Source of the DNA: Dipteris shenzhenensis
Lineage: Eukaryota
Reading direction: 5' to 3' (one strand)
Assembly: GCA_047967505.1 (NCBI GenBank)
Contig: CM106538.1
Length of the DNA: 64,000 bases
Part shown: positions 1-64,000 of the stretch, in pieces
How the letters are laid out: each line of letters opens with the position of its first letter
How positions within the stretch are numbered: position 1 is the first letter of the stretch
Made by a program: the position numbers and the translations under genes
The notes under the pieces: model-generated
Database searches by the model: none
Told to the model about the DNA's origin: nothing
The model's input: only the letters and a program-made list of their open reading frames with translations

Positions 1-40
1 TAATGTGCATAAGATAGCATTTCACACTACTTTTGGGTTG

Positions 41-1060
41 TATGAGTATTTGGTGATGCCTTTTGGATTGACTAATGCCCATGACAAGAGAAATCACTAA
101 TCCGTGATTAGTAGACATTAAAACATTATTATATATTATATGCCAATGGTGTAACATGTATTTGTATTTATGATGGACATCGACCGATTTGTTATGGCGG
201 TGGATCATCTGAGTAGATAAGACTAGTCGAGCTGGAGCCGCTGCTTCAGACGGCATCAAATTGAGACATGTGACACTTATTCTATTAATAAAAATGTACA
301 CACAGGTGTCTAGGTCCTCGGGGCATTGGAAGGGAAGGGTGCATTAAGGTGCATTGAATGGTAGATGCATGGGTCATAGGCTAAGGGTAGGTGTAAATGG
401 GAAGATGGAACTTGAGTGATCTCAAGGGACATTAATGAAAGGGTATCACCCTTCATTGTGAATCTCACATAGCATTCTGTCTACCACATTGCATTCATCC
501 GCCATCTCTCACACACCTTGCAAGTAGGTCGAAATAGAAACAAGCACTCTCACTAGGGCGCTCTTCCCCATTGGAGGGCCAATCGGCATTCAAATTTTGC
601 ATGCATTGCACACATTTGCATTCTTGAGAAGGCTGGTTCTTCACATCTTTGATGACATAATTGTCTTTTCTAAGTCCGTTGGGGCATATAATATCCAAAG
701 ATGGGATAAGGATGGATCCGGCAAAGATCCAAGCCATTTAGAAATGACCAAAGTTGAAAATTGTGCATGAAGTCCGTAGTTTCCTAGGCCTATGTTCTTA
801 CTACAGAAGATGAATCAGGCATTTTGCGGACATAGCCGCTTCACTTTCACGACCTTATTAAGAAAAATGCAGCTTTTAGATGGGGAATTCCACAAAAGAC
901 AGCATTCACCACACTCAAAGAGAGGTTGACTACCGAGCCAATCTTGATAGTTCCAAATTTGTATCAGCCATTTGATGTGGATTGTGATGCTTGTGGGGAG
1001 TGTGTTGGGGCTGCATTGCATTAGAATGGTCATGTAGTGGCCTATGAGAGCAGGAGACTC
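41..1060 (+). pseudogene. Ty3/Gypsy reverse transcriptase-RNase H remnant, interrupted at 82-645
   Basis: Manual translation gives YEYLVMPFGLTNA (41-79), FDDIIVFSK (~648-674), LGHIISKDGIRMDPAKIQAI, EVRSFLGLCSYYRR, PFDVDCDACGECVGA and VVAYESRRL (to 1060), with stops and frameshifts. Confidence 0.85.
82..645. mobile_element. LTR-like non-coding insert (TG...CA) splitting the Gypsy RT
   Basis: Begins TGACAAG right after the TNA codons and ends TTCACA right before the FDD motif; no TSD seen. Confidence 0.4.
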
Positions 1061-2200
1061 TGGGATGCAGAGAGAGATCTGGGAAGAGTTGCTGTGGTTT
1101 CCCCTCGGCTTTTGAGGCTGAAATCCCCTCTTCTGAGCCTTGGGAAAGTCTCTTGTTTCAGACTTGGGGGTCACTGACTTTTTATCAAGGGCTTGTAGTG
1201 AAGGTACAGTAGTAGGACCTTGCATGTATATAAGATTAGCTACATTGGCTGAATGCATAAGATCTGAAATATCTTTGATATCCTTAGTTTTTACTTGGGC
1301 CTGTATCTTTGGAGTGAGTCCTGCCCAATACTTCCTGAGTTGAGTCTTGTCAAAGATTTTCTTGAAAGGTGAAACCTGTAAATATGAGTCCCAAATTTTT
1401 TGATTATAAGACTCAACTGTATCTCGTGCTTCCATATGCATACTCTCCCAACCAAGGAGGACATGATCCCAAAACTGCTTGGGAATAAACTACTTATAAA
1501 AGGCTTTCTTGAAATACTTCCATTTCTTGGGAGTTGTATAATTAGCAGTTTTAGCTAGCTACCATGCACTGGCTGTACCAATCAAGTGCAAACCAACCAT
1601 ACAAAGTTTCGAGGACTCACCGAAATTTTCCACGCTCAAGGCAGCATCAAACTGCCTTATGAACTGCATTGCCTTTTCAGCTTGGCCATATTGGCCATTG
1701 TAAGTGGCAAATCTCGCTAACTTCCCACCATCTTTAAACTTTGCTTTCTTGCCATACTTCTTCTTCTTCTTCTACTTATGCTTTGGCTCTGAGGATCCAG
1801 AAGAAAAAGATGATGTTGAGGATAAAGAGGTAGAGCTAGAAGAAGAAGACGAACTAGATGAACTATGATGATGCTTCGCCTTTTTCTTCTTGGGAAGATC
1901 AACTCTTTTCCTCTTTTTGCTGTCCCTATGGCGAGACTTCTTACTCTTTCCCAATACCTCATTTGTGAAAAAAGGAGTAGGACTCAAAGATCTCTTTTTG
2001 CCCATCATGTCCTGATTTGCTCCATAGGGAGGTTTCTTTGGCTCTTCCTCAAAGAGAGGTTGTACCATCCTACGAAACAAAGGGTCGCTTCTTGCCTCTC
2101 CCAACTGAGTAATCAGCTCTCTGTAGGCATTCTCTTTATTAATCTGCATAGCCTCTGTCTACTGGACCTGATGAAACTCTGCCATTCCCTCATGGGATGA
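1061..2200 (-). pseudogene. Ty3/Gypsy gag remnant (Retrotrans_gag-like)
   Basis: ORFs 1772-2149 and 815-1441 plus the intervening frame FATYNGQ...AMQFIRQFDAAL...LHLIGTASAW*...WKYFKKAFYK*F...TVESYNQK, a typical capsid pattern, with a Lys/Ser-rich N-terminal part. Confidence 0.7.
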
Positions 2201-2563
2201 TTGGGCATGCTGCTGTGAAGCCATCACTGCAACCAAAATCTGAGATTTGCAACTCTCTTACGCACACTGTGTATGCAACTAATGCACTCAGCCTTTTCTT
2301 TCCTAAGAGGAATACCTCAACAAGAGATGTATTGCATTCACAACTCGTGCCAGTGCCAGGCTGTCAACTCAATGCATAAACCCCCAAAGTTGCTTAAGCA
2401 TTCATTGAACCTTTTCTAGCTGCTGTAGAAAGCACTCAGAATGCATCTGTTTTCCCTTCTCTGTGCACAAAGGCATGCATCTCTTTTATTTCTGCAAAAC
2501 TATGATTTTCTCTGTTTTCTGCTGATTTTCTGGCAGGAAATAATTGAAAGGTAGGTGGAAACT

Positions 2564-2778
2564 GATGTAGTATCTGCAAGAGAGCTTCAAGGCCAGGACG
2601 GATGGGGCAGAGAGAGCAGCCAGGGTGGAGAAGACAATGAGGCAGCTCTCCAGCCTAGGAAGGATGCAGAGATGCAGTATCTGCAAGAGAGCTTCAAGGT
2701 TGCGATGGATGGGGCAGAGAGCAGCCGGGGTGGAGAAGACAATGAGGCAACTCTCCAGCCTAGGAAGGATGCAGAGAG
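2564..2778. repeat. Two-copy tandem repeat of ~107 bp
   Basis: AGTATCTGCAAGAGAGCTTCAAGG...CTCTCCAGCCTAGGAAGGATGCAGAGA is present twice. Confidence 0.85.
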
Positions 2779-2899
2779 CAACCACGGTGGAGCAAGTTGC
2801 AGTAGCCTCACGGTGGGGTTGTTTTTTGGGAACACTATTGGAAGTTCAAAGAGTAAGCTAGAACTGTCTCTACAACTGTCTTTATGAAAAAAAAAAAAG

Positions 2900-3420
2900 T
2901 AACCGGATGAGTAACCGACTGGTTACACTAACCAAACAAGCTGGTTCTGGTCTGATTAGTCTGTAACTGGACTCTCGCAAGAGTAACTGGACTGATCATA
3001 GTTTGGTTACACCAACCAGACTGATCTTGTTACACCAACCAAACTGGTCTGGTTAGGCCAGGTTAACTAGACCAAGGTTTAACTAAATGAGTACTGGTTC
3101 AACTAACCAGAGTCAACTAACCAGGATTAACCAACTATGGTCAGGTTACTCAACCCAACATGGGTTAACTATAGGTCTGCCACCTTAGCATGTGTGTGTG
3201 CCACATGTATACCACGTCATCGCACACGCATGTGCCACGTCAGCGCCACATCAGTTGCCACATGTCACAACTCAATGCCACATCATCAATATGAAGTTTG
3301 AACACTTGCCACGTCAGCACGCTTGCTTGCCTACGTGCCACGTCACCTGCCCTCCTGTGCTACCACATCAGCTCTTTGACGGCCAGAATCCCCACATCGC
3401 GTCGGCTTCTATGTGCAAGA
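2900..3420. repeat. Degenerate short-motif arrays (AACCAG/GGTTA then CCAC(G/A)TCA), probably Gypsy leader or LTR
   Basis: About 10 CCAC(G/A)T(C/G) copies at 3199-3400, preceded by many AACCA/TGGTT motifs. Confidence 0.6.
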
Positions 3421-4504
3421 TCTCGTGAGCGGAGGAGATGGCGGAATAGATGACGATGCAAGGTCGAACCTTGCGCAAGCTTTCTGGTAGTCAATGCTTC
3501 ATTTCGAATGAACGAAACCACCATCTGGTCGTTGATCTTCACCGACACCTAAGCTAGCGTTGACCTACGGAGATCATTCACAGAGATGAGCGTCACCCGC
3601 AAAGAAATTCCCAAGATCTCCATCGGCCCTGCGTCACTTCTCAAAGTGTGCCCGCGTGAAGAGTCACTGCGCATGGAGGCATTGTTACACTGAGAATTCT
3701 CCGTCAGACATTCGTGAGCATGGCGCTTAGATTACACACAAGGTCAATGCTCCCGTCAACCCAATCATTACCCACACAGTAGCTTAAGTTTAGTGGGGTC
3801 TCTGCTTTCATTCTTGGATCCTCGCACGGCGGGGCTGAAATCGACGCCTCTCGCAAGGCTCATTGAAAATACAAAGGCCACACAGAAGAACAAAAAAGAA
3901 ATACGCAAGGAACATCCTAAAACCCAAGTTGTAGGCTATCAACGAGGCATCAACTCGCGTATAGTGATCTTATGATTGCATAGAGATGTCACGCCCACTA
4001 GCCTTTTGACAATTTACTGCAAACACTCTCTCTCGCCCTGTCTCTACAAACACACTAGGGCCCACGACAATCGTCGCGCTGGACCCCCCTAGGTTTTTAT
4101 TACTTGAGAGAAAACTGAGTACATGAGTTCAGCGTAGCACTGTTGTTACAAAAATCCAAAACGTGAAGTAATTACATGAGCTCTCAGGCTCTCTTTCTTG
4201 GCAACATGCCACTTGTCAAATTTCCTAACTAAAAACTAGTTACATGCCACTAAAGGGCAATTTCTGGAGTCCTCGAAGCACTTGGTCACGCGAATGTCCT
4301 CCTAGATGCTTGTCAGGCTCCATAGCACTTTTGGGTTTTCAGTCCCACTTGATACCTACAATTAACAACTAGAGCGCACAACCATGGTACCCATTAATAG
4401 TGGTTAGCACTTTTGCATGCAATTAGACCATAGACTAATCCTAGTCACTTGTGGGCGTCCCCACTGAACAAAACACATGAACAAAACATAAAACAAAAAT
4501 CTTA

Positions 4505-4830
4505 GTAGACCGAGGTCAATCCTCTTGGCTGTAATTAAGGGGCTTGGCCATCAGTTAGAGCGCCTTAATTATGGCCAAGTCTCTCCAACCGAAGTTAGCG
4601 CACCTTAGTTAACGAGGTTAACCCTCTTGGCATGAGCCAAGTCTCGTTGACTAAAGTCAACACTCTTTGGACCGAAGTCAGCACCTTAATTTCCTTGTTA
4701 ACCGTGGTTAACCATCTTGGCCGACGCCAGATCTTCCTAAACAAGGTTAGGCTTACTTAACCGAGGTTAAGTATCTTTGACCGGAGTCAAGACTTTGGCC
4801 AAATGAAAGTAACTCTTTGAACATAATTAA
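4505..4830. repeat. Degenerate array of ACCGAGGT(T/C)AA-like motifs
   Basis: Repeated aaccgaggttaa / accgaagtca / ctcttggc units. Confidence 0.55.
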
Positions 4831-5744
4831 ATAAAAGAAGAACTCATTAATTATGATCAATAAATGGTCAACTTATGCTTTGACTTTTGAATATTTAAAG
4901 CCTGGTGACATTGGCTCTTCTAGATCCTTGAGCCCACGTGCTCCTTTGAGCTCTCTGTTCGGTGATCCCTCCACTGTACTGCCCGGGTAGTCAAAATAGG
5001 TGGGCAGCTTCTCCAAGCTTAATCTGCAGCCCTCCAGCCCACTTTTCTCCTCTTGGATGTAGGCCCAAAAGTTGCTGGTCTGCTGCTCCTTGTTGCTCCT
5101 TGAAGGCTGGTCCAGGTGATGCCTAAAGGGGACCCAAAGGCCCCTTTTTATAGGGGCAAAGCCCCCCTCAAAATAGCTGCCTAGTAGGGGGCGAATTGGC
5201 CGACCCAATCAGCCCCTACACCTGACTTTTGCAGCTCTTCAAAATCCCCCCTAGGTGGGGGCACATAGTCTGAGATTTGGCTGGCCCTGCCTGGCCACGT
5301 GGCAGGCTGCCACTGGCCCTAGGCAGGCCTGCCCTAATCATCCCTGATCCAAGGCCCCTTGGCCTACAAAATCTGCCGTGATTCCTGCTCTTGCTTCTTG
5401 TTGTAGATCCGCACCCTGCCAGGCCTTGTCCAAGTCCCGGCACACCTTCCAACAGGATCGTCCTTGTGTCCGTACTGCAAATAACATAATCTCAACCTCC
5501 TCATCACAGCCCTTTGATGCTGGAAACCCTGCGCAATCCGGCTTGCTCCAGTCATGGACAGCCACGTGGCATTTCCGCCTTTGTAATGCCCTCCTAGAGA
5601 GCCCTCTCTGTCAGCTACTCCTCTTGTGTTTTGCTTTGTCTGACTATTGCCCACACAAACGAGTAGCAACTTTGATTATATATGATGATTGTGGGTTGCA
5701 AGATGATCATAACAGAGAAAATGGTGAAGGAAACGGCCGATGGA

Positions 5745-6633
5745 GAGTTATGGCCAAATTAGAAATTCAGCTTGAAGGAATCTTTGCACAACTAAGGGCA
5801 AGGTGGAAGAATACGAGGAAGCACGAAGACGGCTAAGATAGCCTTGGCAAACTCCAAGAGCTAAACAAAAACTTTAATGAAAAACAAAAGGAAGACATAC
5901 TTAGCCAGCAAAGCAACACTTATGTCGTCATCAGTGCCCAAGCATAAGTAGCTATACTGGGTTTCTAAAGACCCACGGAGTCTCTTGGGCAAACCCAGTG
6001 CTTACAAAAAACCTCCAAAAAAAAAACAAAAGAGAAAGAAAACAAGAAAGGAAGAAGAAAGGAAGAAAGTGACTAAGCAAAAATAAAGAAGCAAGTCAAG
6101 AAACAAAATCTTCCAAAAAACAGGAATAAAATCTCTCTCTCTCTCTCTCTCAAGAAGGCAGTACCACAAGTTGATTGGGATGAGAATGGCATAAGCTTCA
6201 TCACTCGAAAGGGTAACTAGGCACAGATTTACTTCAAAGAAAAAGCCTCAAGGGTCAAGATCCTTAGACAAACCAACAAGCTGAAAGGTACTAGGATTTG
6301 GATATCTGAAGAGCTCACTATGACCCAACTCAAACAACGGGCAAATGAACTCATCAAAGTGAAAGAAGCAAGGAAGGAAGGTAAATGGGCGGTCTACCAA
6401 GATGGGCAAGCACTGATAAGACATTTCAAACCTAAACCCAAAGACTCTGGGTCTTAAACCGATGTTATTCAGATCACTCTTACATAATACCTGAATGTAG
6501 TTATGTTATGCTATTATAATAATATGGGGCTGAGTTGTTGTACTCCCCCACAGACTCTCAGTCTCTAACTGATGCTGTAGTTTTTTGGTTTGTGTATTTA
6601 GTCCCATAGACCCGCGAGGTCTTCCGAGGACGT

Positions 6634-6676
<43 letters not shown>
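5745..6676 (+). mobile_element. Putative ORF1-only non-autonomous LINE derivative with 3' hairpin and (TC)n tail
   Basis: Decayed ORF with a coiled-coil-like start and C-terminus RVKILRQTNKLKGTRIWISEELT...KEARKEGKWAVYQDG (stop 6455-6457), similar to the ORF1 end of the adjacent LINE. No ORF2 before the hairpin at 6600-6632. Confidence 0.6.
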
Positions 6677-6678
<2 letters not shown>

Positions 6679-7018
6679 CGAGCATGGGATCGAGCATGCA
6701 TGGCACACGGGACGGGATCCCACACGTCCACAGCCACTTATCATCCGATTCACGGACACTCAGGCTCAACTTGCAGCACTCAGGCAGCACGCTACACTAC
6801 GGGACCACCCTACCATTTTCATGGATGAGGATCTCACACCTATGCAAGTAGAGGAGCGGCGCACCCTACTTCAGCAGCGAGATGCAGCCCATCAAGAGGG
6901 GAAGTGGGCTGTCGTCCGAGATGGCCGCCTGCTAGTTGGCCCCCGCCGCCGAGCCCCACCAGGTACTCAAGACACGGTAGCAGGCTCCGCCCCCCAAATA
7001 GGGAGACATGGTCTATGA
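6677..7018 (+). pseudogene. LINE ORF1 C-terminal part (RRM/CTD type)
   Basis: IEHAWHTGRDPTRPQPLIIRF...IFMDEDLTPMQVEERR...EGKWAVVRDGRLLV matches the RPRPIIVKF...IFINEDLT ORF1 pattern. Confidence 0.75.
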
Positions 7019-9985
7019 GACTCAGACTCAGCACACAGTACCCTTGGCATGCACCATATGGAACTGTAATGGTACCCTATGGTCTGACCCTGGGAATTTC
7101 TCAGAGTCATACACTGGACGTGACATAGTTTTCTATACAGAGACACACCAAAGCCTCGAGCGCCCTCTCCCCTCGGTCAGTGGCTATACCTCGGAGTCAA
7201 TATTCCGTGAGGAGACCAGAGATACTGGGGGGGTCCGAGGCTCAGGCGGAGTTGCAGTACTCTTCTGTTCAGCACTCATTAGTCTGATATCCGTGGTCAG
7301 ACGGGATGTTCACACCTGTTACCTATGGCTCTGCTTTCGACGCCCTTCCACACGCGACCTTTTTATTGCAGTCTGCTAGTTCCCCCCTGAGACGTCACAC
7401 TTTGCACGGGTGCTACGCGAGGATACGGGGGTATCTCCCTATTTAGATATCCATCCAAACATTGTGGAGTTTTCCAGACGCGGAGAGGTCCTCCTAGTTG
7501 GGGATTTCAACGCAAGGACAGGCACACATCAGACATCCCTCCTGGATTTCCACTCAGATCCGGTCCTATTACCTGAGATGGACATAGAGGACTCGGGCTT
7601 CCCCCGCTCCTCCGCTGACAGTCGAGCCCCCGTTATTGCATATGGGCAGGCTCTTTTGGATCTTGGATGTATACATGATCTGGTCATCTACAATGGACTA
7701 GATCGGTGGCCCGCCTCCTCTGGTTTCACATGTTTCCCACATGGCGGAGGAGCCAGTGTCGTCGACTACATTTTGGGATCTCCTGCTTTAGCCTCACAGA
7801 TCACTCACTTCCGTACCGCACCCTTACCCCCAGGAGCCGACCACACTTACCTTTTCTTTCATCTCCTTACGCCTCGAGCCCCTTCCAGCCACACTCCGCA
7901 CTACACCACCTATCATGATATACACTTTGATCATAACCTCTCACCTGACTACTCAGCCCACCTAGCCTCTCTCCTCAGACACATAGACACCATACCCTCT
8001 CTAGATCACCGAGCTGCCCTCATCACCCACTCTCTCCACAATGCAGCCCGCCACATCTTTCCTTACACTACTCGGTCTACCCGCCCCCCACCCGTTGGCT
8101 CCACCCTTTGCAATAGCTGGTATGATGACGAGTGTAAAGCCTTACGCCGCACACTCTGACTCACGACCCAGCGAAATGCTAGGGCTGACCCACACCTCAC
8201 TAGGGTGACGGGCTCGGTCAGGATTGGTACTAGCTGGACCACAGAGATCACGAGCACTATAGGGGTCAAACAAGGATGTCCCTTGTCACCGACTCTATTT
8301 GGCCTCTACATCGACGAGCTCGAGACCACCATCAGGACACTCGGAGGTGCACGCTGCTCTCTTGCGGAGGCTGTCATCCAGATTCTCTTATACGCAGACG
8401 ATGTAGTACTACTATCCTCCTCTGCTACTGGTCTTCAGCGACACCTGGATGGACTTCATATCTTCTGTGATACCCATGACTTGAAGGTCAACCTTGGGAA
8501 AACCAAGGTAATGATCTTCAACACCTCCCGACCCGCTATGCATCGAGAGCAGTTCCTCTTCGCCGGCGACCCTGTTGAGATAGTCGACTCCTATACATAC
8601 CTGGGCGTTGTATTCTCAGGCTCGATCTTCACGATGCGCCTGGCCATGCAGGCCAGGATCAGTCGAGGCTATGCCGCTCTTGCCAGACTGGAGCGACAGT
8701 GCTACCACTCTCACTTTCAAGACCCGCGGACCAAGTCTCTTCTTTTTTATTCCTTGGTCCGCCCAGCAGGCATGTACGGCAGCCCATGGTGGGGGGCCGA
8801 CCTTTCAGACACAGAGTGGGCACGCGTCGAGTGCCTACAGATACTGATGTTTGCTTGGATGATCCGCAGCAAACCATCGATACCTCATCAGATCATCTTA
8901 GCAGAATTCGGCGCCTCACCAGTACAGCTTGATGCGGCCTTCCAGGCTATCACTTATCTACACAGGGTCAGGGACTTCAGCTCCTCTTTTGACGCTCGCC
9001 TCCGCCTACCTTGGCTAGCCTTATCCTCCTCTATGGCATCCGCTGATGGGGACCAACGATGTTGGTATGGACGCCTTTCTAGCTGGTTCACCCGACTCGG
9101 CCTCGACATGGACCGGTTGCCTCCTTTTCAGTATAGCCTCGATGCTCCACCATCCCCTTTCTCCCCCACTGACCAGGAGGTCAACCAGATCATCCGAGGA
9201 CCTGCTCTAGCTTCACACCTGGAGGACTTGGTTTCTTCACCCCGAGCTTCCTGTGAAGCTCGATTGCTATCGTCGACACTGCCTCCAGATCTCACAGGAG
9301 GGTTTCATCATGCCCCCGGGTTATACACAGATTCATCTACTGCATGCGCTCCGGATTTCACTCGGCCAGTTTAGGGTTTCGTCACACCGATTACGGATCG
9401 AGAGCGGACGCACAGAGGGTATCCCACGAGAGGGCCGCATCTGCCCACTTTGCAACCTGCAGGAGATCGAGTCGGAGGAGCACTTTGCTTTCAGATGCCC
9501 TATCTATTATGCCATCCGAGGCCGGTACCACTGCCTATTCCGCGATGGATTCGGCCCCCTCCCACGCATGCTGGAGTTCTCGGACCAACGGTGCCTAGCC
9601 GCTTTCTTACATGAGATGACCTGCCACCGAGATGCATCTCTCCGGGCACGACAGCATGCGCAGCCCACACGGCGTGAGGACACTCAGCGACCCATCACTG
9701 ATTTCTTCCAGTCACAGGATACCTCTCCTCAATCTAGCCGACGATGCGGACGTGAGCGAGAGCCAGAGCCACGACAGCTGCGCCAGCAGCGACAGATACA
9801 TCCGGGTCCATGACATCCCTTCTATGCTCTCAGCCCGCCCTACTGGGGTCACCGTCGCTCTCGTTCTTCACCATAGGGCCACCCGCCGCCCCCGACGACC
9901 AAGCTCGACTAGGCAGCGTGACGTGAGAGGCCAATCATCCATCGCAGGGTTTTTTTCGACCTCCCATTTTACGGCCCCTCTATGA
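7008..9985 (+). pseudogene. LINE ORF2: APE endonuclease, partial RT, CCHC finger, basic tail
   Basis: IWNCNG, GSGGVAV, VGDFNART, SVVDY, ADH; GVKQGCPLSPTLF, LLYADD, YTYLG; RICPLC...ESEEHFAFRCP. Stop at 7377, deletion near 8160-8205, frameshifts near 9200 and 9800. Confidence 0.9.
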
Positions 9986-12900
9986 TTGGCCTCTGACGAT
10001 CACCACATGCATATATATATATTTGTATCTCCCCCCTTCTGCTCCATTTTTTGTGCCATTTTTTGTATCATCTGGAGATAGATACACATTTTTTGTACCA
10101 GGACTAGACACACAGTCCTTCATAACTTTTTTTGAAGAAACGGTTGGCCGGCCCGTTTTTGAGACCGCCACCGTTATGCTCATTGTACTAGTTATCTTTA
10201 GTCTCATAGACCTTCACGGTCTCCCGAAGACTTAAATAAAATTTCTTTCTTTCTTTCTTTTTTTCTCATAGACCCGCAAGGTCTTCCGAGGACATTATTC
10301 TCTCTCTCTCTCTCTCTCTCTCTTATTTATAACATAAAAAGCTAAATGGACCTTTTATACTTATGTATCGCTTCTTACAAAGAGGCAAACTTACATTCCT
10401 AGCTTAGAAAGCACAAGCATGCTCAATCAATGTAACCGGCCTTCAACTGACAAAGGGCAGTGTAGTTGACACTATTATCTCACAAATCTGAAATGCAGCC
10501 CACATGAACCATTGCCATTGCCCACGAGCAATACTTAGAACATATATCTTCACAGCATAGCATCACTGAACCATTTAAAACAAGGGAGGCTAGAATGCCC
10601 CTACCCAAAAGCATGCAAAGTGACACCTGTTGGCCCCAACACTTGGCGCCCCTTGCGGTATTTATTTAATTACTGGTTAGCTCAAATACAAGGGACTCCC
10701 TTCAAGAGCTCACCCGCAGGTGCAACCTAGTACAATGCCAACCCATGGCTGTGCCCGTGACCAACTCCCAGTGCTATTCTCTTGGTTCCCTTCAATAGCC
10801 ATGCATAACACCAGTAGAACAACCCAACAGCATGCCAAGCAATGCATCCACATAGATCAAAGCCATTACTGAGCCCAAGGCTTGCCACTGCACCCCCAGG
10901 AAGAGAGTATCACAACTAGTGTCCCAATCCTCTCCGGGGCCAAAGGCAGGGCATCCAACCTCGCAGAAACTCAGCAAGAATGATAGTAGCATAAAGTAGA
11001 AGGAGAAGATAAGAATCTAGCCAACAGAAAGAGCATGTTTCAGCCCGAAACAGCCCTAGAAGATGGTTGAACAGAAGACAGCAGACTCTGGTAGGAGGGA
11101 GCTGCCCTTGACTGACTTCCAGCACTGGCAGAGGTCAAAAGAAAGCGTCCAGCAAGCTGTAGCAAATCCGCCATGATTGCGGCCACCAGAATAAAGATTC
11201 CATCCCACAAACACCTCAGATCTCAGTGCACCTTGCACCAGACAGAAGTTAGGAGTGAGGTGTCCAAGAATATGGCCTCAGAAGCAGGAAAGGAGGACTT
11301 TTATTACGAAGAAAGTCAAGAAAACCACCAGAAAAGGCCTAGAATGGAGGCGTCCAGGTCCAGGGGCATGCCACCAGCAGCAGGAAACACCAAGGGGAAG
11401 AGAACTGTTGTGGAGAAAGCTTCAAAATCCACTTCAGCCAGCAAGAGAGGAGCAGCAAAAAATCCGCCATCTTCAGAATGAGGGACCTCTGGTAGGGGAG
11501 AAGACTTAAAACAGCAAGGAAGGGAAAGGAAGGGCTCCAAGGCCTTCCAGGTGCTTCCAGAGGTGACACCCCGGTGCCACAAGGGAAGCAGAGAGGCCAC
11601 ACAAGCTCTACACACAGACACATGGCAAATGGGGCATGGAAATTTAATGCCCCTAGGGGGGGTCAGTTGGCAAACCATGACCCTAATGTTTGAAACCAAT
11701 GACCCTAGTTTATAGGATCTCTAGGGGGTCAATTTTTAAAGGATGACCCAAGTGAACCAAACCAATGACCTTAGAAACTGGAACCCCTCTAAAAGCACTA
11801 GGAGTTGCACTTATTGCACATGAAATCATAGGTATCCTTTGGGCATTAACTAAGACCCCTAGCCTGGCACCCCTGGCTAAATTCAGTGACAGTTAGTTTA
11901 GACACTTCACCATCACCATCACCATCACGTCCATGTGACAATCAAACTCTCTTTTGAAACTAAAAGAAAAAAGGGCTATTCAGCTCCCCGCTTTTTGTTT
12001 TCAGCTCATGATCAATCATTCTAAACATACCTAAGGCTGATACACCATAGATAAAAGACTTCATATCTAAGAATGCGCGTACTTTTTTCATTATTTTTCC
12101 TCTTGTGTAATAGTAAAGTGATCAAATTACTACATTGAGTCCAAAGTTAGAACTTGTTGGAAAAAGCAAGAAAGCAGCTTTTATAGTAAGAAGTAATTCA
12201 TTCCGCCATGTCATCCCTTATGGAGTAACACAAATAAGCAAGGAAGAACAGTCCCAAGTCCTCATGAATGCAATCAGTTTGTCAAGAGCAGCTACAAATG
12301 TCCTAATGCATCTCTCCCACTAACACCAAATTGTAAAAATATATCTAGACCTATCAAATCCAAAAGAAATTTTCAATGGCAAAGTAAACAAAGTGTTATT
12401 TTTTTTATTGAACCGTGGATGTCTATCTGCCAATGACAAGAGCAAATCTCGAGCACCATATCCACCATAAAGTTATAATTGGATACCACCTCCCAAGCCG
12501 AACCCTCTTGTGAAGAAGGCAGTGGGTCCTGAGCTAGAATAGGAAGAAAGAACAAGCCTTGCGGCTCAATGGTGCAGTGATCTACAAGGCCACATCTGCG
12601 ACATTGCTAAATGAAGAAGGCGTGATCACCCGCCTCTGCATCGTACAAAGCAAAAGCACCAAATCCTCTACCCCAAAGAGCTGCTCCCCAAGTCAAAGTG
12701 AAGAACACAGCGTCAATGTATGAAAATAATCTAAAGACTCCTCTCCAAACCACCCTGGAGATATGGCAACTCCACAAACAATGGTTGCCAGATCCCTCTA
12801 GCACCTCATGCATAAGGAAAGCCTGCCCATATGCTAAAGCTAAGAGCCAACTAGGATGCCTCTCTGAATGGTGAGCCAAAGAATGTATGAGACCTTCCTT

Positions 12901-13219
12901 ATGATCCCACAAAAGTGAGCCTAAAATCTCTCAACTGGTGCTCTGAGGTCCCTTGTGTGTGCTAATGCTAAAAAGCTGTAAGTGGGAGACACTGCTGAAT
13001 CCTGTATTCAATCTTCATGGAATATTGAAAGAAAGGGACTGGACAATTTGAAGCAATAAGAGCTGCAAGCACTAGTCCCCTGGATCTCAATCCAACTCGG
13101 CGAGGTCTCTCCTTAAAGATCCATAGCCTCCACCTAGACTCAGCCACAATGTCAATGTGAGACAGGTCTCGCAACCAAAAGTGTCAATCCTCCTGATCAA
13201 TCAGTTGTGACAACATAAG

Positions 13220-13720
13220 CCTATGAGAGGTGTCCCTATGAGAGGTGTCTGAAGTAAAGTATGAGAAAGGTGCCGGTCCTCTCTTACACCTAAACAAGAC
13301 CTTGCTCACTGAAGCTCCCAAACCATCTGAACAAGGTCTTGTTTATGTGTGAGAGAGCACCTTGCTCACTGAAGCTCTCAAACCATCTGAACTCTATCTG
13401 AGGGTATTGAGGGTCCGTGAGAGTCCCTCTCCAAGCCTATGGAATGGCTCTCTTGATCTAAAGTGAAGTATCAGCAACCTAGGGAGGTCCATATCTATGA
13501 ATGAGAGGTGTCTGGAGTAAAGTATGAGAAAGGTGTCGATGGGCCTCTCACATCTAAACAAAGTGCCCGGCTCACTGAAGCTCCCAGACCATTTGAACTC
13601 TATCTGAGGGTACTGAGGGTCCATGAGAGTCCCCTCTCCAAGCATGTGGAATGGCTCTCATGATCTAAAGTCTGGTACCCGCAACTTGGGCAAAGGCCCA
13701 CATCTGTGAATGATGGTCTC
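13220..13720. repeat. Tandem/rearranged repeat of ~200-bp units inside the L1
   Basis: GCTCACTGAAGCTC(C/T)CA(A/G)ACCAT occurs three times; GAGAGGTGTCTG(A/G)AGTAAAGTATGAGAAAGGTG and GAACTCTATCTGAGGG occur twice each. Confidence 0.8.
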
Positions 13721-13988
13721 CTCCATAATCTCATGTCCTCCACTAGACCAATCGCCAATTATAGACAAGTGAATGCCAACGTGCCAATCTAGACCTCTGC
13801 TCACTGCCAAGGGTAGCACCCTGCTACTACACTAGGGGGTTTAGGGGAAAAAGGCTGCCTTGTTAACTAGTCTGGTGGACAGAACTGCTCTAATACTAGA
13901 GAAAATGATCCCACATCTGAAAAAGTCTCCTCACCATCAGAGAATGGGCTGTCGATAATGATCCACTATGAAAATCCAGTTGACACTA

Positions 13989-14191
13989 TGATAGGGGGGA
14001 AGAAGAGTGGAGTGGAAGAGAGCAAGAGAGTGAGAGTGAGACACTCTAGTGCGGGTGTGAAGTCCAATGTGAGCCACACCACAAACTCACTTATGTTTCA
14101 TTAGGATTAGGTTTGCCCTATGACTGTCTTAAGACAGTCATAGGTGTCCTATCTTTTAATGAAGGGTTGGCAATGTGCCTTTACCCCAACA
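13989..14191 (-). repeat. 3' LTR of Copia-1
   Basis: Identical to 20275-20477 except one C/T; adjacent PPT (revcomp GGTGGGAGGT, 14192-14201). Confidence 0.97.
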
Positions 14192-14290
14192 ACCTCCCAC
14201 CTAAAGGCCAATGTGCCTAAAGGGGAGAAAAGAATAAAAATTACAGCAATATACAGTTACTGTATACAAGACCATAAAGTAAGAATGGTC

Positions 14291-17200
14291 TCATCCTAAT
14301 CCCATGATGTGGCGGCAATGTGCAAACCGCTCTGTAGGCAAGCTCTTAGTGAGCAAATCTGCAGGATTATCATCAGTATGCACTTTCACAAGCTCAAGTC
14401 GCTTGTCTTCCAGTACCTCCCTGATGAAATGATATTTCACCTCTATGTGCTTGGTCTTCTGATGAAAGACCGGATTCTTTGCCAACATGATAGCACTCTG
14501 ACTATCACAATGCAAAACTGGCATATCTCCTGTAATGCCCAAATCTCCCACCAGCCGAGTAAGCCATATTGCTTCCTTGCAAGCCTCAGTGGCTGCAACA
14601 TATTCAGCTTCTGTGGTTGACAGTGCAACGCATTTCTGCAACCGAGACACCCATGATATAGCACCTCCTGCAAATGTAAAAATATAACCGGTAGTAGACT
14701 TCCGGTTATCTGCATTCCCTGCATAGTCTGAATCTGTAAAACCATGCACCAATGCATCCTGCCTACCATAGCATATGCACAAGTCTTTGGTACCCTTGAG
14801 ATACCTCAAGACACCTTTCACTGCTTCCCAGTGCCGCTTGCCTGGATTTGCCATATACCTGCTGATGACTCCCACCGCAAAAGCAATATCCGGACGAGTG
14901 GCAACCATGGCATACATCAAAGATCCAACTGCAGATGCATACGGAACCTTGGCCATTTCAGCCTTATCATCATCTGATCTGGGGCTGTCCTTACTGCTGT
15001 GGAGGCAACGGGGTACTAATGGACTTCCCCCCTTCCATTTTAAAGCGCTGCAGTACTTTGTCAATGTACTCTTTCTGTGACAGAAACAAAAGTCCCTTGG
15101 ACCTGTCACGAGTAATACGCATGCCAAGAATATGATTTGCATCACCCAAGTCTTTCATGTCAAAAGACTTATGCAGTTGTTTCTTCAAAGCATTAATCTC
15201 ATGCTGAGATTTACTGGCAATAAGCATGTCATCCACATACAGAATGAGTAGCATCAAACTGCCATCCTTTGCCCGTTTGGTGTATAAGCAATGATCGGTC
15301 TCACACCGATGATACCCTTGGGACTGCATGAAGGCATCAAACTTCTTGTACCATTCTCTTGGTGCCTGCTTGAGTCCATACAAGCTCCTTTTGAGCTTAC
15401 ACACAAGCTGCTCTTTCCCTTTAACAGCATATCCCTCTGGCTGACTCATATAGATCTCATCATGGAGATCTCCGTGAAGAAAAGCTGTCTTCACATCCAT
15501 CTGACATAAATCCATGTCATCATGAGCAACAAGAGCTAATACTGCTCTCAAAGTAGTCATCTTGACTACAGGGGAAAAGATCTCATCAAAGTCAATGCCC
15601 TTCTCCTGCTTAAATCCCTTGGCAACCAATCTGGCCTTATACCGAGGTAAAGCATTTGAATCCACTTTGACTTTGTAAACCCACTTGCATGGCAAAACCT
15701 TTCTGCCTGCAGGTAACTGCACCAAGTCCCATGTATCATTCTGAAGTAGGGAGTCCATTTCAGATTGCATGGCTTTCTCCCACTTCTTTTTCTCTGTTCT
15801 TCCCATAGCTTCCTTGAAGCTGGAAGGCTCACCACAATCAGTCAGCATGATAAAATCAGCCACATTATTGGCTCCTGGAACAAACCTGGCAGGAGGCCGT
15901 TGTGCACGGGAGCTCCTCCTAACAAAATGTTCCGCATTAGGCTGCTGTCCAGCCTGTTGTTCATGCATGACGGGTGGCTGTACCACCATATCTGGCTGTT
16001 CTACAGCCCCATCTGTTGGCACATCCAGTGGTGCATCATTGGCAAAATTATCTGGCTGATTTTCAGCCTGTATACCCTCTTGAACAGGGTGCTCTGCAGC
16101 AGCCTGCTGCTGCATATAAATGGGCATTCTTTGCTGTCCAACATCATCATAAATAACCCTCCTGTATTCCACAGGTTGCACAGGTTCCTTGTGTACACTA
16201 TCCTCTTTAAAGATGACATCATTGCTGCGTATAATCTTCCGCTTAACGGGATCCCATAACCTGTACCCCATTTCACCTTCGTCACCATAACCCATAAAGA
16301 TGCATCTGATAGACTTTGGATCCAGTTTGGTGCGTAGTTCTTTGCGTACATGAGCAAAGCACTCGCAGCCAAATACACGTAAGTGCTTGTATGAGGGTGG
16401 CTTGCCAGACCACACCTCCTCTGGCACTTTCAACTCCAAAGCCTTGTTTGGCGACCTGTTAATAATGTGAACTGCTGTTTGCACGGCTTCTGCCCAAAAG
16501 CCATGGGGTAATGCAGCATAAGACAACATACATCGAACCTTTTTCTGAATAGTTCGATTCATCCGCTCACTTGCACCATTTTGAGATGCATTATGAGGGG
16601 CTGTGAGTTCCTGTTTGATGCCCTTAGCTTGGCAAAACTGCACAAAAGCATGTGACACATACTCACCCCCATTATCGGATCTGAGGCATTTCAGCCTACG
16701 ACCTGTCCGATTCTCTACCTGAGCGACAAATTTCTTGAAAGCATCTAAGGCATCTCCCTTATGCTTCAAGAAATAGACCCACACCTTACGTGTGGCATCA
16801 TCAATGAAAGTAATAAAATATTTTGCACCCCCTAGTGATAACTGTGGCATCTCACACAAATCAGTGTGCACTAGATCAAGTGGTGCTCTATTCTGGGGAG
16901 ATCTCCTCTTATGAGGAGTCACAGAATGCTTGCCAAAAATACAATGATCACAAGTAGGCAAATCTGAAAAAGAGAGAGGCGGCAGATAACCCAAACGTGA
17001 CAGTTCTTGCATTCCTTTAACAGACATGTGTCCCAACCGGCTATGCCACAATGAAACCTTTGGCAGCTCGGTTATGGCAACAACATGATTACCCACACTG
17101 GAAACATTAAGAGGGTACAAGGTATCACTCTTAAAACCCTCAGCCACTACAGTCTGGCCATCAGTAATCACCCATTTGGAATCCCCAAATGTGGTGTGGT

Positions 17201-18389
17201 AACCACTGTCATCCAATAAGCCAGTGCTAATCAGATTTTTCTTGATTTGCGGCACATGGCGGACACCATCAAGCATGAATGTGCGTCCATCAGGAAATAC
17301 TATCTGTATACTGCCAATCCCTGCAATCTGACATGCATAGTTGTTCCCAAGATGAACAACTCCATGAGTACCTGTGTAGGAAGTAAACCACTCCCTATGA
17401 GGAGTAACATGAAAAGAGGCACCTGAATCCAAGAGCCAGGTGTGCATGTCATGGCCATCAATAACCAAAGCATGTGCTATTACAGCAGAAGAACATAAAA
17501 CATCATGTATGTCACTGTCACTGTCCTCTGCTGCAACATTCACTGCATCCAAGTCATCTGCCTTGGCCTTGCCTTTGCCTTTGCTTGCATTTCCTGCATC
17601 CTTTGTTTCAGCCTTCTTGGCTTTCTGATCCCGTATGAACTTGAAGCACTTCGACTTCACATGTCCCTTCTTGCCACAATAAAAGCATTCAATGTCCTTT
17701 TTGCCACGGGACTGACTGCGGGATTTGGACTTACTAGCAGATCTCCCCTTCTGCTGAGTCCTGCCTCTGTCCTGTACCTGCAAAGCATTTGAAGACTTGC
17801 TGCCTGCATTATTCTTCCTGCTCATCTCCTCCATAAGGAGAGAGCTCTCTACATCAGCATAAATAAGAGTGGCATTCGAGTTTGACAAGGTGGTCTTGAA
17901 AGTGTCCCAACTCTCGGGGAGGGTACACAGCAAGAAAGTAGCCTTGAACTCCTCATCAAGGTTCAACCCCTGTGCAATCAGCTGTGTAAAGATAGCATTG
18001 AACTCACTCAAGTGTGAGGTCATAGCTGTACCTTCTTTCATGCGAAGATCAACCAGCTTCTTCAGCCAATAAACCTTACTGGCTGAGCTCTTTTGGGCAT
18101 ATAATTCTTCTAGTCTTTGCCATAGACCATAAGAGGTCTTTTCAGCCTGTACATTGAACACAAGAGTGTCTGAAATAGTGAGCATGATAGCTGCCCTCGC
18201 GGACAAGTCAAGCTCTTCCCAGTCATCAGCTGACATATCAGATGGCTTGACACCCTTCACCCTTATGGGCTTAGCAATCTTCTTTAACAGAAGTACATTC
18301 AAGCATTGTTCTGCCCATAATGGATAGTTGTGTGCTCCTTCCAGTTTCTTTATGTTCAGAATAGAAGCATCACTTCCCCCTGATGCCAT
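14291..18389 (-). pseudogene. Copia gag-pol polyprotein with a single frameshift near 15000
   Basis: MASGG start; CFYCGKKGHVKSKC knuckle; WLLDSGAS protease; WHSRLGH and DDE integrase; YKARLVAKG, QMDVKTAFLHG, LYVDDML RT; RNase H TDSDY...ADLLTK lies in the shifted frame. Confidence 0.95.
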
Positions 18390-20260
18390 ATCAGATGAGG
18401 AAAGTACCTGACACCCTGGAAGTAAAAAGACTGAATAAAAGTTCTGATTTCTCAGAAAAAAAAAAACTGCTCTATTCAAGAGCCAGAAGCACTCTCAATG
18501 GTGCTGTTTTTACTGTCAGTAAAATCTGCAGCAAAACAGTAAATGACCCTGCAAAAACTGTACCTTCTGACACACTGTTCTGAGCTCAAAGAGGCATAAA
18601 AGAACAGTAATTTCAGACTGCTGCTGCTCAACAAGTGCTTAACAGTGCATAATCATCTGACAAAATCACCAACACTGCTGTAAACACTGCTGTACTGACT
18701 GTACTGATCACTTCTCCCACCTCAGATGAGGTCTTGCACTGAGTTAAATTGCAGAAACCACTTGACTAACATCCAAAAAAAAATAAATGATCCTTCAGCC
18801 TGTTACAAAGCCTGCAACAGAAAATGGGATAAATCCCAAGCAATCACCCTTATACCAAGGGGAGAAAATGCATCTGAAGATCTCTGTCAGTATCCCAAGT
18901 GCTGTCAAACAAAGTTTGGGCAAAAGCCCCTTGATCTGACAACTGAATCAAGTGGAGAACACCTCAACACTGAGGTAGCATGCAACATGAAAATCTCTCT
19001 GACAAAAAATATCCACCAGTGTAATGCATATACTGCCCTGTGTAGAAATGACATACACAGATCCCAACGTACAAACACTCAATGAGGAACCTTTTGAGCA
19101 CTGTCAACGATGGACAGTTAGGGACCGAGTAAACTCGATGCGCCCTGGCCAAGCGTGGCTCAACTGAAGTTCTCTGAGTGTTGCACAAGAAATGTGACCT
19201 GCAAGTAAATGTCACCTCGACACTGCGGAAATCAAGACAAAAGTGTGCTCTCTGGCACCACACTGCCTCAAGGCATACAATGCATCACCTTCCGTGCAAA
19301 AGCCCTATGATCTGCTCACCTGTAAACTGAGATTCAACCCAGTAAAAGCATATGTCCTCTTGCAAAATCAAGGCATTACATTCCCAGAACAGAATAACTG
19401 TGCAATCAACCACGCACTGTGGTTCCTTCACCTCAAGCACGAGATGAATGAAAGTACTGGCTGTACTTTCAAGATAAGACAGTTTTTGTGAACTGAAAAA
19501 TGACCTTGAATCAAGAGAAATGAAGAGCAGAATGCTCTTTCTCCTCTCTTTCTTTCCCAAAAAAAAAAGACTGGACCTGCTGTACTTTAGTACCTGTGTA
19601 CCTGTGCAGGGTACAGATGTACCTGCTGTACCTGTGCAGGGTACAAATCCAAGGAGAAATGTACTCCTCTGACGCAGATCCAGAAAAACGATGTCTTCCT
19701 GTCGAAAGTCCCTGACACAGCTCCCGAAAAACCGAAAAAAGTACCTCCCTGCTGCACAAAAAACGAAAAAAACAGCTCCCTGTAGGTATGGCAGTACGGA
19801 CGTACGGCCACCGTACAACTGTACGGCCGTACAGATGTACGGCGCACGAAAGAGGCCTGCACCTGCGCGATGCGCCGCCTTGCTGCCCGCAGATCTGCTG
19901 CTGCCCTGTGTACGAAGTGCGCCCGCAGATCTGCTGCTGCCCTGTGTACGAAGTGCGCCGCCCTGCGCGCGAAATGCACCTGCAGGCAGCTGTATAGCTG
20001 CTTGATGCAGCTCCGCCCTGCAGCTATGTAGCTGCTGTACAGCCCGCGATCTGCGACCACGCCTGTGACCACGCCCGTGACCACGCCCGCTACCACACTT
20101 TGCACTGCTGCGCCGCCTGCGCACTGTGCTGCTACGCTGTCGCAGTCCGTCCGTACGACTGTACGGACGAAGTACGGTCGTACGGTACGGTCCGTACGTC
20201 CGTACGGAAAAGGTTAGGCTAGGGAGAGGAAGCTAGGGAGAGGAGGCAAGGGAAAAGGAG

Positions 20261-20272
20261 GCTCTGATACCA
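20261..20272 (-). promoter_or_regulatory. Primer binding site (initiator Met tRNA) of Copia-1
   Basis: GCTCTGATACCA = revcomp TGGTATCAGAGC, 2 nt from the LTR. Confidence 0.95.
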
Positions 20273-20274
20273 GT

Positions 20275-20477
20275 TGATAGGGGGGAAGAAGAGTGGAGTG
20301 GAAGAGAGCAAGAGAGTGAGAGTGAGACACTCTAGTGCGGGTGTGAAGTCCAATGTGAGCCACACCACAAACTCACTTATGTTTTATTAGGATTAGGTTT
20401 GCCCTATGACTGTCTTAAGACAGTCATAGGTGTCCTATCTTTTAATGAAGGGTTGGCAATGTGCCTTTACCCCAACA
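20275..20477 (-). repeat. 5' LTR of Copia-1
   Basis: Direct repeat of 13989-14191, adjacent to the PBS. Confidence 0.97.
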
Positions 20478-23400
20478 CACTACCCAACCATTGCCCTATT
20501 GCTCCTGATGTGCACTGTAGAAACCATGAAATGGGAATTGCTTCCATGGCTCGTCTCCTAGAGTCAAGCCTCTAACAAGAAGCTTAACCAGGAGTGCCCT
20601 ACTCTGAAGCTCTAGATCAAGAATCCCAAGTCTCCCTATGATGTAGGAAGAGTGATAGTGTCCCATGATACTCTGGCTCTAGGGTCCATTAAATCATCCC
20701 CTCCACTCCACAAGAAGTTCCTAAGCAATTTCCTCACCTGTCTCATATTGTCAGCATGGAAACATCCACAAGAGACCACATACCACATGATGGCCAAAAG
20801 TACCTGATTGAGCACCAGTGCTCTACCAGCCAAGAAAAGTCTCCAAAACAAGGGACAGATCCACACCTACCTCAATCCCTGAGTACATGGTGGAAGTAGC
20901 TTTGGGAATCCAAAACAAAACTTATATCAGCTCCCCAATCCGGAATATCTTGCTCAGCACTAGCCTTTGATTTGCCCCAATTGGCAAGCCACCCTAAGGC
21001 TAGGTAGAACTTGTCAATGGATGTGGCAGTAGCAGTCAAGCTATGCTGCTGATCTCCCTTAATTGTCATTGGCATATCATCTACAAACTCTGTTTCTACA
21101 AGCTCCCACTTTTGGGAGATAGCCCCAAAGTCCCTGTAGCCTACGAGAAGTAGCCCATCACCTCCGCCACAAAAAGAAACAGCTATGGTGCAAGAGGCCC
21201 ACCCCTGTTTGACCGATATGGATAACTGGAATGCTGGGCCACATTCCACATATCACCATTCTGCTAGCCGATTCTGAGAAAAGGGAAGATACACATGAAA
21301 TCCACGTCACTGAAGCCTAGTCTCCTAAAGGTGCCCTCTAGGAAACTCTAGTCAGCTCTATTATGTGCCTTCTCAAGATCAAGAAGTAGAACGGCAATAT
21401 CCTGCTAGCTAGCCTATGCCCTCCCAAAAAGTGAGCACATTGTCTAAGATGCAGTGATCCTGAACAAAGCCTATTTGAGTGGCTCGGATGATGTCGCACA
21501 ACAAGGGTCTAACATGCAGTGCCAAAGTCTTAACCAAGATCGTGTAGGTAGTCCCAAGAAGTGTATTGTGTCTCCAGTTCCTAAGATTCGAGATGAGACT
21601 AATAAGAGTTATACACAAGGGCTCTCCAAAAGATCCCAGCTGAAGAGCCACTACAAAAGCAGACGAAGATGAGGTCCAATGATCTCCCACATGGTCCTGA
21701 AAAATAGTGGATCCTCTCCGGGGCATTCCATGGGTAGCTCTTGTAGGACATCTGTAACCTCCTAAAGAGAGATTGGTCTATCCAACAGTTGCTCATCTTA
21801 TCTGAGACGACCTGCAAAACTCCCTCGCTTTGGCTATTCATCTGTTATTGGGTTTGCTGTATAGAAACGGGAATAGAAGTCTGATGCAATCTCCATGAGA
21901 CGATGAGGGTCCGCTTGCAATACATCAGCATCATCTATAGGCAATCGGAGGAATATCTCTATCCAACTGCTCTGAAGAACTCTCTCGAGCATCTATCACC
22001 CTTCTGGATTCAGAAGGTCTCTTGTGAGTAGAAGAGGAACTGAGCTCTCCTAGCTTGCAACTCTTGCAATTCTCCTGTGCTGCTCTCCAAGAAAATGTAG
22101 TCCAGTAACCTTTGTACCATACGATGTAATCTAGCTATCTCTGCAACGTCCACCTTCTCCCTCTCTCTATGTTTTCTTTTTCGCTTTTCCTTTCAACTGG
22201 CATGCAACAATGACCTCCCTAGAGCCTTCTCCACCCGTCCTAGCCCCACTCGTCTGTCCTCTGAGAGCTAGATGTCTTGAAGCTCCTGCACAAACTCGAT
22301 CTCCTCAACAAAAAAATCCGAAACTCTGATTGCACCAGCGCCACCTAGTTTGAATGTCAACAAAACCTGTAGCAACACCGGGTCCTAGTGAGAGAACTAA
22401 TTAAGGAAAGGATCCATAGGAGACCCAATGATTGTAAACTATCTGCCAGGAGTGAAATCATCCAGCCGAGATGAATCCTGAAGTCCAGCATGAAGCATGA
22501 AGCAGTCCCACTCTACCTCTCTCTATCTGTCATCCGCCCTCCCTCTGACCAATCTTGTCTTTGGATAATTCAACCATGTTGAAATCTCTTCCAGCAATCC
22601 AAGTGTCTGCCTATGGACGTGTCTCCCTAAGCTGCCTCCAAAAGATGCGTCTATGCCCAGGTATAATGGGAGCATATACATTGAGAATACCAATGGTAGT
22701 ATTCTCAAACTGGATGATGATGTAAACTGCTCTGCTTCTGAATGATATCTGCAACTCATCTGGCAAAAACAGAAGTGCAAATCCCACCTCTAATGCCATC
22801 TGCTGGACTCCATATATATAGTCCTGCAATCTCCCTGATAAGTGATCTGCATCTGTCAATCCTCGCCTGCAACAACTTGGGTTCCTCAATGAGTACAATG
22901 TCCTGTTAGGTTGTGAGAACTAGGCCTCTAGTTTGAGACGTCGCCTTCAATTTCATCTCTGTTGCTGTATTTTTTTTCTAGACCTGGTCAATTTGCTGTA
23001 ATCTCTGCCATGGAGTGCAGGTTGGAGCTATCGCCATATCGTTGAAGGGGGTTCTTCCTTGCCTGTATGGTGTTCAGGACTGGTTTGTCATACTTTCTAC
23101 CGCCGCCTCTGATTCTGCAGCCACCACGCCTGTTTTTTTTCAAAGACGTTATTACAGCATGTTGCCAATTTTCTCTGTTGCCCAACGCCCATTTTCTCTA
23201 AAGCCTTAGTGAAACTTTACTAAGGTTCCTTAATCTCAATTTTGGCTATCCACGACCATCGTATATGCATCACTCCTTCGTTGCCTATGTCTCCTCTTCT
23301 CTCCACCGGGCTGTTTGACTCTAAAGCAGCACTTTTGTACATAACAAATCTCAGCATCTGAATGGGCATAATGAACAACTTTCATATATGTAATGTCTAC

Positions 23401-23709
23401 CCATCATTAACTCTGCAATAATGAAGATTTTTAGCCCTCAAGATTGTGAATCGTCCTACGGAATGCTGCATTGAAATCAGCTCTCGAGACACCGCCTCTC
23501 AGATCTGAATCACAACTCATATAAAGGTCTCTTCTTTGAAAACCTATGTGCACTTCACTACATTACCTGCAGATCCACATCGTCAGCAAATGATTTCTTC
23601 CCTGGTTACTTCAGTTGTATTCCCAACGGATAGTCTCTTCCTCCTGTTTCACCCTCAAGAAATGCAGTGACTGATTTTCTATCTTTTGCCTCGAGGCTTC
23701 TCCACATCT

Positions 23710-24280
23710 CCATGGCTCTATCTACCTCATCTTTTCCCTTGACTTCATCAAAGAATTTCTCAAGGACCAGTTATCCTATATGGCAAACAAAGATGCAACT
23801 CATCTTGATGAGGGAAGATTTATGGAAAATTGTCCCCGGAGATGAGAAAACACCTTCAACACAATACGAGCAGCTAAGACCTGCAAGAAGCGCAATCAAC
23901 GTGCCATTGCCATTATTGGTCTTGAACTCGCTGATTCTCTCATTCACCATATCGATTTTAAGTCATCTGATCATCAGCAGACCCAAGGATGGGGTAGACT
24001 CGAAGATATCTTCGTTAATAGAATTACCAATTCCAAGGTTTTCTGAAGCTAAAGTTTTATGAACTTAAAAGATCTGAATCTGATGAGCTCAGTGATCAAC
24101 TAGTTACTATGTATTCCATCATCAATCAACTCACTAGTCTTAAGACTGAGCCTGATGATGAGGATAAGATGGCACTCTTGATCAAGAGCATGAAAGATGC
24201 TGCACCCCATTTCCAATCTTCTCTAGAAGTGTGTCGCGTCGCATCGACTACATTTGAAGATATGGTGGCACTACTTTAGA
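23710..24280 (+). pseudogene. Copia gag N-terminal remnant
   Basis: SYPIWQTKMQLILMREDLWKIV matches the Copia gag NYxxWxxxMxxxL...LW motif. Confidence 0.7.
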
Positions 24281-27179
24281 AGGACCGAAGGAGAAAGGGA
24301 TCTCCTTTCCACCTTAAGACTGAGCCTGATGATGAGGATAAGATGACACAATTATCTTCTTCCAAATGGAAAGGAGATCCCTTTCTAAGTTGTCCTTTTG
24401 TGTGCTTGTGTCTGTAAGGGTTCTCTGCCCTGGGTAGTCCCCTAAAAAATGATTGTATTTGAGCTTTCATAAGAGCTCAGTTCTAAATTTATGAAATATA
24501 CCTTGTACACAATCAAGAACCGAGGCTGACTAAGCTAGTTGATCACTGAGCTCATCAGATATTTTTTTTCATACTAAATGCCACACCTGACTCATCTCTA
24601 AAATGATGGTGCCTTCAAGTCTGAAGGAAATATGTCGCGATGCGAGGTCTTGTATATCAAACCACCATGCATAGTGTTCTAGAGGAATGTCTCCAGGGAC
24701 CATGAAGAATAGAAATAGCAGTGCTCGTCCTCCAAATCCTTGCTGAAGTGCCCTCTGACATGAGTGGATATGTGAACCAACAGGCTGTGCACAGTAGATG
24801 TACGTGTTCTAACATCGTATGCTGGCAATCTCACTGTCAACCTCCTCTAGGGTCCATGAAACTCCTTGAAGTAGAGCACAAGATCTGACTCTCCCTAGTG
24901 GATACTACAGAGGTCAAATACTACTCTGCCTCACCTGACTGTCTACAAAAACTAGAATCAACTCTAGTCTATGATGGCCCTCCTCTGCAGCACATGGTGA
25001 TAATTGAGACCAAAAGATAGAAGGGATATCTCCGTCAGTCAACCTGGAGCCAGTTTTGGAAGCGAGGTAATGAACCCCTTCCATACTGGTAGCTAAAGCG
25101 GAAGTGAAAGATTGAAAGTACATGAGGGTTCGACCCTCTCTCTTGACGTATGTTTTAACCATGAGGCACTAGGGCTCGTAGTAGCAATATGTCAAAAGTA
25201 GAGGGGACCTGTGGACTGTAGCTGTCTCCCTCCATTCTACAACAAATGTCTCCCAAGCATCCAACCTATCGAGAAATCGTGAGACCGTCTGTGCAAAGAC
25301 CTCTGACCAACTATGACAAGCCGACTGATCCGCCAACCTCGAACTCCTAGGTGAGTCATGCAAGTAGTTCCTCATAGGTATGAATGTCGAGACAGTGTCA
25401 GCAAGGTTATCCAATTGACAACATGAGATCTGAACCTGACCTACCCCCCTGAGTAGACCGCACAGTAAGTAAGACCACTTGCGATGTGGCTAGGGCCATC
25501 CTATCAAAGTCTCCAACTGTTGGGGAGTCCACGGAGTCTCTGCTAAGTACCTTGGAGTGATGCGGCTCATGAACCCTCCTAGAGAAGAGGTGGAGCTCCA
25601 TCCTCTGGCTCTCTCTAAGTAGAGGCTAACCCTGATCCTTCTGGAGAAGAAGGCGCTATAGCAGTCTATGGGCATCTCCTTTGTCTTCCTCTATGCCTCT
25701 GTCTAGAAATCTTCCTTGATCGGTGCTCTAGCAGCTCCATTGTGTGTCTGGGCATAGAATCTGCCACCTATAAGTCCCTAGTAATCTATGGACCCTTCAG
25801 AGTGTGAGACAACTCTTGAGGGCTTGTTAGGGGTGGCCCTAGAGGCTCCAATGGTCCTGGTGGCACAATGTCAACCTCTCTAGAGGCTCCCGTGGCACTA
25901 TGGCAACCTTTATGGATGCTGGTGGAGGTTCAGGAGACCCAAGAGGCATAGGGATCTCTAGAAGCAATGTGGACTCCTGACCATCATGGGGGTGGTGATG
26001 GCCTCAAGATGTATCATGCTAGTCCTATGCATCTGTTGTCCCTAGTCCCCCTATCTCTGCCAACCCCAATCCCAATCTTCAGCACAAGCGTCTACTCGGA
26101 AAATCTTTGATGAAATATCCTTTTCTCTTACAGAAGAGACATTAGTTTGGGTGACCCTCATACGTGATTCTCTGTTCTACATGAGATCCATCACCTGTGG
26201 TGTATGGTGATCATCGTGGGAACAGGTTGCGGAAATGGAAACTGTGAAGTCTGTGTCATCCTAGTGGCTCCCAACCCCGCAAGAGTCTAAGCATATGTCA
26301 ATCTAGACCCTATAAAACCAGCCAAATGCTCCACCGCCTTGGAACACACGCTGATCTCATCTGAGAGCCCCCGAAAAAGAAAGCTATCTAAGGCCCGGTG
26401 TAGTCATGAGAAGTGTTTCTACCATGGCCATAGGTGATTACCCTACCCTGGTACACTTAAGGCGTACTCACAAGGGCTCTTTGTGCATGCTCAGCAGTTT
26501 GCAAACCAATCAAGACGTAACCCCAGCCTATTAGTTTAAACATCGTGACTATTACTTGCAACCTTGCCATATTGGTGTATACCCAGTCTCAATGTTGTTG
26601 GCCTCTGTTCGAAAGGAAACCAATAAATTGTGTTTGTCGAAATCCCTCCTCTACTACATCAATAAGCTACACAATGTCCGGGGGAATGTATATGAGCTTT
26701 AACTTCCTCTAGCTAGGTGATTAGAGTGGCACTGCCCTAAGGATGAGCCTCGACTTCCTCTAGCTGGGTGATTAGAGTGGCCCTGTCCTCCATCTCACCG
26801 GCCTAAGGATGAGGAGATGGTGGGCTGAAAAAGATGGCGGAGAAGATTAAGCAGAAGTGATGGTGGGAGCTGGCAACAAATACTTTCAAGCTTTGCGTGG
26901 GTTTCCAAGAGATGAAGTCATCCGTTGCAATTGTGTGCACAATCAGCAAACAAAGAAACCTCACCCTACAATCACCTGCCCAAATAGTACTGCTTCCTGC
27001 ATGAAAATGACATTGGATTGCGCAAGCCTTGATGAGGAAGGTCGAGCCCAGTTTGATATTTTCCTTCAACTACTAGCATGATCAACCTACTACAAGTACA
27101 ACTTGATCACGCTGAGATTTTATCTCCTACAAGACTATGTCTCAACTCGGCACCAACTGCTTTTTTTTAAGGTCATACA

Positions 27180-27850
27180 ACCGATAAGCCTTTGACTCTT
27201 CATTGTAACCTACAAAGATACATTTTACTCATGGTAACCAGCTTTGACTTGTCTGCTTTGTTCATATGAACAAACTCATCAAATCGAAAAACCTTTAGAT
27301 AAGTGATGATGTGTTTCTTCCCATGATACGCCTCATATGAAGCCTTCACCTCAACCGCTATGGTCTCTGTCATGTCAAAGATATGGATGACCGCATTGAT
27401 CCCCTCTCCCCAAAAGGACCTTGGAGGCTTCTTCCTCATCAACATACACAGCTCCATCTTAGTGGCAACTTGTTCTTCCTCTCTGCCACTCGATTTTGTT
27501 AGGTTGTATGCACATCTGTCAATTGTCTCTTGCTATCCTGTTTCTTACAATAGGTATGGAAAGCCCAGGACGTGAACTCTCGCCCTTTGTTAGTGCAAGA
27601 GGCCCTCAACTTCTTTTTTTTCACTCTAGCCTTCCATCCAAGACGTATTTGAAAGCCTCGGATTTCTTTGCAATGCAATGTACCCATGTTTTAGCTAAAA
27701 TAATAAATCAATTCAGCCATGTCTAATACTCTCTCTAACGTTCACAAGGCTGTCCCAGTGGATGGACTTCCACATATTGCATACATCCCAAAAGGCTATC
27801 AGGCTTGCATGGAGGGCAAGCAACACTCGGATGCATTCCCCCTATTTTCT
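27180..27850. pseudogene. Copia integrase fragments in opposite orientations
   Basis: Minus strand: TNKGREFTS, SFWGEG, YEAYHGKK...LKVF (27200-27690). Plus strand: DGLP...QACMEGKQH pre-integrase (27760-27830). Confidence 0.65.
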
Positions 27851-28143
27851 GAGGTTGAGTATTATGTTACTTTAGCTAAGACTTTCATGCTTCAGCTTTT
27901 TACGCAACTGCCTGTCTACAGGGCAACCAGCTCAGTCTAATTAGCCAACTTCAGCAGCTGTCCTCTTGGACCGCTAGAGCAATGATTTAGTTATCGCAAG
28001 TCCCCCACCAACAATGACCCCCCTGCCCTCCCCCCCAGCCCCTTATGTGAGCAGGGGAGAAAAGGTGGGGGGGACTTAAAGACAAAATTTTGAATAGTAG
28101 ATTTAAAAGACCGTCATGGGTAAGAAAAGAGTCCCCACATCCT

Positions 28144-28799
28144 TGTTAGACCCCTAAAGCCTCTAAGGCGCCTTTGAAGCCTACTATGGCATCTAGCATA
28201 CTTGACTCAGACTTTTCGAAATCTTTCTGTCAGACACTTCATCACTTGGTCCACTATCAAAGACTCTATTTCTTACTCTCTTGGATCTCTAAAGTCTACG
28301 TTGACACAGATCACGGGCGATGGCATTCAATTGTTCCACCCAGCCTACTCTCGTGGATTGCAGATCGTCAGATTCATACGTTCCTTTGTTATTTTCATGC
28401 TTATCCACGAGACCCTCATTTCCCTAGATAGTTCTCCTTGCCAAATGTCATCATTTTAGCCTCTCCACTTGGTGCACCCTTTTTTACCCCTCTCTTGGGC
28501 ACATTTAAGACCACTTGCCCCTTGGCATTATTGCACATTTAGGTGCACCTAGGCCTTAGCACTCAGAACTACCTAGTCAATGCCATTTCACCCTCACCTA
28601 GGACCTTGGCAGTTACTTCTCTTGACCATTTCAATTACGCACAATAACTATTACAAAATTTGGTCATCTAAGAGAAAATGCCCACCGATCTTTCCGAGGT
28701 CATGCTATCTCGGCTAGAGCATAACACTTTCACAATCCATACTTGAGCTTCACCCTCCTCACCATATTCTTGAACATGAAAATGGAAGGGATTGCAACA
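28144..28799. mobile_element. LTR-like segment TGTT...AACA
   Basis: Terminal TG/CA with a 4-bp inverted repeat, non-coding; no TSD. Confidence 0.3.
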
Positions 28800-29650
28800 T
28801 ATCGACACTTAAAGTAAATTGAGCTTGAAAAACTCCCCAAAAGGCTGTTTAAAGGACTTGACCTACAAGAAAAAATTGAGGGAGAATAGAATCTCTATAT
28901 TTACACACCTTTGATATACAAAGATGATAGAAGTTTGTAGAATATTAGAAGCCTGTATGCTTGCATGCATGTGTCTATACTGTTGCAAATTTCTCAAGAA
29001 ATAGACAAATGCCACTTTTTGTATTTACATCAGCCCAATTTGAACACAACGGCATCAATGCATTGTTTCTAACCTAGATTGTACGTAATACAACAAACAT
29101 TGATCCACTTATGTTGCGAACCAAAGGAGTAGGCATCAAATAATTGCTAAGAGATTGTTTGATTATAAGAAAGCCTCCAACAGAGTAAACTCAAAGAGGA
29201 AACCACAAATAGAATGTAGTATGTCAAAAAATAAGGGAAAAAAAGCAAGAGACCTAACAAAAAGGTTAGCATACAAATTTTGTTGCAAGGCTGTTAAATC
29301 AATGAAAGGGCGAGCAATTTTTGCTTCTTATTCATAGTCAGATCTTTCAGTCGTGAAAATTCTATGATTACTCGTCAAACATATTCAAGGTCTTAAATAT
29401 GTCCATAAGGCTTCCAATCAGCATGCCTTCACTTTTCAAATACGTGTGCACATAGAAACAAGCATTACCTTGCCACTATTGCATTATCAAGAGCATACAA
29501 CGCCTCAAGACTCTTTTCCCTTTCATTTGCAACAAAGCAGATTAGAGTTCCAAATGTAGTTGCGAATGAATTCAAGAACTTTTGGATGCATGAAATCAAT
29601 CCATTGCACACTAGAAAAAATCAAAGAATGATTGGAAAGCAAAGACACAC

Positions 29651-29767
29651 CGTACATTGCACCAAATGCAGCATAGGTCTCTTCCACAGGCATGGCTGGC
29701 TGAAGCAATGTTCCACCGGCATCGACAAGTAGTGCCTTATATTTTGGGAAAACCTGCACATCTGACC
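29651..29767 (-). CDS. HDHD3: Exon 2 of HAD-superfamily hydrolase (HDHD3-like), containing motif I
   Basis: GSDVQVFPKYKALLVDAGGTLLQPAMPVEETYAAFGAMYG resembles plant HDHD3-like DAGGTL proteins; T-rich tract plus CAG acceptor (29770-29768), GT donor at 29650; 117 nt, phase 1 at both ends. Confidence 0.85.
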
Positions 29768-30165
29768 CTGTCATACATTACAAAGCATGAAAGAAAATCT
29801 GAGTCAGTTTTTACAGGGATAAGTTACCCTAATAAACTACATAGATATTCTTCCTGACTGGGAGCAATATGATAAAGTTCAAAGATTTATATATATTTAG
29901 ATGATCCAGGAACATGCCCAAACTCATCCTCTAAAAACACAGCCATAGAGCAGTTTCAATCTCATGACAGTCACTCGTAAGGTTAAAAACCATAAACTCC
30001 ATCACGCATAATAAAGTTCAAAAATTTGACCATAATGCCATCTGTTTTGGAAAGCTACAGAAACTTTGATTAGATCACCATCATGCTTGGCCAACCATAT
30101 CCAAATAGCTGAGCGACACCTTGTACCAGACCTGATTAAAAACCGAGCTGTATATGTGCAGATCG

Positions 30166-30952
30166 TGTTAGAGGTCATCTCCTGATGTCACCGTAGAGAG
30201 AGAGGGCCTTGTTTGTGGGTGTGCCCAACCAGTGAGAGACTAGGGTAGATGAGTCAGGGCCTATGTTGTGGGTGTGCTCACCCCCCGTGAGGATAGGTAT
30301 TCGCCTCATGTTGGCCCGTACTCATGCTATAGTGGCTGGCTGTGGAGGCGCCCTTTTGTGCCAGTGGAGGTGGCCTTGTAGGCAGCTCTGTGGGCAGTTG
30401 TGTAGGCCCCAGCAGATGCTGCTCTTGTTGTGTTGGTCCGACCTGCTGGTCGACCACTTGGCATGTGCTTGGGCAGTGGGCTTGAGCCCTATGTATAGGG
30501 CTGTGTGCATCCCTGCTGGTGGGTCGGCCCAACTGGCCAGGTCGGCCTGTTTGCAGCAGGGTCTCAGCCCTGATATAGGGCCCTGATGAGCCATTTTGTA
30601 GGGCTGGAGAGTCGGCCATGTAGGCCTGTTGGGTCAGCCTGCCCTATGCCAGCCGACTAGGAGGGGCTGGGGGGCTATATATTGCCCCCCCCCCCCCGCC
30701 CCCCCCCCAAAAAAGCCTTATTTGGTGCATCCAATGGAGCAGCACAGCCAGCTCAGTTGAGCAGTTCTGGAGCAGCTGTGCCTACCCTGTAGAGGAGTCC
30801 TAGGGCGGAGGTGTGGTGCAGATCATCCACTCTCTCTGCCTTCGTTTGTTGTGGTTGTTGAGCTGTTTGTCAGAGCTCTCGAGCAGCCTGTTGGTTCCAA
30901 GGTTTTCCCCCAGTTGCAGCAGGGCTTCTTAGTGTGTGTGTGTGTGAGGCGT

Positions 30953-30990
<38 letters not shown>

Positions 30991-31640
30991 TTCCGTTCAT
31001 TTCCGCTGCACTTCTCACATGGTAGCAAAGCCACGGTTGGCTTAAGACCCGAGGGGCGGAGGGAGTGTTGACACAGAGGAGGATTAGGGTGCTGTTCGAA
31101 GGTGTCTTTGAGGAGGAGCGCATTCGAGGAGTGGACTGTTTGGGTGACCAGCAAAAGGGTGACTTTGAAGGGTGTTTTCAGATCAGAGAGGAGGCGTTTC
31201 CAAGGGACAGAAAGCGAGGTGTGAAGGTACATTGCGCTGTCAGCCCCTTCATCCTCTTCTTCCGCCTTCTCCTTTCTTCAATCCTAAGATCCCTTCCATC
31301 TCATCCACCTTCTCTTCAGTATATCGTCCCCTTCACTTCGACATGGCAACTTTGTCTGGGATGGCAAAGAACAAGACTAGAATTCCAGTGTTGCCCACAT
31401 TCCCGGTTGACCGGTAGTTGGATGGGCTCAATTACAGCGTTTGGCGGGTGATGATGGAATATGTGTTAGTCATACGACCTGGGAGATTTCATCTTGATAG
31501 GTGTTTCCCGACCAGATCCCCTGGCGAAGGACCTTGGCATCCTGAAGCAAAAGGAGGCCGACACCCTATATCATCAGTCACGTTCCCGGCTTCGAACTCG
31601 AGCAATCCAGATGCCACGATCTTCCAGTTGTCCCCCTCAT
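30166..31640 (+). mobile_element. Truncated Copia: putative ~1.18 kb LTR (30166-31343) followed by gag N-terminus
   Basis: TGTTAG start, CA end followed by TGG; then LDGLNYSVWRVMMEYVL gag motif. LTR limits not confirmed by a second LTR. Confidence 0.55.
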
Positions 31641-32299
31641 AATGAGTGAACAACCTGGAGTCTTCCAGGCACCATGCTCTAAGGGTCTATTTCAACCCGT
31701 CCTTCCTTTGGCAAGGTCCGCAACAAAAGAACCATCTCGAGAAATGAAATCCCAAGAATATCTCCAGATAACCGGGACCACGAACTTTTCCCAAACTCTC
31801 CAAAGTTAGGGATGGTGAAAGAAAGAAATCTAGGGGAGGAGGAAGGGAGAGAAGGGGCTGAAGAGGCTTCTGAAATCGACATCTCTGCTGCTAAACCACA
31901 CAGCAAAGTCGAACAAACTCAACCTTCCATAGACCAAAACTCTGTATGCACCTGACTGAACCTGAGTCACCCTCCTCCTCGCAAGGGCACGTGTGTTGGG
32001 AGTGGAATCACAAACTTCTTAAACTTATGTGCATCAAATAGATGTGCAGACTCATCAATAGACAATAATCCAGCCAGAGAAGCTACCAAAAACCTTATAT
32101 TTCCATCCAAAACTATGGACACAACAAAAGAGAGATAGATCCAAAGTCCCACCAGAGCGTGGTCCGCCGGATATCTCTAAACTTGAGCCCGCGTGCTCCA
32201 CCTTGAGTGTATGTAGACTCTCCGTCCAGATTCCTTCCACCTTGCTGTTCGGAAGCCAGCCTAGGTGGCAGCCCTTTCTCAGCTTTGTCTGCAGGCTAT

Positions 32300-32735
32300 A
32301 ATGTACCTCCTTCACCTCCAAAAGATAGGCTCAAGGTAGGTCTTCCTGCTGCTCCAGGTGATGATTTGTGAGGGCTGAATGGCCCCATTTTATAGGCCCA
32401 GGGCCTGCTGCAAAAAACCGACCAGTCTGGCTGCTTCTGGCCGATCCAAACAGGCCGACCAGGCCCTGACCTGGTCTGCCTATAAAGGCGCCTGTGGGGC
32501 TCTCTTTTCTAGGGCCTTTGGCCCACACTTCAAGACAAGGGCTCAGCCCTTAGGTCTGCCCTATAAAAGGCCCGGTTGGCTGCCTCCAAGCAGCCCAACC
32601 AGCCTCTCTCTTGGCCGACACTCTATGCTGGTCTGCCCCGTCCTGTTGCGCCCCTTTTCAGCACCCTGTTCTCGCCTCAGCTTTGTACTGTTCCGTACTA
32701 ATGCTGACGTCATCCGTGACCTCATAGCCTCTTCT
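32300..32735 (-). repeat. GC-rich LTR-like repeat related to 30166-30800 (inverted) and 5050-5340
   Basis: Shared TCCAGGTGATG...TTTTATAGG and TGAC(G/A)TCA...TGACCTC motifs. Confidence 0.45.
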
Positions 32736-33029
32736 CTTATGTCCCTGCTGCTGTCCTCAGCTCCGCCTTATGCTCCTGCAGATCAGCTAGGTCAGCCAGG
32801 TACCCTCCTCTCGTCTTTTGATGTGAGGTGCTGCCCATGTGGCAGGCCCCTCTCTTTCTTTTCTCTTGGGCACATGCCCTAGGTCTCCCTCCCCCACGCT
32901 CTCCTCATACAGGGGCTTACAGATGAGGAGGTGTTCCAGCAGTCCTAGTAGTAGCCAATTAGGCAATCCAAAGAAACCACATAGCAGGCATAACACGAAA
33001 GCTAAGGAAACTCTCTCTTACTAGGATTA

Positions 33030-33582
33030 TGTCACGGGCATCCTAATGCTGTGGACATGCGGGCTATGTGCCAGCGCAGCAGCCACATCAGTTGCGACAT
33101 AGGCAGCCATGTAGATAGACCATACAACCACGTCATCAAGTCATACAGCTATGCAGGAAGCATCACATCATTAAAACATGCAGAGTTGACTTTTTGACTG
33201 ACCTGGTCAACAGTCGGTGTTGACCAACCGACTAGGGGCAACGGTCGGCATCGACTAGGCCAACCAATCTGACATAACAACCTATAAAAGGGCAGCCTTG
33301 TCCCTCATTCTTCATCCAGTCTTGGGCTTTCAATGCTCAACAAAGGCAGCCAAGAGCCCCAGCAGCAGACCAGCAGGGTAGCCCTTGGCCTTTAGGGATC
33401 ATCAGTGAGGATTCACCTCCTCTCTACAATGCGAGTTTCCATTAAAGTTTTATAGTGAGGGTTTCATCCCTTCATACAGTTGTATTCAGCCCTTTGGGCA
33501 TTCATACATTCGGTTATATATTTCTCTTCGGAGGCCCGCTATATTCTCTCCCTCTGATTCTCTCACTCACATCCACAGCATC
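33030..33582 (+). mobile_element. Solo-LTR-like segment
   Basis: TGTCAC start, internal CCTATAAAAGGG, CA end; no TSD. Confidence 0.4.
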
Positions 33583-33777
33583 ACTTGTGTACTGGGTATA
33601 TCATTTCTATTAGTTCAGTTAGTGTTGAGCTTGAGAGAGAGTGAGTCAGTCTATCTCCCGCTACAGAAGAGGACATGGGACCCAGGCAACTCCCATGATG
33701 CTGGCTAGCGAAAGCTAGATTCAGTCCTTGCATTTGCATCCATTCAAGGCTAATGCTTGAAAGTATCAAAGAGTTAT

Positions 33778-33962
33778 GGATTCAAAGGTGTACTGCACTT
33801 GAATGTTCTTGCAAGTACAGCTGAAGCCCCTTTAATAGGCCTAGGAAAGTGGGCCAACACTTGATTGTATCAGGGATTCAAAAGTGTACTGACGAATGTT
33901 CCTGCAAGTACAGCTGAAGCCCATTTTATAGGCTTAGGGAAGTGGGCAGCACGTAATTGTAT
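33778..33962. repeat. Two-copy ~95-bp tandem duplication
   Basis: GGATTCAAA(G/A)GTGTACTG...GCAAGTACAGCTGAAGCCC...GTGGGC occurs twice. Confidence 0.85.
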
Positions 33963-34539
33963 GTGGAATTATGCAACAGGGGTGCCACATGGCATGCCCC
34001 CATGAAAACCCACTAAAAGCTATTGTATGTACAAAAATACTTAAGAGACAACAACTATTGTGATCCTTTTATAAACTAATAGGACCCATTGTTTAACTGA
34101 CTACTAAACTAAAACTTACTACTATTAGAGGGCACAAGTCAGGTTCCTTTGGCGGGTTAAGAAATTTTCAAAGCCAATGCCAAAGATCCCTCTCTCTTTG
34201 CCTCTCCTCCCCCACCTCCGCCTCCACCTCTGCCTCCACCCCCCCAGCACCTCATCCTCCAATTACTACCCCCCATCTTTAGACTAGCCCGTTCCTCCTT
34301 TCTCTCACCCCCTCCCCTCCGCCCCTTGTTCCCCTACTCCAATTGTTCTCACCGACCTCCTTCCAGGCTTCATTACCCCCCACCACTCCTCCTAGGCCCA
34401 CTCCATAGTCTCAAGTTCATCCCGCTGCCCCCCTGACACCCCCCTGCCTCTCAAAGAAAGCCACGCCTCATCGGGTTCTCCTTCTATAGGTCTTTCCTTA
34501 TTGTCTTCTCCGGTCTCTGTTCATCTCCTCCAACTACCA

Positions 34540-35800
34540 CGGCTCAAGTCTTGCCCAAGCTAGCAACTCCCATTTGAGTTCTAGCGCCTGGGGTCCTAGA
34601 CTACACAAAGGTCTGGAAGGAGTACTCCCTCGCCCTAGAGATCCCATTTCTGCACCCCTTGAAAGGAGGCACCATTGCCTCCAGATCTGCTCCAAACTGC
34701 AATGAACTGCTGCTGACTGACACGTGGACTTTCCGTACGGTTTGTCCACTACAGAGGCTCCACCTTGCTAGGTACTCTCCTAGACGTGCTGCCCACATGG
34801 CAGCCTATGTGCTCCCCATGTGACAGCCCCATTCTCTGTGTTTCTTGTGAGCTTGCTGTCCACGACAGCCAATGTGCTATCCATGTGGTTGATCACCACC
34901 ACCCTAAGGTCAGGTTTGTCTGAGCTCCAAAAAAAAGCTTCCTCCTACTACTCTCCAATACCTGTGCAAATTGTTGTGAAGGAGAGATGTCCACACCAAT
35001 GTGGCAGCCCAAGTATCTAACAAAAACCCCTCTTTGAATTCATGTACAATGGAAATGAGCCCCCAAAACTAGAGTGTCCTCGTCACTAATCCAAAAGACA
35101 TTGATTTATTCCAATTGATGTGTGCACCTGCTGCGTAACAAAATAAATCCAAGGTTGCCCTGGAGAAAGTGAGATTCTATGGAGTGGCATCCAAAAAAAG
35201 TATCATCAGCTAGCTCACTATCCAAGAGCTCATTGTCCTATCTCAAAGGAAGTATCAGCCCAATAATGTCTGTTTCCAGGGGCATTGCTCATTGCTTGTG
35301 GAGCTGTCTAGGGGCATAGAGGATCTATCTATGCTCTCTCAGGACTGTGGCCAGGATGCAACGGATCCAACAAGACTTCACTTAGGGCATGGCAGCTTGG
35401 TTGACAAGGGACAACATGCTTTCCCCATCAAGAGGTCTCGCCAGCCTACAAGATAGATCGACAAAGTGTCACCCACCTGGACATTGAAGAGTCATCCCCC
35501 CTCTCAACAGAGACCTGAGTTCTCTCTGGAGGACGGAGTTTGTGGGACGGTCGCCAACATCAATGCTTGGAATCTCTGGGTAGTGCGCTGTAGTTTAATG
35601 ATGGGGGTCAGCCTACAGCCACTCTTGTCAACATTTGGCACGATATCATCAATACCCTGCAAACCACTTGAGCGCAAGGTCTAGGAAGATCGCTGAAAGG
35701 TGGGATCGTTCTGCAAGGCATGGCCTGCAAGCACTTTTACACTCTCATGGATCGAGGAATCCACTGGTTTTATAGCCCTCCACCCTAGTTGTTGGCACCT
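34540..35800 (-). pseudogene. Decayed L1 RT fragment
   Basis: Revcomp gives DPLCP, LADDT and AAGAHINWNKS. Confidence 0.6.
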
Positions 35801-36429
35801 ATTCTAGGATACTCTAGGCAATGAGCTGGATTCTGAAAGCAGGCTGCATAACAGCCAGCTGTCTTTTCTCATTGGTCAGGCATTCCTTTTGGGGTTGGGG
35901 GGCGGGGGGGGGGGGGCAGCACACGTTAGCAGGCGTTTGGAAATGTTTGGTTATTTTATTTTCCTTTCTAATCATGCATTTTGCACATGCATATACTGCA
36001 CATTTTCACAAATATTATGTAGATCTGCTGTAGTTGTGGAAATGTGCATATACTCCACATTTTCAGAAATATTATGTAGATCTGCTGTAAACATGAGAAA
36101 ATGCAAGAATTTGCATAAAAAACACATGCCCAAGAAATTGCATTAAGACCCAAAATGCAGATTTGCCCTCTTTGTGGGGACCTGCAAAAAGGTTGCACAT
36201 TTGGAAAAGTCCAAACGTCTTGTGCACTCGGTCATCGCAAAGGCTAGCACTGAGAAGATTAATGAGATCATTTACACAAAGTACCCTTGTAGGAAAAATA
36301 TTGCATTGCAATTCGTAAAAGTGATGTGCAATAAAAGTTGGGCTGCCCATCAAAACGCTTTCATCTAACCCTGATTTTCATTTCTTCTTCCTTCATTGTC
36401 ACCATTCATCCCCTAGCCTAGGAGTGACT

Positions 36430-36998
36430 TGAGCATGCTGTCAGCACTAGGGCTGCCTAAGACCAAGCGCAGGCCTAAGCTTGCTTTAGCAAGCAGCATA
36501 GCAGGGCAGCTGCCAGGTGGGGCTACCGTGCAGGCAGATGCAGCAGTTGTAGCAACAGTATCTAACAGGCAGAACAGCAGCAGTCGGTCAGTCAGGGGTC
36601 TGCCAACCCGTACCAAGTTGGGCCAGTCAGTCTTCATAATGTCAGCCAAGGTTTGACCTAAAGTGGGCCAGGTCAGCAATGACTCAAACCGCCAGCAGCA
36701 GAGGTCTGTCAGGAGGACTTCCCCCCTACCTTTAGGGAGATTTCAGCAGGGATCTCTCAAGAGGACTTCCCTCCTCGCTTCAACATCACAAGCACTAGCA
36801 ATCCGCAACCTCAGCAGACCTTCAGCAAGCATAAGCCCAGGCAGACACTCAGCATCCTGGGCTCACTACCCAAGAGAACATCCTGTATTCTTTGTGCACT
36901 TGCTGATTGCAAAACCTGTCAGTAGATAGTAGCATACATCCAAGTCTTTTGCTATTAGAAGTAATCCATGTCCATGTGTTGGGCACCCTCATGTTACA
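36430..36998. mobile_element. Solo LTR (569 bp) with direct repeat GTGACT
   Basis: GTGACT|TGAGCATG...CATGTTACA|GTGACT. Confidence 0.7.
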
Positions 36999-37312
36999 GT
37001 GACTAAGAAAGCCCTTCACCGCCCATCTCCCGTTAGACTCAAGCAGCGCTCTGTTTCAAGAGAGTATCGCGTCAGTGAAATGAGATTTGTACAACACTAG
37101 ATTAGAGAACCCGCCTACTAAACATAAGATATGCTATCCTCCAATAGGGAGTCTCCTTGGAACGGTTGCCATAGGGAAGCTCTAAACATTAGGTGAACAC
37201 AGTTGCGCTATTGTTGAGAGTTAGGTTAACAGATGTGGATTTTCATGTATCATGGTTTCAATGATTGACGCAGTAAGAATATGCAACACTCATAACTCAT
37301 CGAGGAAACTAC

Positions 37313-37436
37313 CTGTGACAGATCGTTCGGCTCCTTCATCTTTCGAGAGAGCCCTCATCTGGTACTGCCGGGTAAAGTAGGGGTATCGAGTAATTGCTCG
37401 GGGGAGACCCACGATTGGAATCTTTTGGCCCAGCAT
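37313..37436 (-). CDS. HDHD3: Putative first coding exon of the HDHD3-like gene (transit-peptide-like)
   Basis: MLGQKIPIVGLPRAITRYPYFTRQYQMRALSKDEGAERSVT+G|GTAGTT; the phase-1 donor joins the phase-1 acceptor at 29767 in frame; Arg-rich, acid-free N-terminus. Confidence 0.65.
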
Positions 37437-37670
37437 TGCAAATGCTGGTGTGGTGCAGGACAACCTTCCGCATATGGTCAGAGAGTACGTACATACGTAC
37501 ATGTGTATCTGTGATGTATCTCTGTGTGCATGTATGTATGTATTCTCACTCAAAAAAAAATGCATGTATGTATGTATGTATGTATATGTGTGTGTATATG
37601 TGTGTATGTATGTATGTATATGTGTGTATATGTATGTTTGTATGTATGTATATGTGTGTGTAGGTATGTA

Positions 37671-37861
37671 TCTCCTTCTTCTATGTTATGCTTCTTCGGG
37701 ATGCCGCTAAGGGAATCCTTTTATGATTGCCTATATTCACAGTAAGATTATACTATCTGCTTGTTCCACATTGAAATTTTCGGATGATCTTGTAATTTCT
37801 GTTTTTCACTTTGGAGACAATCTTTTGTAATATAAAGACACATAGATTTCACTAAAAAAAA
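37671..37861 (+). mobile_element. 5'-truncated L1 3' end
   Basis: Homologous to 51735-51916 (TTTTATGATTGCCT...AGATTA(T/C)ACT); ends GATTTCACT-A8. Confidence 0.8.
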
Positions 37862-37863
37862 GT

Positions 37864-37895
<32 letters not shown>

Positions 37896-38564
37896 CTTTA
37901 TGGCAGTACCTTACCCATATTCATGCCGATTCCAAGACTTGACTTCAATATCGTCTTGAAGATTGCTCACTCGTCCGTTAATGTTGGCTCACATCACGGT
38001 TGCTAAGCTTTATAAGGTCTTCATGCCTTCACCTTGGATTTCAAATAGAGTTGTATGCATCGTGATGCTAGATGGTGGTGACATTAGACATCCAAATTTT
38101 CGCTTCGTCAACAAGTTTTCTTGTGGCGGGTGATGCTTGGTATCATTCCATTTGGTCAACTAGTGGCTCGCAGACATACTGCTCCTCCTATTTGTCACAG
38201 AGGTCAGGCTCCCCACAAATCGTTGGCTCATCTTTTTTGGCAATGCCCTTACACTCGCGACTTTCTTTATTTCTGCAGCAACACCTAAGGGCTCGCTTTC
38301 CTACAACTTCCTTGGGAAAGTTTTTTGGCTGTTTGAAATCCACCCAAAGCAACAAGGCTTTGATCTCTTTTTCACGTGGGTTCATTATTTGGGACTTTGG
38401 AGTCTCTGGAAAGACCATAATCATAGAGTCTTTCGAGATCCCACTTACTCCGGGTGTCATTGAGGCAATCTTTCTTTGATTGTCTGTGTGCTCGTCTAAT
38501 AGATCATACTCGGGGATTGCTCATTGTAATATAAAGCCTAATGGATTTTACCCCCAAAAAAAAA
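37896..38564 (+). mobile_element. 5'-truncated L1 (ORF2 C-terminus plus 3' UTR)
   Basis: LWSLWKDHNHRVF (cf. LWKDKNHRVF near 51690); ends GGATTTTACCCCC-A9. Confidence 0.8.
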
Positions 38565-41500
38565 GAAGCCTGCATATCAATTTTTTTTAAAAAAAGTGTG
38601 TGTGTCTATACACACACACATATGTCTATGTGTGCACACCCACGTGTTTATGTATGTATATATGTATACTCTCTCTCTCTATATATATATATGTTTATTT
38701 ATTTATTGTTATTATTTTTTATTTTTTTATTTTCCCAAAAAAGGGGGGTTTTATATTATGGCAAAGAAAACCGATATCAAATATACAATTGTTCCTTTCA
38801 TATATCTGAGACCATCACTGCATAGAGAAGCTAATTTCTCTCCTTTGGGACACACATGTCAGATCGAAAGATGTCGTTAGTTTGCGTGGAGTGGATCATC
38901 TCTACATGTCTTGGCGATACGATAAGCACATGTTCACACATATATATATATACGTATACATATACATATATTTGTATATGTATATGTATTGAATATGTAT
39001 ATGTGTATACATATACATATACATATATATATGTATATACATATACATATATATACATATATACATATACATATACATATATATACATATACATATATGT
39101 ATATATATGTATATACATATACATGTACATATATATGTATATATATGTACATGTACATATATATGTATATATATGTACATGTATATGTATGTGTACATGT
39201 ATATAGAGAGGGAGGGGGGGGGAACACACACACACATATTCTACATACATACATAGATGGTAAGTGTGTGTGTGTGTGTGCACGTGATCGCACGTGTGTG
39301 TGTGTGTGAGAGAGATTCTCACCAAAAAAAAAAAGTGTGTGTGTGTGTGTGTGAGAGAAGAAGAAGAAGAAGAATGTATTACCGTCCTCTGGGGGCCGAG
39401 AAACCGACCCATGGGACCCATGAAAATCACAATACAAGTGTCTCCCTTCTTTTATGGAAGGGGTAGGAAAACAACTATTCTGAAATACATTGAGTAATAC
39501 AACATTCCCGATATTGAAGAATCTTGGCAATAAAATTGCCCAGAGAGAGACAGTGAGAGAGAGTTTTCTAAGAAAGAGAGGAGCAGTAGGTCAACGCTTC
39601 CACCTTCCTCCTGTTGTGCTGCTGGCCAAGGCAACCCTTTGGGGACACTTAGTTGTTCGTACACCCCTCATTTGAGCTGTTGAGAGGTCATGACTGCTGC
39701 CTAACATCATCCTTCCAATTTATCACTATTCCGCTTCACTTTCCAGGGGAATTTAGGGCCATGGGCAAGTCACCTTCTATCTATGCACATTTTGTCTCTA
39801 TTTGCTCTCTCTTCTCACACGTTGTTTGCAAGGTTTTCATTTTGCCTTTTCTTGTCTGCTGTAGTGACCTGCCTCTAGCTCTATTTTGCATGTTCAGATT
39901 TTGCCTTTGGGTGGTGGGTGTTCATGCCTGTCTACAGTTCGTTTCGGTCTTCCTTTACTTGAGCTTTGCACTCTTACCTCTCGTTTCCTCTCTCTGTCTA
40001 ATCTCGTTTTTTAGGGGGTTTGTTGTTTTCTCCCTTTTTAAAACCCTTTTATTCTCAGTCATTAACTCGATTTTCTATTGCCTCCTTCTATGGCTTCTTT
40101 GCTGGGGGTTTTCGCTTGATTTCCATTGTACATAGCCATAAAATCAGTTCTCCCTCACCATCTATACATACTTTAGCTTTGTAGAGGACTTTTGTTCTGC
40201 TCAAATTTTGCTTTCTGCTTTGCCTACCTTGGCAAGTTATGAATTTTAAAAGACCTTCAACATAGAAATATAGGCTCAAAACAAGAAGCGAAAGCAAGCT
40301 TTGTGTCTACAACTCTCAAGAGGAGTAGTTGTTTTTTTATGTTATGCACAAAAGTTTTGAAGGCACAAGAAAGGATTAGAAAGAGGCTCCTCCCTCTATT
40401 GGAATTATGGTGGAGGTTGATGAAATTGTAGACTCGATATGGTAATATGCCAAGCATGCTATCATCATCTTCTTCCTAGGTCGTATGCCTATTGTAGCCA
40501 ATGTGGACAATCAGTTGACAAAAGCACTTTGGGAGGTTGTTTTATTCGTAAGGTGCATTATGCTAAAGTTATCATGACGGATGAGTAGCATAAACAAATG
40601 CTCTTAAGGCATTCTCGACTCTTTTATGGGCAGCAAATGGTTCATGTTTTGCCTTGGTCACCTAGTTGGGGTTACCATACATTGATTAGAAATCATTGCC
40701 TGGTTTGGGTGGAGGTGGTGGATTTTCCCCAATGCTTGCCTTCACTTTTTCCAAAAATTGCCATATCATTAGGAAAGGTGGTATGTCCACCTCACCCAAA
40801 TGGAAATTCTAATAGGTTTGACATTCTTGGGACACAAATAAGCCCAATCCAAAATCTTACTCTATCACAATTAATAATGTGGCTATGGGAAGTGCCTACT
40901 ATAGGCTGAAATGGGGTCTTTTTACAAGGGCATGCTTTGAGCACAAGAAGTTTGGACATATGGCTTCACCGTGTCTCTTGGTTTTGCATAAAATGCCCCC
41001 ACATGCCATGCCTTCTCCAATATAGAGTAAGGGCCTTTTGGAATAAAAAATAAAGCCAATAAACCTGTAAATGCAACACCAAATAAGAGGAATGCTCAAG
41101 TCTTGAACAATGGGAATGCCTCTCGCTTAGTGCCTTCTATGTCTCAGCCTAAAGAGTGGTTCTTCTAATGGTCATATTCTTGCAAAAAACTCAGGAATTG
41201 GGATTACTTGGGCCGCTGTAACAACCAGCTATAGTTCTTTCCAGAAGAAGAAGTGGCTGGTTTGCTATCCTCCCATCAGGCTGTTGTGACACCTCAAGGA
41301 CAACAAGGCCTAGATCTTGAGGTGGACATGCAGACTTAATATATTTACTTTATCCACTATATATAGCTATATAAAACATCTGTAAACAAATCAAGTGCTT
41401 GACCTTCAATTGTAGGGTTTGTGTGACACTCAGAAATGGAAGCTTGTATGGGCATATGTTAATGACTTGCATCCTGATATGGTGGCTCTATAAGAGCACA

Positions 41501-44500
41501 ATCAGCATATGTATGGATGCAGGACAGGCCATTATGTTGGTTATGATATCTTCTCTGCAGGAGAACATTCTTTTTTAGGTGTTTCTTTTCTTGTCAAGCA
41601 TACTCCTCACCAAATTGTGGCGACTATAAATGATAAAGAAGGCACATGGATCATCATTCAGTGTCTCATCTAGGGTGAAATACTTGAATTTGCATCTATT
41701 TATGCTCCTCAATCTTCTCATCGAAGAGCTTTAATTTGGGAGGATATGAAGTAATATCCTTGGAGGCAGCATATTTTTCTTTGTGGGGACTTTAATAATG
41801 CACCACTTCAAGGGAATAATACCTCGAGTAATACTCACATGTTGGCTTTGGAACGTCACCATTGGTCATGCTTGATCCCTCAACTTGGTCTTGTAGATCT
41901 TTGGACAAAGTTAAAACCCATGCTTTTAGGATATACCTTTCAGCATAATCCTCACTCTGCATATTGGGCCAAGTTGGACCATTGGTACATAATAAATGCA
42001 CAGCAGTATAATGCTCTTACTTGTCAAATGTGGGTAGATTATGCGTTCCCTCATTTGGATCATGCTCCATTATGGTTGAGGTTTTCTTTTCATGAGACAC
42101 CACATGATAGGATGCCAGATAAAAGTCCTCTTATTGTCAATAATAGCTATTTGGAGCATGATGAATATAAGCAAATGGTTAGTTATGCCATTGCACCCCT
42201 TCGGGGAATAGTGCGAGATTGATCTTGGTTATGCTTGGAATGCCTTCGCTTCTGACATGCAGTCTGTTATCCGTGATTATGGGAAGCATAATTTGAATGA
42301 CTTGAGAAAACAGGTTGTAGATGCTAAAGTTAACTATCAAAAGTTGTCAAAATCAGGGATTTGACTCAACCTAAGCATGTCAAGGATTTGACTCAGCCAT
42401 GTGAAGGATCCCTTGACATGGTTGCTTATGTCATGCTAAGCATTTATTATAGAGCAATGACCACGAAAATTGCCAAATGGGAAACCAAGGCCATGCAGAA
42501 AGCTCTTTTGGATAAAGCTTGTTCTTCTAAGCAATTGTTTAAAAGTTTGTATTATAAAAATCACGCTCAAAATGTTTGTTAGGTTTTGACATTGACTTCC
42601 TCATGGGCACAACTTGCCCAAGCATGTGTTGGTCATTTTGCTCGATAGTTTGGAAGTTTGGTGTCCTCTTCACAGGAGGTTTTGTTAGCAAGACAGAAGT
42701 TAGTACAACATGTTTCTCCTATTATTGCTCTTGACCAGGCTCTACTGCTTGAGACACCTTTTATAGAAAGGGAGCTTTTTGATGCTTTGAAGTCACATGG
42801 TAAATGGAGGTCCCAAGGTTGGGATGGTCTTACAGTGGAGTTCTTTTTGGCTTACTAGGATGCCATTAAGCAAGTTTTATTGCAAATGGTTAATAGTGCC
42901 AGGCCAAATTAGCAAATGCTAGATTCCTGGAAGAAAGTGTTGATTCTTTGTGAATCATTTGCTAATTGGAGGCCTATTACACTCATGCCAGTTAGCTATA
43001 CGATGATTGCCAAAATGGCGGTTGATAGAATAAAAGGATTCATGCATGATGGTCTACATCATACCTAATATAGCTTTATTCCTTGCAGTAGACACATCAC
43101 TAATAATATTGCAAATGCCTATGTTGGGATGGAAAATGCAAAGTATACCCAACAAGATGTACTCTTGTTGCAATTGGGCATTGCCAAAGCTTTTGATAAT
43201 GAGCAGTGGGATTTCATCTTGTAGACGATGCAATCTTTCGGGTTTAGGCATTGAATCAACATGTTATCCTACTAGCTCTATAGTGATAGTAAAGCTACAG
43301 TATTTTATCAGGAGATATATCTGATCAGTGGACTTTATATCCTTCAGTGAGACATGGATTCTCTCTTAGTCCTTTGCTTTATGCAATAGTTGATCATTTG
43401 ATACTTTGCTATATTGATCATCTTGTGGCCACAGATGTCCTGCATGGTCTATAGATACACAAAAGAAAGCCCATGATTGCGCAAGCTTATGCTACTGATT
43501 CATTCTTCATTCCCATGAACACACAAACTAGTCTTTCGCAACTCATGAAGGCTTTATCCTTGTAGGGAATAGCTATTGGCTTGTAGTTAAACTTTCAAAA
43601 GCCCAAGCTTCTACCTTTGCATGCTAAGGATTGGCATAGCTCTTTGTGGCTAGGGGAAATTGTTTTTCCCAACCAACTTGTTCGTCATCTTGGCTATCCT
43701 TTGGGATGGACCATCTCTAATCATCAAAAAGTAGATTGGGTACTTGTAAAGCTCAAGAAGAAACTAGAATATTGAAAATTAGCCACTTGGTCTCTTCATG
43801 TTTGACTCTGAATTGTACAATCAATTTTGGTAGCGTACATTTGGTTTTTCTTACCTTTGATGATGTTTGATAAAAAAGACATCTCTTCTTTCATGTCCAC
43901 TCTTATGGAGACTTTTTGGTGCTCAAAGCATGACTGTAAGAGTATCAAATTACTTTCTATAAAGCATTTGTGTTTCCCAAAGATGCACGATGGCTTGAAC
44001 ATATTGAATATTCATATTTTGGCACACAAGGGGAAATTGATGCTGCAATTTTTGCAAGGTGATCAACCTTAGGTTGCTACGATGTCTCATTTACTTCTGC
44101 AGCTGACTAGTCCTGCTTTTGGGCACTGGCATCCTACTCCATGGAACTTCATTTTGGGTTATATTGATGGTACGATTAAAGGTCGTCCTTTTGTTCTAAA
44201 ATGTTCTTGGCCTAGAAGGAGTTTCTCTCTCATCTCAAATGGCATAGTTGTGACTCTCTAGATGGAAATTCCTTGCACATGGAGAACTTGCACTAGCCAA
44301 AGGCATTTGATAGACCCCTTGCTTTGCAAAAACCCACACTCATATTTTATTTTATCCAAAGGAATTACACTTGTTGGTGGTAACGTACTTCATGATGATG
44401 GTACTCTATTGCCTTTTCCTTTGGTGGCCAGACAATATGGATTGGGGATGCATTATCAACCCCTTTGGTACTATCTTTCTAAGATATGCTTTATTCCTTT

Positions 44501-44891
44501 TTTTTGGTACCCAGGTTGGAGCTTATGTATCCCTTATTGATTGGTCCTTCGTCAGGGTTCTTCTACCCTAACTTGCATTAATTCACCCAAAATGTTTTTT
44601 AATTTTAAAAAACCCCCAAAACACAAATTTATTGATTTAAAATGAATCCAATGAAATTTCCTATTTTATTCATACAAATAACTTTTATTTGCACGAGTAG
44701 AGTTATTCGTATGGATGAAAGCTTATTCGTACAAATAATCTTTATATTTGTTAAAAATGATAAGTTTTTTGGTCTTTTTTTTTCGAGCGATACAGCTACC
44801 TCCTTTCCATGTGCCATCCTGACATCCTACCTACTAGTACTCTTGCGCATCACATTCAGGTAATTAAAAAAAAAAATTTGTTTATCCTCAG

Positions 44892-45520
44892 GTGGCACCC
44901 ATCTCTCTCCGAGAGTTGTGGTTGCAATTTGAGTTTTTTATTTAATGGAATTTAGTTTTTTTCCCTTGAATCTGGCACTCATCTGTCTTTGAGAGATGTG
45001 TGTTTCAGTTTTAGTTGTCTATTTAATATATATGCATGTTTAGATAGGTTTAATCTTAGTTTGGCACTCATCTCTCTTTGAGAGTTGTGTGTTGTAGTAG
45101 TCTGAGTTGTATGTTTGTATTTATAATATGTTTGCATGTTTAGATTGGGTTTACTCTTAGTCCGGCATTCATCTCTCTCTTGAGAGTTATGTGATGCACT
45201 CTGAGGTGTATGTTCCTACTACATAATATGTTTGCATGTTTAGACAGGTTTGCAACTTAGTTTGGCACTCATCTCTCTAATGAGAGTTGTGAGATGTAGT
45301 CTGAGCCTTATGTTTAGATATTGTTTTTACCTCAGTCTGTAACTGATCTCTCTAAGAGAGTTGTGTAATGCACTCTCAGTTTTGTGTTTTGGGTTGTTTT
45401 CAGTTCAAGCTAGCACTCAGCTCTCTATTGAGAGTTGTATGATGTAGCTTGCATCTGTACAAATGCTTAGTTTAGCACTTAACTCTCTCTTGAAAGTTGT
45501 ATGATGTAGCCTAAGTTTAG
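44892..45520. repeat. Tandem array, 8 units of 60-100 bp with a conserved hairpin core
   Basis: Core T(G/A)GCACTCATCTCTCT..GAGAGTTGT near 44893, 44973, 45062, 45163, 45263, 45338, 45411 and 45473. Confidence 0.9.
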
Positions 45521-45761
45521 GGTTATTTGCATGTGTTTATCCTAACAATCATAGAAGCGTGATGCAATTTGACATGATATATAGACATTTGCACAAACTT
45601 CTAGTGTAGTATTTGAATCCCTTAGTAGCTGTGCATTGCAGTACTAGTTTATTGTTTGTTGATTGTGTTGGTATACAGGCATTGAATCTGATTTTGAATT
45701 TTGTGTTGTATTTTGCACGATCCTAATGAAATAAAGTGTTATATATATTTCAAGTTCTATC

Positions 45762-46596
45762 ATGAGTGTAGAGGAAGGCATCACACACATGAATGAAGAG
45801 CCCCCCAAGACATGCCAAACGTGCTCATGGGTTTTATGCCTCAAGAGGAAGATTTGGATGAGCAACTAAATCATGCACAGGCATAAGCGATCCTCAATAG
45901 AGAGAGCTTCTTGGAAAGGAATCTCTTGGACAGTTCATGGAACACATTGTTTCTTTGATTCAAAAATGGATGCAATAGGTGCCCATAAGCAAAGCTTGTG
46001 GACCTGAGACACCAAAACCTTGCTTATATTCTACTACATCGCTTTATTGAGGTAGAAGAGAACATGCCCAACAATCATTAGATCCAACATATTGCACCAA
46101 CGTGTTGATTGGATAGATAAACATCATCTATTAGGAATGAGAAAGGGACAACTAGCTGAGCGAAAGAGGGCAAGATTTGAGAACAGAGAGGTAGTGTCAT
46201 AGAGACCTCATGTGCTAACTCCACAGGCACACAGTGATCTGATTGATTTGGCCATAACTGGCCTATCTCTCCATCAACATGGCATCACCTTTGAAGATTT
46301 GCAGGCTCATTACATACCAGGTTAAAGAGATAGAGGCCCTACAAGCAAACATCGAGAGATTGGAAGCTGAGCTCACTACATACAGAGTAGATTTTGGAGA
46401 TATAGACACAAACGAGGCATTTGAATCATTCAATGTTGCTTCATTGATTAACTTAAAGAGTCAAGATGCATCACCTAGCATCCAAGGAACTTTAGATAGC
46501 CAAGATGGAATGCCAAGCACCTTGCAAAGCATGTTCTTTGAGAAACATTGTATTGAAATCTTCAACCATTGTATTAAATTTTTGGTTGTAATGTAA
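45762..46596 (+). pseudogene. Decayed accessory ORF of unknown function inside the hAT element
   Basis: Protein-like frames HHLLGMRKGQLAERKRARFENRE and the heptad-like VKEIEALQANIERLEAELTTYR, within AT-rich non-coding flanks. Confidence 0.5.
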
Positions 46597-46728
46597 ATAT
46601 AGTCTTTCAAATATAGTAGATATCAATGTAAATGTAGTAAATATCATTGTATTTACTTTTTGGTTGCAATATAAATATCATGTTGAATATAGTCTTTCAA
46701 ATAGATGTAATGTGACATTTACTATTTT

Positions 46729-47154
46729 CATGGCATCTTTGAAATCTCAAACTCTCTATGGGAACATGAAAATGCAAAATTATATTTTAGTTTCAAATGC
46801 ATATACTTTGAGTTTTAAATTGTATACTATCTCTACCTGTATGTCTCTTGATCATGCATGATCCAATGAGCAATTATAAATCTCCAACTCATGTAAAATG
46901 GCATGACATAGCCATAGTTAATTAAAATTTGGCATCAACTTGCATGGCATCTTTGAAATCTCAAACTCTCTACAGGAACATGAAAATGCAACATTATATT
47001 TTAGTTTCAAATGTGTATACTTTGAGTTTTAAATTCATATACTATCTCTACCTGTATGTCTCTTGATCATGCATGATCTAATGAGCAATTATAACCTCTA
47101 GCTCGTGTAAAATGGCATGACATAGCCATAGTTAATTAAAATTTGGCATCAACT
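46729..47154. repeat. Two-copy 212-bp tandem duplication
   Basis: CATGGCATCTTTGAAATCTCAAACTCTCTA...TTTGGCATCAACT at 46729-46940 and 46943-47154. Confidence 0.95.
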
Positions 47155-47400
47155 AAGTGAAATAGTACATAGTACACTTGCAAATTTGAGATAACAAAGG
47201 AATTGCAATTCAAGGTACATGGAGTGACAAGATGGATAAGAGCATATGCGCTATTAGTCTCACTGAATATATTCGCACCAACTCCTCATATGCAACAGAA
47301 TTCGATACAAACATTATACTCTTCAGTCAATTGTCATATTCGTATGCATGGTAATGCAAGATATGTACAGAGTTAGGATGGATATGAGCATATGCACTCT

Positions 47401-49592
47401 TTACTTAACATATTCTTGTATCCATTTGCATGCATCAAAACATGAGTGTGAGTATATTCTCATACCCATCACCTCGCATGCGCTGAAATTCTCAAATCCA
47501 TCCCTTTGCATGCATGTAGGAATCACATTATAAATTGCAGTTAGCATATGTATGATATTATCAGTCTCTTCCATGTCACAATTGTCATTGAATAGCTCAA
47601 ACTCATCCTCTTCCTCACTGAAGGTGCCCTCAACAGCAACTTCTGTAGTTGATTGCTCACTGATTCTCAAAGCATTCAATTCACTTTTTGCCCTGGCTGC
47701 AATATTCAACCCTTTCAATAGCCTCGAGTTTCCAAAATAATAAACCAAGTCATTAGATCTTGATGTTTTTCCTTGATTGCATCTCTTTGAATGGATGAAA
47801 TTGTATGCACTTCAGTTTCACTCACATGCAGTAGATGATGTAGCAATAGAGAACACACCTGTGGCAACATGCTGCAACTCTAATATCTCTACACCACATA
47901 CCTTCCACCAAGTAGGTGTAGCAGTGGTCTTGATAGCATCAAGGTGCCAAGGATCTCCAAATGAACCTTCATGGTTCATGTATTTTACTCTTTGCTGGTA
48001 GCTAATCTACCTTCTTCTCCCAAGAGCAATGTTCTACAAACATCTCAAAAGTTATTTATGACTTCTAGATTTTGAGATCGGACATGCATCTGATATTGTG
48101 GATGTAGTCCAAATGCAACTCCATGCAAAGGGCTGTACATCTGCTTCCATCTCTTATCAGCCAATTGTATGAGCTATTACTTCTCCTTGGCTGAGAAGCA
48201 CATGGAATCTTTAACCAACCATCCCCATAACAAAGGAATCTGCATCAACTATCCTTAACAAAACCCCAAATGGCTCTACACCTTGTTTTGTTCTTTCAAC
48301 GTTTCTCCAAACCTGACTATACAAGGTGTCCATTTTTGTTGCCAGGTGGTTCATCCATCGTATGTCTACTGCAACAGTCTCAAGTAAAGCCTACAAGCAC
48401 AAGAAAAGATGTGGCAAATCTAGTCTGACAGAATTGCTATAGCTATTTCATTGAGTGATCTCTAAATATACCATGCAAGTACTGATGTTGTTTTATGAAA
48501 TTAACTAGCATGTTAGCATCTTGTAGCATTGGCTGTACAAATGACAATATTCCAATATATTTCAACAAAAAATTGAGAGTATGAGCACCACATGGCACCC
48601 ATGTCATCGTGGGATATTTTTTCATGATCATCTCACCTACAGTCTTATAATTTGCCATGTTGCTTATTACTAATGCAATAACATTATCGCTACCACTAGT
48701 CTTAGTGATTGCTCTTTCATACACTTTATAAATGTATGGCAATTTTTTTTCTTTTAGAGAAGTATCAATACTCTCTAAAAACATCGTTTCCTTTGTGGTA
48801 ATACACATTACATTTATTAAGGGCTTGGCTTGCTTGTCGTCCACCCATCAAAAGCAACAATACCTCCATATGTTGGAATAAAATCTAGAATCACTTTTTT
48901 AATGCACTTTGCTACAGTTTCTTTTTACTTTGTCGAGATGGAACGCTATCATTTTATCATAATCTGGCAAGACAAATCCTGGTCTTGTGCATGACTTTAA
49001 TGCACTACAAAACGTCTTGTCTCTTATGACTTTGAATGCAATGACATTCTTTATGAACACTGCCATCCATATCAAATGCTCTTTAAGAGCATGTTGCCTT
49101 TGGGAACCATCCTCCATGGATGTTTGTCATGGCTTTTTCCTCTTTTTACCCTAACTCATATCCAAGGCATCATGCTGCACATGTGATCCATGGATGTTTG
49201 TTATGGTTTTTTTCTCTTTTTACTGTGACTCATATTCAGGGCATCATGTTGCATCCTCTGATGCATCTCCCATATTAGAAGGCTCTCCCACTTCCTCATT
49301 TTCATCAACCTTACTGCTCATCACCGCCCGCAAAAACACTTTTGGCACTTCTTATTAAAGTATGATCAGTTGCTCCCTTTATCTTTTCTAGATATGACTT
49401 ACATAAGGGAAATACATAGGATAGAGGACATGTACAAGCTTCAACATATGTGCCAATCCCTAAGAGATGTTGCTTGATGCAAGTAGAGCTTCTAGTAAAC
49501 TTATGCCCACAAGATTTACACTGTAAGTACGAGACTCAGGCATGCACTTTTTATATTTTTGTACAGTATGACTAGATTTTACCATGCACCAT
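47401..49592 (-). pseudogene. hAT transposase pseudogene
   Basis: BED finger CKSC...IKQHL...C; DGW...PLINVM; WVPCGAHTLN; TRFAT; WWKVCG...SSTACE dimerisation domain; many stops. Confidence 0.9.
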
Positions 49593-49849
49593 ACTTAAGA
49601 GTAACAAACCAAAACATACGTTTCAAGGATATTAATAGAAATTATTATGCTTTAATTCATTAACTATTCATAAAGCATACATATTTAAATGCACATGTAA
49701 AAAAGTAATTGGATAAAATATTGTACAACCAATAAAAAAAATAAAAGTATTATTTCAAGAGAGTATAAGAATGTAAATAATAACATATACATTCAAAGTA
49801 TAAGAATATTAGAAAAACACTCAAAGTATATTAAATTCTTTAACATACA

Positions 49850-50850
49850 TCTATTCATTCACATATTGTTGAAAAGATAGGGAATATTCATTCAAAAGTA
49901 AGTGTAAGAATGTTATTACTTCAAATATCTCTATTCATTCACATACTTTTGAAAGAATAGAGAATACTCATTCATCCACATTCAATTGAAAGAATATGTA
50001 TTTATTCTTTCAATTGCAAGTGTCAGATGAGGGCGGGGGGGGGGGAGTTAATTGGGTTTGGGGAAAATGTGTGGCTAGCCACTAGCTATGTTTTTGTAGG
50101 ATAAAAAACTCGCAAGGAAAAAACTTGCAGAGTTCCAAGCCCCGACTGCAAATAGTGCCACATTCATTCACGTATAATTCAAAGAATAAATATATTCTTG
50201 CAAGAGTAAGTGTAAGAATGTAACATTGGCAAATACAAAAATGGAAATTCTGAAGCATTCATTTACATACTATTGGAAGAATAAAAAATATTCATGCAAA
50301 ATTATGTGTAAGAATGTTTACTTAACGTTCATTCACATAAAATTGAAAGAACACATATGTCTTCTTTCAATAATTAAGAGTGCATATTTCAAATAGTTAT
50401 GCATTCATTCACATACAATTACTAGAAGAATACAAAATCTTCATTCAAAAGTAAGTATAAGAATGCACTAAGAACTCAAATGAGATTCTAAGAAGTCTAT
50501 CAAATTAAAAAAATTCAAATGGGGAGGTCCTAAGAACTCTATCAAGTACTATTCAATAATTAGCCTATCTGAGAGATCTTAAGAACTCAAATGAGATCCT
50601 AAGAACTCTACCAATATACAAAAATAAACTATTCACACTGGAGATATTTGAATCTCTAATGAGATTCATAGAACTCACACAAACTTGACACACAAACAAG
50701 AACAAAAATCACATCACACAAGAGATCTAAGAGTCTATAGAGACACTTAGAACTCACACAGACAATAAACAAATTCCATCACATTTCACAAAAGAGATCT
50801 AAGAGTCTATAGAGACCCTTAGAACTCACACAAATGATAAACTGATTCCA
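49850..50850. repeat. Degenerate tandem arrays upstream of the transposase
   Basis: ATTCATTCACATA...GAAAGAAT units (49850-50460), then AAGAACTC / AGAGATCTAAGAGTCTATAGAGAC units (50470-50850). Confidence 0.8.
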
Positions 50851-51916
50851 TTTTAGTTTAGACCTTCAAGATTTCTTGCTAAAGAAACCTTATGAGCCTT
50901 CCTTGTTTTCCCCCCTTTTCAATCTCTTCTCCTTGGCTAGAGAACCAAGCGTGAGATAAACACATGAGAGTCGCTTGTTAGCTTATAATAACCCAAACTA
51001 TTTGTATGGATAAGTTATTTGTATGAATAAAGTTTATCTGTATGAATACTTATTCATATGAGAATAAAATTTATTTGTATGAATATAAATGGATGACATG
51101 GCAAATCACCATCAAAATGTGATGTAGTTACAATTTCTAGCCTAATTTTTCATCCTTATGTATTATTTGGTCCGAATTCTTGAATTTTTTGAATCAGAAA
51201 TTTGATTTTTTATACTTATCTTCTACCCACCCATTATGCCTGGCTAATATCTTAGGTCGATTTACATAGGGTTTTGATGCTGCCTCCTTGGATATTGCAT
51301 CATGCAAATCAGCTTTATTTTTTAAGTTGTAATGCCAAATGGTTGAGTAAAAGATTGTAGCAGCTCTAGTCATGCAAACTTTCACTTCATCATCAATAGG
51401 CTTTTCTATAGTGAGTGATGTTTGGTGTTATTACTTTTGGCCAACTCTTAGCACATAAACATATTGCTCCTATTCTATGCCACATATGTTTGGCTCCAAG
51501 GGAGACCTTGCTCCAACTTTTTTGGAATTGTCCTATCACCTATGATTTCTTGCTATTTCTTCAGTAGCACTTCTAGGCTTGCTTTCCAATTTCTTCCTTT
51601 GGAAAGCTTATTTGGATCTTTGGCATTCACCCATGGTGAGCAGAGTTTGGTCTATTTTTCATGTGGGTTCTATATTAGGCACTCTAGACTCTATGGAAAG
51701 ACAAGAACCACAGAGTCTTTTGAGAGCGTACTTCTTCCATGTTCTAATATTTTTGGATGTTACTCAATCTTTTTATGATTGCCTGGCTGTTTGTTAGATA
51801 GATTACACTGTCTACTTGTCCTACAATAAAATTTTTTGATCTTGGATTTGTCTGTCGATCCCCACTTTAGGGAAGCCTCTTTTTAATAGAAGATACATGG
51901 ATTTCACTAAAAAAAA

Positions 51917-51975
51917 GTGTGTTTGTGTGCATATAATACATATTACACACACACTTCTTTTTTTTGGGTGAGCAT

Positions 51976-52049
<74 letters not shown>

Positions 52050-52057
52050 TGTATGTG

Positions 52058-52121
<64 letters not shown>

Positions 52122-52232
52122 AGTATGTTACAATATGTATGTATGTATGTATTCATTTATATGTATACATACACAGACACATACATACATGTATACTTTT
52201 TTTCAAGGGGGTGAAATCCATGTATGTTTAAA

Positions 52233-52280
<48 letters not shown>
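51917..52280. repeat. (CA)n/(TG)n/(TATG)n microsatellite field with two minus-strand L1 tail stubs
   Basis: Stubs at 51954-51975 and 52197-52233. Confidence 0.9.
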
Positions 52281-52283
<3 letters not shown>

Positions 52284-52499
52284 ACTAATCCCTTCCTCCA
52301 TTAGGTTTTTGCCACTTGCTCATTAGAGCTCCCCTCAACAACTCCGCTTAATTTCCCTAATTTCTTTTTCCTCAAACTCCCTTATTCTCCCCTTAATTTC
52401 TCCCTAATTTCCCTTAAAAAAAAATAAAATTCCCTAATATTTACCTTCTTTTCTTTGTTATTTTTAATAATTTCTCCTATTACCTTTTTTCCTTAATCC

Positions 52500-53900
52500 C
52501 CCTTTATTTTTCGAGTTGTGTAGCAAAACTATTGTGCTCTTGGATGATAATATGAGGGATAAGGTGCAATTAAAAAAGTCGCCTGCAACTCTATCCAATG
52601 TGTTCCATACGGGCAACAAAATTAGTATAGGTGAGTCCAAGGAGGCAACTCTGCTAGCTAAGGGTGTGAACATAGAGGAAGTAGCCATGAACCTACTGAA
52701 TCAAGTGGCTTAATAGCTTAATGGGGGCTTGGGCAGAGATGGGTCCAGTAATCCACACTTGTTCCCGAGATAAGACAATGTGTGGTGTGGGATATGCATG
52801 GGCAACTACCCTACAAATGATTTCCCTTTCCTTTGGGCTAGGCCAATGCTCTACTATGCTCACTATGCTAGATGGAGAGACCCCAAGACTTCTCAATGTC
52901 GATTTCCCAATACTATGCCATCATCCATGTACCAATAGAGGCAACTGTTGTCCTTGCCTACACCACAAACTAGTACAACCAGGGCCAACTAGTTATACAT
53001 GGATCCTCTCAGCCAACCAAGGGCCACCTAGGGTTCAAAACCTACCACTACCACCACTTGTTCTAGGACCGCATCCCCCGCCACCACGGATTGCTCCCAT
53101 AAATCAGGTTATTATTGAATAACCATTGAGTGAGTGGGAGGATCTTGGCTATGCCATTCTGCAATCTAGTCCCTTGCCATATGAAAGTCCTATATATTAG
53201 GCCAGCCGGGTAAGCTATTACATCATGTAGGATGAACAATATATTTTGGTATATCGAACTACTTCCACGATGCTACAAGCTAGAGATATGAACACTGTGA
53301 ATTGCAGACCACCTATCCAATGTTACACTTGCCAAGGCCCACACAGTGCAAGTGAATGTCCTTATAAGGTAACTACCACTCAGCCTATAGCTTGTTATAA
53401 GTTCCAGGGACTCCACTTCCTTAAAGATTGTTCCTACAAGGATGATCAACCCTTGCTTGGAACATTTGCCATTAACCTGAATGCTCCATTGTGTTTAGTT
53501 TGTGGAGTATACAAGGATTGCCCCATGAGAAGAGCACCCAAAACAACCCCTGATCCTAAAATCAGCATTAATTTACTGTGAATATTGAGAGAGGCCAAGT
53601 TTTGTTAAATGTGATTACGAGGGCCCAAGCCAGGAGCCATGAGCAAGGAACTTTGAAAACAAGCCAAGAGGGAAAAAGCAGCCACATCTTAGTCCAAAGG
53701 TAAAGGCCGTGCGACTGCAATCAAAGTAGGGAAGGACTTTGATCAAGTTATCCTTCATAGTGGCTCAAATTGAAGAGACTGCTATGTCTCCACATCCACA
53801 TCTTTAGGACTCGCCCAGGTGACCTTGGATCCTATAGCACTATGGCCTAAGGAAAAGAATAGGGTAAGTGAGACATAGCCACATAGATGCGACTTAAGTA
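52500..53900 (+). pseudogene. Gypsy-like gag remnant with multiple zinc knuckles
   Basis: CYTCQGPHSASECP, CYKFQGLHFLKDC and LNVITRAQA. Confidence 0.55.
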
Positions 53901-55626
53901 TATTCAGCCATAATGAATACCCTAACCTTATGACTCAAAGGCAATGCCTTGTAGAGGCACAACAATTTGTAATCCATGGGCTGATTTAAATTGAGGGGTA
54001 GCACTGTAAGAAAATAATACAACGTCTGTGCTCAACAGATAACAGGATCTCGTATGCAAGAGAGAAAACAAGATAGTATGGAGAATAAGTATGCATATCA
54101 TCTGATTAAGCAGAATGTGCAAGATTTCATGCTAGGATAGCTCAACATCATCAAGACATCAAAAGAAGCATGGGATATGTTTGCAGCTCTCTACGAGTCT
54201 AAGAACACTTCCAGGATTCTCACACTAAGAAACCAAATCAACTAGAGTTTTCACAACAGCAGCTAAACCGGCCATGCTTACGTACTCCGGATCAAAGACT
54301 ACAACAATCAACTCATTGCAGCAGTAGGAGAGACCATGAATCCAGCAAAAATGGTTCAAGTCATCTTGAATGGACTAGGAGAGGGATACGAGAATCTAGT
54401 CCAAAGTATTGCCATCCAACGGCAAATTCTCACACTGGAAGAACTTCAGTCAGTCTTACTTGGTGAAGAACTCAGGATTCAAGCCATTCATGCACGCAAA
54501 GGTCATTCTAATGATCAGGCATTCACAGCTTCAGACAGAAGCAAAGGCAGAGGTAGATCATTCCAGAGAAGTGGTCATCATCCGCAACAAAGTCATCAAT
54601 AAAGTTAGCATCAGCATCATCCTCAGCAACATCAGAATCATCAAAGAGGAAATCATTCCAATCGAGGAAGATTCCAAGGACAAGGGAATGCATCCACCAA
54701 TGTGTCAAACATCCAGTGCAATTACTGTCATAAGTTTGGACACAATGAAAGAGATTGCCACAAGAAGCAGTACGACCAAGGCGGTCAATCTAGTAGTAAT
54801 CAAGGGAATTTCCGTGGAAGAGGAAATCATCATGGTGAACATTCTAGTCACAATCATTTTGCAAATGAACATGGGAATATGTTTCTTGCAAATGAGGAAA
54901 TTCAAAAAACTGATACAGTGTACCTAGACACTAATTGCAATCCAAAAGAGGATTTCAGCTATCAAGTTGACCAAGCAGATCAAGATCCTTGGTACATCGA
55001 CAATGATGCATCATCTCATATGACAAATCATCAGGAATGGTTCACAGAGTTGAAACCATTAGAAGGTCAAAAGAATGTCATCTACACAGCAGCAGAGATA
55101 ATACACCAAATCAAGTTCAAGGGACATACATTATCCCTATGAACAATTTCACTGGTATGAAAGGATTGGTGAAAGATGTACTCTATATTCCAAAGCTCAG
55201 CAACAATAACCTCTTGTCAGTAGGTCAAATGGCAGAACACAACTATCGAGTCATCTGTGATGGAGATGACTGCACTATCAGAGATAAATCCAGAAGATTA
55301 TATGCCAGGGTGACCGTTGTGTACTTATGTCACCGACTTGTTAGCTGGAGATGCGGTTGGTACACCGCCCACGAATAATAGCTGGATGACAGATATCCTT
55401 ATCTACACTAGTTCGTGGCTCAGTTAGTATGCCACCTTAGTTAGTTGAGTTTGGTTTGAGACCCACATATAGGGTTCTTCTATTTCTTTGTACTTGAGTT
55501 CTTTTGGCTTACACAACTAAGAAGAGGAAAACTGTTTTCAGCCTCCACCTTTGTGTGTATTCCCCCAATTGTTTATGTGAGAACGCCGCAAGTGAGGCTC
55601 CTTCCCTCTCTCCCACTATCTTCACA

Positions 55627-55639
55627 TGGTATCAGAGCC
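55627..55639 (+). promoter_or_regulatory. Primer binding site (initiator Met tRNA) of Copia-2
   Basis: TGGTATCAGAGCC immediately after the LTR-terminal CA. Confidence 0.95.
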
Positions 55640-56171
55640 TTGTTCGTGGTAAGGAGCTCAAGAAGGCAAGCCAAGTTCGTGGTGTCCTAGTAAGAGGACT
55701 AGTGTTGCTTTCCTATTTCGAGTTTGGGAGCAAATCTCTGCAGGTAGCACAGCCAGAAGTGCAGGAGTGCACTGTTTCAGATTGAGGCGCCCTTCGCGGT
55801 GTGGCGAGAGTGCAGTATATGCTGTGGGAGGGGGCAAAGCCCTTAGTAACTTTATTTTTCTGATTTGAGGCCGTTTCGGGGCCCGTTTTGAAGGCAGAAG
55901 TTCTTCACAGGCACTCAGAAAAAGGCCCTGTTTTTTGCTGTGCGACCACTGCGCGGCTAGCCGGTGGAAAGGTGCCGTAGAAATTGCATCGTATGCCTGT
56001 GTGCAGAGATATTGGGAGTTGCAGATTCATGCCTGTTGCCTATTGATGCAAAATCGTCACTAGGAAGTGACTGTGTGGTGAAATACCACTTTCGTCAGTT
56101 TTGCAGATTTGCCTGTGTGAGGCAAAAGCTGTGTTTTTTTGCAGTGACAGAATATTTTGCAGTGTTCTGTA

Positions 56172-59100
56172 ATGGCATCTGATTCTCTTTCATAGATTGT
56201 CACTGAAAAGCTTGACAAGAGCAACTTCCAGGCATGGAAGTTTAGAATGATGAATTTCTTGATGGGAAAAGGCTATTGGGAATTCATTACAGGAAATGAA
56301 GAAGAACCTGTTCTTCCTAATGTTCCCAGTCAACAGGAAATGCAGGCATTCAAAGGATGGCATGAGAGAGCTAGGAAAGTTATGTATTGGCTGTCTATCA
56401 GCATTTCGGACTCCATGATTGTGCATATTCAGGATGCAAATACGCCAAAGGAGGCATGGGATACTTTGGCAAAAATGTACAGCACAAATACGCAAGCCAG
56501 GAAAATGCAACTCAAACAGGAGTTGCACAATGTGCAGAGAGAAAATTTGAGCATAAATGACTACCACATGAAAGTGAAGAAAATTGCAGATGCACTTGCT
56601 TCCATTGGGTCGCCAGTGGATGATGATGATTTGGTTTCCGTGACCTTGAATGGTCTAGGAAAGGATTATGCACAGTTCCGGACATCCATTGCCGTCCGTG
56701 AAAAATTTCCTGATTTTGAGGAGCTGATTGCTCTTCTAATTTCTGAAGAGCAGAGAAATGGGGGTGCATCTTCTTTAGCAGGAACTTCAAAAGAAACTGT
56801 CTTCTACTCAAATGCTGGCAGAGGTAGAGGTAGAGGTAGAGGAGGCCGATCTGCAGGCCGTGGTAGAAATCAGAATATGCAGCAAACGCAAGAAAACCAG
56901 TCCTATGCAAGAGGACGTGGTAACTCTAGAGGCAGGGGGAGCCAAAGAGGCCGTGGTGGATGGCAGAGAAGCCAAAATGCAAGAAGCAATGTTGAATGCT
57001 ACTATTGTGGCAAAATGGGTCATATGGCTAAGGACTGCTACAAAAAGTAGAATGACATTATGAATGGAAAATTGCAGCAACGCAATTATGCATCTTCTAG
57101 CAGGCAGGGTGATGATAGAAATGAGCATCTATTTATGGTGCAGCATATGACCAATTCTGTGACAAGTGTAGAAGAACAAAATGATGTGTGGTATGTTGAC
57201 TCAGGTGCGTCAAACCACATGACAGGTCATGCAGAATGGATGCAAGATGCAAGGAAAATGGAAAAGCTAGGATTTGTGGAGACTGGTGATGATACTGCAC
57301 ATCCTATTGTGCAGATTGGCAAAATTCCTTTGTCTATGTAGGATGGGAAAAAGAAATACTTGTTTGATGTATTTCATGTCCCGAACATCACCAAGAACCT
57401 GGTTTCTGTTGGTCAGATGGTTGAGCGGGGCTTGCAGGTCAGATTTAATCCTCATGGATGCTTTGTTGAGGATATGAAAAATAATGGTCGCTTGATAGCA
57501 AAAGGAAAGAAAAAGGGCAGGATGTTTACGTTGGATGCAGACATGCCTGAATTGAGTGCAGCAATGTTTGCACATGGGACCGGTGTAGTTGCAGATATTG
57601 ATATCTGGCACAAACGCATTGGTCATGTTAATATACAGCGACTTAAATCAATGCAAGCCCAAAATATTGTTGCAGGATTGCCAAAATTCAAGGTTGCAGA
57701 AATGCACAAGATTTGTGAAGCCTATCAATTTGGGAAACAGGCAAGGAAACCTTTTCCTAGGCATGTTCAAGAGAGTAAAAAGCCATTGGAATTAATCCAC
57801 TCTGATGTGTGGACTACAAAAGCTGCATCTATTGGAGGCTGTCACTATTTTGTCACATTTATTGATGACTTCATCAGAAAACTGTGGGTGTATTTTATGA
57901 AAAAGAAAAGTGAAGTGTTTGGGCACTTCAAAGCTTTCAAAGCTATGGTTGAAAAAGAAACAGGCCTGCAAATAAAATGCCTAAGGTCAGATGGAGGGGG
58001 AGAGTACCTCTCAAATGAGTTTGCAAGGTTCTTGCAGGAGCATGGTATAAAGCAGCAATATTCATGCAGTCATACCCCACAGCAAAATGGAATTGCTGAA
58101 AGAAAAAATAGGCATATTGGAGAGGTATCTCGGGCTATGCTAAATGAAAAAGATCTACCAGATTATTATTGGGCTGAAGCAGTTGCTACAGCAGTCTATA
58201 TAATGAACAGGACTCCCACTGCAGCAATACATGGCATGACGCCAGAGGAGATGTATACTGGTAGGAAACCAGATATTTCTCATTTGAAGATTTTTGGTTG
58301 CATTGCCTATGTCCATGTGCCAGATGAGCTGAGGTCCAAGTTGGATCCAAAAGCTGAGAAGTGCGTCTTTATTGGTTATTCTCTGCCAGTAGAAAGGGTA
58401 TAGATGCTATAACCCTTCTACACGTAAGTTCACAGTGAGCAAAGATGTTGTTTTTGATGAGATGATAGCTGGTATAAACCAGTAAATGTGATGATTGATG
58501 TAGATGCACAAAATGGTAATGCTGCACAGAATGCACAGCAGCAATCACAAAATATAAGTGGACCTGGAGTGTCCTCTACCAGTGGTTCACATACTTCGCC
58601 ATGGACAGGCAGATTGAGATCAGGAGAATCCCCTCAAAGCAATGCAGAGAGTGGTACGCAGATATCACGAAAAGGGAAAGAGAAGGTAGATCAGCCCATG
58701 TATGATGTGAATGTAGGTCACTCTTGTGTGGATGGTGAATCCAGTGGCTCAAAACAGAGCATTGATGATGAGTTGGGTATTCCTTCTATTGTTACACCTG
58801 GAGTAAGGAAGACCAGGGATGTTTTGAGAGCACCTGGAAGTGAGCCTATTTTGTGCAGGTCTACCAGGGTTAGGTATCCTATGGATAGGCTGAAATATGA
58901 TGGATTTACAGCCATTCACTATGCCTATATGGTCAAAGTGATACAGGAACCAGAACCCACTTCTTTTGAGCAAGCCATGGGAAATGAAAAATGGGAGAAA
59001 GCCATGGATGAAGAAATGGATGCCTTGGATGCTAATGCTACATGGGAATTGGTGCCTTTGCCTGAAGGCAAGAATGCAATTGGTTGTAAGTGGGTTTATA

Positions 59101-60525
59101 AGATCAAGCACAATGCAGATGGTTCTGTGAATAGATACAAGGCAAGATTAGTTGTCAAGGGGTATGCACAGACATATGGCATTGATTATGAAGAAACTTT
59201 CAGCCCGATTGCAAGGATGGCAACTGTAAGAGCAGCCATTGCTATGGCTACATCAAAGGGATGGTCTTTACATCAGATGGATGTAAAGAATGCCTTCTTG
59301 CATGGTGATTTGCAAGAAGAGGTCTTTATGGAGCAGCCAGCAGGTTATGTTCATGCTACTCATCCTGAGTTTGTTTGCAGGTTGAAGAAAGCCTTGTATG
59401 GCTTGAAGCAAGCACCTAGAGCATGGTCTGACAAGATAGGATAGTATCTTGTCACTATTGGCTTTCAGATTTCCAAGGCAGATTTCTCACTCTATGTGAG
59501 AAAAACAGAGAAAGGGATTATGCTGCTGGTCATTTATGTTGATGATTTGATCATCACAGGTGATCGTGATGAAGATATCCTTCATGTGAAAATGCTATTG
59601 AGGCAGAAGTTTGAGATGAAGGATTTGGGAGAGCTGCGTTATTTCTTGGGCATTGAGGTGATTAGATCACCAAGTGGGATACAGCTCTTGCAGAGGCAGT
59701 ATGGATTGGACATGCTGTCCAAATATGGGATGACAGGCTGTAAGCCTATTTCAGTTCCTTTGGAGCAGAATGTGAAGCTGAGCACAGATGCAGGTGAGCT
59801 TTTGGAAGACCCTACTATGTACAGACGCATAGTAGGAAGTTTGATTTACATGACTATTACCAGGCCAGATTTGAGCTATGCTGTTGGGTTGGTAAGTCAG
59901 TTTATGCAGGCTCCAAGGAAACTGCATTTGGATGCGGCTAGACGCATACTCAGGTATGTGAAGTCCACATTGCAGTACGGACTATTTTATGAGGCTAGGG
60001 TTCGGATACAGTTGCATGGATACACTGATGCTGATTGGGCTGGTAGTATTTCTGATAGACGATCTACCAGTGGATATGTGTTCTCTTTTGGGAGTGCTGC
60101 AGTCACTTGGAGCAGCAAGAAACAGCCTACAATTGCCTTGTCGAGCACAGAGGCTGAGTACAGGGGTGCAGCAATGGCTGCATGTGAGGTAGCTTGGTTG
60201 CATAAGCTACTCTATGATATGCATCAGTCCGGTTGTCATTTATTGTGACAACATGAATAGTATACATTTGGCAAAGAACCCAGTCTTTCATGCCAGAACA
60301 AAGCACATTGAGGTGCATTATCACTATGTGTGGGAGAAGGTTTTACTAGGTCTTATTGATCTAGCTTATGTCAGCACAGAGGATCAGGTAGCTGACATAT
60401 TCACGAAAGCATTGGGCGCAGAGAAGCTACGCAAGTTCAGAGACCTGCTTGGTGTGCAGGATTTGGGATTGAGCTCGAGGGGGAGTGTTGAGATATCGAG
60501 CTCCACTCGAGATATGCCAGGGTGA
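56172..60525 (+). pseudogene. Copia-2 gag-pol with four in-frame TAG stops and several frameshifts
   Basis: NFQAWKFRM, RGG-rich gag, CYYCGKMGHMAKDC, WYVDSGAS, WHKRIGH, SDGGGEY, YKARLV, YVDDL, ADIFTK; the ORF runs through the PPT into the 3' LTR. Confidence 0.95.
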
Positions 60526-61519
60526 CCGTTGTGTACTTATGTCACCGACTTGTTAGCTGGAGATGCGGTTGGTACACCGCCCATGAATAATAGCTAGATG
60601 ATAGCTATCCTTATCTACACTAGTTCGTGGCTCAGTTAGTATGCCAACTTAGTTAGTTGAGTTTGGTTTGAGACCCACATATAGGGTTCTTCTATATCTT
60701 TGTACTTGAGTTCTTTTGGCTTACACAACTAAGAAGAGGAAAACTGTTTTCAGCCTCCACCTTTGTGTGTATTCCCCCAATTGTTTATGTGAGAACGCCG
60801 CAAGTGAGACTCCTTCCCTCTCTCCCACTATCTTCACAATGCCACTATCCACAAAATGGCACAAGAGATAGGGTCATGTCGAATTCAAGAGCTTGCTAGA
60901 TCTTAAGAATCAAAATATGGCAATTGGGATTCCTAAGCTATAGTTTCATGGAAAAGTTTGCAAAGCATGCTGCTTTGGCAAATAAAAGCGAACCAACTTC
61001 GGTGGAAGCACCTCTCGAGCACGAGGTATTCTTGATTTGATACATACAGATGTATGGGGTTATGCCCAGACCTGCAGCATCAATGGTTCATTTTACTACT
61101 TGACTTTCATCGATGACTATAGTAGATATTGTTGGGTCTACTTTTTGAAAGAGAAATCAGAAGTGTTTTCCAGATTTCAAGAATTCAAAGCCATGGTAGA
61201 AAACCAGACAGGTAGAAAGATCAAAGTCATGAAATCAGATGGAGGAGGTGAATACATGTCTTCAGCATTCATGAACTTTTGTAGAAGTCACTGCATTTGA
61301 AGACAAATGTTATCATATGTGCATAGAACTAACACTTATAGAGCACTATAAAGGAAAGGGTTAGATGTCATAACCCTAACCCTAAATGGGTTTGTATATA
61401 TTCTACATTTTCAACTAAATCTAGTGTACAGTTAGTCATTTGTGGTGTGCTCTCTAGTTGTGCCCTCTCTTCTCATCTCCACTCCTCCTCTCCCCTCTTC
61501 ATATTTGGTGAGTTCCAAC

Positions 61520-62410
61520 CATTGGGATGGTTTAGGATAATCACATTACTATTTAAATAATCAAAGCTACTAGAAACCAAATCAATTTCACTACTACAAA
61601 ACAAAACAATTTCACATAGTTGGTTTAGGATAGTCACATTAATGGAGTCTAACCTACACTAACTTCGTAATATATTGTTGTTCCAGCCACTTGGCTGGTT
61701 GTGGATGATCACAGTCCAAGCCAGCCCATGTATGATGTGCACCAACCAAAAAATTAGACTAAGTAATTTAACTACTAGTAAAATAAAGTAATTTAGCTAC
61801 TAGTAAAATAAACTAGTTTAACTACTAGGAGACACAACAATTTCAACCATTGAGCTGGTCATTAATTATTTCAGTTGCAAAATATATTTCTATTTATTTT
61901 CTATTCAATCACATTGGTTTTGGTTTAGGACAATCACATGACTCCGATTTGACCTAAACCACCTCAGTGATATATTACATGATGTTCCAACCACCGAGCT
62001 AGTTTAGGACAATCACATAAGTCCAAGAAAGCCTACTTAAGAAATTGATTGGTATATGACCCAAATCAGCCCAAAAATTAAACTTAAATAATTTAAATAC
62101 TAATAAATGCAGTAGTGTCAATTAACCACCAGGCTGGTCATTAATTATTTCTGTTGTGGAAATTTTTTTTGTTTCAACCACGTTGGTTTAGGAAAATCAC
62201 ATAACTATTGTTTGCCTGAGCCAGTTCGGCGATATAGTACATGATGTTCAAGTCACCAGGCTAGTTTAGGACAATCACATTAAGTCCAAGCTAGTAGCCA
62301 GGTTTAGAAATTAATTGGTATATGATCTGAACCAGCCAAAAAAAATAAATTTAACTAATATTTAACTCTACCAGGAGACACAACGATTTCAACCATCGGG
62401 CTGGTCATCC
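61520..62410. repeat. Degenerate higher-order tandem repeat
   Basis: GTTTAGGA(C/T/A)A(A/G)TCACA-type motif near 61528, 61621, 61696, 61921, 62000, 62184 and 62262. Confidence 0.75.
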
Positions 62411-62959
62411 ATCAGACAATAACAATATATTTTTCTTTCTTTTGCTACTCAGGTGGTTGTCTACTCTAAGCTTGATTAATGACACGACTCCCTTATCCAT
62501 CTTGGATCCTGTTTTGGCACCATTTCTTCTTCACTTAGCCATTTTCATCCCTCCTTTGTTTATATGCTACTGTCTCTTGCATGCATACCGTTGTGAGACT
62601 TTATCCTTACTTTCGACTACTACTACACGATTAATTGCTGCCTTCACTACTACCTTTACCACCCTCTATATTTCCTTTGGCTTCATGGTTTTAGCATTAG
62701 TTATGTTGTTGGCTGCTTGTTCTAGTACCATGGCTCGCGTATCTCTTTCCACTTTGAGCTCGGCCCCGATAGGGTTGCTATGTTGATAGCTCTTGCAAAA
62801 GCTCTTGAGGTGTGAGCCTCCTTTCAAAAAAATACCTCGATTGGCAAGTGCTTTGATCAGGGGAATGGGGAAACTAGCGAAAACAAAATAGGGCAAAAAA
62901 GGGTGAAAATTAGATAAGGAAAATTTAGGGGAAAGTAGGACGAAATACTGTATTAAGAT

Positions 62960-63968
62960 TTCCCTGGCTATTCAAGCTTTGGATACCTTTTTTTTCAAGT
63001 GCACTCATAGAGTTGAGCCTACATTCTTCCCAAGCCGATTGGCCATGGGAAGTGTATTGGGCGTTGCAATAACACACCTCCATTACTCCATCCAAGCTTT
63101 AGTGCAAGCATGCCAATCCATTCCTCTTAGCCATTCAAACTGATAGCATACTAGTTTATTCAATTCAACTTGTCATTGGTTGTCATTAATACCCTATGGG
63201 CCATTCAAATAACCATTGCAAGAGGGTTTGATTCTGTTGTGTAATTACTAGTAGGCCTCCTACTTGACTGTTTCAATGGGGTTAAAGGGATACCTCCCCC
63301 AATAAATAATGTAATATCTGGTGCCAAAGTAGGAGATGCCACGATCTCGTGCATGTGGCGACATATATTCCTCCATCTCCTTTGTGTATTACCACCTTTT
63401 CTTGTTCTTTATATGCTCCTAAAACGTGTGGAAAATTTTCTTAATGTCCTAAATCCCTGTAATTGGGAGGGTCACAAATATTACTCCCCCCTTTTTTTGG
63501 GGGGTCCATTTACCCAAATGTCTATAGTATAATTATTCATGGTCATGGGTTTTGGTCTCACCCATAAGTACTTATACACCCATTATTGGCTGAATCCTTC
63601 CCATCCTTTCTCCAATAACCCTTGATTAATTCTCAACAATCACATCATATTTAGTAACCCAAGTATTCTCCAATACCTTCCACCAAGTAGAAATTACCGT
63701 TCCTCTCCCTTTATTCTTCAATCTAGTTATAAACCCAAGTAGAAAACGGCTTATATGCCAAAAGTGTTTTCTCCTACCCACTCCATTAGTGTTTACACAT
63801 GACACATCACTAGAAAAGTCCAACATGAAATATTCCATTGATTATTTGGTCTAGGTACATTGATTCTCCACCCACTTATGGGGATTACACCACACCACCA
63901 ATAGTGTGTATCCTCCACTCCCATCAATGCCCACTAATACAAGGCAAGAAATGCCAATGAAAGTGGCC
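62960..63968 (-). pseudogene. Possible decayed L1 ORF2 C-terminal fragment
   Basis: Trp-rich frames (ISTWWKVLENTW); no catalytic motif seen. Confidence 0.35.
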
Positions 63969-64000
63969 ATGTGTGTGTGTGTGTGCCTGCACGTGCTCGC

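What the first reader, a model, noticed from the sequence alone, without database searches (positions are those of the whole stretch)
37527..52233. L1 family that inserts repeatedly, in fixed orientation, into TG/TATG microsatellites
Seen: seven 3' ends share the terminus (GGA)TT(T/C)(T)CAC(C/T)-polyA or a close variant. Plus strand: 37543-37560, 37671-37861, 37896-38564, 39316-39334 and the long copy ending at 51916. Minus strand: 51954-51975 and 52197-52233. In element orientation each tail is followed within a few bases by TG/TATG repeats; plus copies sit in TG tracts and minus copies in CA tracts. Known: APE-type LINEs can be microsatellite specific (Waldo and Mino on AC repeats), whereas plant L1s are usually treated as non-specific. 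Inference: a microsatellite-homing plant L1 lineage.
Basis: partly seen in the sequence, partly recalled or inferred. Interest (0 to 1): 0.82.

Follow-up and report, generated by a model that had tools for sequence, protein, structure and literature searches.

The report
L1 copies stacked in TG microsatellites
One old compound TG/TATG microsatellite was hit at least seven times by poly(A)-tailed L1-type retrotransposon copies, always in the same orientation relative to the TG strand, which hints at a microsatellite-seeking L1 lineage but could only be tested at this single locus.

Summary
All seven poly(A) ends exist at the stated places. Copies c2, c3 and c5 are true relatives: 70-73% DNA identity, and a zf-RVT domain in c3 and c5.

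The "long copy" c5 is a decayed L1 of about 5.8 kb, with APE, a post-RT region and zf-RVT. A nested DNA transposon of about 6.8 kb splits it. Its 5' flank is the first microsatellite cluster and its 3' flank is the second. The seven insertions therefore sit in one ancestral compound microsatellite, not two loci.

Four copies (c1, c3, c4, c6) have target-site duplications flush with both junctions. These are made of TG-type repeat plus non-periodic landmark bases. Three more (c2, c5, c7) are probable. So the repeat was the target and was not carried by the tail.

In 7 of 7 copies the A-tail abuts the TG strand, and 6 of 7 duplications start with GT. This implies a first nick after C on the CA strand.

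No genome, sequencing runs or close relatives could be reached, so genome-wide enrichment, tree placement and even the host kingdom stay untested. I read it as a probable strand-specific preference for TG microsatellites (0.55). If it holds, it is a new variant of a known kind, resembling insect Waldo/Mino.

The parts
37527..37543 (+). c1 target-site duplication, 5' copy (17 nt, starts with the non-periodic TGCA)
   Evidence: Identical to 37561-37577 and flush with the insert on both sides.
37544..37560 (+). c1: 8-nt stub (..TCTCACTC) plus A9
   Evidence: Assignment to the L1 lineage rests on the short terminal motif only.
37561..37577 (+). c1 target-site duplication, 3' copy
37671..37861 (+). 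c2: 5'-truncated L1 3'UTR end plus A8
   Evidence: 73% identical to 51766-51918 and aligned. Probable long duplication at 37632-37661 / 37862-37891 (25 of 30 identical), but its 5' copy stops 9 nt short of the junction.
37886..37897 (+). c3 target-site duplication, 5' copy (GTGTGTGTGTCT)
   Evidence: Exact 12-mer repeated at 38596-38607 and flush on both sides.
37898..38564 (+). c3: 5'-truncated L1 (end of ORF2 with zf-RVT, 3'UTR, A9)
   Evidence: zf-RVT PF13966 at 38088-38285, E 1.8e-6, 28.9 bits against a cut-off of 27.5. 70% identical to 51367-51733. The terminal block aligns with c2 and c5.
38565..38595 (+). c3 extra segment: 24 non-TG bases plus A7, lying inside the c3 duplication
   Evidence: Lies between the canonical A9 and the 3' duplication copy. 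Read as a 3' transduction or a variant tail; this is inference.
38596..38607 (+). c3 target-site duplication, 3' copy
39294..39313 (+). c4 target-site duplication, 5' copy (GT run plus AGAGA)
   Evidence: 20 of 20 identical to 39337-39356. The 3' copy carries two extra GT units.
39315..39334 (+). c4: 9-nt stub (ATTCTCACC) plus A11
39335..39356 (+). c4 target-site duplication, 3' copy
39376..44478 (+). c5, left part of the long decayed L1. The 5' end is uncertain (39289-39376). Contains an ORF1 remnant, the APE, an RT region and a post-RT region.
   Evidence: 41755-42219 hits ExoIII 2jc5 (E 2.1e-5) and human L1 endonuclease 1vyb (E 2.3e-3). P0016 aa 1-197 aligns to 43893-44486, E 3e-23. DUF4283 at 40589-40906 is weak (E 8e-4, below cut-off). 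RT motifs were seen by eye only.
44479..51255 (.). Nested DNA transposon that splits c5 (boundaries approximate)
   Evidence: 9-bp inverted ends at 44479 and 51247-51255, with inverted subterminal repeats. DUF659 on the minus strand at 48446-48847, E 1.9e-23. L1 homology resumes at 51256.
51256..51916 (+). c5, right part: zf-RVT, 3'UTR, A8
   Evidence: P0002 aa 31-181 aligns to 51256-51708, E 3e-24. P0016 aa 239-368 aligns to 51286-51675, E 6e-13. zf-RVT E 0.019.
51917..51937 (+). c5 3' flank, probable 3' copy of its duplication
   Evidence: Candidate 1: 17 of 21 identical to 39268-39288, with 3 of the 4 mismatches transitions. Candidate 2: the first 13 nt match 12 of 13 to the GT run at 39335 onward, which since the c4 duplication is a copy of the run at 39294.
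51940..51954 (-). c6 target-site duplication, 3' copy in element orientation
   Evidence: One search aligns 12 of 13 bases. Read, the match extends to 14 of 15 against 51974-51988. Flush on both sides.
51955..51973 (-). c6: 8-nt stub (GCTCACCC) plus A8 plus GAA
51974..51988 (-). c6 target-site duplication, 5' copy, continuing into (CA)33
52197..52233 (-). c7: about 30 nt of L1 terminus plus TTG plus A7
   Evidence: Shares the 15-nt terminal motif with c5 (read). Both flanks are TG-type in element orientation and both candidate duplication copies end in GTGTC (ambiguous).

Best explanation
A zf-RVT-type, APE-encoding, poly(A)-tailed L1-like lineage prefers TG-type microsatellites, (TG)n and (TATG)n, and enters them in one orientation.

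The first-strand nick falls on the CA strand, usually after a C (5'-..CAC|A..). Reverse transcription of the A-tailed RNA starts there. The second nick falls 11-21 nt (perhaps about 35 nt) away. Each copy therefore ends up flanked by a TG-strand duplication that begins directly after the A-tail.

One large compound microsatellite took at least seven such hits:
- one near-full-length element,
- two truncated to 0.2-0.7 kb,
- four truncated to 8-30 nt.

Shown: the insertions, their duplications, their orientation and the L1 identity of c2, c3 and c5. Inferred: that the preference belongs to the lineage's endonuclease or priming step and holds genome-wide.
For: 1. Flush duplications contain repeat plus non-periodic landmarks. 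c1 has 17 of 17 nt starting TGCA. c3 has 12 of 12 ending TCT. c4 has 20 of 20 ending AGAGA. c6 aligns 12 of 13, 14 of 15 when read on. c2, c5 and c7 are probable.
2. Orientation is 7 of 7, with the tail abutting the TG strand. The two-sided chance is 2 in 128.
3. Six of 7 duplications start with GT (c6 by one of two readings), and all four pure-TG cases start with G.
4. Fine-scale precision. Strict TG/TATG tracts cover 448 of 64000 bases, 0.7%. The rest of the window is mostly other transposons. Every copy junction still lies in TG-type repeat.
5. No other copy of the lineage was found elsewhere in the window by blastn or tblastn.
6. The copies are only 70-73% alike and have different truncation points. 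They are separate events from different sources.
7. c3 carries a non-TG segment before its final A7. So no read-through GU tail on the RNA was needed to enter TG. This inference favours nick-site choice over RNA-target annealing.
Against: - All seven events lie in one ancestral locus, the two flanks of c5.
- Three short TG tracts elsewhere (10, 14 and 16 nt) carry no copy.
- If the c3 extra segment is a 3' transduction, its parent did not sit in TG repeat.
- c1, c4 and c6 are tied to the lineage by 8-10 nt only.
- Duplications inside microsatellites are intrinsically easy to over-read. c2, c5 and c7 are ambiguous.
- No intact endonuclease is available to examine.
- No genome-wide count could be made.
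Confidence: 0.55

Rival explanations
1. Local hot spot with ordinary L1 machinery. The compound microsatellite attracts or tolerates insertions through non-B DNA, frequent nicks or neutrality. The fixed orientation follows only from a generic L1-endonuclease need for a pyrimidine|A step, which pure (TG)n offers on the CA strand alone. Nothing is specific to this lineage.
For: All seven events sit in one locus. Inferred nicks are mostly C|A (plus reading). The possible transduced flank of c3 is not TG-type. Grandi and An 2013 (PMC3812793, passages read) state that Drosophila Waldo-A and Waldo-B near CA repeats are most likely passive accumulation.
Against: Passive accumulation does not explain base-level placement. 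The window is mostly other dead transposons, yet every junction lies in the 0.7% that is TG-type repeat. Duplications of 11-21 nt point to endonuclease-dependent TPRT, not capture at breaks; that rule is recalled, not tested. An ordinary T-rich|A preference would find far more sites outside the tracts.
Confidence: 0.3
2. The TG repeats belong to, or grew from, the 3' tails of the elements (microsatellite birth at retroposon ends). The upstream repeats are just the tails of the preceding copies.
For: Copies c1 to c3 are head-to-tail, so each 5' flank is the previous 3' flank. Retroposon tails are a known source of microsatellites (PMC3812793, passages; PMC2887409, search listing only). Green-algal L1 families end in (CA)n or (CATA)n (Ohshima 2012, PMC3472496, Table 1).
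Against: c1, c4, c6 and c7 have TG-type repeat directly 5' of them with no upstream tail. The repeat lies inside flush duplications together with landmark bases, so it pre-existed each insertion. The repeat is TG on the sense strand, not CA.
Confidence: 0.05
3. The stubs are products of local duplication, unequal crossing-over or inversion within an unstable repeat cluster. They are not independent insertions.
For: The cluster shows strand flips without any stub, near 52045 and near 52155, so rearrangement has occurred. c1 and c4 share nearly the same 9-nt stub.
Against: Each of c1, c3, c4 and c6 has its own distinct flush duplication. c2, c3 and c5 differ by 27-30% and in truncation point.
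Confidence: 0.05

Closest known systems
Waldo (ACAY repeats) and Mino (AC repeats), R1-clade LINEs of insects. Listed in Grandi and An 2013, PMC3812793, passages read. The primary papers, Kojima and Fujiwara 2003 and 2004, were not seen.
   Same: APE-type LINEs found inside AC/ACAY-type microsatellites. (TG)n and (TATG)n are the complements of ACAC and ACAT, so the target class is the same.
   Different: They belong to the R1 clade, whereas this element carries the zf-RVT C-terminal domain and plain A-tails of L1 type. The host group differs. Their specificity was shown genome-wide; here it was seen at one locus. Their orientation rule was not checked against the primary papers.
Kibi (TC) and Koshi (TTC), Tx1-group LINEs of fish, and Dong (TAA) (PMC3812793)
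   Same: Microsatellite-specific APE-type LINEs. The assignment of Kibi and Koshi to the Tx1 group, and its kinship with L1, are recalled and not taken from the passages read.
   Different: Different repeat targets and different hosts. No sequence relation was tested here.
L1-CS lineage of Cuscuta europaea, targeted to the CUS-TR24 satellite (Vondrak et al. 2021, PMC8091179, passages read)
   Same: A plant L1 lineage whose heterogeneous copies insert repeatedly into one tandem repeat because of a target-site preference. 91% of its elements are associated with that repeat.
   Different: The target there is a satellite monomer with TTCTA or TTTCAA sites close to the canonical L1 site. Here the inferred nick lies in a CA run with no T-tract.
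Green-algal L1 families with (CA)n or (CATA)n 3' repeats, against flowering-plant L1, where 224 of 233 families end in (A)n and none in another repeat (Ohshima 2012, PMC3472496, first of three text parts read)
   Same: L1-clade elements physically linked to CA/CATA-type repeats.
   Different: In the algae the repeat is the element's own 3' tail on the sense strand. Here the tail is poly(A), and the repeat is TG on the sense strand, on both sides and duplicated as target.
RTE-related retroposons, whose duplication start correlates with their 3' microsatellite (Nishiyama and Ohshima 2018, PMC6007223, abstract and sections 16 and 18 read)
   Same: The idea that the cleavage or priming site is tuned by short repeats, read out from the first base of the duplication.
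   Different: RTE clade, with a T-stretch signature and repeats on the RNA. Here the RNA ends in A's and the repeat is in the target.

Membership tests
L1-type LINE with zf-RVT C-terminus (plant-type L1) | APE-type endonuclease at the N-terminus of ORF2 | tested here: met
   41755-42219 hits ExoIII 2jc5 (E 2.1e-5), human L1 endonuclease 1vyb and 8sp5 (E 2.3e-3), and L1 ORF2p residues 138-268 (E 5e-3). Only the C-terminal half of the domain is recognisable.
L1-type LINE with zf-RVT C-terminus (plant-type L1) | Reverse transcriptase domain (RVT_1) | tested here: inconclusive
   No Pfam hit on the open pieces. No PDB hit. No tblastn hit with the other LINE's RT. RT-like motifs at 42649-43772 were seen by eye against recalled motifs. 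The region lies collinear between the APE and the post-RT region.
L1-type LINE with zf-RVT C-terminus (plant-type L1) | zf-RVT domain (PF13966) at the end of ORF2 | tested here: met
   c3: E 1.8e-6, 28.9 bits against a cut-off of 27.5. c5: E 0.019. tblastn of zf-RVT proteins P0002 and P0016 onto c5 gives E 3e-24 and 6e-13.
L1-type LINE with zf-RVT C-terminus (plant-type L1) | Poly(A) tail and variable target-site duplications | tested here: met
   A7-A11 tails. Duplications of 11-21 nt.
L1-type LINE with zf-RVT C-terminus (plant-type L1) | Placement inside the plant L1 clade in an RT/APE tree, and a plant host | not testable with these tools
   There is no intact RT. The three word-index searches found nothing (one search used a wrong frame). 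The exhaustive search gave 16 unnamed fragments at 33-46% identity. Atlas neighbours of P0016 are zf-RVT clusters, commonest in Mucoromycota and Cnidaria. Those of the window's Copia are Oomycota and Streptophyta. The DUF4283 hit is below cut-off.
Microsatellite-specific APE LINEs (Waldo/Mino kind) | Most genomic copies lie in the target repeat | not testable with these tools
   In the window it is 7 of 7, but in one ancestral locus. No genome, no run listed, and the metagenome scan was uninformative.
Microsatellite-specific APE LINEs (Waldo/Mino kind) | Fixed orientation relative to the repeat strand | tested here: met
   7 of 7.
Microsatellite-specific APE LINEs (Waldo/Mino kind) | Repeat present on both sides as target, not only as a 3' tail | tested here: met
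   Flush duplications with landmarks in c1, c3, c4 and c6. TG-type 5' flanks at c1-c4, c6 and c7, and a probable one at c5.
Microsatellite-specific APE LINEs (Waldo/Mino kind) | Membership of the R1 clade | tested here: not met
   The element has a zf-RVT C-terminus. That this domain excludes the R1 clade is recalled; no tree was built. It may work like Waldo/Mino but is not filed with them.
LINEs with a microsatellite 3' tail | Repeat lies inside the element, 3' only, upstream of the duplication | tested here: not met
   The tail is poly(A). The repeat begins with the duplication and is also found 5' of the copies.

The most novel reading that the evidence does not exclude
A zf-RVT-type L1 lineage, probably of a plant with a heavily methylated genome, has evolved strand-specific homing to ACAY-type microsatellites, (TG)n and (TATG)n. 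It nicks the CA strand after C and primes A-tailed RNA without a T-rich primer. This would be a convergence with insect Waldo/Mino, and the first microsatellite-homing L1 outside animals.
Probability: 0.4. Interest if true: 0.75.

Novelty: new variant of a known kind. Interest (0 to 1): 0.55.

Why it matters
Land-plant L1 elements are treated as poly(A)-recognising and non-specific. In Ohshima 2012, 224 of 233 flowering-plant L1 families end in (A)n. The one plant case of repeat-targeting that I found (Cuscuta L1-CS) uses near-canonical L1 sites.

An L1 that seeks TG microsatellites would bear on three things:
- It would show that target specificity of the Waldo/Mino kind can arise inside the L1 clade.
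- It would explain compound, interrupted TG microsatellites and null alleles at such markers.
- It would offer an endonuclease with a simple repeat target for biochemical study.

In my five literature searches on this question no paper reported a plant L1 tied to TG/CA microsatellites. Subscription journals and Repbase reports are not covered by that library.

Tried and rejected
- Whole-genome tabulation: no genome is held for this window.
- Sequencing runs: none was listed, so no reads could be laid.
- Earlier findings of the scan: three look-ups were empty.
- Metagenome scan for the 15-nt terminal motif plus an A-run: 9 loci, all consistent with chance. L001 and L006 are one eukaryote-like sequence with the motif, A9 and a GT-rich flank, but with no L1 homology upstream. 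Their records are not held.
- Protein relatives: the first word-index search used a wrong reading frame and says nothing. Two further searches found nothing. The exhaustive search gave 16 short unnamed fragments. No tree was possible.
- RT confirmation by Pfam on open pieces, by PDB sequences and by tblastn with the other LINE's RT: nothing.
- A conserved 3' stem-loop of the stringent-recognition kind: the consensus fold of c2, c3 and c5 is only -4.3 kcal/mol, from three sequences. Not claimed.
- My interim idea that the c5 5' end lay near 51087, next to a TATTTGTATGAATAA repeat. Rejected: those are the subterminal repeats of the nested DNA transposon.
- My interim idea that the c3 A9 is internal and c3 is collinear with c5 through GAAGCCT. 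Rejected: a contiguous block of about 30 nt before the A9 aligns with the true termini of c2 and c5.
- Rfam and tRNA scans of the window, run to place the host: no hits.
Full report
**What is there**

| Copy | Strand | Coordinates | Content |
|---|---|---|---|
| c1 | + | 37544-37560 | 8 nt plus A9 |
| c2 | + | 37671-37861 | about 183 nt plus A8 |
| c3 | + | 37898-38564 | about 660 nt plus A9 |
| c4 | + | 39315-39334 | 9 nt plus A11 |
| c5 | + | ends at 51916 | long copy, A8 |
| c6 | - | 51955-51973 | 8 nt plus A8 plus GAA |
| c7 | - | 52197-52233 | about 30 nt plus A7 |

That pattern was written after the fact. It finds c1-c6, misses c7, and adds one unrelated site at 19550.

A neutral census is more telling. 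There are 102 runs of A>=6 on both strands. Eight are followed by >=9 TG/GT steps in 24 nt. Seven of these belong to the seven copies, and the eighth (10127, minus strand) is not a microsatellite. No A-run faces a CA-type microsatellite.

**Are they L1, and are they related?**

- c2 is 73% identical to 51766-51918, and c3 is 70% identical to 51367-51733.
- c3 carries a zf-RVT domain: PF13966, E 1.8e-6, 28.9 bits against a cut-off of 27.5. c5 carries a weak one, E 0.019.
- An exhaustive protein search with the c3 zinc-finger piece found 16 proteins at E<=1e-3. All are unnamed fragments of 98-379 aa at 33-46% identity.
- c2, c3 and c5 share a terminal block of about 30 nt just before the tail, and c7 shares its last part.
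- c1, c4 and c6 have only 8-10 nt (..TCTCACTC, ATTCTCACC, GCTCACCC). Their link to the lineage is suggestive and no more.
- No conserved 3' hairpin is supported: -4.3 kcal/mol from three sequences.

**The long copy, and the key structural point**

My first Pfam scans found no RT between 43 and 52 kb, and found a DUF659 (hAT-type) domain on the minus strand. That seemed to argue against a long copy. tblastn with the retrieved fragments reversed this reading.

- P0016 (379 aa, zf-RVT at aa 247-322) aligns with aa 1-197 at 43893-44486 (E 3e-23) and with aa 239-368 at 51286-51675 (E 6e-13).
- P0002 starts aligning at 51256.
- Upstream, 41755-42219 matches ExoIII-family nucleases (2jc5, E 2.1e-5) and the human L1 endonuclease (1vyb, E 2.3e-3).
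- 40589-40906 gives a sub-threshold DUF4283 hit.
- 42649-43772 shows RT-like motifs by eye only. Tools gave nothing there.
- Between 44479 and 51255 lies a nested DNA transposon with 9-bp inverted ends and inverted subterminal repeats.

So c5 is a decayed L1 of about 5.8 kb, running from about 39.3 to 44.5 kb and from 51.26 to 51.92 kb. Its 5' flank is microsatellite cluster A (37.5-39.36 kb). Its 3' flank is cluster B (51.92-52.28 kb). The two clusters are one ancestral compound microsatellite, and all seven insertions belong to that single locus.

**Target or tail?**

That test fails to refute.

| Copy | Duplication | Match | Notes |
|---|---|---|---|
| c1 | 37527-37543 / 37561-37577 | 17 of 17 | Begins with non-periodic TGCA |
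| c3 | 37886-37897 / 38596-38607 | 12 of 12 | Ends in TCT |
| c4 | 39294-39313 / 39337-39356 | 20 of 20 | Ends in AGAGA; the 3' copy has two more GT units |
| c6 | 51974-51988 / 51940-51954 | 12 of 13; 14 of 15 when read on | Ends in ATAT |

All four are flush with the element's 5' end and with the tail. The other three are less clear:
- c2 has a 25-of-30 match that starts with a landmark, but its 5' copy stops 9 nt short of the junction.
- c5 has two candidates: 17 of 21 to 39268-39288, with three of the four mismatches transitions, or 12 of 13 to the adjacent GT run.
- For c7, both flanks are TG-type and both candidate copies end in GTGTC.

Among the A>=7 runs of the window, only four have a copy (<=1 mismatch) of their 12-nt 3' flank within 8 kb upstream. 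All four are in these clusters. The c6 match in that scan is a chance repeat match, not its duplication. The repeat therefore pre-existed each insertion.

**Orientation and nick site**

In 7 of 7 copies the tail abuts the TG strand (two-sided chance 2 in 128). Six of 7 duplications begin with GT, c6 by one of two readings. All four in pure (TG)n begin with G.

The primer therefore ended in ..CAC-3' on the CA strand. Judging from the base before each 5' duplication copy, the nick was mostly C|A. There is no T-rich primer to pair with the A-tail.

**Fine-scale precision**

Strict TG/TATG tracts of >=10 nt total 448 bases, 0.7% of the window, in 23 tracts. Twenty of the 23 lie in the two clusters. 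The rest of the window is largely other transposons: three Copia regions, another LINE and the nested DNA element. These are presumably as neutral as the microsatellite, yet no copy of this lineage lies in them. Passive accumulation does not explain that precision.

**Points against a strict homing lineage**

1. There is one locus only.
2. The three TG tracts outside it (10, 14 and 16 nt) are unoccupied.
3. The canonical A9 of c3 is followed by 24 non-TG bases and a second A7, all inside its duplication. The simplest reading is a 3' transduction, and then the parent copy did not sit in TG repeat. The same fact argues that entry into TG did not need a GU tail on the RNA, which favours nick-site choice over RNA-target annealing. 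c6 shares the 'A-run then GAAG' feature with c3; I cannot explain this.
4. A weak look-alike, TTTTCCC plus A6 at 38730-38742, is followed by G6 and not by TG. I do not count it either way.

**What could not be done**

- No genome, no listed run, and empty earlier findings.
- A metagenome scan that returned nine chance-level loci.
- Three word-index protein searches were empty, one through my own frame error.

As a result, genome-wide enrichment, comparison with other L1 families and tree placement are all untested.

The host is also unproven.
- The TE Pfam families look plant-like: DUF4283 (weak), DUF4219, Retrotran_gag_2 and gag_3, zf-RVT.
- CpG observed/expected is 0.37.
- Atlas neighbours are mixed: Mucoromycota and Cnidaria for P0016, Oomycota and Streptophyta for the Copia polyprotein.
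- Rfam and tRNA scans found nothing.

**Comparison with what is known**

- Microsatellite-specific APE LINEs are known from animals: Waldo (ACAY), Mino (AC), Kibi (TC), Koshi (TTC) and Dong (TAA). The word 'plant' does not occur in that review (PMC3812793, passages). (TG)n and (TATG)n are the complement of ACAY, so the target class equals Waldo's. The element here, however, has the zf-RVT end of L1 type.
- Ohshima 2012 (PMC3472496, first of three parts read) counts 224 of 233 flowering-plant L1 families ending in (A)n and none in another repeat. Green-algal L1 families have (CA)n or (CATA)n tails.
- Vondrak 2021 (PMC8091179, passages) describes a plant L1 lineage targeted to a satellite through near-canonical sites.
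- Nishiyama and Ohshima 2018 (PMC6007223, abstract and two sections) link the first base of the duplication to 3' repeats in RTE elements.
- Seven literature searches were run. The five aimed at this question found no report of a plant L1 tied to TG/CA microsatellites. Supplements were not consulted, and paywalled papers and Repbase reports are outside the library.

**Verdict**

The insertions are genuine, independent and strand-consistent, and they went into pre-existing TG-type repeat.

The step from 'this locus' to 'a microsatellite-homing lineage' is plausible (0.55) but unproven. An ordinary-L1 hot-spot reading keeps about 0.3. If the homing reading holds, it is a new variant of a known kind.

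Noticed in passing
window 6131-10323 (+): A second, unrelated LINE family. Its 3' motif CATAGACCCGC(G/A)AGGTCTTCCGAGGAC occurs twice (6605, 10267; 0 expected), and each copy is followed by TTATT(CT)n. A short copy at 6153-6636 is preceded by a (CT) run of about 22 nt. A full copy at about 6678-10298 carries RVT_1 (8160-9371, E 4.8e-16). The copies lie head-to-tail, separated by (CT)n. This is either a (CT)n tail or Kibi-like targeting of TC repeats.
   Followed up: partly
window 44479-51255: A DNA transposon of about 6.8 kb nested in the long L1. It has 9-bp inverted ends, inverted subterminal 15-19-nt repeats, a DUF659 domain on the minus strand (48446-48847) and several internal tandem repeats.
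   Followed up: partly
window 14994-18494 (-): An uninterrupted 1167-aa Copia polyprotein frame with gag, integrase and RVT_2. It is possibly a young element. Two further Copia regions lie at about 23.6 kb and 54-61 kb.
   Followed up: no
window 38565-38595 and 51955-51957: Both c3 and c6 show 'A-run then GAAG'. In c3 this opens a 24-nt non-TG segment with a second A7, inside the duplication. It may be a 3' transduction or a shared variant tail. Unexplained.
   Followed up: partly
whole window: CpG observed/expected is 0.37, while TG and CA are at 1.25-1.30 and CAG/CTG are not depleted. The genome is heavily CpG-methylated, and the host kingdom is not settled by the tools used.
   Followed up: partly
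L001 / L006 (metagenome loci), positions 601-627 and about 740-770: A eukaryote-like contig carries the same 18-nt terminal motif plus A9 followed by GT-rich sequence. About 150 nt downstream there is a diverged tandem copy. No L1 homology lies upstream, and the records are not held for a wider look.
   Followed up: partly
window 52045 and about 52155: The compound microsatellite switches between CA-type and TG-type strands at points with no L1 stub. The locus has therefore also been rearranged or inverted internally.
   Followed up: no
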